The position numbers and the translations under genes were made by a program. This document shows, piece after piece, positions 1 to 64,000 of a stretch of 64,000 bases of DNA. This DNA comes from a virus, in the IMG/VR virus record IMGVR_UViG_3300021964_000012, positions 1 through 64,000 of that record; one strand, written 5' to 3'. The notes beneath the pieces were generated by a model. The model made no database searches. It had not been told where the DNA came from and was given only the letters and a program-made list of their open reading frames with translations. Numbering within the stretch: the first letter of the stretch is position 1; every line of letters begins with the position of its first letter.

Positions 1-53
1 GACTCACACTTGAAGCAGGATGTATAAAACTGAATAGTGGATCAGCTCCACCA

Positions 54-1079
54 GTGAGTAAAACTGTTGAGATACCTAAGTTAAGATTAGCAGATACAAA
101 ATTTTCTCCTCAACAAGGTTGGATACCAGAACCAAATGCAATTGAAACTATAGTTACAAGAGCTCCTACACATGAGCCTTATGCAGAAAGAGGCACTGGT
201 GTCAATACTAGTACCAGTTTACAATCACCTGCTGAGCAGGTTCCTTTGGATCCAAAAACCCAAGATGCAGTAACCAAAGCAGAATCAACAGAAATTGATA
301 GTGTTACAGAAGCAGATTATGAAAAACAATCTCAAGCAAAAACCAACGTTGGTAAAATACCACCAGAAAAAGTAACCAGTATGATAGCACAATCAAGCAA
401 ACTTGTGCCACAAGATTTCAATGAAATATCCAATTCCAACGGTGTTGGTAAATTTGGTTTTAGTGCAACTGAATTAGAAAAAGGAGGACTATTGAAACCA
501 GGCACTGCAGAGTTCTTTCTCAAGGATGCTACCTCTGATCTAAGTACAGTACTAGGAAGTGCAAGTGTTTGGACAGGTTCACAAGGTGTTAATGGACTTA
601 GTGATTTTTTAAACAACGAAACATTACAAGATGTAACCAAAACAGATTTATTCAACAAAGGATTAGGCGAGTTGCAGAATGCAGGAATAGTAACCGGCCT
701 AGAAGATGAATCTGCACTAGGCGGTTTGGTTAGTGGTGCAAGTAAATTTGGAGCAGACGCAGTTAAAAAATGGCAAGATGGTGCCGCAACACTAGGAGAA
801 ACATTTAGTGGAAGTAACAGTACAAAAATTACCAGTTCTGAAATGAATAAAGTTGTAAGAGGCGGTCAGTATTCAATACAATTAGCACAACAAAAATTGA
901 GTAACGAAGTACAAGGATTTTCAACTAGCAGTGGAGGCGTAGTGAGTACAACAGTAAGAAGTTCAATTGACACTGCGGTAGCAAGTGTAGTTACAAGTAA
1001 GAAAGTCAATGGAGTGGATGACGAAACTGCGGCATTTGAAGCTGAATTTGATGCACAAAATAATACCACAAATACGTAG
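54..1079 (+). CDS. virion/baseplate-associated structural protein, function unassigned; possibly 5'-partial
   Basis: 341-codon ORF starting at GTG 54. The same frame stays open back to base 3, so the true start may lie upstream of the window. A different frame stops at 25-27, which could be the end of the preceding gene. Located directly upstream of baseplate genes on the same strand. Confidence 0.5.
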   Translation: MSKTVEIPKLRLADTKFSPQQGWIPEPNAIETIVTRAPTHEPYAERGTGVNTSTSLQSPAEQVPLDPKTQDAVTKAESTEIDSVTEADYEKQSQAKTNVGKIPPEKVTSMIAQSSKLVPQDFNEISNSNGVGKFGFSATELEKGGLLKPGTAEFFLKDATSDLSTVLGSASVWTGSQGVNGLSDFLNNETLQDVTKTDLFNKGLGELQNAGIVTGLEDESALGGLVSGASKFGADAVKKWQDGAATLGETFSGSNSTKITSSEMNKVVRGGQYSIQLAQQKLSNEVQGFSTSSGGVVSTTVRSSIDTAVASVVTSKKVNGVDDETAAFEAEFDAQNNTTNT

Positions 1080-1090
1080 GTAAATACATC

Positions 1091-1471
1091 ATGCCAACAT
1101 TTATCGGATATAGTACCATTGGAAGGTACAAGAACTATACAGTCACAGATTTTGAATTAATCAAGCGTGATTTATTAAATGCTCTTACAATCAGACAAGG
1201 AGAAATGCCTGGCAGACCTAATGTTGGTACAACTATATGGAGTTTGTTGTTCGAACCTCAAGGAGCTCCAACTTCAAAAGCAATTAACAAAGAACTACAA
1301 CGCATAGTTGCACAAGATCCAAGAATCAGTATCTCAGATATCAATGTTTACCCACAAGAGAATGGAATACTTATTGAACTTGAGGTTGATACTGTGAGTG
1401 GCCAACAAGGTGAACTACTTAATATATTTTTCAACAGTGAGACTATGAGAGCCGCTTACGCAGACGTGTAG
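1091..1471 (+). CDS. baseplate wedge protein, GPW/gp25 family
   Basis: 126 aa. The segment LIKRDLLNALTIRQGEMPGRPNVGTTIWSLLFEP fits the gp25/GpW signature (T..GE..m.P.fG..l..llFe). Sits next to a Baseplate_J-like gene. Confidence 0.75.
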   Translation: MPTFIGYSTIGRYKNYTVTDFELIKRDLLNALTIRQGEMPGRPNVGTTIWSLLFEPQGAPTSKAINKELQRIVAQDPRISISDINVYPQENGILIELEVDTVSGQQGELLNIFFNSETMRAAYADV

Positions 1472-1495
1472 ATAAACTACGTAGTTTATTATTTT
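1472..1495 (+). terminator. putative intrinsic terminator or palindromic site
   Basis: Perfect 18-bp palindrome ATAAACTACGTAGTTTAT (1472-1489) immediately after the gp25-like stop codon, followed by TATTTT. Confidence 0.45.
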
Positions 1496-1496
1496 C

Positions 1497-1504
1497 ATAA
1501 ATAC
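1497..1504 (+). promoter_or_regulatory. T4-type late promoter candidate (ATAAATAC)
   Basis: CATAAATAC lies 17 nt upstream of the ATG at 1522, with AAGGAA as an SD in between. It resembles the T4-like late -10 element TATAAATA. The same 9-mer CATAAATAC recurs at 19088-19096. Confidence 0.4.
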
Positions 1505-1521
1505 CATGTAAGGAAACACAC

Positions 1522-4500
1522 ATGGCTAAAACTACAAGACAAACAAGTATATTTGGTGTAGAAGATTGGAAGAGAATCTATCAAACCTATCGTGAAGCGG
1601 ACTTTCAAAGTTATGATTTTGAAACACTCCGGAAAACTTTCATTGATTATATAAGACTGTATTACCCCGAAAGTTTCAATGATTACATAGAGTCTAGCGA
1701 ATTTATTGCTATACTTGATGTTATGGCTTTTATGGGTCAAGCAGGCAGTTTTCGAAATGATCTTAATACACGTGAAAACTTTATTGATACTGCTGAAAGA
1801 AGAGACAGTGTTACTAGACTTGCAGAACTAGTTAGTTATACACCAAAGCGTAATACTGCCGCACAAGGTTTTTTAAAAGTACAAAGCATAAGCACCACTG
1901 AAGGTGTAATTGACTTTACTGGTGTTAACTTGTCCAATATCACAATAAATTGGAACGATACTACTAACCCGAATTGGCTAGAACAATTTACAGTTGTTGT
2001 AAATGCTGCTCTTAGCGGAAGTCAGCGTTTTGGAAAACCAGGAAATAGTCAAACACTTTTGGGAGTTGACACAGAAGAATATACACTCAATCTAATAGCA
2101 GGATTTTTACCTGTTGTACCGTTCAGTCAGACTGTAAATGGCACTAACATGACATTTGAAGCAGTAAATGCAACGTCATTAAATGAAACATACCTGTATG
2201 AGCCGGCACCTGCACCAAGCGGGCCGTTAAACATACTGTATAGAAATGACAAACAAGGATATGCTAGTGCAAACACTGGTTACTTTTTTTATTTTAAACA
2301 AGGCTCTCTACAAGATCAACAATTTAATCTTGGAGAAAGAATCAGCAACAGAATTGTTAACGTCAACATAGAAGGTATAAACAACGAAGATGTTTGGTTA
2401 TACCAACTTAATGCACAGAACTCAATAATTGCAGAATGGGAAAAAGTTGAAAATATCTACACTGGTGCAGTTGAAGAACTTACACCTGAACAACGCAGGT
2501 ATTTTAGTATTACATCAAGAACAAATGATCAAATTGACTTGAATTTTGGAGATGGTGTGTTTAGTAGTATACCAGTAGGAACATTTAGAACCTATGTTAG
2601 AAGTTCAAATGGCCTAAACTATATTATCAATCCAGATGAAATGCAAAATGTAACTTTTAATATAGGTTACGTAAGCAAAACAGGACGAAACGAAACACTA
2701 ACCTTCACTTGTGCGTTAACTGTACCGGTGAGCAATGCAAGCAGTAGAGAAAATATAAACGATATCAAACAAAGAGCCCCAGCAAGATATTATACCCAAG
2801 ATAGAATGGTCAACGGAGAAGACTACAACAATTTTCCATATACACTTTATTCAACTATAATCAAGTCCAAGGCTGTTAACAGAAGCTCAATTGGTACTAG
2901 TAGGTATCTGGACTTAGTAGATATCACTGGAAAATATTCAAGCACAAATGTTTTTGCCTCAGATGGCATGATCTACGAAAATACACAAGTACCCAGCTTT
3001 ACATTCACTTTTGCCGATGCAAACGACATTACCAATGTAATTGTAAACCAAGTTGAACCTCTATTAGCAAGTAGAGGAATGCAAGAATTCTATTACGAGA
3101 ACTTCAATCGACCAAGTTTAACAACGTTAAATCTTGAATGGAATCAAAGCACCACTAGTAATAGCGAGACAACTGGATTTTTTAAATTTGTATCAAACGG
3201 AGCACCTGCACCAGTAGGTCCTCAAGCAAGCGACAATAAAAAATATATCGCACAAGGTGGACTGGTAAAATTTACTCCACCAGCTGGACAGTATTTTACT
3301 GCAACAAATAGACTGGCAGTTGGTTCACCAACACTACCCGGCGATAAGATGGTTTTATGGGCAACTGTAACTGCTTTAGAGCTTGATGGGACAAACTTTG
3401 GAGTTGGAAATAATGCAGACGGAACTGGCCCTGTAACTTTAAATACTTTTATTCCAACAGGTGCAGTACCCACACAGGTAATTATAAATTTTATTACTGA
3501 TTTGCCTACCTCTATTGAAACTACAATGAGGGAAAATATTGAACTCTATCGAGATTTTGGGCTGGGTTACGATAATCTTACGCAGACATGGTATATTATT
3601 ACATCAACAAACATCGATAGCAGTATTACTTTTAGTTTAGCATATGCTCAAGATACGTCAGGCACGGGTTTAGATAATAGCTGGCTTGTTGATTTTCAAA
3701 CTGATGGTGTAACTTATACAGTAAGCTCTAGAAGCTTGGATCGTTTTTGGGCAAGTATCTTAGAAACACGCTTTTTCTATGATGGTACACAAAAAGTTTA
3801 TGACCCCAAAACAGGCAAAGTTGTTAATGATTTTATCAATGTACTAAAAACAAACAACCTACCTGACTCAAGTTCAACACTTAATAGTGATGAGATACTG
3901 GACATAATCGGACAACCAGTTGAAGCAGATGGCTTTATTGATGACTTTAGAGTAAGAGTCAGCTATAGAGATTCAGACAATGATGGCATTCCAGATAATC
4001 CAGATTATTTTGAAACATTGGTTGCACCAGATACAAATCCTGTTACCAAAAGGGTATACCTTCAGCAAACAATTGATTTTGATAATCTTGAAAGATATAC
4101 ACCACTTGCAAGTGGTGTAGTCAACGGCACTTATGCAACAAAAGATGCAATTGAACTAGATAAAAGCGAATATGCTGATGGGCAGGTTTTTTATGCGTAC
4201 ACAGATGAAAAATTCTATAAACTTACTGTAGCCTATGACGGAGTTAGAACTATTAGTGAAGTTAGTGGTTATCAAACCTATGTTGGTAGACAAGATCTTT
4301 ATTTTCAGTATCGACACAATGCTCCACTTAGTCGACGTATTGATCCAGGTACAACTAATATTATTGATATCTATCTTTTAACACAGGCATATTATAATGC
4401 GTATCAAAATTATCTTCGAGACACTACTGGTTCTGTTAAGGAACCAGCAAAACCGACTATCGACGAACTAACTACGTCCTATAATACACTTGATCAATAT

Positions 4501-4929
4501 AAAATGATTTCAGATAATATTATCTTAAACAGTGTAACATTCAAACCATTGTTCGGAACCAAAGCTCCAGAAGAACTTAGAGCAACTATTAAGTGTGTGA
4601 AAAACGCTACAAGCACAGTGAGCATAAGTGAAATTAAAAGTCAGGTTGTAAATGCTATCAATCAATATTTTACAATTGAAAATTGGGACTTTGGCGATAC
4701 CTTTTTCTTTTCAGAGCTAAGTTCATATTTACACGATCAACTTGGTTCAATAATAAGCACGGTTGTACTTGTTCCGACAAATCCTTTGAAATCTTTTGGA
4801 GATTTATACGAAATAAGATCTCAAGCAAATGAAATTTTTGTGAATGCCGCAACAGTGAATGACGTTGAAATTATTGATGCATTGACTAGCAGTCAACTTA
4901 GAACTGCACCAAATAGTGGAGTAGTTTAA
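1522..4929 (+). CDS. baseplate wedge protein, Baseplate_J / T4 gp6-like
   Basis: 1135 aa. The N-terminus (DFQSYDFETLRKTFIDYIRLYYPESFNDYIESSEFIAILDVMAFMGQ...RENFIDTAERRDSV) matches the typical Baseplate_J/gp6 N-terminal pattern. It follows the gp25-like gene, as in T4-like marine phages. Confidence 0.6.
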   Translation: MAKTTRQTSIFGVEDWKRIYQTYREADFQSYDFETLRKTFIDYIRLYYPESFNDYIESSEFIAILDVMAFMGQAGSFRNDLNTRENFIDTAERRDSVTRLAELVSYTPKRNTAAQGFLKVQSISTTEGVIDFTGVNLSNITINWNDTTNPNWLEQFTVVVNAALSGSQRFGKPGNSQTLLGVDTEEYTLNLIAGFLPVVPFSQTVNGTNMTFEAVNATSLNETYLYEPAPAPSGPLNILYRNDKQGYASANTGYFFYFKQGSLQDQQFNLGERISNRIVNVNIEGINNEDVWLYQLNAQNSIIAEWEKVENIYTGAVEELTPEQRRYFSITSRTNDQIDLNFGDGVFSSIPVGTFRTYVRSSNGLNYIINPDEMQNVTFNIGYVSKTGRNETLTFTCALTVPVSNASSRENINDIKQRAPARYYTQDRMVNGEDYNNFPYTLYSTIIKSKAVNRSSIGTSRYLDLVDITGKYSSTNVFASDGMIYENTQVPSFTFTFADANDITNVIVNQVEPLLASRGMQEFYYENFNRPSLTTLNLEWNQSTTSNSETTGFFKFVSNGAPAPVGPQASDNKKYIAQGGLVKFTPPAGQYFTATNRLAVGSPTLPGDKMVLWATVTALELDGTNFGVGNNADGTGPVTLNTFIPTGAVPTQVIINFITDLPTSIETTMRENIELYRDFGLGYDNLTQTWYIITSTNIDSSITFSLAYAQDTSGTGLDNSWLVDFQTDGVTYTVSSRSLDRFWASILETRFFYDGTQKVYDPKTGKVVNDFINVLKTNNLPDSSSTLNSDEILDIIGQPVEADGFIDDFRVRVSYRDSDNDGIPDNPDYFETLVAPDTNPVTKRVYLQQTIDFDNLERYTPLASGVVNGTYATKDAIELDKSEYADGQVFYAYTDEKFYKLTVAYDGVRTISEVSGYQTYVGRQDLYFQYRHNAPLSRRIDPGTTNIIDIYLLTQAYYNAYQNYLRDTTGSVKEPAKPTIDELTTSYNTLDQYKMISDNIILNSVTFKPLFGTKAPEELRATIKCVKNATSTVSISEIKSQVVNAINQYFTIENWDFGDTFFFSELSSYLHDQLGSIISTVVLVPTNPLKSFGDLYEIRSQANEIFVNAATVNDVEIIDALTSSQLRTAPNSGVV

Positions 4930-4932
4930 AAT

Positions 4933-7900
4933 ATGGCTAAGCGTATTCGCTCAGAGGATTTCTTACCTGAAATCTTTCAAACACCAGCTAATAAGCAACT
5001 TCTAAGAAGTACTCTTGATCAGCTTACACAAAATCCTAAACTTAAACCAACAGAAGGTTACATAGGACGTAAAATTGGTCCAGGGGTAACTGCCAGTGAC
5101 AACTATATTCTTGAACCATCTGCAACCAGAACAGATTATCAATTGGAACCAGGGGTAGTTCAACTTCAACCTGATACAAGCACAGTTGATAATGCAATTA
5201 CCTATCCAGGTATAATTGATAGTTTGAAAATGCAAGGAGCAAATACAACAAGACACGATAGGTTATTCAATAGCGAGCATTATAGCTACGATCCAATGAT
5301 TGATTATGACAAATTTGTGAACTTTGGACAGTATTATTGGATACCAGCAGGTCCAAATAGTGTTGATGTATTTGCAAATACTATTCCAACTGCAGACAAC
5401 TTTGATGTAACCTACAGCGAAGTCGGGTACAAGTTTAGTGGTTATAGTGGCACACTGCCCACAATCACACTTGTAAGAGAAGGAAACTATACATTTGATG
5501 TAAACGCAAGTGGACGTAATTTTTGGATACAAAGTGTTCCTGGAACCAGTGGTGTATTACCACAACAAGCCAACCAAAGTTCTCGTGAAGTACTTGGAGT
5601 AACCAACAATGGTGATGATGTTGGAACAGTTTCTTTTAATGTTCCTGCAAAAACTGCACAGAATTTTTTCTTTAATCTTGCTGACATAGGTTCTACTGAC
5701 TTGGTCGAAGATACACTTCAGTTTAATCAAATAAACAATCGATATGTTGATGTTTTCTTAGAAGAACATGGCGGTATTGATGGCATAACTGATTTACAAA
5801 ACCGGACACTTATTTTCAATACAACCACAGACCAAGGTTGGGAAGATGAAGAACCATTTTCTAGTGAAGGGTTTGATACAACTGCATTTAGTGATTCAGG
5901 TGCAATTCCAACAGACGCCGATCGGTATGTCCAATGGCGTATAAATTACAACTACGACGATCCACTTCGTCCGTTTATGGAACTTACAAAAGTACAAAGC
6001 ATTGCAAATCTAAGCAAAACAAAGATAGAATATGGCACAGAATACTCTGGTAGCACTATGTACAAAACTGCTGAAGGTGTATTTGCACGTCAGCCACTGA
6101 TAACTGCTAATCTTGATATCTTGTACTATCAAGACGGTAGCGATGAACTAAATTTTGGTGTAATAAGAGTAGTAGACCAAATAAATTCCTCAGACTTAAA
6201 CATAGAAGATATCCTCGGTGAACCTAATTATACATCACCAAATGGTGTGGTTTTCACCAATGGCTTGAAAGTCAAATTTATTGGAAATGTGGTTCCTGCA
6301 AGTTATGCAAACGTAGAATACTATGTAGAAGGTGTTGGTACTGCGATTGAATTTGTAAAAGTTACCGACTTAATAACCCCTGAAACCTATACAAAGTCAG
6401 AAACAGTGCCTTTTGATAGTACTAGTTTCGACGAAGGTGGATTCGATGCAACTGCTGACGCTCCTATTGTACAAGATTATCTCTTAATTAACAGAGCAAG
6501 CATTAATCTAAATGCTTGGAGTAGAGGTAATAGATGGTTTCATATTGATGTGCTTACTGCAACTGCAAACTACAATAATACAGTATTAACCTTAGATAAT
6601 GATGCAAGAGCAAAACGACCAATTATTGAATTTGTTAAAAATCTAAAATTGTATAACTTTGGTACTCTTGCTACACAACCAGTTGATATTATTGATTTTG
6701 ACGAAACTGATGCGTTTAGTAATATAAATGGAACCTCTGGATATTCAGTAGATGGATATAGCCTAATTGAAGGTTCAAGAATTATATTCAATGCAGACGT
6801 TGATCCCGAAGTTGTAAATAAAATTTATACAGTACAATTTATTAATCTTGGAGCAGGTGATATAATTGACTTACAACCTGCAAGTTTGACCGAACCTGAC
6901 ATTGCAACTAATATAACTGTTGTTGTAAGATCTGGAGTAACTGAACAAGGAAAATCCTACTGGTTTAATGGCATCACTTGGACAGAAGCTCAACAAAAAA
7001 CAGATACAAACCAGGCACCATTATTTGATATCTACGATTCAAGTGGTTATAGTTTAAGCGATACTTTAGTTTACCCTTCTACTACTTTTGCAGGAACTAA
7101 AATTTTTAGCTATGCCGTTGGCACTGGAACTACAGATTCCATTATTGAACAACCTTTGAAATATTTAACCATCAATAATGTTGGTGACATTGTATTTGAT
7201 AATAATTTTTATTCAGATACGTTTACTTACGGCTCATCTAATAATGGTACTACAGCAAACATTTCTCTTGGTACAGTAAGACAGTACAACACAATTGATA
7301 CTTTTATAAAACTTCTTGGATGGCAAACAAGTTTTACAAATTATGTTCAACGACAAAGTTTTAGTTTTGAATTTGATGGGAACTCATTGATTCTTGATGT
7401 TGAAGTGTCAAATGATACAAGTATTGTACCAGTGAAAGTTTTTGTTGAAGGACAATTTATACTGTCTGATACCTATACCTATGCAACAAACAGTGCAGGG
7501 GTCACTGAAATTACATTCAATGCAAATGTGGTTGGACAACCAGCAACTGTTCCTCCAATAGGATCGGTAATAGAAGTGCAGGTCATAAGCAATAGTCCTA
7601 GTAGTGTTGCGTTCTATACTATTCCAGACAATCTAGAATCAAATGCTCTAAACGAAAATAGTTCTACTTTTACTCTAGGAACACTTAGGACACACTATGA
7701 AAGTATCTGTCAAAACCTTGAACACTTCTCAGGTAAGATACACGGAGCAAACAACATACGTGACCTTGGTAATATTATTCCATACGGTGATTTAATTCTA
7801 CAACAAAGTGCACCATTAACACTTACAACTCCTTTTATAAATGAAAGAAGCACTGATTACTTTAGATCATTGGAATTTAATGCTTCTGAGTATAATAAAA

Positions 7901-10900
7901 CCAAGAACAAAATACTTGATTATGTTGCAAACAACGATTGGGAAAACAAAACTGCGGCTGAGATTCTTGACCAAACTCTGCTTGCAATAAACGCTGGAAA
8001 AACTTCATCTTCATCATTTTACTGGACTGATGCGATTCCAACTGGAACAGTTTACGAACAAACAACATACACTGTGACTCCAATCACAACATATGTTTTT
8101 GATACACTCTACAATTATAACTTTACATCAGCAAACTATCAAGGTTTATTGGTTTATTATATTCCAGTTTCAACTGGAGTAGAGACACAACTAGTCGGCG
8201 ACGGGCATGAATATACAGTTGCTACTGATGGTCCAAGAATTACAATTAATTCTTCTGATATTACACTTTCAATTGGCGATAAGATTATTATACGAGAATA
8301 CAAAACAACATATGGAAGTTATGTGCCTGCAACTCCGAGCATGTTAGGCTTATACCAAGTATACATGCCAAGGGAGTTCCTTGACAATACCTATGTGGAA
8401 CCAACAAATGTAATACAAGGACATGATGGCAGCATCACAGTATCATTTCCAGATGGTGATTACAGAAATAGTGTGCTATTAGAGTTTGAAAAAAGATGTT
8501 ATAATAATATCAAACTTACAGCTGATGAAAAATACAATCCTATACTTCAAGCCGTTGATGTTATTCCAGGACAGTTTAGAACAACTGACTATACACTCAC
8601 TGAGATAAACGATATTCTTAATGTAAGTTTTCTTGCTTGGGTTGGTGCACAAAGAGTTCCGTACAAAATTCAAACCTACGATGCTGATAACGGTTTTACT
8701 TGGAATTACAGTCAGAGTGCAAATAGACTAGATGGAAAACCTTTACTTGGCTTCTGGCGTGGTATATATTTTAATCTCTACGACACAGATAGTCCTGATA
8801 CTCGTCCATGGGAAATGGTTGGTTTAAGTGAAAAACCAACCTGGTGGGAAACACGTTATGGTCCTGCTCCTTACACCAGTGGAAACACTGTACTATGGCA
8901 AGACATGGCAGATGGTAAAATTACCTATCCAACTGGTGATGTTATTAAACCAAGATTTGTTCGCCCAGAATTACTAGATTGTTTACCAACAGATTCACAG
9001 GGCAATCTAGTTGATCCAATGGTTTCGATTGTTGGAAGTTACGATATAAACAGTTTTAAAAAATCTTGGGTGGCTGGAGATTATGCTCCTACACAAACTG
9101 CTTGGAGAAGAAGTAGCTATTATCCGTTTGCTATTCAGAGATTGCTTGCTCTTACTATGCCTGCAAAGTATTTTGGTTTGTTTTCTGATGTAGACTTGTA
9201 CAAATACAACACAGATTTCAATCAATACCTTTACAATGATAGATATCGTGTTGATGCTTCAACCGTTGAAGTTTATGGTAATGGAACTGCAAAACACAGT
9301 TTCATAAATTTTGTAGTTGATTACAATAGATTAACAGGAGTTGATAGTACCGCTTTAGTAAAAACAAAACTAGAAAATCTTGACGTACGTTTATGCTATC
9401 GAATGGCAGGTTTCAGTGATAAGAGCTATTTAAAAATATTTTCTGAAAAATCATCTCCGAACAGTCTAAATAGCAGTTTGTTGTTGCCCGACGAAAGCTA
9501 TCAACTATTTTTATATAAAAATCCAAGTTTTTCTGAAGTCCAGTTTTCCAGTGTTATAGTTCAAAGAACAAACACAGGTTGGACAGTTGCTGGTTATTCT
9601 ACTACTAAACCGTATTTCAATATTTTAAAGAGCACTGCCGCAGGAACATTCAGTACCTTCACTGTAAATGGCAACACTTTTAGAGTACCTCAAACATTTA
9701 CGAATCAAGTGACACAAGTGCCTTACGGTTATGAATTTTCAAGCTCTAGTTCAGTAGTAGATTTTTTAGTGAGTTATGGTGAATTATTAAAGCAACAGGG
9801 CATGTCCTTTGACTCAACCGAGAATGAGGTTATTGTAAACTGGACACAAATGGCTCAAGAGTTTATCTACTGGGTTGGACAAAGTTGGACTGTAGGAAGT
9901 GTTATAAATTTAAATCCAGCGGCCAACATTCTAAAGCTAGAAAAAGACTTTAGTGTTGTTGAGAGCCTAGCAAGCGAAAATCTCAATGACGTAATATTGA
10001 ATCAAAATTTTAGACCTTTGTTGTCAGACGACTATGCAGTAGAAAGATTAGACAACGAACTGAAACTTATAGGATTGAATAATAATACTTTTAGTTTTCT
10101 ACAAGGAAGATTTACATCTTATGAACACATCATAGTCTTTGATAATATTAGTATTTTCAATGATCTGATCTATCAACCAGTAACTGGCGCAAGACAAAAT
10201 CGATTATTAGTTAATGGGTATACAGTGTATGACTGGAATGGTACATTAGATGCACAAGGCTTTATACTCAACCAAGATAATATAAAATCATGGGAGCCGA
10301 ATGTAGGCTACACCAAAGGGCAGATTGTAGAATATAAAAACTCTTATTGGAGTGCCACTACAATTTTATCACCAAGCCAAACTTTTGTTTTTGCAGACTG
10401 GATAAAAAGTGATTACGCTAGAATACAAACTGGTTTACTTCCTAACCTTGCAACTAAAGCAGATGAATTGCAAGATAATTATAACATTCACACTGCTAAT
10501 CTTGAAAGCGATTCAACATTACTAGGACTAGGACTAATTGGATTTAGACCAAGACAGTACATGCAAAATCTTAACCTCGACGACATTTCACAGGCTGGTT
10601 TGTACTCACAGTTCTTGGGCACAAAAGGCACTATTCGTGCCGCTGAACAATTTAAAAGTGCAAACCTTGGCAAAGAAGAAGCAGAATACGAAATCAGAGA
10701 AAATTGGGCAATCCAAAGAGCTATATATGGAGCAAATGCTAACCGAAGTTATTTTGAATTACAACTAGAAGAAAGCAAACTGCTTAGTAACCCAAGCACA
10801 ATAGCAGTAGTGGCGCCTGATACTATTTCAACTGCTGAACAAACAGTTTTAATTGATGATATTTACAAATCAAGTTATAAAATTAGCACCACTGATATTT

Positions 10901-13900
10901 TACCAACAATCAATGGTATTCCAGATAATGTTGGATTGCCAAGTGCTGGTTACGTAAATTATGATGATGTTGACATTAAAGTTTTTGATTTTGATGACCT
11001 AACAACTGTGATAAACAACCTTACTACTATTGTCGTTGGAACAAATATTTGGGTCGCAAAAGCAAACACTTTCGATTGGAATATTTACAGAGTTAATCTT
11101 GTAAATTCTACACTTTCAACAGTGATTGACAACCTAAACGGAACTTGCACATTCACTTTTACTAGTAACCATGGTTTAAGTGTTGGACAAAGATTAATTA
11201 TAAAATTTTTCAATAGTGCAGTTGACGGTGCTTATATTATTCAAACTGTACCTGGACTAAAAACATTAACAGTAAATCTCAGTCTGCCAGATGACGTAAC
11301 AACAATTACAAATGGAAATGGTAGAGCCTTTACACTAGAGAGTGTAAGAGTTGCTCAACCAAGTGATATTGCTGGACTTAGTTTTAGTACAAGTTTAGTT
11401 GCTACAAATCAAGTATGGGTCGATAATAACGGTAATGACAATTGGACAGTGTTACAAAAACAAAATCCATTCTCAACCACAGGCGAAATACAAGCCGAAA
11501 CACCAGTTATAAATGATCTACTCGGAACCTCGTTGGCACAAGGATTAAACAATGACGGATTGATTATTGGAGCAACAGGATACGCAAGTGGCATTGGTGG
11601 TGTTTATGCGTATAACAAGTTAGAGGATGGTTCAACAATTAATGGTTCAACCTATGCTCAGCAAACAATTCTTTCTCCTGATGCATCACTCCTGTTCACA
11701 GGTTTTGGATTTAGCACTGATGTAGGTGACACTGAATGGGCTATAGTTGGTGCACCTGATTCAGATTCTAATAAAGGTTATGCAAGTGCCATTGTTAGAA
11801 ATTCCTCAAACGCAACTTATAGTTTCTATCAGCACTTTAACACAGGAACAAATGACGCTGATAAATTTGGTTATAGCGTAGCCATTAGCGATGATGAACG
11901 CTGGATGTATATCAGTGCTCCAGCTGATAACAAAATTTATGCATATAACAAAGTAAATGTGCAAACACAGAGTTTAACATTCACTGGAGACGGAACAACA
12001 TTAAGTTTTGTAATAGAACCAACAATTCAAGTTGATGCCAGTGACGGAACCGCTCAAACACAAATCAAAGTCACAAGAAATACACTTGAACAAACTGCTG
12101 GTGTTGATTATACAGTCCTTACCTCAAATGATATACAATCAGTGATTTTTACCACTGCACCAAATCTTGATGATGTAATTGTTATTAGTAGACGTGAGAG
12201 CCAAAGTTTTAATCCAACTGTGTTAACAACAAACTTTAGTTTTACAACTTTGTTTACGGCCAGTGACATTTATTCAATGACTGTTGTGCAGGACTCAGTT
12301 TTATTGCGTCCATTTTTTGACTACACAGTTGTTGGATCTGACATTGTATTGACTTCAGGAATAAGTTCGGGAACTTTAACAATAAATGCAAAAACGCATT
12401 GGGATTTTGTTAATAGTTTTACTGCAAGTGGTCTTGGAGCCAGCGATCAATTTGGTTACAGTGTATCAACAACCACAGATGGCAGACAAATTTTAATTGG
12501 CACTCCAGATGCAACCATTGAAACAAATACTTTTGCTGGTGAAAGTTATATTGTTGATAGAAGTGTAGAAAGATTTCAAGTTACCAATGCCGCTACAGTT
12601 TCTTATACAACCAGCATTGTTCCTACTGTTCCAGTTACAGTCAAACTTAACGGAACATTCTTAATTCCAACTGGAAATGCAAACAATGCACAATTTAGTG
12701 TTGCTGGAAGTGTAATAACTATCGGAACAACACTTAATCCAGTAACTCTTTCAGTTGGTGATATAATCGAAATTGAAACTAATAGTTTTACTACACTACA
12801 AAATTTTAACAGTGCCTTAAACGGTGAAAACTATTATTTTGGTAGAGCCGTTGACATGTGTTCAACTAATTGTAGTGCATATATCAGTATGCCACACGAT
12901 AGTGCAGTGGCAGTTGAACAAGGTAGTGTAGAGCGTTGGATAAATCAAAGCCGACTTTTTGGAACTATTACCGGTACTGTGTCTAATCCTGTGCTTAGTG
13001 CCGCAGACAGTATCCGTATCAACAACTACTATGTAACACTCACAGGAACAACAGTTGAGAGTTTGGTTACTGATATTACAAATGCAAATATTCCAAATAT
13101 AGTTGGTGCTACAGTAAATGGCGCATTACAAATTACATTGGTTGATATAGAAGCTGGAGAACAGTTTATCAAACTAGAAGTAGCACCGGGTACAGGAACT
13201 GCATTTAGTGATTTAGGATTGAAACCTTGGGTATATGCTCAAACAATTGTTCCACCTGTTGCACAAGCATATGGACATTTTGGCACAAGTATTAACATTA
13301 GTGATGATGCACTTACATTAAGTGTTGGAGCTCCAGATGCAACTGCATTCTTATCTACTACTTTTGATAATTCAACAACAGATTTTGATTCTGGATCAAC
13401 AAACGTGGTAGATCCAATGCCTGAATCAGGCGTTGCATATACATACGATTTTTTAAATTCTGCATCTCCAAGTGCAACAAACTCTGGCAAGTTTGTATAC
13501 GGACAACAAATTTACGATATGAGTATTACCAGCCTTGACAAATTTGGAAGTAGTGTAAGTTATGTAGACGGAATCTTACTTGTTGGTGCACCAAATGATG
13601 ATCTTGGCGATAGCTCTGGTAACTTTGGTCGTGTAACACAGTTCACAAATGCTGATAATGAACCAAGTTGGAAAGCAAGATATACGGAAGCCCCAGTTGT
13701 AGATTCAGCATTGTTAAATAGTGTGTTTATATACAATAAAGTTTCTAATAGTATTACAAGATACTTAGATTTCATAGATCCACTGCAAGGTAGAATACTA
13801 GGAGCCGCAAACGCCAACATTGACTACACAGGCGGAATTGACCCTGCGTTGTATAACACAGGTACAGTGAACAACTTTGGAAGCATGTGGAGAGAAGAAC

Positions 13901-16900
13901 ACCTTGGAGAAATCTGGTGGGACTTATCAACGGTTAGATTTATAGATTATAATCAAGATGACATACAGTTTAGAGCAAGACGGTGGGGTCAGTTATTTGA
14001 TGGTTCTAGTGTAGATATCTATCAATGGACTGAGAACAGAGTACCGCCTGCAAATTATAGTGGACCTGGAACAGTGTATACAACTGATAGTTATACAACT
14101 ATAACGTATCTTGACAGTGCTGGCACCTTTGTAACAAAGTATTTTTATTGGATCAAAGGATTGACTGCTATCAGCCCAAACAAAACACTAAGTTCGAGCG
14201 GTATAGAACAGTACATTTCCAATCCACGTGCCAGTGGTATTAGTTATGCAGCCGCAATTGCAAAAAATGAAATTACACTTTTTAACTCAAGAAACCTTAT
14301 AAGTGCTGATGACTCAATATTGCATGTTGAATTTGATAAAATTGCCAATGATGACAATGTTCATAGTGAATATGATATCATAACCGACGCAGATAAGAAC
14401 AGTTTCTTAGGAACACAATTGTATAGAAAATATCTTGACAGTTTTTGCGGAGCTGATACATCAGGAAATGCAGTTCCAGATACAACACTTAGTCTTGCGA
14501 ATAGATATGGTGTTAGTTTTCGACCAAGACAAAGTATGTTTGTTGATAGATTTCTTGCACTTAAGAACTACATGACCAGAGCAAATGCTATTATGAAGTT
14601 GTATACTATTTCAGAAAGCAAGAGTTTTACATTATTAAACAGCGAAGAACCTGAACCAACTCTAGCAAGTGGATTATGGAACAAGCGAGTTTTAACCTAT
14701 GCTGAGCTTACCTATCAAGACTTAGCACAGGTAGCAATTGGATATCAATATCTAGTGGCAAGCGATGTTAACAACGAAGGGCTATGGTCAATCTATACTG
14801 TACAATCAGATCAAACACTTTTATTAACTCGTGTACAAAGCTATAAAACAAATCTTTATTGGAGTTATGTTGATTGGTTTGGAATTAATGCTGATGGGTC
14901 GTTTTACAATAGTGATAATACTTCTTCTTATGAGGTTGCAGTTTACAGTAATCTTTTAGCTCTCAACAATGTACAAAACGGCGAATGGGCAACTGTTACT
15001 GCAAACAGTAATGGAAAAACAGAAGTTTACCAATATAGCACAACATCAGGTGAATGGACAAGAGTTTATTTAGAAGATGGTACAATTGAAATAGACGCAA
15101 CTATCTGGGATTATACGATTGAAAATCCCATAGCTGGCGAAGAACCAATTACAGAAACAAGACAAATATTACAAGCTCTAAACACTGAAATATTTGTAGG
15201 AGATTTATTAGTAAGACGTAATGAATTATTAATATTGATGTTTGAATTTATAATGAGTACATTGGCCGCGCCAAACTGGTTGTTTAAAACTAGTTTAATT
15301 GATATAAATCATAAAATACGTGACTTAATTGAATATCCAATATTCAGAAGAGATAATCAAGACTTTGTTGAGGATTATATCAAAGAAGTTAAACCATATC
15401 ATGTTCAAATTAGAGAATTCAATTTAAGATACGAAGGTGAAGATACTTACAACGGAAGTGTAACTGATTTTGATTTACCAGCATATTACGATAATACTTT
15501 ACAACAGTTTGTATCGCCAATATTAGATGATAGTACAAATCCAGAATCAAAAAGTGCCGTGCCAAGTACATCATCATTATGGACGACGTTTCCATGGAGT
15601 CAATGGTATCAAAACTATCTATTGGTGGTTTCAACTGCTACAGTAGTTAATGGTGGGTCTGGGTATACAGTGGCACCACAAGTTATTGTTACAGGTGATG
15701 CTACAACACAGGCAACTATGACAGCAACTGTAAACACCGCTGGAGTAGTAACTGCTATCAATGTTATTACTCCTGGTAGTGGATATACCACCACACCGAT
15801 TATTACTATTTCAGGTGGTAACGGTAGTGGAGCAACTGCAATAGCAGTGCTAGGCACACAACAAGTACGTGATTTTACAACTACTATTGCTTATAACAGA
15901 ATTACATACTCAAGCACAGTAATAGATTGGACTGCAAATACTGCATACACTGCTGGACAATTAGTGCGTTATCCAGTGCCAATTGTAGGTGTAGTTAATG
16001 TTGCTGAACCTAAAATTTACAATGTAACTTCGAATTTTACGTCGACTTCTGAGTTTAATCCAGATAATTATACTGTTGTTGATCCTGACACACTAGATGC
16101 CGCTGACAGAACCATTGGATTGTATAATCCAGGTCCAAACGAACCTGGACGCGAGTTAGCACAGGTAATGACTGGTATTGACTATCCTGGTGTGCAGGTC
16201 GATGCTCCGGACTTTAATCAAAATACTGGTTTTGATATTGGAAATTATGATATAAATCCATTTGATAATATCAGTTTTGGCCCAGAAGGGTTACCCACAT
16301 ACGACGATTCTATACTAGATGTGATATATGAAAGCAGTTTTACTGATACCTATTTAGGAACAAGAGCAACAGATATTAACGTAGAGGGCGGCGGATTTAT
16401 CGACACATATAGTTCACATGCTCCTGAAGAACTTGTGCCTGGAAGCGAATTTGACACACTAGATATAAAAGTTTTTACTAGACCCGGCAGTGACTGGAGT
16501 AATAATGGACACGGGTTTGAAATTAAAAGCACTAATAGTTTCTTTGAAGCAACTGGAGTAACAATTAGTTTTCTAAACCTTGTTCAACATCCTGTTAATG
16601 TAAATGTTATAAACATATCAACTGGGCAGGTTCTACCACCATCTGTAATTGCAATCAATTGGGTAACAAAAACTGTGGTTGTGAGTGCTAGTGCAAATGC
16701 AAGTGTTGATGATGTGATTAGAGTTGAAGTATATGGAGTAGGTGGAGGTTCGCAACTTTATAAAGAAAGTTTTGTTGGAAGTTCTATAACAAACCGTACA
16801 CAAATAATACCTGTGGCATTTTCAGAAATCAATGAAATGCTTATTTTCTTAGATGGCAGTGAAACAACTGATTATACTTTTGCAGCCAGCGGTAGTTTTG

Positions 16901-18405
16901 CGACAGAAATCACTTTTGGCAGTCAGCCTACCAGCACACAATGGCTTACAATTATTGCTCTTGGAGAAACTACACCAATACAATATAGTTGGAGCACAGA
17001 GGTAAAAGATTACTTTAACTATGATGGATCTAGCACACAATATCCATTAAGTGCAAGTCTACAAGGAACAAACGTTGCAAACATGATTGTTGATAAAGAT
17101 GGTTTAAGATTGCGTCCACCAGAAGGAATAGAATATACTGGTGATGGATCAAGTCTTGGGCCTTATTATCTAAGTACCACTGCAAAAACAAACCAAGCAT
17201 TAATTAGTTCTGCTGATTTACTGGTGTATGTCGATAATGTGAGACAGAATGTTTCTGTAAACTGGACTCTAAGTCCATGGGATGGCAGTAGTGATAGATA
17301 TATTGAATTTAATACGCAGTCTTTGCCAGCAGCTGGATCAAGAATAGAAATTTATACTACCACTGAAGCTGACTATACAATTGTTAATACCAGTGATATC
17401 AATCTAAGAGTCAGTGCTGCTTTTGATACACTATTTGATGTTACTACATATAACGATACATCTCAACAAAAAATCTTAACCAAGGTGTTTGTTGGACCTA
17501 CAACCGAAGGTGCAATTGAAACAAACAACTTTGCACTAGGAAGACTGGTAACAGATACACAAAGAGTTATTGTTACTTTAAATGGACAATATTTACAACC
17601 AACCGTCGATTTTACAATATCAACAGATGGTACCCAACTTAGTACCTTGGTACTAGATCTAAGTCTTCTGAATGCTTCAGACGTTTTAGCAGTAACAATT
17701 TTTACGAATAGTGTTGTACCAAACAGTCTTAACTTCCGTATCTTCCAAGACATGATTGGTAATCAAAAACTGCTTAGATTTAATAAAACAAACACTACTG
17801 AACTAGCACAGACAGTGGCAATCTCAGATGATACTATTTTTGTTAATGATGTTAGCAAGCTAGGTGAACCTAATCTTACACAAGGTATTTTTGGACAACT
17901 GATTGTAGGTGGCGAAAGAATTACTTATAGATCAAGAAATACAGGAAACAATAGTGTTAGTGGCTTGAGAAGGGGAACTGCTGGTACTGGAATATATCAA
18001 CATGAAGTTGGTGAAACTGTTAGTGATGTTGGTGCAGGACAACAACTGCCTGCCCGTTATCAAGAAAAAACCACCACTGACAAAACAAATGTAGGTGACG
18101 GATCAACTAGAGTTTTTGAAACATCTATTGTGATTCCAACACTTATCGACAGTACAGAAATCACAGATGCAATTAGCGTAATAGTTGGAGGAACAGTATT
18201 GGTACCTGAAACAGATTATTCTGTTACTGAAGTAAATGTAACAACAACTGAAGTAACATTGGTAACTGCACCAGCTGATGGAGTGGAAGTGTACTTTAGC
18301 CAAGTTACTGCAAATGTAATGTATGCTCAGGGTGCAAGTACTGCAAGTAACGGAGTTGCACTACAAGATCAAACCACACCAGCTGCTCTGTTTTTGAAAG
18401 ACTAG
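4933..18405 (+). CDS. giant virion structural protein (4490 aa) with FG-GAP-like propeller repeats, at the T4 gp7 position
   Basis: Uninterrupted 13.5-kb ORF that starts 4 nt after the gp6-like stop. At least 6 FG-GAP-like units (FGYSVAISDDERWMYISAP, FGYSVSTTTDGRQILIGTPDA, FGTSINISDDALTLSVGAPDA, FGSSVSYVDGILLVGAPNDD and others). Tandem GSGYT..P modules near 15.6-15.9 kb. Confidence 0.85.
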   Translation: MAKRIRSEDFLPEIFQTPANKQLLRSTLDQLTQNPKLKPTEGYIGRKIGPGVTASDNYILEPSATRTDYQLEPGVVQLQPDTSTVDNAITYPGIIDSLKMQGANTTRHDRLFNSEHYSYDPMIDYDKFVNFGQYYWIPAGPNSVDVFANTIPTADNFDVTYSEVGYKFSGYSGTLPTITLVREGNYTFDVNASGRNFWIQSVPGTSGVLPQQANQSSREVLGVTNNGDDVGTVSFNVPAKTAQNFFFNLADIGSTDLVEDTLQFNQINNRYVDVFLEEHGGIDGITDLQNRTLIFNTTTDQGWEDEEPFSSEGFDTTAFSDSGAIPTDADRYVQWRINYNYDDPLRPFMELTKVQSIANLSKTKIEYGTEYSGSTMYKTAEGVFARQPLITANLDILYYQDGSDELNFGVIRVVDQINSSDLNIEDILGEPNYTSPNGVVFTNGLKVKFIGNVVPASYANVEYYVEGVGTAIEFVKVTDLITPETYTKSETVPFDSTSFDEGGFDATADAPIVQDYLLINRASINLNAWSRGNRWFHIDVLTATANYNNTVLTLDNDARAKRPIIEFVKNLKLYNFGTLATQPVDIIDFDETDAFSNINGTSGYSVDGYSLIEGSRIIFNADVDPEVVNKIYTVQFINLGAGDIIDLQPASLTEPDIATNITVVVRSGVTEQGKSYWFNGITWTEAQQKTDTNQAPLFDIYDSSGYSLSDTLVYPSTTFAGTKIFSYAVGTGTTDSIIEQPLKYLTINNVGDIVFDNNFYSDTFTYGSSNNGTTANISLGTVRQYNTIDTFIKLLGWQTSFTNYVQRQSFSFEFDGNSLILDVEVSNDTSIVPVKVFVEGQFILSDTYTYATNSAGVTEITFNANVVGQPATVPPIGSVIEVQVISNSPSSVAFYTIPDNLESNALNENSSTFTLGTLRTHYESICQNLEHFSGKIHGANNIRDLGNIIPYGDLILQQSAPLTLTTPFINERSTDYFRSLEFNASEYNKTKNKILDYVANNDWENKTAAEILDQTLLAINAGKTSSSSFYWTDAIPTGTVYEQTTYTVTPITTYVFDTLYNYNFTSANYQGLLVYYIPVSTGVETQLVGDGHEYTVATDGPRITINSSDITLSIGDKIIIREYKTTYGSYVPATPSMLGLYQVYMPREFLDNTYVEPTNVIQGHDGSITVSFPDGDYRNSVLLEFEKRCYNNIKLTADEKYNPILQAVDVIPGQFRTTDYTLTEINDILNVSFLAWVGAQRVPYKIQTYDADNGFTWNYSQSANRLDGKPLLGFWRGIYFNLYDTDSPDTRPWEMVGLSEKPTWWETRYGPAPYTSGNTVLWQDMADGKITYPTGDVIKPRFVRPELLDCLPTDSQGNLVDPMVSIVGSYDINSFKKSWVAGDYAPTQTAWRRSSYYPFAIQRLLALTMPAKYFGLFSDVDLYKYNTDFNQYLYNDRYRVDASTVEVYGNGTAKHSFINFVVDYNRLTGVDSTALVKTKLENLDVRLCYRMAGFSDKSYLKIFSEKSSPNSLNSSLLLPDESYQLFLYKNPSFSEVQFSSVIVQRTNTGWTVAGYSTTKPYFNILKSTAAGTFSTFTVNGNTFRVPQTFTNQVTQVPYGYEFSSSSSVVDFLVSYGELLKQQGMSFDSTENEVIVNWTQMAQEFIYWVGQSWTVGSVINLNPAANILKLEKDFSVVESLASENLNDVILNQNFRPLLSDDYAVERLDNELKLIGLNNNTFSFLQGRFTSYEHIIVFDNISIFNDLIYQPVTGARQNRLLVNGYTVYDWNGTLDAQGFILNQDNIKSWEPNVGYTKGQIVEYKNSYWSATTILSPSQTFVFADWIKSDYARIQTGLLPNLATKADELQDNYNIHTANLESDSTLLGLGLIGFRPRQYMQNLNLDDISQAGLYSQFLGTKGTIRAAEQFKSANLGKEEAEYEIRENWAIQRAIYGANANRSYFELQLEESKLLSNPSTIAVVAPDTISTAEQTVLIDDIYKSSYKISTTDILPTINGIPDNVGLPSAGYVNYDDVDIKVFDFDDLTTVINNLTTIVVGTNIWVAKANTFDWNIYRVNLVNSTLSTVIDNLNGTCTFTFTSNHGLSVGQRLIIKFFNSAVDGAYIIQTVPGLKTLTVNLSLPDDVTTITNGNGRAFTLESVRVAQPSDIAGLSFSTSLVATNQVWVDNNGNDNWTVLQKQNPFSTTGEIQAETPVINDLLGTSLAQGLNNDGLIIGATGYASGIGGVYAYNKLEDGSTINGSTYAQQTILSPDASLLFTGFGFSTDVGDTEWAIVGAPDSDSNKGYASAIVRNSSNATYSFYQHFNTGTNDADKFGYSVAISDDERWMYISAPADNKIYAYNKVNVQTQSLTFTGDGTTLSFVIEPTIQVDASDGTAQTQIKVTRNTLEQTAGVDYTVLTSNDIQSVIFTTAPNLDDVIVISRRESQSFNPTVLTTNFSFTTLFTASDIYSMTVVQDSVLLRPFFDYTVVGSDIVLTSGISSGTLTINAKTHWDFVNSFTASGLGASDQFGYSVSTTTDGRQILIGTPDATIETNTFAGESYIVDRSVERFQVTNAATVSYTTSIVPTVPVTVKLNGTFLIPTGNANNAQFSVAGSVITIGTTLNPVTLSVGDIIEIETNSFTTLQNFNSALNGENYYFGRAVDMCSTNCSAYISMPHDSAVAVEQGSVERWINQSRLFGTITGTVSNPVLSAADSIRINNYYVTLTGTTVESLVTDITNANIPNIVGATVNGALQITLVDIEAGEQFIKLEVAPGTGTAFSDLGLKPWVYAQTIVPPVAQAYGHFGTSINISDDALTLSVGAPDATAFLSTTFDNSTTDFDSGSTNVVDPMPESGVAYTYDFLNSASPSATNSGKFVYGQQIYDMSITSLDKFGSSVSYVDGILLVGAPNDDLGDSSGNFGRVTQFTNADNEPSWKARYTEAPVVDSALLNSVFIYNKVSNSITRYLDFIDPLQGRILGAANANIDYTGGIDPALYNTGTVNNFGSMWREEHLGEIWWDLSTVRFIDYNQDDIQFRARRWGQLFDGSSVDIYQWTENRVPPANYSGPGTVYTTDSYTTITYLDSAGTFVTKYFYWIKGLTAISPNKTLSSSGIEQYISNPRASGISYAAAIAKNEITLFNSRNLISADDSILHVEFDKIANDDNVHSEYDIITDADKNSFLGTQLYRKYLDSFCGADTSGNAVPDTTLSLANRYGVSFRPRQSMFVDRFLALKNYMTRANAIMKLYTISESKSFTLLNSEEPEPTLASGLWNKRVLTYAELTYQDLAQVAIGYQYLVASDVNNEGLWSIYTVQSDQTLLLTRVQSYKTNLYWSYVDWFGINADGSFYNSDNTSSYEVAVYSNLLALNNVQNGEWATVTANSNGKTEVYQYSTTSGEWTRVYLEDGTIEIDATIWDYTIENPIAGEEPITETRQILQALNTEIFVGDLLVRRNELLILMFEFIMSTLAAPNWLFKTSLIDINHKIRDLIEYPIFRRDNQDFVEDYIKEVKPYHVQIREFNLRYEGEDTYNGSVTDFDLPAYYDNTLQQFVSPILDDSTNPESKSAVPSTSSLWTTFPWSQWYQNYLLVVSTATVVNGGSGYTVAPQVIVTGDATTQATMTATVNTAGVVTAINVITPGSGYTTTPIITISGGNGSGATAIAVLGTQQVRDFTTTIAYNRITYSSTVIDWTANTAYTAGQLVRYPVPIVGVVNVAEPKIYNVTSNFTSTSEFNPDNYTVVDPDTLDAADRTIGLYNPGPNEPGRELAQVMTGIDYPGVQVDAPDFNQNTGFDIGNYDINPFDNISFGPEGLPTYDDSILDVIYESSFTDTYLGTRATDINVEGGGFIDTYSSHAPEELVPGSEFDTLDIKVFTRPGSDWSNNGHGFEIKSTNSFFEATGVTISFLNLVQHPVNVNVINISTGQVLPPSVIAINWVTKTVVVSASANASVDDVIRVEVYGVGGGSQLYKESFVGSSITNRTQIIPVAFSEINEMLIFLDGSETTDYTFAASGSFATEITFGSQPTSTQWLTIIALGETTPIQYSWSTEVKDYFNYDGSSTQYPLSASLQGTNVANMIVDKDGLRLRPPEGIEYTGDGSSLGPYYLSTTAKTNQALISSADLLVYVDNVRQNVSVNWTLSPWDGSSDRYIEFNTQSLPAAGSRIEIYTTTEADYTIVNTSDINLRVSAAFDTLFDVTTYNDTSQQKILTKVFVGPTTEGAIETNNFALGRLVTDTQRVIVTLNGQYLQPTVDFTISTDGTQLSTLVLDLSLLNASDVLAVTIFTNSVVPNSLNFRIFQDMIGNQKLLRFNKTNTTELAQTVAISDDTIFVNDVSKLGEPNLTQGIFGQLIVGGERITYRSRNTGNNSVSGLRRGTAGTGIYQHEVGETVSDVGAGQQLPARYQEKTTTDKTNVGDGSTRVFETSIVIPTLIDSTEITDAISVIVGGTVLVPETDYSVTEVNVTTTEVTLVTAPADGVEVYFSQVTANVMYAQGASTASNGVALQDQTTPAALFLKD

Positions 18406-18429
18406 GTAATTTATTAAGGTAAATACAGC

Positions 18430-19092
18430 ATGGAACAAGAAAATGCAAATGAGGAATCAGTGACAGAATCAGTTGACGAAGTTCGTCCAAATGAAAATGG
18501 TCAAATTGCTATTAGTGGACACATAAAAATATTTGATCCTAATAGCGGTGAAGTCATTGTTGATAAACGCAATGCCATACATTATGAAAATATTAGTGAA
18601 GCATTAGCAAATAGTCTTGCAAATAAAGCAGTTGGACAAATTTACAGTATGGCATTTGGAAATGGAGGTAGTAGTGTTGATACCACTGGTGTTATCACAT
18701 ATTTGCCACCAAATACAACTGGACAAAATGCCAACCTCTACAACCCAACATATTCAAAAGTTGTAGATGATAATAGTGCAAGTAATACTGATACTACAAG
18801 AAATAAACTAACAGTTACACATACAACTGGAAAAGTATACACAGATATACTAGTAAGTTGTTTATTAGATTATGGCGAGCCTTCAGGTCAACAGGCTTTT
18901 GATAATTCAACAGATTTCAATGGTGATTATGTTTTTGATGAGTTAGGTTTAAAAACTTGGAATGGCAGTGCAACCGACTTAAGATTAATAACACATGTGA
19001 TTTTTCATCCAGTGCAAAAAAGTTTAAACAGACAGATACAGATTGATTATACTGTGCGTATACAGACATTAACCAATCTTAGTTCAACATAA
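18430..19092 (+). CDS. virion structural protein, function unassigned
   Basis: 220 aa, ATG start preceded by AAGGTAAATACAGC. Lies between the giant structural gene and the tail-fibre-like gene on the same strand. Confidence 0.6.
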   Translation: MEQENANEESVTESVDEVRPNENGQIAISGHIKIFDPNSGEVIVDKRNAIHYENISEALANSLANKAVGQIYSMAFGNGGSSVDTTGVITYLPPNTTGQNANLYNPTYSKVVDDNSASNTDTTRNKLTVTHTTGKVYTDILVSCLLDYGEPSGQQAFDNSTDFNGDYVFDELGLKTWNGSATDLRLITHVIFHPVQKSLNRQIQIDYTVRIQTLTNLSST

Positions 19093-19096
19093 ATAC
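19089..19096 (+). promoter_or_regulatory. T4-type late promoter candidate (ATAAATAC)
   Basis: CATAAATAC overlaps the stop codon of the preceding gene, 52 nt upstream of the tail-fibre-like ATG at 19149. Confidence 0.35.
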
Positions 19097-19148
19097 AGGT
19101 ATATTATAAAAATAATAAGTACACTTGTAGTAAACGGAGTAAAACAAA

Positions 19149-20705
19149 ATGGCATATACCATTAACCTGACAGATGGTACAATATTTGCAGTAGTTGCAG
19201 ATGGTACTATCAATACAGATTCAAGCCAAACACTAGTTGGAAAAAACTATGCTGGATATGGAGAGTTCTTAGATGAGAACTTTATTAAACTACTTGAAAA
19301 TGCAGCCAACACTAGTGCACCAGGAGCACCATTAACAGGTCAGCTTTGGTATGATAAAACTAACAACATAATAAAAGTTTACAATGGTACAATATTTAAG
19401 TCATTATCAGGTGCCATAGCATCTACAAGTCAGCCAAGTTCAAATGTAGAAGGTGACTTGTGGTTTGATTCAACAAACGACCAGTTAAAAGTTTATAATG
19501 GATCAAGTTTTATCACTATTGGTCCTGCAAGCACAAGTGGACAAGGAACATCAGGTGCAATAGTAGCAACAATTACCGACAATCTTGCAGCAGATCATGT
19601 AATTGTACAAATGTATGTAAACAATGTTATCGTTTCAATATTCTCAAAAGACGCTACTTTTACTCCAGCAGTGGCTATTTCAGGATTTGCAACTATAGGC
19701 CCAGGTCTAAACATGAGTACCACAGTATCTAACGCAGTGTTCAACGGAACCGCAACAAACGCTGATACACTTGATACATTAAACTCAACTTCGTTTATGA
19801 GATCAGATGCTGCCACGAGCAACGACACAAGCATAAGTGTTCTGTCAGATACTGGTTTGTACATTGGTGCAGACAGTGACGGTCATATAAGTGTAAGCGG
19901 AACAGATGTAAGATTTGACAACGACACACAAGACGGTGATTTAATTTTCCGTGTCAATGATGGTGGTGTGGTAACCACTGCAATGACCATTGATGGTGCA
20001 ACATCAGTTGTAAACATTAACACAAGTGCAGTAGCAACTGGGAATATCACTGCCAATAATTTTGACACTGTTGGCCTTGTATCAGCTGGTAATATAACCG
20101 CAACAGGAGACGTGTTTGGAGCCACAGTGACCGCGAGTGGTAATGTAACTGGTGGCGCCTTAACTACAACTGGAAATGTAACTGCGTCGAATATGACAGT
20201 GGCTACTGGTGATGTAGCAGTTGGTAGTATTACAAACAACAATGCATCAGGAGTCGGAAACATTGGAAGTGCAAGTGTTGCATTTAACACAGTCCATGCT
20301 CTTGCAACATCAGCACAATATGCTGATATGGCAGAACGTTTCCATGCAGACGCAGAGTATTCACCAGGCACAGTGGTTGAAATAGGTGGGGTAAATGAAG
20401 TTACAATATGTGACACAGAATTAAGCGATAAAGTATTTGGAGTAGTATCTGAACAACCAGCATATTTAATGAATGGTGGTGCAGGAACAAATGCTACACA
20501 TCCACCAATTGCAATGAGTGGACGAGTACCAGTCAATGTTATAGGTTTTGTCACAAAAGGTGACAGATTAGTCAGTGCAGGTAACGGATTAGCCAGAGCT
20601 GGAAACTTGGACGAGCTTTCAAGTTTCAATGTAATTGGACGTGCATTAGAGAACAAAACAAAAGGAGAAATTGGCACTGTAGAGGCTATTGTAAAGATAG
20701 TGTAA
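19149..20705 (+). CDS. tail fibre-like protein
   Basis: 518 aa. N-terminus (INLTDGT...LVGKNYAGYGEFLDENFIKLLENAANTSAPGAPLTGQLWYD) is typical of phage fibre or short-fibre N-termini. Central GN(I/V)TA-type short repeats. C-terminal segment ADMAERFHAD..PGTVVEI...VFGVVSEQPAYLMN...IAMSGRVPVNVIG..KGDRLV resembles fibre C-terminal chaperone-like domains. Confidence 0.65.
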   Translation: MAYTINLTDGTIFAVVADGTINTDSSQTLVGKNYAGYGEFLDENFIKLLENAANTSAPGAPLTGQLWYDKTNNIIKVYNGTIFKSLSGAIASTSQPSSNVEGDLWFDSTNDQLKVYNGSSFITIGPASTSGQGTSGAIVATITDNLAADHVIVQMYVNNVIVSIFSKDATFTPAVAISGFATIGPGLNMSTTVSNAVFNGTATNADTLDTLNSTSFMRSDAATSNDTSISVLSDTGLYIGADSDGHISVSGTDVRFDNDTQDGDLIFRVNDGGVVTTAMTIDGATSVVNINTSAVATGNITANNFDTVGLVSAGNITATGDVFGATVTASGNVTGGALTTTGNVTASNMTVATGDVAVGSITNNNASGVGNIGSASVAFNTVHALATSAQYADMAERFHADAEYSPGTVVEIGGVNEVTICDTELSDKVFGVVSEQPAYLMNGGAGTNATHPPIAMSGRVPVNVIGFVTKGDRLVSAGNGLARAGNLDELSSFNVIGRALENKTKGEIGTVEAIVKIV

Positions 20706-20854
20706 AAATAATAAATATATTGATATCCAGCTATAGCAAAAAAAAATTTATGACGTGGATGAAAATCTAAACTAATAAAACTGCAAAGATATATAACGCA
20801 GGACGCCATAAGCAATAGCGTATAATAAAATACTAATACAAAGGAAAAAACAAA

Positions 20855-21766
20855 ATGACATATAGCTCAGGAAATACCATCTTAGATGATGACTATAATG
20901 GATTCAAAGATGATATAAACACAATCTGGAGCACCGGATCAGGCGATTCTGGATATGGTCAAAGTGCAGTATCAGCAGTAAGTGCAGGATCAACTATAAC
21001 TGCAACACAATGGGGCAGTTTGTTAACACCAATGACAAGTGCTGGTGCACATCAAAACACAAGTTTATCACCCATAGGAAATCCAAGTGCGGGAGATACA
21101 ATACAGGCTTACACAACACTAGCAAGTAATATTACGGCTATTACAAATGGTCGTTTGGATGCCAACGCTAGTGGCACAGACGCCAGTGCAACTACTACAA
21201 CAACCAGTGCATGGAGTGCTTCTGCAACTACATCAAAAACCATAACATTTGCCAGTGCAAACCAACTGCGTTATTTTTTCAACGCTGGTGGTATGATAAG
21301 AATGAGTTTTTCACGCTCAGGTGGTTCTAGTAACACACAAAACACCAGTTGGACAAACCTACTTACTGCAACAGGTACTATTGTTGCAACAGGATCAGCT
21401 GCTAGTAGAAATGTTGCTGGAGTAATCTACACAGGCACTACAAAAATTGGCGGATCAGGCACAGAGGACACTCTAAATACTGCTTACGGTGCAGTAACAA
21501 ACTATACCGGAACAGCAACAACAATTTTGAAAAAATTTACAACTACCTATCTATACACCAGTAACTTTATTGAAATAAAGGCAAGTGTATCAGGATCTGT
21601 CATCACATTTGCAGTTACCTTAGATGATAACGATAGCACAATTGGAACTGATCAGGTAGACGGTACACTAACAATGACAACAGTTGTACGTCCACCATCA
21701 ACAGCCAATCTAAGTGACAGTTGGGGAACAGTAAGTCAGAACAGTGCAACGTGGTCATTAACATAA
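20855..21766 (+). CDS. tail fibre / receptor-binding-like structural protein (S/T-rich)
   Basis: 303 aa, S/T/G/A-rich (ASGTDASATTTTTSAWSASATTSKT). Lies directly downstream of the fibre-like gene. No enzymatic motifs seen. Confidence 0.5.
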   Translation: MTYSSGNTILDDDYNGFKDDINTIWSTGSGDSGYGQSAVSAVSAGSTITATQWGSLLTPMTSAGAHQNTSLSPIGNPSAGDTIQAYTTLASNITAITNGRLDANASGTDASATTTTTSAWSASATTSKTITFASANQLRYFFNAGGMIRMSFSRSGGSSNTQNTSWTNLLTATGTIVATGSAASRNVAGVIYTGTTKIGGSGTEDTLNTAYGAVTNYTGTATTILKKFTTTYLYTSNFIEIKASVSGSVITFAVTLDDNDSTIGTDQVDGTLTMTTVVRPPSTANLSDSWGTVSQNSATWSLT

Positions 21767-21812
21767 AATTTAAAAATTAAACCATACAATAGTTTGCATA
21801 CTAATTAACAGT

Positions 21813-22115
21813 ATGCAAACAGATCAACTTTCCCAAAATATTAAAACAAGATTTAACCATCAACAAGCAAGGACTATTTTGCGTGAAACCTATCAGGCCA
21901 AGATGGTTTTTGCACACAATGGCGGCATGTGGCGTGCATCACCTGAACTGATTGTGTTGTGCAATTCGTGCGAAGGCACTGTTGTGCTAGAAGACATATA
22001 CAATACTCCAGTTAGTGTCGATAGCAATGAATTATGTGACTTAGCAAAACAACGCTGGCAAGAACAAATGAATGCTTGGCAAGCAGAATACAAAGAAATC
22101 TCAAAAAATCGATGA
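21813..22115 (+). CDS. hypothetical protein
   Basis: 100 aa, ATG start. Its stop overlaps the next start (ATGA at 22112-22115). Confidence 0.55.
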   Translation: MQTDQLSQNIKTRFNHQQARTILRETYQAKMVFAHNGGMWRASPELIVLCNSCEGTVVLEDIYNTPVSVDSNELCDLAKQRWQEQMNAWQAEYKEISKNR

Positions 22116-22906
22116 CAGTTGGTGCTTTGATTTTTGCTTTTGATAGCGAGATATCTTACACTAGATTGGCAATGGAATGTGCAAGTCGTGTAATCAAATA
22201 TCTTGATATTCCTGTCACGCTTGTAACGGACAAACACATTGACACAGACGTGTTTGAAAAACAAATCATTGTTGACAGAGGTGCTGATACCAATCGTCGA
22301 TTTTTTGTTGATAGACAATCATCTACAACTTGGTATAATTTTGGAAGATATCGTGCTTTAGAATTGTCGCCATACACCAGAACACTGCTCATTGACAGTG
22401 ACTATATGATCAACAATGATGCACTGCTACCATTTTTTACAAGCTCACAACCTTTTTTGTGTCATAGATCAGTACAGAGTATACATCATGCTAAATCAAG
22501 AATAGAAAAGTTTGGTACCAAAAACACAAACATGTGGTGGGCCACTGTGGTTATATTTGAAAAAAGCAATAGTTTCACAGAAGATGTGTTTACAGTTTGG
22601 AAAATGGTCCAAGAAAATTATAAACACTATGCTGAACTTTTTGGTTTTAGTACAAAACAGTTTAGAAATGACTATGCACTAAGCATTGCTCTTTTATTGT
22701 GCAACGGAAATCTACATCCAACACAGTGTGAAATTCCGTGGCCTTTGTTAAATGTTGATACTGATGTAAAAGTAAGTTATATGGACAACACCTGGTGGAT
22801 CGAGTACCAAGAAAAAAATAACAATAAAAAAATATGTGTGAAAAACAATGATTTACACGTGATGTGTAAAACTTATCTAGAAGAATTATATGCAATACCA
22901 AGCTGA
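22112..22906 (+). CDS. putative glycosyltransferase, GT8-like (GT-A fold)
   Basis: Start moved to ATG 22112 (ATGA overlap with the upstream stop); the track start 22076 would overlap by 40 nt. ALIFAFDSEISYTRLAMECASRVIKYLDIPVTLVTD plus a DxD-like LLIDSDYMI. Paralogous to the next gene. Confidence 0.5.
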   Translation: MTVGALIFAFDSEISYTRLAMECASRVIKYLDIPVTLVTDKHIDTDVFEKQIIVDRGADTNRRFFVDRQSSTTWYNFGRYRALELSPYTRTLLIDSDYMINNDALLPFFTSSQPFLCHRSVQSIHHAKSRIEKFGTKNTNMWWATVVIFEKSNSFTEDVFTVWKMVQENYKHYAELFGFSTKQFRNDYALSIALLLCNGNLHPTQCEIPWPLLNVDTDVKVSYMDNTWWIEYQEKNNNKKICVKNNDLHVMCKTYLEELYAIPS

Positions 22907-22916
22907 AAAAGGATAC

Positions 22917-23669
22917 ATGATAGTTGCTGGTCTCGACGAGCAAGTAGACTATTTGACATGTGCTATCACTCTGGCACGAAGTATAAAATACTGGCACAAA
23001 GATGCAAAGGTATGTTTACTTACAGATGTTGAAAACTATCAAAACAGTGTATTTGACTATGTGGTAAATTTTCCTTATGGAAATACTGGCGGCTGGACCA
23101 CAGATTGGCAAGTGTTTGATGCAAGCCCTTTCCATGAAACTGTCAAACTAGAGGCAGATATGCTGGTAAGTGGTCCAATTGATCACTGGTGGACACTGTT
23201 CAGGAACAAACCTGTCTGGATTTCCTCAGGCTGCAGAGACTTTCATGGTCAAACTGCAAAAAATCGACACTATCGCAAAATCTTTGATCAGAATAACCTT
23301 CCAGATGTTTATAATGCCATAACATATTGGAGAGTGAGCAGAGAAGCACAAAACTTTTTTTATCAGACAAGGCAAATCTTTGAACAATGGGATTCAGTAA
23401 AAACTATGATACAGGGTGCTCAAGACGAAATAGCCAGCACAGATCTAGTTTATGCTTTGGGTGCAGATGAATTTGTTACACCTGGTGTAGGTCCGCAGAT
23501 TGTTCATATGAAGTCGCACATAATTGGAACCAGTGCAGAAGATTGGAGTAAAGAACTAGTTTGGGAAGTGATTGATGGAGTGTTACGTATCAACGGACAT
23601 AATCAAACTGGAATCGTACACTATAATCAAAAACACCTAGCCAAAAATTTTGGAGACTATTATGGATGA
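22917..23669 (+). CDS. putative glycosyltransferase-like protein, paralogue of 22112-22906
   Basis: Start moved to ATG 22917 (AAAGGA SD, no overlap). MIVAGLDEQVDYLTCAITLARSIKYWHKDAKVCLLTD aligns with the N-terminus of the upstream gene. The DxD position reads EADMLV. Confidence 0.45.
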   Translation: MIVAGLDEQVDYLTCAITLARSIKYWHKDAKVCLLTDVENYQNSVFDYVVNFPYGNTGGWTTDWQVFDASPFHETVKLEADMLVSGPIDHWWTLFRNKPVWISSGCRDFHGQTAKNRHYRKIFDQNNLPDVYNAITYWRVSREAQNFFYQTRQIFEQWDSVKTMIQGAQDEIASTDLVYALGADEFVTPGVGPQIVHMKSHIIGTSAEDWSKELVWEVIDGVLRINGHNQTGIVHYNQKHLAKNFGDYYG

Positions 23670-24009
23670 AGATGTATTTGCAATTTTTAATCGTTTGATA
23701 GCCGATATAGAAAAAAATAAGGTTGACTATGAGTACAGATTATACTATAATAAAGAAACATGTGAGCCTCTTTTTTATACCATGGATGATAAATCTCAAG
23801 GTGATTATATTGTAGTCTCGAAAGAACAATATACCGAAGGACGTTATGATGTCAGGATACGTAACGGCATTATTGAAAAATTAGTGGATGCCGAAGTTTG
23901 GACCAAACTTGTACCAAGCAATGAAGGAACAACTACTAGAGCAGACAACGTGATGATTATAGATCAAAATGGTTCATTTAAATGGAAAATTAAAAGCTAC
24001 TATCAATAA
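23662..24009 (+). CDS. hypothetical protein
   Basis: The track start 23650 is TTG. ATG 23662 gives an 8-nt overlap with the upstream stop (ATGGATGA). 115 aa. Confidence 0.5.
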   Translation: MDEDVFAIFNRLIADIEKNKVDYEYRLYYNKETCEPLFYTMDDKSQGDYIVVSKEQYTEGRYDVRIRNGIIEKLVDAEVWTKLVPSNEGTTTRADNVMIIDQNGSFKWKIKSYYQ

Positions 24010-24036
24010 TTAAGGTGCAGGGGAAAAGTAAAAACA

Positions 24037-24966
24037 ATGAACAAAACTGTTGACGTGGCTGATATAGATTGTGTATATTTAAGCTACGATGAACCCAAGA
24101 AAGAAGAATTTTGGGTAAAAATCCGCAACATAGTGCCATGGGCAAAACGTGTTGATGGAGTAAAAGGTTCAGACGCCGCACACAAAGCTGCCGCTGAAGC
24201 CAGTGATACAGAACGTTTTATATTGATTGATGGTGACAATCTACCTGAAGAAAATTTTTTCAACGAAACCTTAGAATACAAAACTGAACAATATGAACAT
24301 GCCGTATATAGATGGCGTGCCCGTAACGATATCAATGGATTGATGTACGGCAATGGTGGTATAAGCTCGTGGACAAAAACATTTGTACGTAACATGCGTA
24401 CACACGAAGCCTCAGAAGGTGCAGATGACACTGACGTTGAGTTTTGCTTTGATGATCTATATTGGCCAATGTACAACTGTTACTCAACTACATACCCCGG
24501 AGAAAGTGCAAAGCATGCTTTTCGTGCGGGCTTTAGAGAAGGCGTAAAAATGTGCCTTGATAGAGGTACAAAGCCTAGTGCAAGTGAATTCAAAGAACGT
24601 GTACACAACAGGAACTTGGACCATTTAACCATCTGGCACAATGTAGGCGCAGATACTGAACATGGATTGTGGGCAATTGCAGGATCAAGGTTAGGCACAT
24701 GGAAAACCATGCTCAGTGATTGGGATTACAAACAGGTGCAAGACTTTGCTTTACTTGAAGATATGTGGAATGATGTTAAACATATACCTCCTGGAGAACT
24801 TGTTACTATAAAGGCAGAAGATCTAGCAAGACAATTAGCACTTCCTATGAACATATATACTCCGATACAAAGTAAGTTTTTTAAACACCATTATAGAAGT
24901 AATTGGCACAACAAAACAATTATGACTCGCGAAATAGACATAATTAAACAACAAGAGGGTTGGTAA
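24037..24966 (+). CDS. putative GT-A-like glycosyltransferase (DGD motif)
   Basis: 309 aa. DCVYLSYDEPKKEEFW...RVDGVKGSDAAHKAAAEASDTERFILIDGDNLP aligns with the C-terminal half of the 662-aa protein at 44248-46236 (LDIVFISNDESNAEKNW...RVDGVKGRAEAYRASLEASNTDW). Confidence 0.4.
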   Translation: MNKTVDVADIDCVYLSYDEPKKEEFWVKIRNIVPWAKRVDGVKGSDAAHKAAAEASDTERFILIDGDNLPEENFFNETLEYKTEQYEHAVYRWRARNDINGLMYGNGGISSWTKTFVRNMRTHEASEGADDTDVEFCFDDLYWPMYNCYSTTYPGESAKHAFRAGFREGVKMCLDRGTKPSASEFKERVHNRNLDHLTIWHNVGADTEHGLWAIAGSRLGTWKTMLSDWDYKQVQDFALLEDMWNDVKHIPPGELVTIKAEDLARQLALPMNIYTPIQSKFFKHHYRSNWHNKTIMTREIDIIKQQEGW

Positions 24967-25503
24967 ATGCTAGAAGCAGTTAAATTAAATTATGATATAG
25001 ACATATTCACACGTGCAGATTATCAAGTACATAGTGGTAGCTGTATTAGTCATCAGGTACATGAATTGAAAGATATACACGAAAAATTTGGAGGCTTTCC
25101 AGATAGTTATGATATGGGTAATACTCTTATTAGACAACTATGGTGGACTAGAGAACAAGTAGACTTTGAAGAAATAGGAAAGCAATTGGGAATAGAGGTT
25201 GTAACGATAAGCAGTATTTTACAACCCCCAGGCAACATTATACCAGTACACCGAGATACATTCTTTCAAATTAAAAAAGCACATCCTGATGATACTAGAT
25301 TAAAAATAAGAGCAAATATATACTTGCAAGACTGGTCCATTGGTGAGTTTCTGCAATACGAAAAAGATAACGAATGGCATAATTCAACACATTGGAAAGC
25401 AGGCGAAGGTTGGATTTGGGATAGCGACCATTTACATCTAAGTGCTAATGCCGGAATGAGAGACAAATATACACTACAGGTAAGCGGTTTTTATATCAGA
25501 TGA
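24967..25503 (+). CDS. cupin / 2OG-Fe(II) oxygenase-like protein (AspH/LpxO-like)
   Basis: 178 aa. HxD (IIPVHRDT) and a distal His (WDSDHLHLSANAG) are spaced as in cupin-type hydroxylases. TAAATG junction upstream and ATGA junction downstream. Confidence 0.35.
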   Translation: MLEAVKLNYDIDIFTRADYQVHSGSCISHQVHELKDIHEKFGGFPDSYDMGNTLIRQLWWTREQVDFEEIGKQLGIEVVTISSILQPPGNIIPVHRDTFFQIKKAHPDDTRLKIRANIYLQDWSIGEFLQYEKDNEWHNSTHWKAGEGWIWDSDHLHLSANAGMRDKYTLQVSGFYIR

Positions 25504-26510
25504 ATATTATTGTAAAAAGCAGTAATAACCATATCTGGAATCTTAATGAAATATATTCTAATATTGATACTGCTATGCTTCATAATCAAGATATTACTCT
25601 CGACTTAAACTACGAAGGTCCTGATATTTCGAATACTGAGCTCGAAAATTATATTATGCACTGTGCAAATTTACACAATTATAATCCATCAAGGATATCG
25701 GTACAAACTTCAAATCAAGTACAGAAACATGACGTTTTTAAAATTGATATACACTCGCCAATTTATATAAAAGAAATTGCAAAAGAATACGAACACACTT
25801 ATGACAAAGATATTATTAAACATTTTGGTATGTTTATAGGAAGAAGTAATGCACCAAGACTTGACTTAGCAAGTTACTTATATTATGCTGGATTTCGTGA
25901 TCAAAGTTATCTTACATACCATTATAATGTGCAAAGCCAATATCATAGAGAAAATATAGGTATTGAAGAATTGTTAATTGACTTTAACCACACAGATTTA
26001 GATATTCCGGCACTTTTTTTAAACAAATGTCCAATTGCAAGTGCTATAGTTGAGCCACAAACAAACATAGATTTATGTCATTGTCAACAGTTATTACAAA
26101 ACGATAATAAAAATTTCTTACAAAATTATCATAACTTTTTTGTTGAAATTGTTTGCGAAACCTGTTATACTGGTAATACGTTTTTCCCAACAGAAAAAAC
26201 TTGGCGACCAATATTACTTAAAACTCCTTTTATTATACAAGGACCACAATGGTACTTGCACAGATTAAAAGATATGGGTTTTAAAACATTCAGTGATTGG
26301 TGGGACGAAGGTTACAGCGAAGATCCTGCTTCTTGGCAACCTACAGAAATTAAAAAAGTTATAAGTTCTATTAGTGAACTAGGGATTACTAACTTACAAG
26401 AAATGTATAGAGAAATGCAGCCAGTACTTGAACATAATAAAAAAAGGTTTTTAGAACTTACGAGCAACGATTTTGACATATTTAAAAATGACAAATATCA
26501 AACAAAATAA
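25500..26510 (+). CDS. putative glycosyltransferase, TEK-motif family (fucosyltransferase-like C-terminal motif)
   Basis: 336 aa. C-terminal block VEIVCET...PTEKTWRPILLKTPFIIQGPQWYLHRLKDMGFKTFSDWWDEGYSED is shared with three other ORFs in the window and is reminiscent of the GT10-type ..E(N)S...(Y)xTEK motif. Confidence 0.45.
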   Translation: MNIIVKSSNNHIWNLNEIYSNIDTAMLHNQDITLDLNYEGPDISNTELENYIMHCANLHNYNPSRISVQTSNQVQKHDVFKIDIHSPIYIKEIAKEYEHTYDKDIIKHFGMFIGRSNAPRLDLASYLYYAGFRDQSYLTYHYNVQSQYHRENIGIEELLIDFNHTDLDIPALFLNKCPIASAIVEPQTNIDLCHCQQLLQNDNKNFLQNYHNFFVEIVCETCYTGNTFFPTEKTWRPILLKTPFIIQGPQWYLHRLKDMGFKTFSDWWDEGYSEDPASWQPTEIKKVISSISELGITNLQEMYREMQPVLEHNKKRFLELTSNDFDIFKNDKYQTK

Positions 26511-27927
26511 AGGTGATGGTGTTGATGAGAACTTCAAAAGTGATTTCTTATCAGATGCAGAACGTGCTGAACAAAAGTTAAATACTGTATCACCAAGTTT
26601 TTGTTTAGCTAAATGGAAGCAACTTAGTTTGCATTTAACAACTGGTATGAATAATAGTTGTTATCATCCTCCATTGCATAGGGCAGATGCAAACGCAATC
26701 AGAGACAATCCTAGTGCATTGCATAACACAGAACACAAAAAACAACAACGTAAATTGATGTTGGAAGGTACGCGACCCACTGAGTGTAGTTACTGCTGGG
26801 CTATGGAAGACAATGGTAAACTCAGTGACAGACACTATCGTTCAGGTGAGCCTTGGGCAATTAAAGACTTTGAAACTATAAAAAATTCTTCATGGGATCA
26901 AGATATTACTCCTAGTTATGTTGAAGTAGATTTTAATAGTGCATGTAATCTCAGTTGCAGTTATTGTTCTCCCCAGTATAGTTCAACATGGATGAAAGAA
27001 ACACAACGTGAAGGTGCATGGCCAACATCAACACCACACAATGATCCTAGTCACTTTGTAGGAGAACGCAGGCCCATACCTGCAAGAGAACACAATCCAT
27101 ATGTAGAAGCATTTTGGGAGTGGTGGCCTACACTTTATCCAGAACTTGAACATTTTAGAATGACCGGTGGCGAACCAATGATGGATAAAAACACATATCG
27201 TGTTTTTGATTACGTGCTACAAAATCCTTCGCAAAAGTTACATTTAAGTACAACTTCAAATTTCAGTGTAGAAGAAAAACTTTGGCAACGTTACAAAGCA
27301 TATGTCACTATGCTTTGCGAAAGTCCAGGTACAGTTGAACATTTTATGCAATATGTGAGTCTGGACGGTATGTTTAAGCCAGCAGAATACATGCGTCATG
27401 GTTTAGATTTTAATTTGCTCTGGGATCGAGTAAATCAATTTTTGAACGACATACCAGAACGCAGTAGTATCACTTTTATAATTACTATGAATAATCTTAG
27501 TGTAACCACACTGAAGAATCTGTTTGCTGGTATACTTGGACTTAGGCAAATATACAGTAACACCTATCAACGTGTATGGTTTGATACACCTGTACTACGT
27601 ACACCTACCTGGCAGAGTTTGCAGTTATTGCCAGAAAGTTATGTATATGAACTTGAGCTTTGCAAGACGTGGATGAATGATCAATTAGAAAAACCTGAAA
27701 CACGTTTTAAAGGATTTAAAGATTACGAAGTTAACAGGCTAGACAGAGACATTGCTTGGATGCGTAACGGACAACATCTCGATCCTGTCTATATTAACAA
27801 AAACAAAGCAGACTTCTACAGGTTTTTTAACGAACACGATAGACGTAGAGGCACAGACTTTTTAAAAACTTTTCCTGAAATGTCATCTTGGTGGGAAGAG
27901 TGCAAATATTTGGCTAGTAAACAATAA
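26488..27927 (+). CDS. radical SAM enzyme with N-terminal SPASM/twitch-like Cys motif (long subtype)
   Basis: The track start 26473 is TTG; ATG 26488 chosen. CNLSCSYCSP (CxxxCxxC), GGEPMM. N-terminal FCLAKW..(14)..SCYHP ... CSYCWAMEDNG. Paralogous to 29812-31170 along the whole length. Confidence 0.8.
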   Translation: MTNIKQNKGDGVDENFKSDFLSDAERAEQKLNTVSPSFCLAKWKQLSLHLTTGMNNSCYHPPLHRADANAIRDNPSALHNTEHKKQQRKLMLEGTRPTECSYCWAMEDNGKLSDRHYRSGEPWAIKDFETIKNSSWDQDITPSYVEVDFNSACNLSCSYCSPQYSSTWMKETQREGAWPTSTPHNDPSHFVGERRPIPAREHNPYVEAFWEWWPTLYPELEHFRMTGGEPMMDKNTYRVFDYVLQNPSQKLHLSTTSNFSVEEKLWQRYKAYVTMLCESPGTVEHFMQYVSLDGMFKPAEYMRHGLDFNLLWDRVNQFLNDIPERSSITFIITMNNLSVTTLKNLFAGILGLRQIYSNTYQRVWFDTPVLRTPTWQSLQLLPESYVYELELCKTWMNDQLEKPETRFKGFKDYEVNRLDRDIAWMRNGQHLDPVYINKNKADFYRFFNEHDRRRGTDFLKTFPEMSSWWEECKYLASKQ

Positions 27928-27942
27928 GCGATAACTACATTT

Positions 27943-28776
27943 ATGAAAGTTATAGTTACAGGATCCGGTGGTTTCTTAGGAAGCCACACAGTAAAATATT
28001 TCCGCAATAAAGGTCACGAAGTCACTGCATTTACACAAGATGTACGTCGTAACCTGCCTTACGAAAACTTTGATTGTTTGTGTCATTTTGCTGCCTATGT
28101 TGGTGGACGTAAAGGTATTGATAATAATAAATGGCTTATTACTGAAAATATAGAAATTGATAGAATTACATTTAGATGGGCTGAAGAATGGTGTAAGAAA
28201 ATAATCTATCCTAGCAGTTGTGCGGCCTATCCTCTGCACCTACAAGAAATGCCTGACACACCGATGCAAGAAGAACAGTTTGGAAGTAGTAAAACTTTTG
28301 ACATATACGGGCTTGCTAAAGTTGTTGCAGAAAGTATGCTTAAAACATTACACATTCCTGTACACGTCATGCGACCTTTTAGCATATACGGCCCTGGACA
28401 AGACTTGGATTATCCGATACCTGCAATAATACAAAGAGCAAAGAAAGGTGAGTGTAGTGTGTGGGGAAGTGGTACACAAACAAGAGACTGGGTTTACATA
28501 GATGATGCACTGAAAATATTTGAATACCTACTACACAAACAAGAATCTACTACAGTAAATATTGCAACAGGCAAAGCAATAACATTCAAAGAAATAGCAG
28601 AAACAGTATATAAGTTAATGCATGGTGTAAAAATTCCTGTGAAGACACAAACAGACCAACCCGAAGGTGCTGGACATAGGGTTGGTAGCACTGAGCGTAT
28701 GAGCAGTCTTGGGCTGAGATGTGATATACCAATTGAATACGGAATTAGAAAGATGATCGAATGGTCACAAGAATAG
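27943..28776 (+). CDS. NAD-dependent sugar epimerase/dehydratase (extended SDR)
   Basis: 277 aa. Rossmann motif VTGSGGFLGSH, catalytic SS...YGLAK (YxxxK). Confidence 0.8.
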   Translation: MKVIVTGSGGFLGSHTVKYFRNKGHEVTAFTQDVRRNLPYENFDCLCHFAAYVGGRKGIDNNKWLITENIEIDRITFRWAEEWCKKIIYPSSCAAYPLHLQEMPDTPMQEEQFGSSKTFDIYGLAKVVAESMLKTLHIPVHVMRPFSIYGPGQDLDYPIPAIIQRAKKGECSVWGSGTQTRDWVYIDDALKIFEYLLHKQESTTVNIATGKAITFKEIAETVYKLMHGVKIPVKTQTDQPEGAGHRVGSTERMSSLGLRCDIPIEYGIRKMIEWSQE

Positions 28777-29819
28777 GCACACACTTTCCTTTAGATTGGG
28801 CTTATGGAAAAGATGAATTATATATCTTTGATAAAACGCACAGTCAAATTGATAAAAAGTTTCCAAATCAGCGTAACTTGTTAATTAATACCACATGGTT
28901 TGGCAGTCAATTTGGTGATAATAACGACTGCTGGACAGAAGCGATGAATTTAGAAGGTAAATTTACTAATCTATTTTTATTATGTATTATTGATCCAATA
29001 TATCTTTTTGAAGAAGATCTAGAAAAAATAATAAACAAGTACAATATTAAAAACATATATCGAATCGGAATGTTCGAAGGTGAAGCAATGGAATGGAACT
29101 TTCATGCACTTATTGCCAACGACCGCATGCCTGAATATAAGGAAGAAGAGGTATTAATGCAAAGTGCAGACTTTGCGTATATGCTATATCAAAGAAAACC
29201 AAGACTGCATCGAGTTGAAATTACCAATATTTTAAGAGAACAACCGCATCTGTTAGAACGTGGTATTGTTACATTAGGTGGAGTAGCAAAAGATGGAACA
29301 GATTGGCACCAAGGTCTTGAAGTTATTCCAATGACAATAGATGATCTACCGTCGGCATACAAGCAGACAGACGGAGATGATGACGATCATGCTGGAGTTC
29401 CAAATGATCTTGTAACAATTGGACGCCTTGATTTGTGGCAAAACCATTTTTTAAATGTGGTAAGCGAAACAGAATTTGACGAATGGAAACCTGTGTTTAT
29501 GACAGAAAAAATTTGGAAGCCAATGATAGGACTACGTCCGTTTCATGTGCATGGTAATCCAAGATCTTATCAATGGTTAAGAGACAGAGGATTTCGAACA
29601 TTTAATCATTATTGGAAACATTTGCCGGTTGAGACAATTACAGAAGAATACGGTCAACATAATGCACTAATGGATGTAATAAATTATCTAGTGGATATGC
29701 CAAGATTAGAAATAGAACAAATGTACCTTGACATGTTACCAGATTTGCGTTATAATAAAGCTCGCCTTAAAGAATTTAGTAAAGAACAAAAATATAAAAT
29801 GGAGAACTTGTTTGCCTAA
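28761..29819 (+). CDS. putative glycosyltransferase, TEK-motif family
   Basis: 352 aa. VVSETEFDEWKPVFMTEKIWKPMIGLRPFHVHGNPRSYQWLRDRGFRTFNHYW is paralogous to 25500-26510, 42313-43200 and 43191-44249. Confidence 0.45.
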   Translation: MVTRIGTHFPLDWAYGKDELYIFDKTHSQIDKKFPNQRNLLINTTWFGSQFGDNNDCWTEAMNLEGKFTNLFLLCIIDPIYLFEEDLEKIINKYNIKNIYRIGMFEGEAMEWNFHALIANDRMPEYKEEEVLMQSADFAYMLYQRKPRLHRVEITNILREQPHLLERGIVTLGGVAKDGTDWHQGLEVIPMTIDDLPSAYKQTDGDDDDHAGVPNDLVTIGRLDLWQNHFLNVVSETEFDEWKPVFMTEKIWKPMIGLRPFHVHGNPRSYQWLRDRGFRTFNHYWKHLPVETITEEYGQHNALMDVINYLVDMPRLEIEQMYLDMLPDLRYNKARLKEFSKEQKYKMENLFA

Positions 29820-31170
29820 GCAACCAAACGAGACTGATCTAGCATATAAAGAACGTGTACTTAATCCACTTAGTGATAGCATGTGTGGAGCCAAATGGTA
29901 TAATGCAACTATATGGTTAGGCTCAGGCATGACAACTAGTTGCCATCATCCACTTCCACATCATGTAAGTGTAGAGAATGTTATTGCTAATCCTAAGGCA
30001 CTACACAACACGCCACATAAAAAACATGAGCGTTTGCAGATGCAATATGGCGAGCGTCCAAAGGGTTGCGAGTATTGTTGGAAAGTAGAAGACATAGGCA
30101 GAGACAACATCAGTGATAGGGTTTACAAGAGTGTAATCTACGATGATGAAGCACTCAAACATGCCCATGAAACCGACCACAATGAGGACATAGACTTAAA
30201 AACACTAGAAATAGCATTTGATCGTACTTGTAACCTAGCATGCAGTTATTGTAATCCTGCTTTTAGCACCACATGGGTAAAAGATATAAAGAAGAACGGT
30301 GCATATCAAGGCCTCGTAAGCGATGGCCGCAATCATTTTACACATCCACATGATAGCTCGCAGTTGTATAGGTTCAACGAAACTAATCCTTACATCGAAG
30401 CGTTCTTTAAATGGTGGGAATCAGATCTGCACAGAACTTTACAAGAATTACGCATAACAGGTGGAGAACCAATGATGAGCGGACACCTGTGGAAACTATT
30501 AGACTGGTTCAAAGAAAACAAAGGCGCAAGTAAAACACGCATTGCTATCAACAGTAATCTACAGTGTAGCACAGATGATATAGAAAAACTACTTGATCGG
30601 GCTGATAGTGCTCCGCTGGACATTTATACAAGTAACGAAAGCATAGTAGATCAAGCAGAATACATACGTGATGGACTTGACTGGAACACATGGCAGACAA
30701 ACTTTGAAATGTTGGCCTCAAGCAATAAGTTACGTGGTTTGCACAACATGTGTACAATTAATGCATTGTGTTTGGAGTCATTGCCAGAATTTTTAGATTA
30801 TTTACTGAATATAAAAGCAAAATATGGCAGAGACTTTCCTAGTTTTACACTTAATATACTTCGATTTCCTAGTTTTCAAAGTGCATTAGCATTACCTGAC
30901 CAAATACGCTCGGCATACAAAGATCGATTACAACATTGGTTTGATCTCAATGTAGACAACAAACTATTTCATGAACATGAACTTAATCAAACACAACGTT
31001 TATTAGATTACTTAGATGTAGTTAAAACTCCGCACAGTGAAGCATTTGAGACACCAAAACTACACAACGACTTTGTAAAATTTTATACACAGTATGATAT
31101 CAGACGTAATAAAAATTTTAATAAAGTATTTCCAAGTATGAAAGAATGGTTTAATGAGTTACAACTATAA
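29812..31170 (+). CDS. radical SAM enzyme with N-terminal SPASM/twitch-like Cys motif (long subtype)
   Basis: CNLACSYCNP, GGEPMM. N-terminal MCGAKW..(14)..SCHHP ... CEYCWKVEDIG. Start uncertain: the track start 29728 is TTG and overlaps the upstream gene by 92 nt. I prefer TTG 29812 (GGAG 7 nt upstream). ATG 29881 is the alternative. Confidence 0.75.
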   Translation: MPKQPNETDLAYKERVLNPLSDSMCGAKWYNATIWLGSGMTTSCHHPLPHHVSVENVIANPKALHNTPHKKHERLQMQYGERPKGCEYCWKVEDIGRDNISDRVYKSVIYDDEALKHAHETDHNEDIDLKTLEIAFDRTCNLACSYCNPAFSTTWVKDIKKNGAYQGLVSDGRNHFTHPHDSSQLYRFNETNPYIEAFFKWWESDLHRTLQELRITGGEPMMSGHLWKLLDWFKENKGASKTRIAINSNLQCSTDDIEKLLDRADSAPLDIYTSNESIVDQAEYIRDGLDWNTWQTNFEMLASSNKLRGLHNMCTINALCLESLPEFLDYLLNIKAKYGRDFPSFTLNILRFPSFQSALALPDQIRSAYKDRLQHWFDLNVDNKLFHEHELNQTQRLLDYLDVVKTPHSEAFETPKLHNDFVKFYTQYDIRRNKNFNKVFPSMKEWFNELQL

Positions 31171-32437
31171 CAGTAGCGATCCAATAAAAATAAAACTAAG
31201 TGACTTAGAAGAACGTGAACGTTTCTTATTAAGTGAAAGCAAGACTTTTTGCATGTATCCATGGATACACTTACATGCATATCCAACTGGTGAAGCATAT
31301 CCTTGTTGTCATGCTGAAATGGGTGTAGGACAGGTAGGCAACTGCAAAACAAATACAATGTTAGAAATTTGGAATAGCCCTGAACAAAAGAAACTACGTC
31401 AAGATATGTTAACTGAAACCAAAAATGACGCATGCGGAAGATGCTATGAACAAGAAGCATCAGGATTCTTTTCAGGTAGACAAAGTGCAAACAAGCATCA
31501 TGGACACCACATACACAGAACACAAGACACAACTGTCGAGGGTGAGTATAAAGATTTTGAAATGACCTATTGGGATATACGTTTTTCAAACTTGTGTAAT
31601 CTAAGTTGTCGGAGTTGTGGACATATATTTTCTAGTAGTTGGCATAAAGACCAGACTGCTCTTGCTGGCCCCGAATGGGCAAAAAATAACAAGGTGTTAA
31701 ACTATGCAGGACGGTTTAAAACTGATATGATGGAACAGTTAATGGAGCATCTTGACTATGTAGAACAAATATACTTTGCTGGTGGTGAACCACTGATGAT
31801 GGATGAACACTATGTGATACTTGAAGAGCTTGAACGTAGAGGCCGTTTTGATGTGCGACTCATTTACAATACAAATTTTACGCATGTTCAACTTAAAGAA
31901 AGATTGGTTTTTGATTATTGGAAAAAGTTTGACAGTGTAGCAGTTGGTGCAAGTTTGGATGCAATGGGTCCTCGTGCTGAGTACATACGTAAAGGCGCCA
32001 AATGGGACATAGTTGAACAAAACAGACATAAAATGATGGAAATATGTCCAAAGGTTGACTTTTATATTTCACCAACACTTAGTATCATGAATGCCTTGCA
32101 CATACCAGACTTTCACAGAGACTGGGTAAACAAAGGATTGCTTCAAGCACAGGATCTAAACATCAATATATTACAAGATCCTAATTACTATAGAATTGAC
32201 ATTGCACCACAAGCGTACAAAGATCAAATCGTTGATGCGTATGAGAAACATCTTGTTTGGTTACGCCCACAAGATAAACTAAACAGAGCAACTGTTGGTT
32301 TTGAAAGTGCATTACAGTATTTAAAAACAGACAACACGCACTTGTTGGAAAAATTTTGGCAAAAGACTCAACAACTTGATGGCATTCGCAATGAAAATAT
32401 TCTTGACATTATACCAGAATTGGATGCATTAAAGTGA
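31154..32437 (+). CDS. radical SAM enzyme with N-terminal SPASM/twitch-like Cys motif (short subtype)
   Basis: 427 aa. FCMYPWIHLHAYPTGEAYPCCH...LEIWNSPEQKKLRQDM...CGRCYEQE, then CNLSCRSCGH and GGEPLMM. Confidence 0.8.
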   Translation: MSYNYNSSDPIKIKLSDLEERERFLLSESKTFCMYPWIHLHAYPTGEAYPCCHAEMGVGQVGNCKTNTMLEIWNSPEQKKLRQDMLTETKNDACGRCYEQEASGFFSGRQSANKHHGHHIHRTQDTTVEGEYKDFEMTYWDIRFSNLCNLSCRSCGHIFSSSWHKDQTALAGPEWAKNNKVLNYAGRFKTDMMEQLMEHLDYVEQIYFAGGEPLMMDEHYVILEELERRGRFDVRLIYNTNFTHVQLKERLVFDYWKKFDSVAVGASLDAMGPRAEYIRKGAKWDIVEQNRHKMMEICPKVDFYISPTLSIMNALHIPDFHRDWVNKGLLQAQDLNINILQDPNYYRIDIAPQAYKDQIVDAYEKHLVWLRPQDKLNRATVGFESALQYLKTDNTHLLEKFWQKTQQLDGIRNENILDIIPELDALK

Positions 32438-33639
32438 AGTTACCACATGAAAAGTTTTGTGTGTTGCCATGGGTAAGTTTAGAAACATCACCAATTGGAA
32501 CAGTCCGACCTTGTTGTCTAGCAGAAGATGAAATAACAGACAATAACGGCAAAAAATATAGTTTGCTTAATACCGACCTAAATAAAATACACAATAGTGA
32601 TTATATGCAAACATTGCGTAAAGAGTTTTTAGATGGCATTCAACCTGAAACTTGTCGTAAATGTTGGAACGAAGAACGCTCAGGTCGTACCTCAAAACGG
32701 ATGCACACACTTAACAGATTAGAACATATTGTTACAGACACCGAATGGACTGTTGATGCAAAACCCTTGGTGTTTATAGATTTTAAACTTGGCAACATAT
32801 GTAATTTAAAATGTAGAATATGTGGATCGTGGAGCTCGAGTACGTTTGCTGCTGAAGAAGTTAAATTTGAGGGTAAAGACAGCTTTCATTATCAAATGCT
32901 TAAAGATGGAGCATGGCCAAGACGCAATCAAAAGTTTTGGACAGAGATTGATAAACTAATGGAGCAAGTACAATACTTGGAGTTTACTGGTGGCGAACCA
33001 TTTATGATACAAGAACATTTTGATTTACTACAAAGAATGGTTGATCAAGGCATTGCATCAAATGTAGAAATACATTACAATACAAACGGAACACACTTTC
33101 CAGACCATGCAGAATCAATTTGGAAAAATTTTAAATTGGTTGAGATTGCTTTTAGCATAGACGATGTTGGTCCACGTTTTGAATATCAACGTGCAAATGC
33201 CGTATGGGATGAAGTAAATGCAAACATGGATAGATTTGAGGCTCTGCGTGATCGCAACACAAACATACAATTGCAAGTGTGTTCAACTGTGAATATTTTT
33301 AACGTTATGTACTTGGAAGGCTTGGCAAATTGGATTGACCAACGTAATTTTGATTTTATATACTGGAACATGCTACACGAAGCACGGCATCACAGTGTTG
33401 GTACTCTGCCTGACCGTGCAAAAGAGCTTGTATCTAATAAATTAATGTCTGCTAAGGTATCTAATTTTCATATGAAAGAGTTTGTCAAGATAGTAGATTT
33501 TATAGAAGCAGGTATCAGTTTAGATGGCACAGAACTACGTAGAAGTGTGCAACAGGTAGACCGTCGAAGATCACAGGATTTGCGTATACACCATCCAGAA
33601 CTCGCAGATGCAATAGATTACGAAGGACCAAACACATGA
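32434..33639 (+). CDS. radical SAM enzyme with N-terminal SPASM/twitch-like Cys motif (short subtype)
   Basis: 401 aa, GTG start in a GTGA overlap. FCVLPWVSLETSPIGTVRPCC...CRKCWNEE, then CNLKCRICGS and GGEPFM. Confidence 0.8.
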   Translation: MKLPHEKFCVLPWVSLETSPIGTVRPCCLAEDEITDNNGKKYSLLNTDLNKIHNSDYMQTLRKEFLDGIQPETCRKCWNEERSGRTSKRMHTLNRLEHIVTDTEWTVDAKPLVFIDFKLGNICNLKCRICGSWSSSTFAAEEVKFEGKDSFHYQMLKDGAWPRRNQKFWTEIDKLMEQVQYLEFTGGEPFMIQEHFDLLQRMVDQGIASNVEIHYNTNGTHFPDHAESIWKNFKLVEIAFSIDDVGPRFEYQRANAVWDEVNANMDRFEALRDRNTNIQLQVCSTVNIFNVMYLEGLANWIDQRNFDFIYWNMLHEARHHSVGTLPDRAKELVSNKLMSAKVSNFHMKEFVKIVDFIEAGISLDGTELRRSVQQVDRRRSQDLRIHHPELADAIDYEGPNT

Positions 33640-34202
33640 TATTAGTTGTCATAGCACTAGAAGAAGAATTACCAGGATCGTTACCAAGCGGATATAAAAA
33701 ATTAATCACAGGCGTAGGGAAAGTAAATGCAAGTATCGCACTTACTGCTGAGTTATGCCATAACAATCATTATACAAAAATTATAAACTACGGTTCAGCA
33801 GGCGGCAGTAAAGAAATTAAAGGCGAACTTGTAGGAGTAAGTGCAGTTATTGAACGTGATATGGATTGCACTCCTCTTGGCTTGCCATTGTATGTTTCAC
33901 CTGGCGATGAAGAACAAATGATAGTGTGTCAGACCAAACACGACAGTCTGTTTGTGTGCGGAACAGGAGACAGTTTTAGCGTGCCGCACATTAACTATCA
34001 AATATGCGAAATGGAAGCATACGCACTCGCAAAAGTTTGTCATAAATTCAATATTCCTTTTGACTGTTACAAGTACATTTCAGACAGTGACGCAGACGGT
34101 GAAGATCAAGGCCGTGAATGGGAAGCAAATGTTCACAAGGGTGCAGAACTGTTTAGAAGAACAATACTCACTGAACAAGAACAGATAGCATTTGAATGGT
34201 AG
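33636..34202 (+). CDS. mtnN: 5'-methylthioadenosine/S-adenosylhomocysteine (5'-deoxyadenosine) nucleosidase, PNP_UDP_1 family
   Basis: 188 aa. TGVGKVNASIALT, IINYGSAGG, GTGDSF and EMEAYALAKVCHKFNIPFDCYKYISD align with E. coli MtnN/Pfs blocks (GIGKVAAA, IINTGSAGG, SGDAF, VEMEATAIAHVCHNFNVPF..ISD). Shorter than the E. coli enzyme. Confidence 0.8.
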   Translation: MILVVIALEEELPGSLPSGYKKLITGVGKVNASIALTAELCHNNHYTKIINYGSAGGSKEIKGELVGVSAVIERDMDCTPLGLPLYVSPGDEEQMIVCQTKHDSLFVCGTGDSFSVPHINYQICEMEAYALAKVCHKFNIPFDCYKYISDSDADGEDQGREWEANVHKGAELFRRTILTEQEQIAFEW

Positions 34203-35506
34203 ACAGGCCTGAACAAAAGCCTGAAACCTTATGCATGGCTCCGTGGACACACACCTATCTATCTCCGCAGACCGAACGCAGAATGTGTTGTGCTAGTCGT
34301 GAATCAGCACAGAGCTTTAAACAGTATATTGATACTGGATCGGGCACAGGAACATACAATCCGCAAACACTAGAAGAACATTGGAACGGCGATCATATGC
34401 GTAGTGTAAGAAGGCGTATGATGGCTGGTGAAAAACTAAGCGAGTGCGAAGTTTGTACAGATAAACTTCTTAATACTGATGTGTATAGAACTTACTTTTG
34501 GCACTTGTTTCAACACCGTTATGATGAGCTATGGACCAGTACCGACGACACTGGTTGGACCTCAATGAAGCCAATCAGTTGGGACTATAGATTTTCAAAC
34601 TTGTGTAACTTTAAATGTCGTACCTGTGGTGATATGCTTAGTTCAAGTTGGGAAACAGAACAACGTAAACACAACATGGTTAATTTAGACAACCCAAAAA
34701 ACAACTGGATGCGGCCAGAGGTTCGTAAAGAAATAAGCAAATTTCAGGATACACAAATTGAAAAAGAGTTTTCAGATGCAGTTGAAGAACATAGAATTGA
34801 AGAAATCTATTGGGTAGGTGGCGAACCACTGATGTATGAACAACACTGGCGATACATGAAACGCATAGTCGAACTTGGCGATGGGCCTGGATTGTATGCA
34901 CGTTATAATAGCAATCTTAGTAGAGTGAATTATAAAGGTCAAAATCTCTATAAAGATATACTTGCTAATATACGTGATTGGCAGATATGTGCCAGTATTG
35001 ATGGCACAGGTGCTATTGGTGAATATATAAGAACTGGACTAAACTATGATCAATTTGTAGATAATTTTAAACAAGGTTGTGATATCGCAACGCACAGACG
35101 GCAAATGCGTTTAGACTTTACTCTTACACTACCTGGATTGTTTGAAGTTGTACACATGCAACAATTAGCCGATAGATTAGGTGTTGACATCCTTGCTAAA
35201 GTTATTTTTACATTTACGCCAGATATTATTATGTCACCACTTGCATTGCCTCGTAAATTATTAGATCGCATGGTCAACCAACTAATTAACAATAATGTAT
35301 TAGGAACTGCATTGCAAGACGTGCTTGTCCAACTTAAAAATAGACCAACGATGGAAGAACAGTTTCCTGATTACATACAAGGTATGCAAGAAGGAAAAAG
35401 GCGTGTACTCAAATTAGAAGAGATTAGAAATGATAAGTTTACTATGAAAGATATACTCAGCAAAGATCAAGAAGTGTTAGATTGGTGGAATAGCATTGAT
35501 GCTTGA
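34196..35506 (+). CDS. radical SAM enzyme with N-terminal SPASM/twitch-like Cys motif (short subtype)
   Basis: 436 aa. LCMAPWTHTYLSPQTERRMCC...CEVCTDK, then CNFKCRTCGD and GGEPLM. Confidence 0.8.
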   Translation: MVDRPEQKPETLCMAPWTHTYLSPQTERRMCCASRESAQSFKQYIDTGSGTGTYNPQTLEEHWNGDHMRSVRRRMMAGEKLSECEVCTDKLLNTDVYRTYFWHLFQHRYDELWTSTDDTGWTSMKPISWDYRFSNLCNFKCRTCGDMLSSSWETEQRKHNMVNLDNPKNNWMRPEVRKEISKFQDTQIEKEFSDAVEEHRIEEIYWVGGEPLMYEQHWRYMKRIVELGDGPGLYARYNSNLSRVNYKGQNLYKDILANIRDWQICASIDGTGAIGEYIRTGLNYDQFVDNFKQGCDIATHRRQMRLDFTLTLPGLFEVVHMQQLADRLGVDILAKVIFTFTPDIIMSPLALPRKLLDRMVNQLINNNVLGTALQDVLVQLKNRPTMEEQFPDYIQGMQEGKRRVLKLEEIRNDKFTMKDILSKDQEVLDWWNSIDA

Positions 35507-36554
35507 TCGGGTTGAAATGCAATTGCGTGGGCCAAATGGTTTGTTGCCTGTATTCTTTGATGTGTATGATAATAGTTTAAGTCGTAAATGGTTAACTGCA
35601 TTTAATAATTTACTGGATAATAAATTACATCTTGAAAAAAACTATTGCTTTTTTGGATTTCCTGACAATGAACGTAACTTAGACTTTTTAGCCAGTGAAA
35701 TCAATAGAACTATTGCAGGGATAAATGGCAGCAACATTGACTATGTTATAAAAGATTATTTTTCTGCTGAAAATATGGTTGAAAAAAATTGGAGTGAACT
35801 TAACCAAGCAGTGAAAATTGATATAAATCATACAAAATTCAACCAGTTGCATTTATACTTTGAGGAAACACAAGGTGTGAGTGGTGCAATGAGCGAACAT
35901 TATACTAATGCTGATGCAGAAACACGTTGGTATATCAGGCAACTTAATTTATTATGTCATGAAGCAGAATGTCTTATAATAAGTTTAGGAAGAAAAGATG
36001 CGGCTCCGGAATGGATACGTCCTAGTAATGTTATGTGTTGGTTGCATGCTCCAAGATTTGTACTAGATGCTGAAGATTATAATCAATTTGGAGTTGACAC
36101 AATAGCAAGAGATCACGGTGGTGTATACGTTGGTGTTAACAAAGCAGTAGGAAAACATCATTATGAGGTTTTTAGCGACGAAGGCAGAGACAGTAGAATT
36201 GACGAGCTTACAACCACCACACTTAAACCACAAACAGAAGCTGCAGGTGATTTTGACATAGAATGGGGTAAAGCAACTTCTGACCAAAGTTTTATGCAAA
36301 CAAAACTAAATGATTTTAGAACATGGCTCAAGGCAAACAATTTTGATCCAGATGACCCTAGTTTGACAATAGGTCATCCAAAAATTGGACAGGTTGATTT
36401 AAAACACAGTTTTGGCACAGAGGATTTTTTGCAAGTGTTAGCAAAATTATCACAATATCTTGATGTATACAGTATCAAAACCAGTAAAAGTTATTGCGAA
36501 TACGATTACACATGGCATCAAAGTAAAGAACTACAAATACCTTTAATTGATTGA
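35499..36554 (+). CDS. hypothetical protein (island member)
   Basis: The track start 35496 is TTG. ATG 35499 gives an 8-nt overlap with the upstream stop. 351 aa, no motif recognised. Confidence 0.6.
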   Translation: MLDRVEMQLRGPNGLLPVFFDVYDNSLSRKWLTAFNNLLDNKLHLEKNYCFFGFPDNERNLDFLASEINRTIAGINGSNIDYVIKDYFSAENMVEKNWSELNQAVKIDINHTKFNQLHLYFEETQGVSGAMSEHYTNADAETRWYIRQLNLLCHEAECLIISLGRKDAAPEWIRPSNVMCWLHAPRFVLDAEDYNQFGVDTIARDHGGVYVGVNKAVGKHHYEVFSDEGRDSRIDELTTTTLKPQTEAAGDFDIEWGKATSDQSFMQTKLNDFRTWLKANNFDPDDPSLTIGHPKIGQVDLKHSFGTEDFLQVLAKLSQYLDVYSIKTSKSYCEYDYTWHQSKELQIPLID

Positions 36555-36579
36555 CAACTACACTAAAGGAGTGTATAAT
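36551..36579 (+). promoter_or_regulatory. sigma70-consensus promoter candidate upstream of metK
   Basis: TTGACA (36551-36556), 17 nt spacer, TATAAT (36574-36579). The -10 box overlaps the ATG of the small ORF at 36578. Confidence 0.4.
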
Positions 36580-36682
36580 GATAAAATGGTTCAAGAATCT
36601 TATCAGCAAAATAAAACTAGAAATAAGATATCGTAAAAAATTAAAAGAACTGAGGAAAAGGGATCCTTTTATATACAAATGA
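36578..36682 (+). CDS. small basic ORF (34 aa), hypothetical
   Basis: MIKWFKNLISKIKLEIRYRKKLKELRKRDPFIYK. AAGGAG lies 7 nt upstream, and the stop overlaps the metK start (ATGA). Below the ORF-track size cutoff. It conflicts with use of the overlapping promoter candidate. Confidence 0.3.
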   Translation: MIKWFKNLISKIKLEIRYRKKLKELRKRDPFIYK

Positions 36683-37779
36683 GTTATATTTTCACATCAG
36701 AGTCAGTGAGCAAAGGCCATCCTGACAAAATAGCAGACCAAATATCAGATGCATTAGTCGATGCTGGTTTGCAAGCCGGTGACGAAACAACACGTGTTGC
36801 AGTTGAAACAATGGTAACAACAAATTATGTTGTACTAGCAGGAGAAGTAAAAAACTTCAACGTCACTGATGAACAAGTTGAGCAGATTATTAGAGACAAA
36901 GTTAAAGAGATCGGCTATGAGCAAGAAGGCTTTCATTGGGATAAACTTAAAGTTGATAACAAAACAATCAACAACCAGTTGCACTCTCAAAGTTCAGACA
37001 TTGCTCTAGGTACAGATGATTTTGGTGCAGGTGATCAAGGTATTATGTTTGGATATGCTTGCAATGACAATGAAGCAATGATGCCAGCACCTATCTATTA
37101 TTCACACGAACTACTAAAAGAACTAAATGACATGCGAGCAGATGGTTATCATTTTTTGCTACCAGATGCAAAGAGTCAAGTTAGTGTTGAATATGAAGGC
37201 GGAAAAGTAAAACGTATTGATCAAGTTGTTATAAGTCATCAACACAAAGAAGGTTTTCAACATAGTGTTATAGCACCTTTCAAAACCGCAGTAGAAAAAG
37301 TACTAGGCAATTTAATAGATGACAATACAGTATTTCATTTTAATCCTACTGGCAAATTTGTTATTGGTGGACCCGATGGTGACACTGGACTTACTGGTCG
37401 TAAAATTATTGTTGATACCTATGGTGGTTTTGCTCCTCACGGTGGTGGGGCATTTAGTGGAAAAGATCCTACTAAGGTAGACCGTAGTGCGGCCTATATG
37501 GCTCGTTGGTTGGCAAAGAATGTAGTTGCAGACGATATGGCTGACTGGTGTCAAATACAATTAAGTTATGCTATTGGCGTAAAAGAACCTACCAGCATCT
37601 ATGTAGATTCAAATGGACACAACAGAAGTATACAAAAGTTTATCAGAGACAATATTGATCTTACGCCAAAAGGTATAATTGATAGATTTGATCTTTTTAA
37701 ATTTTATGAATACAGTGCAAATTGCACATACGGACACTTTGGCAACAAAGATGTTCCTTGGGAAAAGGTAGGCTGGTAA
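36679..37779 (+). CDS. metK: S-adenosylmethionine synthetase
   Basis: 366 aa. FTSESVSKGHPDKIADQISDALVDA, GAGDQGIMFGYA and GGGAFSGKDPTKVDRSAAYMARW are canonical MetK motifs. Confidence 0.95.
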   Translation: MSYIFTSESVSKGHPDKIADQISDALVDAGLQAGDETTRVAVETMVTTNYVVLAGEVKNFNVTDEQVEQIIRDKVKEIGYEQEGFHWDKLKVDNKTINNQLHSQSSDIALGTDDFGAGDQGIMFGYACNDNEAMMPAPIYYSHELLKELNDMRADGYHFLLPDAKSQVSVEYEGGKVKRIDQVVISHQHKEGFQHSVIAPFKTAVEKVLGNLIDDNTVFHFNPTGKFVIGGPDGDTGLTGRKIIVDTYGGFAPHGGGAFSGKDPTKVDRSAAYMARWLAKNVVADDMADWCQIQLSYAIGVKEPTSIYVDSNGHNRSIQKFIRDNIDLTPKGIIDRFDLFKFYEYSANCTYGHFGNKDVPWEKVGW

Positions 37780-37889
37780 TGTTTCCACTTAATGATTATG
37801 ATCCAAATTTTTGGGTTAAATGGGCAGCAAATATTATAATTATATTACTTGTATTTTTTGTTGGCATGTCATTATTAGGATTTTTCTAA
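37779..37889 (+). CDS. small hydrophobic peptide (36 aa), hypothetical
   Basis: MFPLNDYDPNFWVKWAANIIIILLVFFVGMSLLGFF. It exactly fills the metK-carbamoyltransferase gap, with TAATG and TAAATG junctions. Confidence 0.4.
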   Translation: MFPLNDYDPNFWVKWAANIIIILLVFFVGMSLLGFF

Positions 37890-39395
37890 ATGAGAATACT
37901 AGGAGTTAGTGCAGGATTCCACGATGCCGCTCTTACTGTGGTACACAATCACAGAATACTGTTTGCAGGTCATGCTGAACGATATAGCAAAAAGAAAAAC
38001 GATCCTACTATTCCTCAAAGTCTTCAAGAACACGTTCTTAAATATGGACCTTTTGACATGATAGTCTACTATGAAAAGCCATATCTAAGACAACTGCGTA
38101 AAATTAAAAGTGGCGAAAATTGGGGAGGTGCTTGGCGTACACGTACCGAACTCGTACGTACAATTCCTTATATAATGGAAAACACCAAAGCAGAAATAAG
38201 CAGTGTTGGACATCATCTATCGCATGCGGCCGCAGGCTTTCAAACATCACCATTCGATGATGCAACAGTAGTTGTTATTGATGCAATAGGTGAGTCGGAT
38301 ACTATAAGCATATACCACGCCTACTACAATGGTGCATGTTTAGCAGGTGAACATGCTAAGGCAAATTACAAACTATTATACAAACAAACCTATCCACACA
38401 GTATTGGTATGTTCTACAGTGCAGTTACACAACGTTGTGGACTGAAGCCAATGGACGAAGAGTACATCACAATGGGCATGGCCGCATATGGGGATGCCGA
38501 CAAGGCATACAAAACATTAAAACGTGCAACTGTACAATTCGCAGATATTCCACTGTTTAAAGAAAACCTACACATAGGTATTGATGATGTTGAGTTTGCA
38601 CCTGATGTTACTGCTGAAGACATAGCTGCCGCAGGACAACAGTTATGCGAAGAAATGGTTATGGCTGTAATGCGTAGGGCAAAGGCCATTGGCACTAGTA
38701 AAAATCTAGTGTACATGGGAGGAGTTGCACTTAACTGTGTGATCAATCGTCGATTGGGTGAACTGTTTAACAAAATATGGATAATGCCCAACCCAGGAGA
38801 TGCAGGAAGCAGTTTGGGAGCCGCGGCCTACACATATGGTAGAGACATAAACTTTACAACACCATACTTGGGCTCAAATATAGCAGGTGAATATCCAGTG
38901 GATGAACTGTTAAAAGAATTAGAAACAAATCAAATTGTTGGAGTCGCAAATGGACGTGCAGAATTTGGTCCAAGAGCGTTAGGTAACAGAAGTTTACTAG
39001 CCGATCCGCGTGGACGAAATATCAAGGATCGAGTGAATGAGATAAAACGTAGACAAAAGTTTAGACCGTTTGCTCCTGTGATACTTGAAGAACATGTGCA
39101 TGACTATTTTGTAATGCCTCTTTATCAACCCACAAGTCGCTACATGCAGGTAGTAGCACGTTGCACAAAGCCAGATAAGTTTCCTGCTATTATACACGTA
39201 GATGGCACATCAAGAGTACAAACAGTTCCTGACAATGATAGTGGTATAAGACGGTTGTTGAGTGCGTGGTATAAAAAAACCGGTTGTCCTATGTTGTTGA
39301 ATACCAGTTTAAACATAAGAGGCGAGCCAATGGTTGATGATAGATTTGATGCTAATCGCTTTCAAAAAGAGTATGGAGTAACTGTATGCAGTTAG
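37890..39395 (+). CDS. carbamoyltransferase, NodU/CmcH/TobZ family
   Basis: 501 aa. MRILGVSAGFHDAALTVVHNHRILFAGHAERYSKKKND matches the family N-terminus (ILG.s...HD.aa.lv..g.i..a..EER.sR.K.D). Confidence 0.85.
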   Translation: MRILGVSAGFHDAALTVVHNHRILFAGHAERYSKKKNDPTIPQSLQEHVLKYGPFDMIVYYEKPYLRQLRKIKSGENWGGAWRTRTELVRTIPYIMENTKAEISSVGHHLSHAAAGFQTSPFDDATVVVIDAIGESDTISIYHAYYNGACLAGEHAKANYKLLYKQTYPHSIGMFYSAVTQRCGLKPMDEEYITMGMAAYGDADKAYKTLKRATVQFADIPLFKENLHIGIDDVEFAPDVTAEDIAAAGQQLCEEMVMAVMRRAKAIGTSKNLVYMGGVALNCVINRRLGELFNKIWIMPNPGDAGSSLGAAAYTYGRDINFTTPYLGSNIAGEYPVDELLKELETNQIVGVANGRAEFGPRALGNRSLLADPRGRNIKDRVNEIKRRQKFRPFAPVILEEHVHDYFVMPLYQPTSRYMQVVARCTKPDKFPAIIHVDGTSRVQTVPDNDSGIRRLLSAWYKKTGCPMLLNTSLNIRGEPMVDDRFDANRFQKEYGVTVCS

Positions 39396-40228
39396 AACAC
39401 ACACGAACAAGATATCATCGAAACTTTGCCTATTGGAAAAATGACGAAGTTATTGGAAAAAATCTTAGAGAGTATGGCGAATATCAGCAAAAAGAAATTG
39501 ATCTATTAGTTGGTTTATTAAACAGTGTAAATAGCAAACAAAAAGTGGTTTGGGACATTGGTGCCAACATAGGAGTTCATACTATGGCATTTTCTAAACA
39601 TAGTACTTTTGTTTGCAGTTGGGAAGCAAATCCACAAAACTTCAAACTACTACAAATGAATACACAAGGAAAACTTGCTCCAAATGTAAAAGTACACAAT
39701 GTTGCTATTAGCAATGGTAAAAAAGACACAATACAAATACAAGACTTTGATCAGTCTAAGTCTAGTAACAAAGGTGAATTATCAATTGTAGAAAAAGGTG
39801 GAGTAGAAATTTCAGCAAGAAGCATCGACAGTTATATGATGAATTATCCTCTTCCTAGTTTGATAAAAATTGATGTAGAAGGTCATGAACTTGAAGTACT
39901 GCAAGGTGCACTTGTAATGCTAAAAACAGTAAAACCAATATTGTATTTTGAAACTGCTGATAAAGTGAGTTATGCAGAACATATAACATTTCTTAAAGAT
40001 CTTGAATATCGCATGTGGTGGTTTGCATGTCCTAATTTTAATAAAAATAATTATAATAAAAATGACAATAATACCTGGGGTAGAAGTGTTATCTGTAGTA
40101 TACTCGCAATACACAAGGATGTGGTTGGATTAAATACTATAGAATTGCAAGAAGTAATTGATGCCGACGATCATTGGTTAAAGATGGATTGGGATTACGA
40201 TACAGGACTTACAAGAGCAATAGAATGA
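39386..40228 (+). CDS. FkbM-family SAM-dependent methyltransferase
   Basis: 280 aa. VVWDIGANIGVHTMAFS and LIKIDVEGHELEVLQGA are FkbM hallmarks. Confidence 0.75.
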   Translation: MQLEHTRTRYHRNFAYWKNDEVIGKNLREYGEYQQKEIDLLVGLLNSVNSKQKVVWDIGANIGVHTMAFSKHSTFVCSWEANPQNFKLLQMNTQGKLAPNVKVHNVAISNGKKDTIQIQDFDQSKSSNKGELSIVEKGGVEISARSIDSYMMNYPLPSLIKIDVEGHELEVLQGALVMLKTVKPILYFETADKVSYAEHITFLKDLEYRMWWFACPNFNKNNYNKNDNNTWGRSVICSILAIHKDVVGLNTIELQEVIDADDHWLKMDWDYDTGLTRAIE

Positions 40229-40539
40229 CCAAAGAAAACGATTTAAGACAACGTGTAATAGAATCACTTCAAACAGTATTTGATCCTGAGATGCCCAGTA
40301 TAAGTGTTTACGATTTAGGTTTAATCTATAAGATAGAGATCAAAGGTGACTGGGTTGGCATAGAACATACACTAACTAGTATGGCATGTCCTTTTGCAGA
40401 TCAAATTTGTGCCGATATAGAACATGCAGTTATTAGTACACCTGGCGTGCGTGCTATTGATAGACAATTGGTATTTGAACCTATTTTTACAATAGAAATG
40501 GTTCCTGAAGAAACCAAACTAATAATGGGCTGGTACTAA
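40225..40539 (+). CDS. DUF59 / SufT-PaaD-like Fe-S cluster assembly protein
   Basis: Start moved to ATG 40225 (ATGA overlap). LRQRVIESLQTVFDPEMPSISVYDLGLIYKIEI...TLTSMACPFAD fits the DUF59 pattern, including the conserved Cys. Confidence 0.7.
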   Translation: MTKENDLRQRVIESLQTVFDPEMPSISVYDLGLIYKIEIKGDWVGIEHTLTSMACPFADQICADIEHAVISTPGVRAIDRQLVFEPIFTIEMVPEETKLIMGWY

Positions 40540-40607
40540 TGGATACAAGAATGATTTTTGCCTTACTTGCATTGCCGTTATTATCATACATTGGTTACTA
40601 TGTTGGT

Positions 40608-41297
40608 TTAGAACTTTGGTGCTATGTTTACGGGATTATCTATCCAATTGTATAATTCTTCCGCTATCTTTTCATGACCAAGTTCACTTGGATGACCATC
40701 ACCTGAAATAAAGTTGTCATTTGTATAGCTTATTTGTGTAAGGTTTCCAATGGTACCGGGGACTAATTCTCCTGATTTTCCATTGGCAGCAAGTAGCTCC
40801 ATTGCATTTTCTTTAGCATTTTTGTAAAAACGCGATTTGTCAATTTCTGGCACCAGTGTCGGATGCTGCCAACCAAGCAGATAGGTGTCTCGAATATGGT
40901 ATTTGGTGCAAAGATTTTGTAAAATATACAAGGTGTTGTTAAGGTGCCATTCACCTAGTTTATTTGTGTATACCAATCTATAATAGAGTTTATCTCTATC
41001 GTTTTGTGGATGCATTTCGATTGCCTTACCACTTTCATCAAGTGCTATTTGTCTTTCTAAAGCAGTGATAAAAAATATTGCACTATAGGTATGGTCTTTT
41101 TGATAGTCATTCTCAAGGAATTTTCTTAATTGAAATAGCATATGATGTACACTGCTTGAACCTTGACTAAGATCAATTAATTCGCAATTGAGTCTTCTTG
41201 CTAGTATACCTGCATATATTTTTTCTGGCGGATATAGTCCTCCAATTGCCTGACCAGTGGCCCAACTGTCGCCAAAGTTTAGTAGATAGTGTGTCAA
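40608..41297 (-). CDS. SGNH/GDSL hydrolase (esterase / O-acyl hydrolase)
   Basis: 229 aa, TTG start in a TTGA overlap. Block I NFGDSWATG lies near the N-terminus and block V GDGHPSELGH near the C-terminus. Confidence 0.7.
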   Translation of the reverse strand: MTHYLLNFGDSWATGQAIGGLYPPEKIYAGILARRLNCELIDLSQGSSSVHHMLFQLRKFLENDYQKDHTYSAIFFITALERQIALDESGKAIEMHPQNDRDKLYYRLVYTNKLGEWHLNNTLYILQNLCTKYHIRDTYLLGWQHPTLVPEIDKSRFYKNAKENAMELLAANGKSGELVPGTIGNLTQISYTNDNFISGDGHPSELGHEKIAEELYNWIDNPVNIAPKF

Positions 41298-42325
41298 AGA
41301 TAGGTTTCCAATTCACCTTTACGTCTAATGTCTTGTGTACAACAACTAACGCCACCGTCCCAAAAGTAGCTGTGTCTAAGTTCTGAAATAATTGGGTTTA
41401 TACGATGCTTTTCACAGAAATCAAATACCTGTTTATTGTAGGCACTGAATATAACATTCTCTTCGTCTAGTACTAAGCAGTTTACATCAAATACAGTATC
41501 GCTTACATACCCAACCCATTCTTTGAGATAGGTATCAACAAATTTTGTAAACTCAGGTGTAGGAGTTTGTCCTTGTACATACCAAGCACCATTGAAGTTT
41601 TCTTCTTTGAATTTACCTACTGCCATTGCATGCCATATTGTGCTAGATTCAAGTTTACTAACTTCCCAACCTGGAAAGTCTGAGTCTAGGTCCAATTGGT
41701 CGTCCCATTTACTACTCAATATCACACCAGGCTTTAGAATTGCAAATACTGCATCGCCATGTCCATCTGTGATTGCTTCATGAAAACGATATCGACTGTC
41801 TAAACAATTTTCTTGTATCCAACGACTTTGATCTGGTTTAAGATAATCACTATTATCAAAGAATATATCGGTCCCACAACGTACTATACAACTTGCACTT
41901 GCACCGGCTACAACACAATCTGGATCATGTGCTAAAAACTCGCCATGAGGATTAATCACTGCATCACCATATTCAGCACAAATATCATCTAATTCAAGTA
42001 CTCTGAGAACACGTAACAGTTTGTCACCTAAGGTGATTTGCCAATCTCTTGGCGTTAAAGGCGGCAACGGTGCACCATTGTCTTTTATATTGAAATATTG
42101 AAAATCTTCTTTGCTAATCAGACCAGGACGTTTAACAAGTGCACCATATTGCTCGCAGGTCTTTTGTAAATTATCTAAGTCTTCATTTGTTTCATCTAAT
42201 ATCTGCCCTAATTGATCTCGTACTGTAGAGTTGTTAATAAAATCAAAATAATCTGGAGTGTATGCTCTACCTACTATAACTTCTTCTAGAGGTTGCCAAC
42301 TGGTGTAACTATTTACTTTGGACAT
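41294..42325 (-). CDS. amidinotransferase, StrB1 / glycine amidinotransferase (AGAT) family
   Basis: 343 aa. N-terminal VNSYTSWQPLEEVIVG (StrB1: VHNEWDPLEEVIVG) and C-terminal FWDGGVSCCTQDIRRKGELETYL (StrB1: LGGGFHCATLDVRRTGALETYQF), including the catalytic Cys position. Confidence 0.85.
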   Translation of the reverse strand: MSKVNSYTSWQPLEEVIVGRAYTPDYFDFINNSTVRDQLGQILDETNEDLDNLQKTCEQYGALVKRPGLISKEDFQYFNIKDNGAPLPPLTPRDWQITLGDKLLRVLRVLELDDICAEYGDAVINPHGEFLAHDPDCVVAGASASCIVRCGTDIFFDNSDYLKPDQSRWIQENCLDSRYRFHEAITDGHGDAVFAILKPGVILSSKWDDQLDLDSDFPGWEVSKLESSTIWHAMAVGKFKEENFNGAWYVQGQTPTPEFTKFVDTYLKEWVGYVSDTVFDVNCLVLDEENVIFSAYNKQVFDFCEKHRINPIISELRHSYFWDGGVSCCTQDIRRKGELETYL

Positions 42326-43200
42326 ATTAATATATCATTGCTTTCTTTGTTTAAGAACAATTGTTGATTATGTATGAGATCATCTTTGCAATCCACATAC
42401 ATACTGTGCGTCTTTTTTGATTTTGCAATTCTACACATTTCTGTACATACTGCCTTCCAACGTTCAGTTGCATCTTCAATCTCATCATATGAATGATCAA
42501 CTACATGATCAAATGTTTTATATCCCATTTCACGTAATTGAGTTACTGACCCCATTGCCCCTGCTAAGACAAATGGTTGACAGTTTTTAATTGCTCTAAA
42601 AACTTTTTCAGTTAATCTGACAGGACCGTTGAGATCACTTTCTATAACAAAATTAAAGTAAGCATCACTGTGATGCAGTCCTACTGTGTATTTCATGTCT
42701 GCATGTTCGTCTGGTGTCAATAAGTCACAATGAAAAGGAGCCATTTTTAAAAAAAATTCTGTATGATGTTTTAGACTTCCTAAGTTGCTAGTATCAATTG
42801 GGTTTATATCATCTTCCACAGTGATTCGATTGTTATATCCAAAGTATCCTTTCTTGTGTAAACCTTTACTCCATAATCTTGCCATTGTGTATGCACGCCA
42901 TTGTCTGTGTGTGCGGACAAGTGCAGTAAAATTCTTGCTCCGTTCTTGAGTATGAAATACAGTAGGCATACTTCTATTACGATGGCGGTAAAGCAGTTCA
43001 TCGCTACACGTATAGGTAATACCTGCGAGATCACGACTTTTAGTGGATTTTTCGATAAAATGTAAATTTTCTGCCTTAAAACCTGCTCGTACAGCATCAG
43101 CACTAACATTTTTTACTAATAAATTTTCTGGTAATAAAAAATAAAGATTTGTAATGTTTTTAAACATAATAGTTTCAGCTAGATCTGTTATCAAATCCAT
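42313..43200 (-). CDS. putative glycosyltransferase, TEK-motif family
   Basis: 295 aa. FVIESDLNGPVRLTEKVFRAIKNCQPFVLAGAMGSVTQLREMGYKTFDHVVDHSYDEIED. Confidence 0.45.
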   Translation of the reverse strand: MDLITDLAETIMFKNITNLYFLLPENLLVKNVSADAVRAGFKAENLHFIEKSTKSRDLAGITYTCSDELLYRHRNRSMPTVFHTQERSKNFTALVRTHRQWRAYTMARLWSKGLHKKGYFGYNNRITVEDDINPIDTSNLGSLKHHTEFFLKMAPFHCDLLTPDEHADMKYTVGLHHSDAYFNFVIESDLNGPVRLTEKVFRAIKNCQPFVLAGAMGSVTQLREMGYKTFDHVVDHSYDEIEDATERWKAVCTEMCRIAKSKKTHSMYVDCKDDLIHNQQLFLNKESNDILICPK

Positions 43201-44249
43201 TTTGCCATCATTCCTTGTAGTTCATTCCATAAGAGTTTTTCAAAATCTGCACTGTAAAACCAATTGTAGTTGTGCTCTACAATGCTATTTACTGCGGTTT
43301 GCAAGGTGGTCTTTTCTTTTTGACTCATATTATTAATGTCTTGTAACAGTTTGCCTATCTCATATGTGCGAACTGAATCATCTGCTTCATCGTATGATTC
43401 GTCCCAAAATTCACTAAATGTTTTAAAACCATATCTACGCAAATACTCTAAGCTACCTTTGCAACTCTGTATTATAAAAGGTTGTTGCATTACAATTGGT
43501 TTGAAAGATTTTTCTGTTAGATGATTTTTACGTCCTCGATATACTGTTTCAGTAACTATGTGTATCAGACTATTGTTTGCTTGTTCCCATAAATCAATTT
43601 GATGGCTCTTTGCCGCATAACCTGACCCGTTATCTATCATTAAGGGTAGTCGAACCTGAGGACAATCTAAATCATACTTTACACATAATAATTGTAAACT
43701 TTGTCCTTCGTATGGACATACGTCTGGAAATGATATTAAATTTTTATCAAGTAAATCTCGCCCAACAAACTGTTGAAGCATTTCAATACGATGTTTACGT
43801 TCTCCACCAATTATGTTGTTAGGACAAAGAAAAGTATTATAAGGCTTGCGTTCTGAAAATTTTTGTGCTATACTAGTTCTATTATAACCTCGATACCAAT
43901 CAAGTGCAGCCCAGCCATGAAAGAAATAGTAGTCCATTTCAAGACCATAAGTATCTTTGGCCCAAGAAGCATCTTCGCTGTTGTATTCGCTCGTAACAAG
44001 TCTACATTTGTTTGTATGCAAATAAAGTGGTTTGAACTGGTCAATAAATGGTATAAATCTATTACGATAAATTGGTTCTTGATCCCACATTATAATTCTA
44101 TTATTAGGAACGCCATGTACTGCCGGCTTGTTACAAATATCCTTAAAATCTGTACTACCAAATGGGTCAAACCAATGGAGTCCTGTACTGGGTATGTTTT
44201 TAACAACTGGTACAAAAACACCATCGTAAATTTCATCAATTCTAATCAT
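43191..44249 (-). CDS. putative glycosyltransferase, TEK-motif family
   Basis: 352 aa. IVTETVYRGRKNHLTEKSFKPIVMQQPFIIQSCKGSLEYLRRYGFKTFSEFWDESYDEADD. Its ATG (44249-44247) overlaps the ATG of the divergent gene (44248-44250). Confidence 0.45.
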   Translation of the reverse strand: MIRIDEIYDGVFVPVVKNIPSTGLHWFDPFGSTDFKDICNKPAVHGVPNNRIIMWDQEPIYRNRFIPFIDQFKPLYLHTNKCRLVTSEYNSEDASWAKDTYGLEMDYYFFHGWAALDWYRGYNRTSIAQKFSERKPYNTFLCPNNIIGGERKHRIEMLQQFVGRDLLDKNLISFPDVCPYEGQSLQLLCVKYDLDCPQVRLPLMIDNGSGYAAKSHQIDLWEQANNSLIHIVTETVYRGRKNHLTEKSFKPIVMQQPFIIQSCKGSLEYLRRYGFKTFSEFWDESYDEADDSVRTYEIGKLLQDINNMSQKEKTTLQTAVNSIVEHNYNWFYSADFEKLLWNELQGMMAKWI

Positions 44250-46236
44250 GTTTGATAAATGTTACTCATACAATAAAGATTCTCTTGCACAGTGCAAGAC
44301 TAGGTACTTATGGGTACTAAATAAGCACTGTGATTATTCTAATTTTGACTTTGCCTGGGAGCCGGCTCCCTGGGAAAAAGATTTTAGACATGCTTTTGGA
44401 TCACAGTGGCAAAAGGATTCTGGTACATATCTTGTTCCAAAACATGGGTATACCGAAACAAAATACAATCAAGAACAAACAGTGACACGATTACCTACAC
44501 AGGATAATTGGGATAGCACAGAATTTGAATTTGACTATTCATGGCACCCTGATCCAACAGAGCCAGATTTTATCTATCAATTTGGCACACAATGGCAAAA
44601 AACAGGCGGCCCAAGGTACGTGATTCCTGGTGCTACAAACATAAAATATGTAGATAGTCCTCGCATTAATAAAACATCAGTTGATTTACATTGGGTTGTA
44701 CCTGAAGCAAATATCGAAAACTTTGATTATACATGGCATCCTGACAACACTGAGAAACCTTTCATTTATCAATTTGGCACACAACATCAAAAAACAGGTG
44801 GGCCACGATATGAGGTACCAGGAGCAATCGAAGTCAAGTATGTAGGAGATATTACCACAAAAGTAAAAGCTGTTGCTTCAGGCGTAGTGCTTATTAAACA
44901 TCTTAACAAAGACTTTGTTTATCAAGGTACAATTCCTATTTTAAGTACTACTAGATTTATATCAAACTATCTTGACACACTAATACGTGTTTTGAAAAAG
45001 CTAAATGGTCATGAGTATGTTTGGATAATAAGCGACCTATGCGATTATGAAAACTTTGACTTTAGTTGGCATCCTGAACTATGGCAACACAGCATGTTAC
45101 ATGTATTTCCTAGTAACGAACAAGAGTTTGGTGATACGTTTTTTATTAATGTAGAAAGTTTTTTGGAAAATGCAAAAAACATCAAATTGTTGGAATGGTA
45201 CAATCCTTTAAATTTTGTTCCTTATACAGTAAAACGTAAGGATTGTCCTCAGATAAAGTATGATTCAGACAGTGTAGTTGATGCAGTCTGGAGTCATAAT
45301 TTTCAAGAGCCAGTGGTACAATTTTACAGGTATAAACCAGAGAAACAAGTTACCATTAGTTTATGGCAAGAAAGACTCAGAACAGTTGTTCCTTTAGCAA
45401 AAGGAAGTGAGTGTGTGTTAGTACCTAAAGATGCAAAAAATTATATTAATACACAAGTATATGATTATAAATGGATAGATAAAAAACACAAACCTAAACA
45501 AGCTAGACCACTTGATATTGTTTTTATTAGCAATGATGAAAGCAATGCCGAAAAAAATTGGGAACATCTAATTAAAGTACATAAAGGTCAAAATCGTATT
45601 GTCAGAGTAGATGGAGTAAAAGGCAGAGCAGAAGCATATCGTGCTAGTTTAGAAGCAAGTAACACCGACTGGGCATTTTGTGTGTTCGCTAAACTTGAAG
45701 TGAACGCAGATTTTGATTGGACGTGGCAACCAGATAGGTTACAACAAGCAAAGCACTATATATTTCATGCTAAAAATCCTGTAAATGGATTGGTATATGG
45801 ACACATGGCAATGATTGCATATAATAAAAAACTTGTTGCAGTGAACCAATCTCAAGGGTTAGACTTTACACTTGATCAAGAACATGAAGTTGTGCCACTT
45901 CTCAGTGGTATTGCTCGTTATGCTGATGACCCATGGATTGCCTGGCGTAGTGCGTTTCGTGAATGTTTAAAGCTCAAAAATAGTTTGCCCAACATAGAAT
46001 CCAACTACCGTCTTAAACAGTGGTTAAAAGCAGATACAACGTCTGCTGTAGCTGGTTGGAGTGCAATTGGTGCACAAGATGCAGTTGATTACTATGACGC
46101 AGTTGAAGGCAATTTTGCAAAACTGCGTCTAACATACGAATGGGATTGGCTGGCAGAATACCTATTCAAGCAACACAATCTAACACCTGATCAATTATGT
46201 ACTCAACTTCAAGATCAGTCAATTCAGGGTATATAG
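44248..46236 (+). CDS. multi-repeat protein (five FD[FY]xW.P modules) with C-terminal GT-A-like domain
   Basis: 662 aa. Modules: NFDFAWEPAPWEKDFRHAFGSQWQK, FEFDYSWHPDPTEPDFIYQFGTQWQKTGGPRY, NFDYTWHPDNTEKPFIYQFGTQHQKTGGPRY, NFDFSWHPELWQHSMLHVF and DFDWTWQPDRLQQAKHYIF. The C-terminal half aligns with 24037-24966. Confidence 0.6.
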   Translation: MFDKCYSYNKDSLAQCKTRYLWVLNKHCDYSNFDFAWEPAPWEKDFRHAFGSQWQKDSGTYLVPKHGYTETKYNQEQTVTRLPTQDNWDSTEFEFDYSWHPDPTEPDFIYQFGTQWQKTGGPRYVIPGATNIKYVDSPRINKTSVDLHWVVPEANIENFDYTWHPDNTEKPFIYQFGTQHQKTGGPRYEVPGAIEVKYVGDITTKVKAVASGVVLIKHLNKDFVYQGTIPILSTTRFISNYLDTLIRVLKKLNGHEYVWIISDLCDYENFDFSWHPELWQHSMLHVFPSNEQEFGDTFFINVESFLENAKNIKLLEWYNPLNFVPYTVKRKDCPQIKYDSDSVVDAVWSHNFQEPVVQFYRYKPEKQVTISLWQERLRTVVPLAKGSECVLVPKDAKNYINTQVYDYKWIDKKHKPKQARPLDIVFISNDESNAEKNWEHLIKVHKGQNRIVRVDGVKGRAEAYRASLEASNTDWAFCVFAKLEVNADFDWTWQPDRLQQAKHYIFHAKNPVNGLVYGHMAMIAYNKKLVAVNQSQGLDFTLDQEHEVVPLLSGIARYADDPWIAWRSAFRECLKLKNSLPNIESNYRLKQWLKADTTSAVAGWSAIGAQDAVDYYDAVEGNFAKLRLTYEWDWLAEYLFKQHNLTPDQLCTQLQDQSIQGI

Positions 46237-47260
46237 GTAAACTAAGCACACGTCGTGAAAGGCTTGTACTGCTGGCAAGCAATGGTTTTACACCATGAAA
46301 TGATCCTATTTCGTTAATACCATATTCATAGTGTACTTTGGAATCTATACCTGCTTGTTGTAAATACTCTTTTATTTTATTTCTATCTGTATTGCAATCA
46401 ATGACAAATTTATGAAAACAATGTTCCTGTAAATTAGAACTATCAATTAAGCATCTAATATCTGACTTTTCGTTTAATCTTTCTATCCAATAAAGACCAA
46501 TTGTTTGTCTGCGTTCTTGCCATTCGTCTATGTATTTGGTTTTAACAAGCATTGTTGCACAGTCTATTTCACTCATACGACTGTTTGTTCCACCAGTAAC
46601 ATGGGCCGACCCATTGGCTCTGTACCATCTTACAAATCTATCTATACTTACAGTGTTGGTAAGCACGGCTCCGCCGTTGGCATAGTTTGCAAGATTCTTT
46701 GTAGGATCAAAACTTATTGCACTGGTGGAGATTCTTTTACAATCCCAACTGAGCCAATGCTGAGCCGCATCTTCTACCAAGATCCAATCGTGTTCTGCAA
46801 CCAAATCTCTAAAACGTTGTGTTTGATAATTCTTTAGACTGTTGCCATACAATCCTACCAAACACACTGCCATTGTGTTGTAGTGATGTGGTTGTATACT
46901 GTCAATATCCAGCATGCCATATGAGTCAGTATCAGCTACCACAACTTCCCATCCTGCTGAAATCCATGAGTTTGCAGTTGCACGATAGGTTAAGTTCGGA
47001 ACGATAACCTGTGGCTTATTGAGATTAAGTTGTTTGTAATGATAACGTGCTATTGCTTCAAGTGCAACTGTACCTGAACCAATTGTAATGGCATGATCAA
47101 CGTTGTTTCGTTTTGCTAACCATGATTCAAATTCTTGTGTGTAGTTGCCATTCATCAGTTGGCCACTACGCAATACTATATCAATGGTATCGAGAACTTC
47201 TGATCTAAGGTTATTATACTGTTTTTTTAGTCCAGTAAACGGAATTTCTAAGCCACTCAT
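46166..47260 (-). CDS. DegT/DnrJ/EryC1/StrS-family PLP-dependent sugar aminotransferase
   Basis: 364 aa. IPFTGLKKQYNNLRSEVLDTIDIVLRSGQLMNGNYTQEFESWLA, GSGTVALEA, SFDPTKNL (PLP Lys), and SLPIYPELTDLEVEYIIDQV at the C-terminus. Confidence 0.85.
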   Translation of the reverse strand: MSGLEIPFTGLKKQYNNLRSEVLDTIDIVLRSGQLMNGNYTQEFESWLAKRNNVDHAITIGSGTVALEAIARYHYKQLNLNKPQVIVPNLTYRATANSWISAGWEVVVADTDSYGMLDIDSIQPHHYNTMAVCLVGLYGNSLKNYQTQRFRDLVAEHDWILVEDAAQHWLSWDCKRISTSAISFDPTKNLANYANGGAVLTNTVSIDRFVRWYRANGSAHVTGGTNSRMSEIDCATMLVKTKYIDEWQERRQTIGLYWIERLNEKSDIRCLIDSSNLQEHCFHKFVIDCNTDRNKIKEYLQQAGIDSKVHYEYGINEIGSFHGVKPLLASSTSLSRRVLSLPIYPELTDLEVEYIIDQVLDCVA

Positions 47261-48257
47261 GGTATAGTTTGATGCCTTCTTCTAAGTTGATTTTTGGATC
47301 AAAGTTCAAATCCGTTTTTGCTTTATCAATGTTTAATGTGCCTCTACTAGGCATATTTGCATCTCGATCATTGATCTCAACTGTGCCTTTGCCTACAATT
47401 TTAACAACTGCGTCTGCGGCTTCTTTTATTGTTTTAGCATCACCTTTAGTTAGATGATAGATGCCAGTTTTACCCTTCAGCAATGCTAAAATCATTCCTT
47501 CGGCTAGATCATCAACATAGGTAAAATCCAATCTCTCATCTTCACCATTTACTGATAGTGTTCTATCTGCTTTAGCATTTAGAATAAATTTTCCTATAAC
47601 TCTATCACAGTTATCCAATGGGCCATAAACTGCACTTGGTCGAACTGTTACATAATCAAGGTTGTGTTGTTTATTAAAGTTTTCTACCAATTTTTCACCA
47701 GCATGTTTCCATATAGCATAACTGCCTTTTGGATCTGGAGTGTGTGTTTCATCAGCAGGAAACGAAAAGTCGCCAAGTACCATGCTTGAACTTACATACA
47801 ATAACCTTTTGATGTTGTGTCTTGCACTGTTTTCCAATATGTTAGCAAGTCCCTGACACATTGTATGTGCAGCTTCTACTGGGTTTTCACTTGCCAACTT
47901 TTCATTTGGAAAACTAGCAAGATGTACAACATAGTCTGGTTTCAATTTTAAGAAAATATCATTTACCAATTCAATTTCAGCAACATCAATTTTGTGAATC
48001 ATTGTGTCATCATCAAATTTTGCCAGTCTTTCATTGTATAGATATTCTAATTCACTTTTGTCTAATAGTCCGTAAGTGGTTAGTGCATCAATTACTTCGA
48101 CTCGATGATTTTGTTTTTGCAACTGTTCAACAACCTTGTGCCCAATGAAGCCAAGACCTCCTGTCACAAGTATTCTTTTTTGTTCAACCTTTACTGCGGT
48201 TTGTTTAGGTTGTCTTGTGATTGATTTTTTCTTTTTTCTATTCTTTGCCATGAGCAT
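47214..48257 (-). CDS. NAD-dependent sugar epimerase/dehydratase (extended SDR) with basic N-terminal extension
   Basis: ILVTGGLGFIGHKV Rossmann motif, SSS...YAIWK (YxxxK). N-terminal MLMAKNRKKKKSITRQPKQTAVKVEQKR precedes the fold. ATG 48251 is an equally possible start. Confidence 0.8.
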   Translation of the reverse strand: MLMAKNRKKKKSITRQPKQTAVKVEQKRILVTGGLGFIGHKVVEQLQKQNHRVEVIDALTTYGLLDKSELEYLYNERLAKFDDDTMIHKIDVAEIELVNDIFLKLKPDYVVHLASFPNEKLASENPVEAAHTMCQGLANILENSARHNIKRLLYVSSSMVLGDFSFPADETHTPDPKGSYAIWKHAGEKLVENFNKQHNLDYVTVRPSAVYGPLDNCDRVIGKFILNAKADRTLSVNGEDERLDFTYVDDLAEGMILALLKGKTGIYHLTKGDAKTIKEAADAVVKIVGKGTVEINDRDANMPSRGTLNIDKAKTDLNFDPKINLEEGIKLYHEWLRNSVYWTKKTV

Positions 48258-48921
48258 ACGCCTTTATGTTAGGAAATATTTTTGCTATTGCATCAGCACA
48301 GGCATGAGCAATTTGCATATGCTCTAGTTGTGTGCCGTTAGCACCACGCAGATCAATATAGTGTATCCAACTACGTATTGTACCATTCATGTAAAGTCTT
48401 GTTTTTGTTAATCCTTCAGGAAGAATCTTTCTAGCTTGTTCTTTTGCTATGTTGTTTTCAATTGCCCATTCGTATGCTTCTTTGCATGCTTCTATTACTT
48501 TGTCCTGCATTTCAGTCCACTCTTGGTGCAACATAACATTTTCAGTTTGAATACTGTTCTGTCTGTTTTTTGTATCCTGCAATCTGCATTCAGCATACTC
48601 AAACATGTCTCCCATTTCTTGTGGATTCGCATAACGTTGTGAAAATTCTTGAAAACTAAAACTACGATGACGTACTATTTGATGTGCAATATCACGTGTT
48701 GTATCTACTTCTAAGCAGGCACTGGCCATTTCAAATGGTGACCAATGTTTGTGTTTTACCAAATAGTTTAGTAGACGTTCGTGTGTTTCTGTGTTGATTT
48801 GATGATTTGGATTTGAAACTTTTGCACAATAGGCAATTAAATCCTGTATATCTAATAACCCGCCTTCTTCGTAGGTTTCGAATTCACTTGCTTTACTATA
48901 TGATACTAATCTTACGTTCAT
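48238..48921 (-). CDS. thyX: flavin-dependent thymidylate synthase
   Basis: 227 aa. ThyX signature RHRSFSFQEFSQRY (RHRxxSxxxxSxR). Confidence 0.9.
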   Translation of the reverse strand: MNVRLVSYSKASEFETYEEGGLLDIQDLIAYCAKVSNPNHQINTETHERLLNYLVKHKHWSPFEMASACLEVDTTRDIAHQIVRHRSFSFQEFSQRYANPQEMGDMFEYAECRLQDTKNRQNSIQTENVMLHQEWTEMQDKVIEACKEAYEWAIENNIAKEQARKILPEGLTKTRLYMNGTIRSWIHYIDLRGANGTQLEHMQIAHACADAIAKIFPNIKAYAHGKE

Positions 48922-49220
48922 AGTTTCTCTAAATACCTTTCAGTGAGTGGTTTAATTTTTTTTGCAATGCTTTCAACATCTAGTACAAAATGCAAACGAT
49001 TTACCTGGTTAGAAAATGATGTAAGATGACGATTTACAACTACTTCGATATCTTCAATGTGCAATCCTTGTTTTTTTAACTTTTCTAAATTGATGGTTTT
49101 TTGTTTGCCATCTTGTAATTTGAAAACGACCTTTTTAATATGATCCACCGGAACCATTTCTTGATCAATTTCATTTAGAACCAATCGAAATTTTTCAACA
49201 TCATCTACTGCTATTTGCAT
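48918..49220 (-). CDS. hypothetical protein
   Basis: The track start 49280 overlaps the upstream gene by 59 nt. ATG 49220 lies 1 nt after the upstream stop (TAAAATG). 100 aa. The stop overlaps the thyX start (ATGA). Confidence 0.5.
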   Translation of the reverse strand: MQIAVDDVEKFRLVLNEIDQEMVPVDHIKKVVFKLQDGKQKTINLEKLKKQGLHIEDIEVVVNRHLTSFSNQVNRLHFVLDVESIAKKIKPLTERYLEKL

Positions 49221-49221
49221 T

Positions 49222-49965
49222 TTATACTTTTGCTTTAGCAGGTCTTCCACGTTTCTTTTTAGCAGGTGCTTCTTGTACACCCATCATGGCATTGGCTTCT
49301 GCTTGCATACGTTGTGATTCTGCTAACAAACTCTGTGCTTCAGCAGCCATTCTTTCTGCTTGAGTTTTCATATTAGATGCTATTGCTTCATCACTGAGTG
49401 CTCCTGTAGTAGGTGCCTGTATTGGTGCGGCAGACTGAGCTCTTTGTGTATTTGCCGCAGCCAATGCAGCCTTGTTACTCTGTTCCATTAGACTTCCTGG
49501 AGCAGGAACATTCACACCTGGACCACCAACATCACGTCCGTAGTCATCTCTGCGTCTGGCTTTACCAGTATAACCCGCGTCAGCATCAAGTTCTGCTAAA
49601 CGTTGTACTGCTTCTTCACCTTTTGCCATCTCATTAACAATACGGTTCATCTCATTGAGGTAAACACTTGAAGTTGGAGTAGGTGTAACAATTATTTGTT
49701 CAGTTTGAACTTTTTTCATCATGCCTTCGACATGTATTCTTTCTAGTATCGAGGTACCATCATTGAATCTTTTGCTCATAAGAGCATTACCTAAGTCAGT
49801 GGCGGCTTGTCCTTCTGTGCTTTCGATAGCCTGCATTAGACTGTCATGCATGCTCTGTTGCATTGTTTCTGGGTATACTACCAAGCACATATGCTCTTCA
49901 CCGGGAACTTCTCTAAATATTATAGCAACCTTTCGATCGCCGTGTTTACCAACATGTTTAATCAT
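49222..49965 (-). CDS. hypothetical protein (A/Q-rich, predicted coiled C-terminal half)
   Basis: 247 aa, ATG start. Ends in the basic tail KKKRGRPAKAKV. No motif recognised. Confidence 0.6.
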   Translation of the reverse strand: MIKHVGKHGDRKVAIIFREVPGEEHMCLVVYPETMQQSMHDSLMQAIESTEGQAATDLGNALMSKRFNDGTSILERIHVEGMMKKVQTEQIIVTPTPTSSVYLNEMNRIVNEMAKGEEAVQRLAELDADAGYTGKARRRDDYGRDVGGPGVNVPAPGSLMEQSNKAALAAANTQRAQSAAPIQAPTTGALSDEAIASNMKTQAERMAAEAQSLLAESQRMQAEANAMMGVQEAPAKKKRGRPAKAKV

Positions 49966-50215
49966 TTTTTGTTTCTCCTTGCTCTTCGGACGTCTCCTCA
50001 GATGCTGTTTCTACCTTAGGTTCCTGTTGTTGTAACCATACGGTAATCTTATTATAGACAAAACCAACTGTGGCTAGCTCATCTGCTTTCCAAGCATTTC
50101 TGTCTGTAGCAGTTTCAATAATGGTTTTACAGAACTTGATATCTGTCAGTGTTAATTGTACTGGTTCCTCACTTGAACCTGATTCCAATTTAATTTCTTT
50201 GTTTTCTTCTGACAT
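49958..50215 (-). CDS. hypothetical acidic protein
   Basis: 85 aa, ATG preceded by AAGGAG. E/S-rich termini. Confidence 0.55.
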   Translation of the reverse strand: MSEENKEIKLESGSSEEPVQLTLTDIKFCKTIIETATDRNAWKADELATVGFVYNKITVWLQQQEPKVETASEETSEEQGETKND

Positions 50216-50279
50216 TATATTAGTTATCTCCTTTATCGTTAACTACGTAGTTTATTTAATAGTTTAATACATCCAGGTA

Positions 50280-50453
50280 TTATTTTTCCATAAAGCAGGC
50301 AGTTTCTGGATCATTCCATTCTAATTCATACTTGCTACGTATAAACCAATCTCTTGGACATGCCCATTCTGGTGCATCACTATAGTCATGATTGGTTACT
50401 TCTTCTAAACAAGTGATTTCTTCGAGATCTAAATGGTCAGGATCATGAATCAT
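50280..50453 (-). CDS. small hypothetical protein (57 aa)
   Basis: Only the part of track ORF 50280-50675 downstream of the VWA gene is non-overlapping. Internal ATG 50453 overlaps the VWA stop by 11 nt. Confidence 0.3.
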   Translation of the reverse strand: MIHDPDHLDLEEITCLEEVTNHDYSDAPEWACPRDWFIRSKYELEWNDPETACFMEK

Positions 50454-51705
50454 CTTCGTATAGTGCCCATGTACCAAAGGGCGGATTAGGATTCTTATCG
50501 CCATGTATAATAAAAACTGTATCACAGTAGTTAGGATCGCCCCATGAATCAAATGGATAACCATCTGTAAACATAACCAATCTTTTAGGATCAATACCTT
50601 CTTCTTTAAGGTAGTCAAACACACAATCAAAGTCAGTACCACCACCACCTTTGATCTCGTACTCGTCGATAGCATCTATGTTATCGTCAGTAAATGTTTG
50701 TACATTATAAACACTAGTATCAAAACAACATATAGTAACACGGAACTGCCCATACTCTTCCATAATTCCTTTGACTTCACTCATAAAGTCTCTACCTTGC
50801 TCTGCGCCAATTGAACCACTCATGTCTAATGCACAAAAGATATCAACATATTCGTCGTTGTCCATACCTGGAAGTATAGCATCCATGTGCCAGCCCTTAC
50901 GATGCATACGTTTAAATGTGTAGTCAGACTTGATAGTTGACTGCATCTGCATACGTAACAGTTCTCTCCAGTTTAATTTAGGCTCGGTGAGTTGTGCAAC
51001 AATACGTTTTACCCCTGCTGGTACGTTGCCAGGATCTGATGCCTGTGCGGCACTCAGCATGGCTTCTTTTATTTCTTCTTTAATCTTTTCACGTTCTTCT
51101 TTTGAATATTTTGTAGGTCCTTTACCTTCTTCGTCATTGTCGCCATCACCTTCTTTACCATCCAAGTGCTGATCAATCAACTGTTTTACAAGCTCATCCA
51201 TATCGATCTTATCAGCATTCTCATAAAGGTCGTCATATACTTCTTCTGAACTCCAACCTTCATACTTAACATCATACAAACATGGAACAGTCTTAATAAA
51301 CTCGCCTACTCTGTGTTTTTGTAGATCAGCATTTACACAATAGTCAGCAGCTATGTTGTGCAACTGAGGATCTCTGTCACCACGTCTACCAAAATGATCA
51401 TATACACAATGCAATACTTCATGTCCAAAAAGAAATTCAACTTCTTTAGGACGTAGCATTTTAATAAACTTTGAATTGTAGTAGAAGTTTCTACCATCAG
51501 TTGCGGCAGTTGCACACCATTCATCAGCATTGACTAGTTTCAATCTAGTAGCAAGGTTACCAAAAAAACTAGCACGTAACAACATACCAACACGGGCAGT
51601 AATTAATATTTCACGTACTTCTCTATCACGTGCAGGATCCATTGGACCTAGTATATCTTTAAATTTGTCTGCTAAGTCTTTGTTTACTGTTGTATCTTGC
51701 GACAT
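50443..51705 (-). CDS. VWA-domain protein with N-terminal HExxH metallopeptidase-like domain (DUF2201 / CobT-like)
   Basis: 420 aa. HEVLHCVYDHF (HExxH) in the N-terminal half, MIDAS-type DMSGSIG in the C-terminal half. Confidence 0.75.
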   Translation of the reverse strand: MSQDTTVNKDLADKFKDILGPMDPARDREVREILITARVGMLLRASFFGNLATRLKLVNADEWCATAATDGRNFYYNSKFIKMLRPKEVEFLFGHEVLHCVYDHFGRRGDRDPQLHNIAADYCVNADLQKHRVGEFIKTVPCLYDVKYEGWSSEEVYDDLYENADKIDMDELVKQLIDQHLDGKEGDGDNDEEGKGPTKYSKEEREKIKEEIKEAMLSAAQASDPGNVPAGVKRIVAQLTEPKLNWRELLRMQMQSTIKSDYTFKRMHRKGWHMDAILPGMDNDEYVDIFCALDMSGSIGAEQGRDFMSEVKGIMEEYGQFRVTICCFDTSVYNVQTFTDDNIDAIDEYEIKGGGGTDFDCVFDYLKEEGIDPKRLVMFTDGYPFDSWGDPNYCDTVFIIHGDKNPNPPFGTWALYEDDS

Positions 51706-51735
51706 GTGCTACTCCTAATTTCTAACTGTATATAC

Positions 51736-51763
51736 ATTGTAACACATATTGTGAAAGTGTCAA
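51736..51763 (-). promoter_or_regulatory. sigma70-type early promoter
   Basis: Minus strand reads GGTTGACA, N16, TACAAT, then the conserved GTATATACAGTTAGAAA and AGGAG before the ATG at 51705. Confidence 0.6.
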
Positions 51764-51948
51764 CCTAATTTGCCATTTAGAGGCACGATTGTTATTAATA
51801 TATTCCAATTATCAGGATCACTAAATTCAAGACTTTCTTCACCGCCGGCATCTGCAAGTTCTTTGTTTTCATACACACCAACTAACTGTCTATAGTCTGA
51901 ATGTCTTTTCTGTTTTTCAACAACATACATACTAGTTCCAGTATTCAT
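51760..51948 (-). CDS. hypothetical protein
   Basis: 62 aa. ATGA overlap with the upstream Smr gene. Confidence 0.5.
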   Translation of the reverse strand: MNTGTSMYVVEKQKRHSDYRQLVGVYENKELADAGGEESLEFSDPDNWNILITIVPLNGKLG

Positions 51949-52169
51949 CTAAGTCTCACTTTCCAACTGCCACGATTATATGGTTCAGTTTCCCATTTAC
52001 GGACATGGTTAGAGGCCTCGCACCAGCTGGGGAATTCTTTTTGTATGGCGCCGTGACCGGTGATAACTCGTATTTCTTTTTCTTTGTCTAGCCATTTTTC
52101 ATATGCAAATGCTATGAATAACTTCCATGCATCATGTACGGTTCTACCATGTAGATCAATTGTTTTCAT
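51945..52169 (-). CDS. Smr (small MutS-related) domain protein
   Basis: 74 aa. IDLHGRTVHDAW...IRVITGHG matches the Smr pattern (iDLHG....A......vItGkG). Confidence 0.6.
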   Translation of the reverse strand: MKTIDLHGRTVHDAWKLFIAFAYEKWLDKEKEIRVITGHGAIQKEFPSWCEASNHVRKWETEPYNRGSWKVRLR

Positions 52170-52500
52170 CTTTCGCCCATTTAAGTTTAAAGAAGCTAAC
52201 TTCTTTTTCGCTTTTCATGTATAAACGTAAATTTTCACTTCCGTTTGTCCAACTCCACTGCTGATTAACAAAATGTGGTGCATCACTGTTAGGAACATTA
52301 AACTGTTGGCGTTTTAGCAACATTCCTCTAATGTACATGAAGTCACGTACTTCAGCACTATACCCATAGGTTTCTATCATCCAGCCCATACAAGTATGAA
52401 AATCAAATGGTCCAAATGTGCTGCGTTGAAACTCTATACAATATTCAAAGTAATTATTATATGCATAACGTCCGTCAAGTTTTTTAACAGTGTATTTCAT
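52156..52500 (-). CDS. hypothetical protein
   Basis: The track start 52518 is TTG. ATG 52500 lies 1 nt after the upstream stop. 114 aa. Confidence 0.5.
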   Translation of the reverse strand: MKYTVKKLDGRYAYNNYFEYCIEFQRSTFGPFDFHTCMGWMIETYGYSAEVRDFMYIRGMLLKRQQFNVPNSDAPHFVNQQWSWTNGSENLRLYMKSEKEVSFFKLKWAKDENN

Positions 52501-52501
52501 G

Positions 52502-52813
52502 CTAGTATTTAAGTCCAAACATCACTGCGTCTGATTCTTTTTTAAAGTAGAATATCACATGCCATTCGTTCACTGCCACACCACGCCATTCTGGATCTTC
52601 CATCATTTTACGTTGCCATTCATGATCTAGCATCCAAGCCCAACGTTCACTAGGACGTCCAAAATCTTGATGTACCTGTTTAAGTAGGTTGGTCCATTCT
52701 CGAGGATCATAAGGTGTATAACGACGAGGCACTTGAACATAATCTTTCAAGTGCCTCTGAAGTATAGTGTCTATGTCATCCATAGCACCTGTAATTTGGT
52801 TGAGGGCCTGCAT
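52502..52813 (-). CDS. hypothetical protein
   Basis: 103 aa, ATG start, W-rich. Confidence 0.5.
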   Translation of the reverse strand: MQALNQITGAMDDIDTILQRHLKDYVQVPRRYTPYDPREWTNLLKQVHQDFGRPSERWAWMLDHEWQRKMMEDPEWRGVAVNEWHVIFYFKKESDAVMFGLKY

Positions 52814-52862
52814 AGTTATGCCTTAGGTGTTACAGTTAGAAAATGGCCCTCAACCAATTCTG

Positions 52863-53957
52863 TTATCCTTGACTAGCAAGTATGTACTTGCCATAACGTT
52901 GATGAAACTCATCAAAGTTTTTAAGTTTAGTAGGTTGAAACGGAATAGCATATGTTGTCAATGCAATCCTTGCACCCATAACAACCAACTCAGTTTCAAA
53001 GTTATCCATCATAAACCTAAAGAAGTTATCACTCATCTTGTGAAACTCAGCATCTTTAACAGTTGCTAATGCTTCTTTAAGCTCATAACACATACTAATA
53101 GTAAGTGAATACATTGCACTAACTTCTTGCACATCCAGTTTGCTAACCTTACCAGCAAGCACATCTGTTGGATTAGGAAGTTTACCAGCAATCTTTCTGT
53201 GTGCTTGAAACTTAACTGCAAGACCTTCACCAATGGTACCAGCAATCAGATCAGTTGCAGTGGTTTCCGTCATGTCCTCTTCAATAAGTTCGCTTACAAA
53301 ACTCCATGATCTTGGAGTAGCAAAAGCTCTACTTGCACTCTTTGCATCAAAATCATACAAGTCCTGTTTAGCAAAACTCAAGTAACCTACTACATCAGGA
53401 TGTATACCATTTTCAACGGCCCAATCAAACCATGCTTCATAGTCTGCACGTATCTCTACGTGTACAAATCTATTTGCAAGTGGAGTAGGCATTCTAAAGG
53501 TAACACCTTTGTCTGACTCTCTGTTACCAGCGGCAATAATAACCACATTGTCCGGCAATACATACTTGCCTAATCTTCTGTTAAGCACCAACTGGTAAGC
53601 GGCGGCTTGTACACTAGCAGGTGCACTATTCATTTCATCCAAGAATACTGTGATCATTGGATAGTCTTTGGCAAATTCTGGTGATGGAAGATCAATAGGC
53701 GGAGCCCAATCCATTACGCCTAGTTCTTTGTTGAAGTAGGGCATACCTCTAAGGTCTGTTGGATCCATTTGACCTAAACGTAAATCAAACATATAACCTC
53801 CAGCATCATTGGTAATCTGCTGAACTATATCTGACTTACCAACACCTGGAGGTCCCCATAAAAATATTGGTCTTTGTTTTTTGAATGCTACTTTAATTGC
53901 ACTTTTTGCACCAGCAGTAGTAACTGTTCTGTATTCAATTTGACTTGAACTTGACAT
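52863..53957 (-). CDS. cobS: CobS-like / MoxR-like AAA+ ATPase
   Basis: 364 aa. Walker A GPPGVGKS, Walker B VFLDEMN. The size and layout match the cobS annotated in marine myoviruses. Confidence 0.75.
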   Translation of the reverse strand: MSSSSQIEYRTVTTAGAKSAIKVAFKKQRPIFLWGPPGVGKSDIVQQITNDAGGYMFDLRLGQMDPTDLRGMPYFNKELGVMDWAPPIDLPSPEFAKDYPMITVFLDEMNSAPASVQAAAYQLVLNRRLGKYVLPDNVVIIAAGNRESDKGVTFRMPTPLANRFVHVEIRADYEAWFDWAVENGIHPDVVGYLSFAKQDLYDFDAKSASRAFATPRSWSFVSELIEEDMTETTATDLIAGTIGEGLAVKFQAHRKIAGKLPNPTDVLAGKVSKLDVQEVSAMYSLTISMCYELKEALATVKDAEFHKMSDNFFRFMMDNFETELVVMGARIALTTYAIPFQPTKLKNFDEFHQRYGKYILASQG

Positions 53958-53988
53958 AAGCTATCTCCTTGTTTCTAACTGTATATAC

Positions 53989-54016
53989 ATAGTAACACAG
54001 GATTATATTATGTCAA
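53989..54016 (-). promoter_or_regulatory. sigma70-type early promoter
   Basis: Minus strand reads GGTTGACA, N16, TACTAT, then the identical 17-mer GTATATACAGTTAGAAA and AAGGAG before the ATG at 53957. Confidence 0.6.
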
Positions 54017-54024
54017 CCAGTTTT

Positions 54025-55110
54025 TTACGGAAGATAGTTATTTTTATATACAGAAATACTTTCTAAATTTTTTGGATTGAGCTTTTTAATTACAGCCTTG
54101 CTTAATCCACCATGCATTACTTGATCAAGGACAACATCTGGTTCGGCATACAAACATTCAATTGCAATATCAAGATTTCTCAAAGGTGTAAAAGTAATAG
54201 CATTATCAAGATGCCACATTTGAAAATCGTTTAAGGCAACATTGGCAGTATGATTAAATCCTTCATCTTGGTCGTAAAATATTTCATTACGTTTTAATAT
54301 CTTATTTCGATACTTTTCATTGAAGAATCCCTTCATATAACAGCTATCAATGTTGTCAAATTCTTGGCATAAATCAATTCCGTGACAATCTAGAAGCCAT
54401 TGAACAAACATGGGATTTCTTAAAAGTAATTCATCGCCAGAAAACCCTGTAAGTTGCATATGTGGAGTGTCGATAACGTGCATTTGATCGTAACCCCAAC
54501 CTAAATTAGATAAGTCTTGTTTGGTCGAAGATTGGTTACCAGTAGAATATTCTATGTTACAATAATCAAATGCACTTTTAACCATAGCAACATCAACACC
54601 TGGGCTATCTGCCGCTATTAGCGGAATGGTAGTTTCAAGTTGTTGTGTTACTGTAATCAAATAATTGCACACTACATCAACTAGTTCAGTCTTATTGTAA
54701 ATTTTGTGATCAGAATCAAAACTAATTGAATATTTTTCATCAGCCTGTTTCCATCTCCATTCATCATTCACGTTGATTGCAGTGCCATTGAAATAAATTG
54801 TTTCTAATAGGTTATCATTGATATTTGTTAATATATCTTTGTTTAAAAATAATGGAAAGCCTCGAGAATCGTCGTAGTAGATAGCAGGTGTGTGAGAAAA
54901 ATCCAAAATTACATAGTTGCCTCTGGTAGTACTAAAGTTATAAGATTGTACTTTGCTTTCTAAATTTTCACCAATGGTATAGCCTTTATAAAAGATATTA
55001 TTGAATCTTTGCCAGCCTTTGTCTAGTTGTATATAATAGTCTTTTACTTTGTATGTCGTGCTTAGGGGTTTTTTGTACTCTGATTCAGTACGAGAAATAT
55101 AGAAAAACAT
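54025..55110 (-). CDS. hypothetical protein (weak asparagine-synthetase-like PP-loop remnant)
   Basis: 361 aa. LIAADSPGVDVAMV faintly resembles the SGGxDS PP-loop of AsnB-type enzymes. Function not supported beyond that. Confidence 0.55.
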   Translation of the reverse strand: MFFYISRTESEYKKPLSTTYKVKDYYIQLDKGWQRFNNIFYKGYTIGENLESKVQSYNFSTTRGNYVILDFSHTPAIYYDDSRGFPLFLNKDILTNINDNLLETIYFNGTAINVNDEWRWKQADEKYSISFDSDHKIYNKTELVDVVCNYLITVTQQLETTIPLIAADSPGVDVAMVKSAFDYCNIEYSTGNQSSTKQDLSNLGWGYDQMHVIDTPHMQLTGFSGDELLLRNPMFVQWLLDCHGIDLCQEFDNIDSCYMKGFFNEKYRNKILKRNEIFYDQDEGFNHTANVALNDFQMWHLDNAITFTPLRNLDIAIECLYAEPDVVLDQVMHGGLSKAVIKKLNPKNLESISVYKNNYLP

Positions 55111-55125
55111 AAAGACCTTTTTAGT

Positions 55126-55383
55126 TTATTTTCTTTTTTCTTTTCCGCCACCTGTCCAAACATCACGTGCATTTACACGTATGTAACGTTTGTTGGTTTC
55201 GTTGGTGTTTGGGTTAGGGATAGTAATCATAACACGTCTACCTCTTTTAAATGCCGCAAGTTGATTGTTTAATCTTTCAACACTCTGCATATATTCTTTT
55301 CTCAGTGCTTTTGATGCATGCTTGTATGAATTGCCTACCATGCCTTTTGAGGTTTGACTGGTTCTTGATTTCTTTTTACCCAT
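55126..55383 (-). CDS. small basic protein, hypothetical
   Basis: The track start 55407 is TTG; ATG 55383 (ATGGGTAA overlap) is preferred. 85 aa, K/R-rich at both ends. Confidence 0.5.
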   Translation of the reverse strand: MGKKKSRTSQTSKGMVGNSYKHASKALRKEYMQSVERLNNQLAAFKRGRRVMITIPNPNTNETNKRYIRVNARDVWTGGGKEKRK

Positions 55384-55567
55384 TTGCTTTTTCCCATTCT
55401 TTTTCAAATCTATCTAGTGTACAAGGCAGTCTTTCGCAGTTGCCCCATAGCCTTTTGATGTATGCTCGTTCCATACGTTCAATGTCTGACACATTCCATG
55501 AATCTGGAATTAATTGTCCTTTTACTGCAAACATTAATTCATTTTGAAACCGATTACCGTTTGGCAT
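55376..55567 (-). CDS. hypothetical protein
   Basis: The track start 55627 is TTG and overlaps the upstream gene by 74 nt. ATG 55567 gives 63 aa. Confidence 0.45.
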   Translation of the reverse strand: MPNGNRFQNELMFAVKGQLIPDSWNVSDIERMERAYIKRLWGNCERLPCTLDRFEKEWEKANG

Positions 55568-55766
55568 ATAAATTCTCCCAATATTTAAGTCTATCTGCCC
55601 AAGGTGTGCGATTTTTATCGTGTTCAATTAACTTTTTCATGTAGTGTGCATGGCCACCGTCCCATGGTGTTTTAGTACCAAATCCACATTTCAGCTGATA
55701 TATCTGCAAGCCGTCATCATCATATTCCCACAATCGAAGATCAGGATCTAGTTCAATTTCATTCAT
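55554..55766 (-). CDS. hypothetical protein
   Basis: 70 aa, ATG start, W-rich. Confidence 0.5.
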   Translation of the reverse strand: MNEIELDPDLRLWEYDDDGLQIYQLKCGFGTKTPWDGGHAHYMKKLIEHDKNRTPWADRLKYWENLYAKR

Positions 55767-55870
55767 AGTTGATCCTTAAAAATAACAAACACTCCAATGA
55801 TTTGTAGCATTAGAAACACAAACGTGAAAAGCAGTTGTCCTAGTAATTCACGAAGTTCATCTCTTTTCAT
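55763..55870 (-). CDS. small single-TM peptide (35 aa), hypothetical
   Basis: MKRDELRELLGQLLFTFVFLMLQIIGVFVIFKDQL. Its stop overlaps the next start (ATGA). No clear SD. Below the ORF-track cutoff. Confidence 0.3.
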   Translation of the reverse strand: MKRDELRELLGQLLFTFVFLMLQIIGVFVIFKDQL

Positions 55871-55878
55871 TGTGATAT

Positions 55879-56478
55879 TTATTTCTTCTGTTGTGACCGT
55901 TCAAACATTTGACTAACCAATGGCAAACTTACTGGATGTTCACTACAACGTTGTGTACCTTCAATGGTGCTTTCAATCAAGAATGCAGTCTCTGGTGGTT
56001 CTTGCCCCATTGGGCAACTACATACAGCCAATCCGTTTTTGTCTATTTTGCAGTTCCAACTGAAGCAATTACTTGCTCGATGTCCTTGTTTGAGGCTGGC
56101 TGGACATTCAACAATGTTTCCTCTCATTTTTTCTGTGTTATGAGAAAAATCATTTTGTTGTCTTGGATAATCAGCTCTTGGCCAAAACGTACTCCATACT
56201 GAATTTTCGCCTGTTGGTTCACAACTTGTCATGTTTCCTGCACTTAGATCAGCTATGTTATCACCAAATAATATAGGACAAGTACATTTCACTTCTGGAA
56301 ATGATTCTCCAGATTGATTGGTAATTGTTCCACCTGTTGGTTTGCATGCACTAGCGGCACACAATGCAAATTGTCCATGACATATGGTAATACCTTTATC
56401 TGCAAATGCAGAAGCACTCCAAAGAAGTGCAAGCAGTGTAACTAAGAATATTCTAATGTTAAATTTATGTATTTTCAT
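55879..56478 (-). CDS. secreted cysteine-rich protein
   Basis: 199 aa. Signal-peptide-like N-terminus MKIHKFNIRIFLVTLLALLWSASAFA. Many Cys in the mature part. Confidence 0.6.
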   Translation of the reverse strand: MKIHKFNIRIFLVTLLALLWSASAFADKGITICHGQFALCAASACKPTGGTITNQSGESFPEVKCTCPILFGDNIADLSAGNMTSCEPTGENSVWSTFWPRADYPRQQNDFSHNTEKMRGNIVECPASLKQGHRASNCFSWNCKIDKNGLAVCSCPMGQEPPETAFLIESTIEGTQRCSEHPVSLPLVSQMFERSQQKK

Positions 56479-56972
56479 TCATGTTCTCCCCCGGGATCAT
56501 TTTTATCTAACTTGATTTTTTCACCGTTCACCCACATATAGCCTCTACTTCTGCTTGGTGTGTGATATCCATTGTTTAAAAAGAAACTGGGCTTACGTTT
56601 TGCAGTCTCAAATATCACAACTGTTGCAACAATACCTGCAATTAACAATGTGTGTGCTACTGCGGTATAGGCAAATACTGTTAAACTGCCCAAGCCCATG
56701 CTAAAAATAATACACCACATCCATGCTAATACCTGCATGACCATGTGTCTTACATTTGTGTCTGGAATAGCACTAAGAGGATTTCGTCGATCATCCATTA
56801 TACTATTCCAACAACTAACAATCCATTCTTTCATCGGATAAACTCCTTTTTCAAATGTCACTTTTATTGGATAATTTGCATCGACAACATCTTTGAAATC
56901 AATTGCATCATATCTTGAATTAAAATATTGCACAATTTTTGTTTCACGCCAATAGCCTGTGACTCTATACAT
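56475..56972 (-). CDS. membrane protein, hypothetical
   Basis: 165 aa. Two hydrophobic helices (VLAWMWCIIFSMGLGSLTVFAY, LLIAGIVATVVIF). ATGA overlap downstream. Confidence 0.55.
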   Translation of the reverse strand: MYRVTGYWRETKIVQYFNSRYDAIDFKDVVDANYPIKVTFEKGVYPMKEWIVSCWNSIMDDRRNPLSAIPDTNVRHMVMQVLAWMWCIIFSMGLGSLTVFAYTAVAHTLLIAGIVATVVIFETAKRKPSFFLNNGYHTPSRSRGYMWVNGEKIKLDKNDPGGEHE

Positions 56973-57230
56973 TTAGTTATCAAGGATGGGGTCTGTTTCT
57001 TTAGGAAAATGCTGTCGATATTTGTTTACCATCAACTCTCTATTTTCTTCAATTGATATCAGCCCTGCTTCAATTTCCCTAAGAGCAGTCATTCCTCTTT
57101 TGTTAAAATGCGGAGTCAATGGCTGATTGTCAGCACTGTAACTTCTTGCTCTTGTGGATGCAGCCATAATTAAATCATATCTACTTCCGCCTACGTTTTT
57201 TGTGCCTTTGGTATTACTGATTCTTGCCAT
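56973..57230 (-). CDS. rpoZ: RNA polymerase omega subunit-like protein
   Basis: 85 aa. MARISNTKGTKNVGGSRYDLIMAASTRARSY...PLTPHFNKRGMTALREIEAGLISIEE aligns with E. coli RpoZ [30 protein letters not shown]...[26 protein letters not shown]. Confidence 0.6.
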   Translation of the reverse strand: MARISNTKGTKNVGGSRYDLIMAASTRARSYSADNQPLTPHFNKRGMTALREIEAGLISIEENRELMVNKYRQHFPKETDPILDN

Positions 57231-57420
57231 TGATATTGTACCTTTTTATTGTTTCAGTTGTCATAATTCCACTGCGGAAGTTTTCCACTGCGTCTTCAAC
57301 ATAATGCATACTATGGTCACTGTAATCAATTAAACCTAGTAATCTGTTGTCTTCATAAAACTCGACATAGTGCTTGTTGCCGACTTTTTTAAACTTTGTA
57401 TCTCGATTTTCTAAATACAT
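57214..57420 (-). CDS. hypothetical protein
   Basis: Start moved to ATG 57420 (GGAGG 5 nt upstream). The upstream part of track ORF 57214-57471 lies in the structured leader. 68 aa. Confidence 0.5.
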   Translation of the reverse strand: MYLENRDTKFKKVGNKHYVEFYEDNRLLGLIDYSDHSMHYVEDAVENFRSGIMTTETIKRYNINGKNQ

Positions 57421-57625
57421 ATTACCTCCAATACAATGCAGAGTGTTGCACATGTTTAAGGACCCTCTCATGATCTAAACGGGAGGTGCTGTGTGTCACC
57501 TCCGACCAGGTCCGCCTGATATTCTAACAAGAGATCTAGGCTCCCGTACCTCTTTGCAACTAGGGGGCTGGGGACATAAGTTTTACCTTCTTGCCCACCT
57601 CTTTCCAAACCCTGCACTGTAAACC
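57421..57625 (-). promoter_or_regulatory. candidate cobalamin (B12) riboswitch-like leader
   Basis: GC-rich island in AT-rich DNA. Minus-strand RNA contains GGUGGGCAAGAAGGUAAAACUUAUGUCCCCAGCCCCCUAGUUG (compare the cobalamin core GGGAA..GGUGaaAAuCC..GCAGCCCCCGCuACUGU) and AUCAGGCGGACCUGGUC (compare the B12 box AGUCAGGAGACCUGCC). These are followed by the hairpin GGAGGUG-ACACAG-CACCUCC, whose 3' arm could alternatively pair with the downstream SD GGAGGUA. Confidence 0.45.
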
Positions 57626-57850
57626 TTAGTCTTTTCTAATGTTTTTTAACTTGTTTAGTTCGTAACTTTCACTGAGCCACCAAACCAACATTCCAAAACA
57701 TGCCGCAATGCCAAAACCTGTTACAACCTGTTGTGCTTCAAACCCATATGTATTCGCTATGTATATTAAACCACGTACGGCGGCTAAAACTACAGCAGTT
57801 GCAATTGCAATTATGGCTAGTCTTGACACAATATATTTTGTTTTTTCCAT
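57626..57850 (-). CDS. small membrane protein (2 predicted TM helices)
   Basis: 74 aa. IVSRLAIIAIATAVVLAAV and GFGIAACFGMLVWWL. Has its own promoter and an AAGGAA SD. Confidence 0.55.
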   Translation of the reverse strand: MEKTKYIVSRLAIIAIATAVVLAAVRGLIYIANTYGFEAQQVVTGFGIAACFGMLVWWLSESYELNKLKNIRKD

Positions 57851-57886
57851 TTTAAGTTCCTTTTCTGTTTTCTAACTTTATAATGT

Positions 57887-57915
57887 ATATTAACACTATA
57901 TATTGTGTCTGTCAA
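57887..57915 (-). promoter_or_regulatory. sigma70-type early promoter
   Basis: Minus strand reads GGTTGACA, N17, TAATAT, then ..AAAGTTAGAAAAC.. and AAGGAA before the ATG at 57850. Confidence 0.55.
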
Positions 57916-57929
57916 CCACTATTTGCATA

Positions 57930-58367
57930 TTATTTGCGAAATTTTAATGTGTGTTGCTTTCCATTTCCATCAGTAAAAGTAATTGTACTGTGTGAATAAA
58001 TATCATTCTGCTGAACTTCGTTGTATCTGGTTTGATAACTACACTGTCTTTGTACACCACCTCTAGCATCACTGTTCATGTTGCCCAATAACCCACCTAG
58101 TATAGCACCAGCAGTGCCACCATCAGGCATGTTTTTGGTTACATTGTTACCAATGATACCACCAATGATTGCACCTCTTAGTGTGTCGTGTGTTCTATCA
58201 CCACCAATTGAAACATCTTGACATACTTCAACCTGATATGGTTGTTGTTTGATTATGCTTTTGTAATGGTCTCTAATTACACCATTTGTATTAGAATCAA
58301 ATGCTTGTACTGGTAATGCGACTAGTGCTAAAGCAGTACTTGCAATGGCAATGTTTAATAGTTTCAT
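57930..58367 (-). CDS. secreted glycine-zipper protein (17-kDa surface antigen / OmpA-associated glycine zipper-like)
   Basis: 145 aa. Signal peptide MKLLNIAIASTALALVALPVQA. Glycine zippers GAIIGGIIGNN and GAILGGLLGN. Confidence 0.6.
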   Translation of the reverse strand: MKLLNIAIASTALALVALPVQAFDSNTNGVIRDHYKSIIKQQPYQVEVCQDVSIGGDRTHDTLRGAIIGGIIGNNVTKNMPDGGTAGAILGGLLGNMNSDARGGVQRQCSYQTRYNEVQQNDIYSHSTITFTDGNGKQHTLKFRK

Positions 58368-58397
58368 GTAAATAACTCCTTATCAATTAATATACTT

Positions 58398-58425
58398 ATA
58401 ATAGCATCTATTTACAGTATGTCAA
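58398..58425 (-). promoter_or_regulatory. sigma70-type early promoter
   Basis: Minus strand reads GGTTGACA, N16, TATTAT, with AAGGAG before the ATG at 58367. Confidence 0.55.
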
Positions 58426-58440
58426 CCTTTTTTTATAAAA

Positions 58441-58591
58441 TGGTAGCCGCCACCTAACCTCGCCAACTACCTTGTGCAACACAGAACGTTACACCCCGAC
58501 TCTCAGTATACCTCTCCTGAGACTTGTCAAGGCGAAAGACATAGTCGGTTCACAGCGAGGGTAACGCAATAATTGAATATACTATGTCTTT
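58441..58591 (-). ncRNA. unassigned GC-rich structured RNA element (3' UTR of the OMP-like gene or an independent ncRNA)
   Basis: Nested inverted repeats on the minus strand: CGUUAC/GUAACG, CCGACU/AGUCGG, UCUCAG/CUGAGA. An alternative 11-bp pairing is AAAGACAUAGU/ACUAUGUCUUU (58581-58591 with 58535-58545). No class recognised. Confidence 0.3.
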
Positions 58592-58604
58592 ACAAATTTA
58601 CTTA

Positions 58605-60473
58605 TCACCAGGTAATCTGGACACCTGCAGAAATGACATTAGTATTACCTAAGTCTGTCATTGATCTGTTTGCTTCGACTCTAAAAGTTATATTTTCATT
58701 AACTTTCTCAAGTCCGACTGCAATATCATTTACACCATCTGTGTGATGCAATACTGTGAAATCAACTGGACCTAGATCTCCTTTTAGACCTACAGTTGCA
58801 TAGCCATAGTTATCAGTATCATTTGCTACTGTTCTAAGACTTTGTACTGAACCTGTTTCTGTGTATCCACTTACTTTTTTCTTACCTTTTGTTAATCCAA
58901 CAATAGGACGAAACTTTTCATTTGTTGGGCTAAAACTTACACTGATTGAAGTATCTGTTCCATTAGTATCCGCAGTGTTTGAGAAATCACCAATAATACG
59001 TGACACATCATAGTCTGTCATTGCGTGTTTCAGGCCTATTGTAACATCACCCTGTGTGACTTTTTTGCCTACATTTACACCCAGTACATTTGTTTTAGCA
59101 GTAACAGTATCATCATTGCCTTTTAGACTAGTGCTAAATTTTGCAGCACCTAATGCTATAGCATAACCTGTGTCATTGTTTATTTTACTAGCACCCAATA
59201 CTGCACCTTTTGTAGTACCAGTTAGTCCACCACTCATTTTACTATCCATAGCAATTGCTTTTGGACCATCAAAAGTTAGGTTGCGTATTGCAGTACTTGT
59301 AACATCTTGTGCTGATGCAACCTGATCTATACGTCCTGTAAAAGGAGTAAGAGTTTCTACTGTTGTACCTGTTAGTGTGTTTGTACCATCATCATAAACA
59401 TCAAATGTACTGGTAGTTTTTTCTCTAGCAATAGTTTGTATCTTAGCAGTTTCTGATGCAGTGTGACTTGTAACACTTGATGTTGCAGTTCCTATTTTAG
59501 TTGGGCCACTTGCAGCATCTGTTGCTGATCCTTCATCATTGACATCACCCCAGTCACTAGGTGTTTCGCCTGCAGTTCCACCACCTGCACCGCCTTCGAT
59601 AGCAGTATCAGCGGCACCAAAAGCACTAGGACCAAAAATGTAAGCATATTCGGCAGTTAAAATATCACCTGCACTTACGCCTGTCCAATGCCAAGTTAAA
59701 CCAATAGTATGATCACCATTGCCATAATTTACACTATTACCATCACTATCTGTGTAAGGTGATCCTGTGTAACCGTCTGCTTCTGTTGTCCAACCATTGC
59801 TAATACCAGCATCAACATTAGAGTTTGTTGAATATAAACCTAATGCATAACGACTTGTTGTTGCCTCACTAAATGCAACGTTGCTATCAGGGATACCTGA
59901 ATAACCTAGCACGTTATCTGTAGCACTTGTATCACCTGCTTCTGGCATAGCATCTGGATCTATGAATCGTCCAAAATAAACGTCATCTGCTGCACCACCT
60001 GCAGTAATATTTGTTGTGATATCAACATATTCACTTGTAGTACCTAAACTATAGATGTTTTCTATTTCCCAACCTGTGTGTGCAGTGTTTGTACCGTTCC
60101 AAGTAAATGTATTAGTACCGTCTGTAAGTCCATCACTGTCTGTCCATGCGTTGGAACCCGAATTGTTGTTTGTGCTATTTGTTCCGTCAATTTTTAAAGC
60201 AAAGCCATCAAACGGTGATCCTGGTGTTAAGTAGTCGCCCTGCTCACTGTCTCCAGGAAATGTTCCTGAACCTGTTGAATCATACTGTAGTCCTGGTCTT
60301 GTGCCACCGCCAGAACCAAATGTACCACTAGTACCATTTACGCCTGCACGTACATAATCATTTTCAAGTATACCCATGCCTGTTACACTGGTATTCATAC
60401 TTGATGTATCCGACAACGCCGTTGTTGTCATCAATGCAGTCAAGACTGCACCGACTAATAAAGTTCTTTTCAT
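58605..60473 (-). CDS. outer-membrane / autotransporter-like protein
   Basis: 622 aa. Signal peptide MKRTLLVGAVLTALMTTTALS. T/G/S/D-rich passenger-like region. The C-terminal ~250 aa have alternating beta-strand-like segments and end ...VISAGVQITW (terminal aromatic residue typical of OM beta-barrels). Confidence 0.6.
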   Translation of the reverse strand: MKRTLLVGAVLTALMTTTALSDTSSMNTSVTGMGILENDYVRAGVNGTSGTFGSGGGTRPGLQYDSTGSGTFPGDSEQGDYLTPGSPFDGFALKIDGTNSTNNNSGSNAWTDSDGLTDGTNTFTWNGTNTAHTGWEIENIYSLGTTSEYVDITTNITAGGAADDVYFGRFIDPDAMPEAGDTSATDNVLGYSGIPDSNVAFSEATTSRYALGLYSTNSNVDAGISNGWTTEADGYTGSPYTDSDGNSVNYGNGDHTIGLTWHWTGVSAGDILTAEYAYIFGPSAFGAADTAIEGGAGGGTAGETPSDWGDVNDEGSATDAASGPTKIGTATSSVTSHTASETAKIQTIAREKTTSTFDVYDDGTNTLTGTTVETLTPFTGRIDQVASAQDVTSTAIRNLTFDGPKAIAMDSKMSGGLTGTTKGAVLGASKINNDTGYAIALGAAKFSTSLKGNDDTVTAKTNVLGVNVGKKVTQGDVTIGLKHAMTDYDVSRIIGDFSNTADTNGTDTSISVSFSPTNEKFRPIVGLTKGKKKVSGYTETGSVQSLRTVANDTDNYGYATVGLKGDLGPVDFTVLHHTDGVNDIAVGLEKVNENITFRVEANRSMTDLGNTNVISAGVQITW

Positions 60474-60561
60474 TATTTGTTACCCTCTCTGCGAACACGA
60501 ATGCTCACATATATTTAACAGGTTAACAATTTTTTAATATTGTAATAAAATAAATATTTTT

Positions 60562-60906
60562 ATGCTAGAAAAGATAAAAAAACGTTGGCGTGAATGGCGT
60601 GATAAGTGGACTGTTGATCATACCATTGATGTAATAGTTGACATTACACTATTGCTTATAGATGTAATAATGTCACCTGTATTAATAATTGTTAGACTTG
60701 TTAGATATGTAATCGGAGATTGGATTGCAGATAAACTTAAATGGATTATTAAGGCTATAGTGCATTGGTATCAAAAACAACACCCTTTAGTGAAAAGACT
60801 AATAGTTGTATTTTTCCTTTTAGCACTTCCGTTTTTATTAATTATACTGTGGAGTTTCAGTAGTATATGGACCATGTATTGGGAAATTATTTGGGGAGAC
60901 AAATAA
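60562..60906 (+). CDS. membrane protein, hypothetical
   Basis: 114 aa. Hydrophobic helices (ITLLLIDVIMSPVLIIV, LIVVFFLLALPFLLIILW). Lone plus-strand gene. GGTTAACA-N17-TAAAAT lies just upstream. Confidence 0.5.
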   Translation: MLEKIKKRWREWRDKWTVDHTIDVIVDITLLLIDVIMSPVLIIVRLVRYVIGDWIADKLKWIIKAIVHWYQKQHPLVKRLIVVFFLLALPFLLIILWSFSSIWTMYWEIIWGDK

Positions 60907-60927
60907 GCAATCTCAAAGTGTATTTCT

Positions 60928-61884
60928 TTAATCAGGAAAGCTACTAATAGAATCTTTTTTCTTATTTGTTGCACTGATTTTTTCATTTGTATTATCTGTC
61001 GTGTGTGCTGGACAAAACTTACACTGTGGAATCACATCATCAATACCATCAATGAACTCTTTTCCTCTTTGTGCAAATTCGTGTACACTAAGTGGATGAT
61101 AGTTGTGCAGTAACTGTCTGTCTTCTTCGGTTATATCAAAATTATGTTGTAAATCAAATTCTGGAAACAACCCAACCGGACCGCATTTGTAGAGTTTTGC
61201 TCTAATAAAATGATGACATTGAAACTGTACAAAGCCACATGCATTATGTGCTTGCTGAGGATCACTTTGGAATAGTGTGAATTTTCCGTTTTCGTTTTTT
61301 TGTACGGCACTTGTATAAAACTCATCCTGTAACCAATAATGAATTTTTACATGATTGTTATCTGTTAGTGCATAGTGACTTTCGTTTGTGATTTCTCCAT
61401 TGGAGAGTTGTCTTACTCCTGAACCTTGAAGAAACTTTTTGCCTTCTTCTAAGTGTCGGTCTAGATCATTCTCGTTATGAACACTTACGCCAATCCAGTT
61501 CTTTTCCTCGTTATGGGTACCAGTGTAATTATTCAGCACATCATACAAGCCTGAAACATGATTTATTCTCACACCATTGGTGAGTATCTGTACTGGTTTA
61601 TTCCACAACCTGTTAATGCCATTTACCCAATCACATATAGTTGGATTAAGCAATGGTTCACCTCCAAGAATAGTCACTTTTTGTAGGCGTATCTTTCCTG
61701 CCCATGCGGTGTACTCTGCTTCATAGTCAGTCCATTTTTGATAACCACTAAAAGCATGATTGTTGAATCGGTTACAGTTTGAGCACGTTAAATTGCACAC
61801 ATTGGTAATATAAAATTCAATGTTAGGTACATATGTGCGAGGATCATCAGGATGTTCATCTGGAAAGTGTTTTGGGTATCTCAT
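60928..61884 (-). CDS. radical SAM enzyme (compact; different architecture from the island paralogues)
   Basis: The track start 61917 lies inside tRNA-Thr, so ATG 61884 is used (318 aa). YITNVCNLTCSNCNRF near the N-terminus, GGEPLL, and C-terminal CKFCPAH. Confidence 0.7.
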   Translation of the reverse strand: MRYPKHFPDEHPDDPRTYVPNIEFYITNVCNLTCSNCNRFNNHAFSGYQKWTDYEAEYTAWAGKIRLQKVTILGGEPLLNPTICDWVNGINRLWNKPVQILTNGVRINHVSGLYDVLNNYTGTHNEEKNWIGVSVHNENDLDRHLEEGKKFLQGSGVRQLSNGEITNESHYALTDNNHVKIHYWLQDEFYTSAVQKNENGKFTLFQSDPQQAHNACGFVQFQCHHFIRAKLYKCGPVGLFPEFDLQHNFDITEEDRQLLHNYHPLSVHEFAQRGKEFIDGIDDVIPQCKFCPAHTTDNTNEKISATNKKKDSISSFPD

Positions 61885-61902
61885 AGTGTACTTAGTAAAA
61901 AA

Positions 61903-61978
<76 letters not shown>

Positions 61979-61998
61979 ACGATTCACCTTTTTACTTA

Positions 61999-63066
61999 TT
62001 AATCGTTATTTGGATAAACTCTTTCTAAGAGTTTTGAATAAGCATTTGCAATAGTTTTTTCATTTATAGCAGGTCCTATTGTTTTATTATCAATTATACA
62101 TGTCCATACGTATGCTAGATAATTCAGTACAATTGAAGGATTTTGTCCGTACCCAATATCATATGGTAAAGCATTATGTGTGCCAACAGGATTATAAACA
62201 TTTGCCTCACATAAACGATCAACTTCTTTACCACTGAAAGTTGTAATATCATAATCTTTAAGTTGGAAGTTTGCCAGTTCTTCTACAATTGCAATCCAGC
62301 GATCAGAACAATCCATGGCCTTTCCTGCTAACATTGCTATACCAGAGCATACCTGCACATGAAAGTGTCCGCGTCCAGGTGCATCTAGTTTATCCATATA
62401 AGATAATTCATCTGCAACCATTGCAACTTGATCAAATATATCATGGACTCCTGGTGTCTGAAAGTAACTTTTGCCTCCATAAGGAGCAGAAACATTAAGT
62501 GCACCACCTATTTGTCCTTTTTTAACTTTGAAGTTAGTAAAACGATTTAACAGGTTATTGGCACGAAATGCACTTGTGATCTTATCTGCTTTGGTTTCAA
62601 CTGCATCCATACTATCAATAATACCATATAATTTACATGCTTCGTATGCATCATCTACTTCGTATACTCTAACTGATACTTGTTCTGGTATAGGAAGTGT
62701 TTTGACATTGTTATTAACCACTTGATTTTCAATGTAGTGTTTCTTCCATGCATATTGTCTAGTATTACCGTCTAGTACATATGTTGTATCTTTTCTAAAA
62801 AATGCTGGCTTACTTGTGGTTTCACCGGTATAATGAAGTAGGTCAACTTCAGCATGTTTATACATTGGAGTTACAAAACGTGTGGCGGCCCTTTTGGCAC
62901 GACGTTCAACGTCTCGGTTAGCTGGAAATGTTGGAATTTTTAAAAAATCATCAAGTTTCATAATACTAGCAAGGTCTTTAGACATTGGAAACTTTTTTAT
63001 TTCATAAGTTTTTTCTTCGTTAACGTCAAATAGGTCGTTAGTGACCAGCTCTAGATTTTTGTTCAT
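61999..63066 (-). CDS. hypothetical protein, possible ParB/DGQHR-like domain
   Basis: The track start 63090 is TTG. ATG 63066 has AAGGAA 6 nt upstream (355 aa). FPANRDVERRAKRAA...YVLDGNTRQYAW loosely resembles ParB/DndB-type motifs. Confidence 0.55.
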   Translation of the reverse strand: MNKNLELVTNDLFDVNEEKTYEIKKFPMSKDLASIMKLDDFLKIPTFPANRDVERRAKRAATRFVTPMYKHAEVDLLHYTGETTSKPAFFRKDTTYVLDGNTRQYAWKKHYIENQVVNNNVKTLPIPEQVSVRVYEVDDAYEACKLYGIIDSMDAVETKADKITSAFRANNLLNRFTNFKVKKGQIGGALNVSAPYGGKSYFQTPGVHDIFDQVAMVADELSYMDKLDAPGRGHFHVQVCSGIAMLAGKAMDCSDRWIAIVEELANFQLKDYDITTFSGKEVDRLCEANVYNPVGTHNALPYDIGYGQNPSIVLNYLAYVWTCIIDNKTIGPAINEKTIANAYSKLLERVYPNND

Positions 63067-63154
63067 AGTTTTTTCCTTGTTCTCAAACAATGTTAATGTA
63101 TCGTTAACCGCAGTTAACTTACACTTTAGTTATTCAACCAAGATTGTCTTGGTT

Positions 63155-63179
63155 AAAATTCTATACACAACGTATAGAA
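63155..63179 (-). terminator. intrinsic terminator downstream of the tRNA pair
   Basis: Minus strand reads UUCUAUAC-GUUGU-GUAUAGAA (8-bp stem) followed by UUUU. A second hairpin AACCAAG-ACAAU-CUUGGUU follows (63136-63154). Confidence 0.6.
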
Positions 63180-63183
63180 TACT

Positions 63184-63257
63184 TGGCAGAGGACCAAGGA
63201 GTCGAACCCTGGCTTAGTGGGTTGGAGCCACTCGTGCTACCGTAACACTTGTCCTCT
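63184..63257 (-). tRNA. trnW: tRNA-Trp (anticodon CCA), CCA end encoded
   Basis: Hand-folded. Acceptor AGAGGAC/GUCCUCU, D arm GUGU-UACGGUA-GCAC, anticodon arm AGUGG-CUCCAAC-CCACU, T arm CAGGG-UUCGACU-CCUUG, then G plus CCA. Confidence 0.8.
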
Positions 63258-63263
63258 ATAATT

Positions 63264-63340
<77 letters not shown>

Positions 63341-63348
63341 GTAATTCT

Positions 63349-63432
63349 TTATACGTTTATCGCAACGTACACTAATAATGCAAAAATTCCAATGTTAATT
63401 AACATATTCACATAATGTGGATTTGGTGCCAT
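63349..63432 (-). CDS. small hydrophobic peptide (27 aa) between promoter and tRNAs, hypothetical
   Basis: MAPNPHYVNMLINIGIFALLVYVAINV. AGGAG lies 6 nt upstream. Below the ORF-track cutoff. Confidence 0.3.
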   Translation of the reverse strand: MAPNPHYVNMLINIGIFALLVYVAINV

Positions 63433-63454
63433 TGTATTCTCCTAATAAAAATAC

Positions 63455-63482
63455 ATTATAGCATCTTTAGAATAAAAGTCAA
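63455..63482 (-). promoter_or_regulatory. sigma70-type promoter for the small ORF / tRNA-Arg / tRNA-Trp unit
   Basis: Minus strand reads GGTTGACT, N16, TATAAT, with AGGAG before the ATG at 63432. Confidence 0.55.
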
Positions 63483-63571
63483 CCAAAATATATATTATAA
63501 AGTATGCCTATTGTGACTGCACATATCACACAGTTCAACAGATGAAGTGCAATGTAATCTTGTGGCTTCAT
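63479..63571 (-). CDS. small hydrophobic peptide (30 aa), hypothetical
   Basis: MKPQDYIALHLLNCVICAVTIGILYNIYFG. ATGA overlap with the upstream stop. Its own stop lies inside the GGTTGAC -35 box. Confidence 0.3.
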   Translation of the reverse strand: MKPQDYIALHLLNCVICAVTIGILYNIYFG

Positions 63572-63756
63572 AAACGTTCTCCAAGATTAGGAGTATCTTC
63601 AATACAAACATAGCCAACACCAGGCTTGGCTTTTATCTCTGCTTGAAGTGCATCCGCATAACACTCCTCCAAAGTGATATAATAATTAAGTGTTTTTCCT
63701 TCAACATTTCCTTGCAAAGAAATATACACCATTGTCAAAATGTATCCTAGTATCAT
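63568..63756 (-). CDS. hypothetical protein
   Basis: 62 aa, ATG start, ATGA-coupled on both sides. Confidence 0.5.
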   Translation of the reverse strand: MILGYILTMVYISLQGNVEGKTLNYYITLEECYADALQAEIKAKPGVGYVCIEDTPNLGERL

Positions 63757-63890
63757 TTTCTATATGTCCCATCTCTGTTGAAAAATAATGCATTGAATGC
63801 ACAATAGTATATGCTGGCAAAACGTCCATACACAGGTGCTTGTTGTTTGTACCACCAAATAAAATCTTCACAAAATGTTTTATAATGCAT
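63753..63890 (-). CDS. small hypothetical protein (45 aa)
   Basis: MHYKTFCEDFIWWYKQQAPVYGRFASIYYCAFNALFFNRDGTYRK. TAATG junction upstream and ATGA downstream. Below the ORF-track cutoff. Confidence 0.35.
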   Translation of the reverse strand: MHYKTFCEDFIWWYKQQAPVYGRFASIYYCAFNALFFNRDGTYRK

Positions 63891-64000
63891 TAGCCAAGTA
63901 TTGTTTTTTGTTCTTTAAGATTTTTTTGCAACTTTTCTTTAAAAAGTTGATTTCTAAAATTTGGTGTGATTGTAAGCAGAGCTTGTTTTAAATTAGGTTC
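63890..64000 (-). CDS. 3' end of a hypothetical gene (5' part outside the window)
   Basis: Open frame from the window edge, ...EPNLKQALLTITPNFRNQLFKEKLQKNLKEQKTILG, ending at TAA 63890-63892, which overlaps the next ATG. Confidence 0.35.
   Translation of the reverse strand, partial: EPNLKQALLTITPNFRNQLFKEKLQKNLKEQKTILG

Follow-up and report, generated by a model that had tools for sequence, protein, structure and literature searches.

Results

An island of about 24 kb (approximately positions 24037-48257) lies in the 64-kb window, the whole stretch of DNA analysed here, which comes from a genome of more than 200 kb. It is carried by a marine jumbo myovirus. The region that an earlier sequence-only reading had singled out for an aminoglycoside-like combination of enzymes, 37890-47260, is the right-hand half of this island. 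Tail-fibre-like genes lie immediately upstream, the island starting about 3 kb after them, and a ThyX gene abuts it. No ORF between 18 and 50 kb contains a hydrophobic 19-residue segment, and the island therefore has no Wzx, Wzy, WecA-type or exporter protein; as judged from their sequences, all island proteins are soluble. HMM searches found no nucleotidyltransferase in the island, which counts against the glycan reading discussed below. Islands with the same synteny occur in relatives whose amidinotransferase-like protein is 88% and 73% identical, with gene gain and loss among them in a pattern typical of glycan loci.

The ORF at 41294-42325 (minus strand, 343 aa) encodes an amidinotransferase-like enzyme. 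The peptides earlier quoted from both its termini are indeed present, and the relationship to AGAT and StrB1 proposed from them holds: the phmmer matches in the PDB were amidinotransferases only (AGAT, 6e-13; StrB1, 3e-11; SxtG, 1e-9; HsvA, 8e-7), so that the AGAT/StrB1/SxtG/CyrA/AoaA/HsvA family provides the sole solved structures matched, while Pfam and NCBIfam gave no match above thresholds. With this family the ORF shares the N-terminal 'NSYxxWxPLxEVIVG' and C-terminal 'GGxxC.T.DxRR.G.L..Y' motifs, the nucleophile Cys, the catalytic His and two guanidinium-binding Asp residues. These four, Cys328 (AGAT C407), His189 (H303), Asp94 (D170) and Asp191 (D305), are invariant in 33 diverse clade members. 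In contrast to AGAT, the protein is about 40-80 residues shorter, carries the motif 'FWDGGxHC' and keeps only two residues of the Cys-His-Asp triad, the position of Asp254 being Ser143 in three independent alignments. Across the clade this position varies (N, S, D, H, K and others). The near-invariant His327 of the clade is also Ser in this ORF, and with these two substitutions its activity may be altered or reduced. The AGAT Ser355 position is a near-invariant Glu/Asp in the clade and the substrate-binding segment differs in length; the substrates are thus probably not arginine and glycine. The label 'StrB1-type' was overstated, since the ORF belongs to a separate clade in which the triad Asp is not kept, and its similarity to StrB1 is no greater than to AGAT, SxtG or HsvA. 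The clade consists almost entirely of viral or metagenomic sequences, with members on at least 593 IMG/VR contigs, and at least 150 clusters (50% identity) are closer to the ORF than is any characterised enzyme.

Homologues in other phages sit amid genes for glycosyltransferases, UDP-sugar dehydrogenases, cytidylyltransferases and KdsA/KdsB. In a set of 98 loci, recurrent partners of the amidinotransferase-like gene are the GT-B-like family described below (23 related loci), N-twitch radical SAM genes (25 related loci) and genes for UDP-sugar dehydrogenases, cytidylyltransferases, GT1 and SDR enzymes. The amidinotransferase-like gene is found together with a carbamoyltransferase gene again in loci L015 and L056 and in Marine virus AG-345-D19. 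Most clade members have no DegT gene within 6 kb, and many adjoin small ATE_C-like, DUF6875-like or DUF6614 proteins, or QueE/FolE, which suggests that the common substrate of the family may not be a sugar.

A comparable gene set (ORF302-310 and ORF266) is present in S-SCSM2R, a cultured marine cyanomyovirus of Synechococcus; this is a T4-like cyanophage, whereas the phage of the window is a Rak2/Atu_ph07-like jumbo phage. ORF266, a member of the clade, lies beside KdsA/KdsB and glycosyltransferases and was detected in the virion proteome (PMC12801897). The second amidinotransferase of S-SCSM2R, ORF309, is canonical in retaining Asp254 and is about 20% identical to the window ORF. It is located among genes for glycosyltransferases, a DegT-like enzyme, a radical SAM enzyme and a 2OG-oxygenase, a block whose function was stated to be unclear (PMC12801897). 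Directly upstream of ORF309, ORF308, annotated as '2OG-Fe(II) oxygenase', is a homologue of the small cupin/2OG-Fe(II)-oxygenase-like protein at 24967-25503 of the window (plus strand; HxD...H motif, read as VHRD...HLH), whose family lies within 1.5 kb of an amidinotransferase in 77% of occurrences (12 related loci). In the two S-SCSM2R stretches examined (about 43 kb), unlike in the island, the annotation shows no carbamoyltransferase, MetK, nucleosidase or Fe-S assembly gene, and copies of the N-twitch radical SAM gene were not found.

These observations bear on a reading that we regard as unlikely, namely that the amidinotransferase-like enzyme works outside a sugar pathway, on a free amine (a polyamine, as HsvA does) or an amino acid, or as a guanidino hydrolase, and that its position in the island is incidental. 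A 33-sequence family profile matches HsvA as well as it matches AGAT, StrB1 or SxtG (E 1e-33 to 5e-31), and the altered Ser355 position and substrate-binding segment, the scarcity of DegT near clade members and the presence of ORF266 in virions all fit such an activity. Against it, overlaps of 4 and 13 bases join the ORF to its neighbours within a run of glycosyltransferase genes, and in distantly related loci its relatives at 30-37% identity again accompany genes for glycosyltransferases, UDP-sugar dehydrogenases and radical SAM enzymes.

Six glycosyltransferases are predicted in the island, four GT-B-like and two GT-A-like. The GT-B-like proteins form one family (c4), represented by the model of 43191-44249 (minus strand; AF2 pLDDT 84, pTM 0.85). 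Its Foldseek matches in the PDB include FUT13 (GT10, 3e-4), LmbT, SenB, OtsA, T4 alpha-glucosyltransferase (AGT; E 0.07-0.1) and TagF, with modest TM-scores of 0.33-0.43, and those in BFVD are a mimivirus GT10 and a fusion to UDP-glucose dehydrogenase. Homologues number 3435 in metagenomes and zero in cultured phages. The paralogue at 25500-26510 (plus strand) clusters and aligns with 43191-44249 and shares with it an invariant TEK...PF motif; those at 28761-29819 (plus strand) and 42313-43200 (minus strand) were assigned by clustering and alignment with the other members. The first GT-A-like protein, at 44248-46236 (plus strand, 662 aa; AF2 pLDDT 79), has N-terminal beta-rich repeats and GT-A-like domain(s) matching LH3 GT domains, K4CP, WrtF, ThuS/SunS, ArnC and GtrB in Foldseek, with TM-scores below those of the GT-B-like model for this multidomain protein; its homologues range from 570 to 1158 aa, with a variable number of repeats. 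The second, at 24037-24966 (plus strand), carries a DGD (DxD) motif, has no match in Pfam and is a paralogue of the C-terminal domain of the first (residues 422-609; BLASTP, 25% identity, E 7e-11).

The match to T4 alpha-glucosyltransferase is one of the points in favour of another reading, in which the island would add a tailored glycan, or some other bulky group, to the phage DNA as a hypermodification that evades restriction, by analogy with T-even phages and other viruses that have DNA glycosyltransferases. Viral glycosyltransferases that make multi-sugar DNA glycans are a precedent (Pyle et al. 2024, as referred to in a passage of PMC12619734); in addition, every island enzyme appears soluble and cytoplasmic, ThyX abuts the island, and genes of 7-deazaguanine synthesis (QueE-like and FolE) adjoin the amidinotransferase-like gene in 10-11 other loci. 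We nevertheless find this rather improbable, because the better structural matches are to GT10 and to sugar/protein transferases, HMM searches found no QueE, FolE, cytidylyltransferase or PP-loop homologue in the 64-kb window, and no hydroxymethylase-type thymidylate synthase homologue, DNA transglycosylase or base kinase was seen among the scanned ORFs.

Enzymes that could make and tailor sugars surround these genes. The earlier assignment of 37890-39395 (plus strand) as a TobZ/NodU-type O-carbamoyltransferase was borne out by Pfam (Carbam_trans_C, 1e-50; Carbam_trans_N, 4e-35) and by PDB matches to NovN (2e-46), GdmN and TobZ (8e-33). The protein has the HHLSH...D motif and the two-domain architecture of NodU/CmcH/TobZ/NovN and of the phage 'Nol-like carbamoyltransferase' (phrog_1601, 7e-103), but scores far under the NodU equivalog threshold (148 versus 1000 bits). 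It matches 135 cultured phage records, mostly cyanophages, and its closest cultured homologue is in RsoM2USA, a soil jumbo phage of Ralstonia, where the gene likewise has an N-twitch radical SAM gene nearby. Likewise, 46166-47260 (minus strand) is, as proposed, a DegT/DnrJ/EryC1 PLP-dependent sugar aminotransferase (Pfam, 1e-53) with the SFDPTKN lysine; its top PDB match is 7b0d, an unidentified DegT-family entry deposited as 'glutamine--scyllo-inositol transaminase', followed by DesV, QdtB and WbpE as the nearest solved relatives. It is translationally coupled to 47214-48257 (minus strand), an extended-SDR protein resembling NDP-sugar epimerases/dehydratases (Pfam Epimerase, 4e-45; GDP_Man_Dehyd, 2e-38), whose best NCBIfam match is dTDP-glucose 4,6-dehydratase (2e-39, under its cut-off) and which has YxxxK and, where dehydratases have a D-E pair, SSSMVLGD. 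The short extended-SDR protein at 27943-28776 (plus strand; Pfam Epimerase, 2e-31) resembles GDP-fucose synthase and epimerase-reductases (best NCBIfam match Fcl, 3e-22, under its cut-off). An FkbM-family methyltransferase is encoded at 39386-40228 (plus strand; Methyltransf_21, 4e-17), and an SGNH/GDSL-like hydrolase at 40608-41297 (minus strand), called at the motif level from FGDSWATG near the N-terminus and GDGHP near the C-terminus, with nothing found in Pfam. The protein at 35496-36554 (plus strand), with no function assigned and no match in Pfam or PHROG, is conserved in the syntenic relatives L001-L003 and L020.

The twitch-like radical SAM enzymes that had been placed within 37890-47260 exist, but further to the left, at 26473-35506. 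All five score above the curated threshold set for NCBIfam NF033640 ('N_Twi_rSAM', 170 bits): 26473-27927 (299 bits), 29728-31170 (297), 31154-32437 (405), 32434-33639 (342) and 34196-35506 (283), each on the plus strand. Like BtrN/MoaA-type twitch/SPASM enzymes, they have a CX3CX2C core and a second Cys cluster (auxiliary Fe-S centre); the auxiliary domain is N-terminal here and C-terminal in BtrN. In the first copy CX3CX2C stands at residue 158 with an N-terminal Cys cluster, and in the third the Pfam match to SPASM (residues 33-98) precedes that to Radical_SAM (143-290). The second is 51% identical to its orthologue RsoM2USA_202, which sits 1.8 kb from the RsoM2USA carbamoyltransferase gene. 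No solved structure matched these enzymes at the sequence level, and we found no characterised NF033640 member in the literature. Among them or to their right are genes for a PNP_UDP_1 nucleosidase (33636-34202, plus strand; PF01048, 2e-13), resembling MTA/SAH or 5'-deoxyadenosine nucleosidases, which we infer removes the radical SAM by-product, for S-adenosylmethionine synthetase (MetK; 36679-37779, plus strand; three Pfam domains, 6e-58 to 4e-31) and for a PaaD/SufT-like Fe-S cluster assembly protein (40174-40539, plus strand; FeS_assembly_P, 1e-15). The real start of the last probably lies further downstream than the listed TTG, and its L001 orthologue is 104 aa long.

Discussion

The sequence-only reading was partly confirmed in its observations and partly supported in its interpretation, which had left a choice between a guanidinylated, carbamoylated sugar built into a glycan and a small aminoglycoside-like molecule. 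The glycan alternative gains from the six predicted glycosyltransferases, which that reading had missed, from the two extended-SDR enzymes, FkbM methyltransferase and SGNH-like hydrolase, and from the sugar-pathway genes around amidinotransferase homologues in other phages. It is very improbable that the product is a diffusible small molecule resembling an aminoglycoside or a nucleoside antibiotic, a guanidinylated and carbamoylated pseudo-oligosaccharide made during infection. In its favour, the nearest characterised relatives of several of the enzymes are natural-product enzymes (NovN, GdmN, TobZ, StrB1, SxtG, DesV), the set of five radical SAM enzymes, with a SAM supply of its own, is reminiscent of a biosynthetic gene cluster, and analogous S-SCSM2R genes were called 'antibiotic synthesis genes' (PMC12801897), but the likeness to StrB1, TobZ and BtrN stands at the family level and does not single out aminoglycoside enzymes, the island has no transporter, resistance, regulatory or membrane protein gene, and six glycosyltransferase-like proteins exceed the number used by known aminoglycoside pathways. 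The aminocyclitol version is unsupported, as the earlier caveat had anticipated, with no 2-deoxy-scyllo-inosose or inositol-phosphate synthase, or other cyclitol synthase, in Pfam scans of the island ORFs. Nothing indicates that the island makes an aminoglycoside antibiotic.

Virus-encoded cytoplasmic glycosylation is known from chlorovirus capsid glycans, mimivirus fibril glycans and mycobacteriophage virions. With these systems the island shares soluble virus-encoded glycosyltransferases and its own sugar-nucleotide tailoring (SDR, DegT and methyltransferase) without lipid-carrier machinery, and a mimivirus GT10 is among the remote structural matches of the GT-B-like model. We know of no report of an amidinotransferase, a carbamoyltransferase or a multi-copy radical SAM set in them. 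The comparison also draws on Freeman et al. 2023, as cited in passages of PMC12619734 and PMC12801897.

The gene content suggests, as the likeliest of the readings and at what we put as about an even chance, that in the host cytoplasm the island assembles an oligosaccharide, tailors it heavily and attaches it to a soluble acceptor, most plausibly a virion protein given the nearby tail-fibre-like genes. From family membership and the overlapping SDR-DegT gene pair, the two SDR enzymes would oxidise or epimerise host NDP-sugars, which the DegT transaminase would then aminate. The six transferases, whose folds are predicted, would assemble the chain, to be decorated by the carbamoyl-phosphate/ATP-dependent O-carbamoyltransferase and the FkbM methyltransferase, and further by the SGNH esterase or acyltransferase, the cupin-type oxygenase and the five radical SAM enzymes. 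Phage helpers would keep the latter running, MetK by supplying SAM, the nucleosidase by clearing 5'-deoxyadenosine or SAH, and the Fe-S assembly protein by helping to load clusters. Finally, going by its conserved residues, the amidinotransferase-like enzyme would accept an amidino group on Cys328 from a guanidino donor (L-arginine by analogy), forming a covalent S-amidino intermediate, with His189 as acid/base and Asp94 and Asp191 holding the guanidinium, and would pass the group on to an amine acceptor, possibly the amino sugar; a guanidino sugar is a plausible candidate product of the island.

Results

The ORF at 41294-42325(-), which encodes 343 aa within the block of soluble enzyme genes of this marine jumbo phage (hereafter the island), had been labelled a StrB1-type amidinotransferase in the sequence-only reading, and both peptides quoted for that assignment are present in it. 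Amidinotransferases were its sole sequence matches in the PDB (single-sequence values of 6e-13 for AGAT, 3e-11 for StrB1, 1e-9 for SxtG and 8e-7 for HsvA), and these matches rose to 1e-33 to 5e-31 with a profile of 33 relatives. The similarity to the AGAT/StrB1 family spans the whole length of the protein, both termini and the core included. Pfam and NCBIfam scans gave no match for this ORF, and its only PHROG match was phrog_25854, the function of which is not known.

The catalytic triad of human AGAT is Asp254-His303-Cys407 (PMC3684758). Two of its members, the nucleophile C328 (AGAT C407) and H189 (AGAT H303), are invariant in the alignment of 33 sequences and in all 114 tabulated proteins. 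The third is not retained: three independent alignments (phmmer, hmmsearch and hhalign) place Ser143 at the position of AGAT D254, a column that varies across the clade (N, S, D, H, K and others). Thus, of the Cys-His-Asp triad whose lack was to count against the sequence-only reading, the Cys and the His stand and the Asp does not. Since the equivalent of Asp254 is missing, we class the ORF from its alignments as 'amidinotransferase-like', failing one defining feature of the AGAT/StrB1 family, and not as a StrB1 ortholog. D94 (in a PRD motif) and D191 (HxD) are invariant in the clade and align with AGAT D170 and D305, which Humm and colleagues reportedly described in 1997 as the guanidinium-binding Asp pair. 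A near-invariant His preceding the nucleophile is Ser in the window protein's own subclade, and a near-invariant Glu/Asp occupies the position aligned with AGAT Ser355. We take this protein to be a predicted guanidino-group-modifying enzyme that is plausible as a catalyst and has a different substrate pocket.

A HMMER search of 1.84 billion cluster representatives with the ORF gave 680 matches, and the best 150 of these (E 4e-29 or better) all score far above any characterised enzyme. One peptide pattern confirmed at least 593 loci with a clade member in IMG/VR, against 15 loci, all on MAG contigs, from a similar scan of 185,579 species genomes, which also relied on one peptide pattern and was not exhaustive. 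The amidinotransferase-like clade is therefore essentially viral, and it is uncharacterised; we found no functional study in the literature on phage amidinotransferases, guanidino sugars or N-terminal twitch enzymes.

A neighbour-joining tree of the amidinotransferases with gene context mapped onto it (outgroup, canonical ORF309 of the cultured Synechococcus phage S-SCSM2R in place of AGAT, StrB1, SxtG and HsvA) splits into a 'canonical' group, in which Asp254 is kept, and a larger divergent clade. Members of the canonical group always have a cupin-like protein and a UDP-sugar dehydrogenase alongside, and usually GT-B-like genes too. Seven related loci (L027, L048, L055, L065, L071, L076 and L083) carry two amidinotransferase genes, one canonical with the triad Asp and one divergent, and there the canonical copy always adjoins a small cupin/2OG-like protein and a UDP-sugar dehydrogenase. 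Such paired genes in some viral loci resemble the StrB1/StrB2 pairs.

The identities proposed for the carbamoyltransferase (37890-39395(+)) and the DegT aminotransferase (46166-47260(-)) proved unambiguous by Pfam, PHROG and PDB matches. In Pfam the former scores 122 bits for the Kae1-like N domain (cut-off 24) and 172 for the YrdC-like C domain (cut-off 27). The DegT/DnrJ/EryC1 protein scores 183 bits against a threshold of 19.8 and has the PLP-binding lysine in SFDPTKN; NCBIfam gave it no equivalog-level assignment (PseC, 116 bits versus 423). Twitch-like radical SAM enzymes, which had been placed between 37890 and 47260, do exist but lie outside that interval, as five paralogs at 26473-35506 (26473-27927, 29728-31170, 31154-32437, 32434-33639 and 34196-35506, all (+)). 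They score 283-405 bits with NCBIfam NF033640 'N_Twi_rSAM' (curated cut-off 170), and each combines CX3CX2C with an N-terminal C...C(C)...CxxC cluster. A SPASM-like Pfam match precedes the radical SAM core, and a PDB sequence search with one copy gave no match.

Interleaved with the five radical SAM genes is a support set, made up of a SAM synthetase (MetK, 36679-37779), a PNP_UDP_1 nucleosidase of the MTA/SAH (5'-deoxyadenosine) type (33636-34202) and a PaaD/SufT-like Fe-S assembly protein (40174-40539). Nishimura et al. (PMC5332604) noted marine viral genomes of the T4-like type in which as many as 12 radical SAM genes occur together with paaD. Four MAG contigs (L009, L010, L012 and L018), labelled Bdellovibrio-like and Chloroflexota but possibly mis-binned viral DNA, are also very radical-SAM-rich: an amidinotransferase-like gene there is surrounded by 3-5 N-twitch copies, by radical SAM enzymes of the SPASM and B12 types and by PP-loop ATPases.

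The island, whose limits (about 24037-48257) were set by Pfam, NCBIfam and PHROG scans together with two structure predictions, also encodes putative glycosyltransferases. Four paralogs (25500-26510, 28761-29819, 42313-43200 and 43191-44249) have no database match and have in common an invariant TEK...PF motif. Since PDB sequence searches with this family and with that of the 662-aa protein at 44248-46236(+) returned nothing meaningful, we turned to fold prediction. The GT-B-like model of one paralog (pLDDT 84, pTM 0.85) matches the GT10 enzyme FUT13, LmbT, SenB, OtsA, T4 AGT and TagF and, in BFVD, a mimivirus GT10 and a fusion to UDP-glucose dehydrogenase. Metagenomes yielded 3435 homologs of this family, but tblastn (E up to 1e-6) retrieved none from 50,697 records of cultured phages. 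These glycosyltransferase-like proteins are abundant in uncultured viruses and carry no annotation.

The model of the 662-aa protein matches GT-A transferases, among them LH3, K4CP, WrtF, ThuS/SunS, ArnC and GtrB, and the ORF at 24037-24966 is a paralog of its C-terminal domain that carries a DxD motif. The N-terminal half of the 662-aa protein consists of repeats of about 70 residues (FDFxWxPxPWE...FGxQWQKxxGxYLVP), variation in the number of which gives homologs of 570 to 1158 aa, and the 3' end of its gene overlaps the convergent DegT gene by 71 bases. Further members of the island are two extended SDRs, an FkbM methyltransferase, an SGNH-motif protein and an HxD...H cupin-like protein. Judged in part from predicted folds, virus-encoded soluble glycosyltransferase-like proteins and sugar-nucleotide enzymes thus appear to be present together in the island. 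None of the ORFs at 18-50 kb encodes a hydrophobic, TM-like segment of 19 residues. By this measure a lipid-carrier initiating transferase, a flippase/polymerase and an ABC exporter are absent from these ORFs, unlike bacterial O-antigen/capsule loci, which have a lipid carrier and a flippase/polymerase or ABC exporter.

Outside the island the window is that of a virus, with baseplate wedge genes of the gp25-like (1091-1471) and gp6-like (1522-4929) types, and the product of the latter shares about 34% identity with its counterparts in Atu_ph07, Rak2/GAP32-type and other jumbo myoviruses. After them comes a single ORF of 4490 aa (4933-18405(+)), which matches FG-GAP repeats at about residue 2490 and, weakly, CBM5/12, and nothing else; it presumably encodes a giant fibre or baseplate-attached protein, making it a candidate glycosylation target, and it is followed by fibre-like genes. 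Downstream of the island, a DUF2201 protein (putative metallopeptidase plus vWA-like) and a MoxR-like AAA ATPase, about 1.2 kb apart (50443-51705 and 52863-53957, both (-)), form a conserved phage pair (phrog_1314 and phrog_1297). A near-identity DNA search with the island found no match in the 50,697 phage records. Close relatives of the window proteins number in the hundreds in marine metagenomes, where they lie on contigs of up to 283-328 kb. The 'moraphage' jumbo lineage appears unrelated, being described as distinct from T4-group phages with no mention of these enzymes.

The island is syntenic in three related loci (L001-L003), where the amidinotransferase-like protein is 88% identical, and in L020 (73%). 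Both gain and loss of genes separate these loci, with an additional DegT and radical SAM pair in L001 and, in L020, a cytidylyltransferase and one more amidinotransferase-like gene. When ORFs of 98 related loci were clustered, the amidinotransferase-like gene recurred with N-twitch radical SAM enzymes in 25 and with the GT-B-like family in 23, and also with UDP-sugar dehydrogenase, cytidylyltransferase, GT1 and SDR genes. Other neighbours were DUF6875-like (36 loci), ATE_C-like (26), DUF6614 (20) and QueE-like/FolE (10-11 loci) genes. On many unrelated viral contigs (among L027-L099; for example, L081:8721-9215, L094:7063-7494 and L079:9657-9989) three small proteins form a compact cassette with it, the DUF6875-like gene lying within 1.5 kb in 97% of cases and the arginyl-tRNA-protein-transferase C-terminal-like (ATE_C-like) and DUF6614 genes being adjacent; this cassette is a recurrent module, possibly arginine-centred. 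To look for a 7-deazaguanine or aminoacyl-transferase context in the window, we searched it with HMMs of the QueE, FolE, PP-loop, cytidylyltransferase, ATE_C-like, DUF6875-like and DUF6614 families, built from the neighbours at other loci; they found no true member, only one weak generic radical SAM match, and a 7-deazaguanine role for the window was therefore rejected.

Among cultured phages, S-SCSM2R encodes ORF266, which belongs to the clade and has KdsA, KdsB and glycosyltransferase genes as neighbours; its canonical amidinotransferase, ORF309, is surrounded by genes for glycosyltransferase, DegT-like, radical SAM and 2OG-oxygenase proteins. The authors of the S-SCSM2R study detected ORF266 in the virion proteome and labelled the other genes 'antibiotic synthesis genes', with a purpose that they describe as unclear (PMC12801897). 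Carbamoyltransferases of this family occur widely among cultured cyanophages (135 records); the closest cultured homolog, 44% identical, is in the Ralstonia jumbo phage RsoM2USA. In this soil phage (L102) an N-twitch radical SAM gene (5811-7193) lies 1.8 kb upstream of the carbamoyltransferase gene (9001-10572), and its product is 51% identical to that of window 29728-31170; both genes are annotated 'hypothetical'. In Marine virus AG-345-D19 the amidinotransferase-like gene is 2 kb from a carbamoyltransferase gene. For the neighbourhoods in Vibrio phage K566 and RsoM2USA every annotation reads 'hypothetical', which adds little to the co-occurrence itself.

Discussion

The gene content of the island fits a cytoplasmic pathway that assembles an oligosaccharide on a soluble acceptor and tailors it heavily. 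It includes six glycosyltransferase-like proteins, all soluble, together with sugar-nucleotide and tailoring enzymes, and it lacks lipid-carrier, export and cyclitol functions. The fibre genes next to the island and earlier examples of glycosylated virions make a virion protein the most plausible acceptor; DNA may be the acceptor instead, on a view of the genome that spans 64 kb. The closest analogues in logic are glycosylation systems that viruses encode, for example those of chlorovirus capsid glycans, mimivirus fibrils and mycobacteriophage virions.

The other product suggested for these enzymes, a small aminocyclitol or aminoglycoside, has no specific support. The caveat that came with the suggestion, the lack of an inosose or inositol-phosphate synthase, holds in Pfam scans, where no island ORF matched a DHQ_synthase-type or Inos-1-P-synthase family. 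The Pfam scans likewise gave no self-resistance phosphotransferase, acetyltransferase or rRNA methylase, and we found no transporter in the island and no membrane-spanning protein among the ORFs at 18-50 kb.

In a putative route to a guanidino sugar, the amine made by the DegT enzyme would receive its amidino group from arginine, with the Cys-based enzyme as the transferase. The resulting guanidino sugar is chemically reasonable as a product and is proposed here from the enzymes encoded. The amidinotransferase-like clade often occurs without DegT, which suggests a different or broader acceptor for the clade. We put forward, as a tentative proposal that is more probably wrong than right, that the clade comprises glycan or sugar amidinotransferases, and that this phage, with its carbamoyltransferase and five N-twitch radical SAM enzymes, places guanidino- and carbamoyl-bearing sugars on its virion or DNA. 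We know of no viral or cellular glycan with guanidino- plus carbamoyl-bearing sugar chemistry of that kind.

Glycosylation is known to be encoded by phages and giant viruses, and its chemistry has barely been explored. This kind of system is known, since published work already covers glycan islands and carbamoyltransferases in phages and includes a phage gene annotated as an 'amidinotransferase'. What distinguishes the present island is its combination of enzymes, a radical SAM support that is self-contained, and the meeting of two uncharacterised families abundant in metagenomes, the amidinotransferase-like and the GT-B-like, which stand out by their size and their restriction to viruses. The predicted tailoring set is unusually broad (amidino, carbamoyl, methyl and amino groups, an acyl/esterase function, an oxygenase and five radical SAM enzymes) and is accompanied by dedicated SAM and Fe-S support. 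The question is open to experiment in two cultured phages: S-SCSM2R, with amidinotransferases among glycosyltransferases, and RsoM2USA, with the radical SAM and carbamoyltransferase pair. If a cationic guanidino glycan is carried on virions or DNA, it would be new glycobiology, and it could bear on adsorption, particle stability or evasion of host defence in abundant marine viruses.
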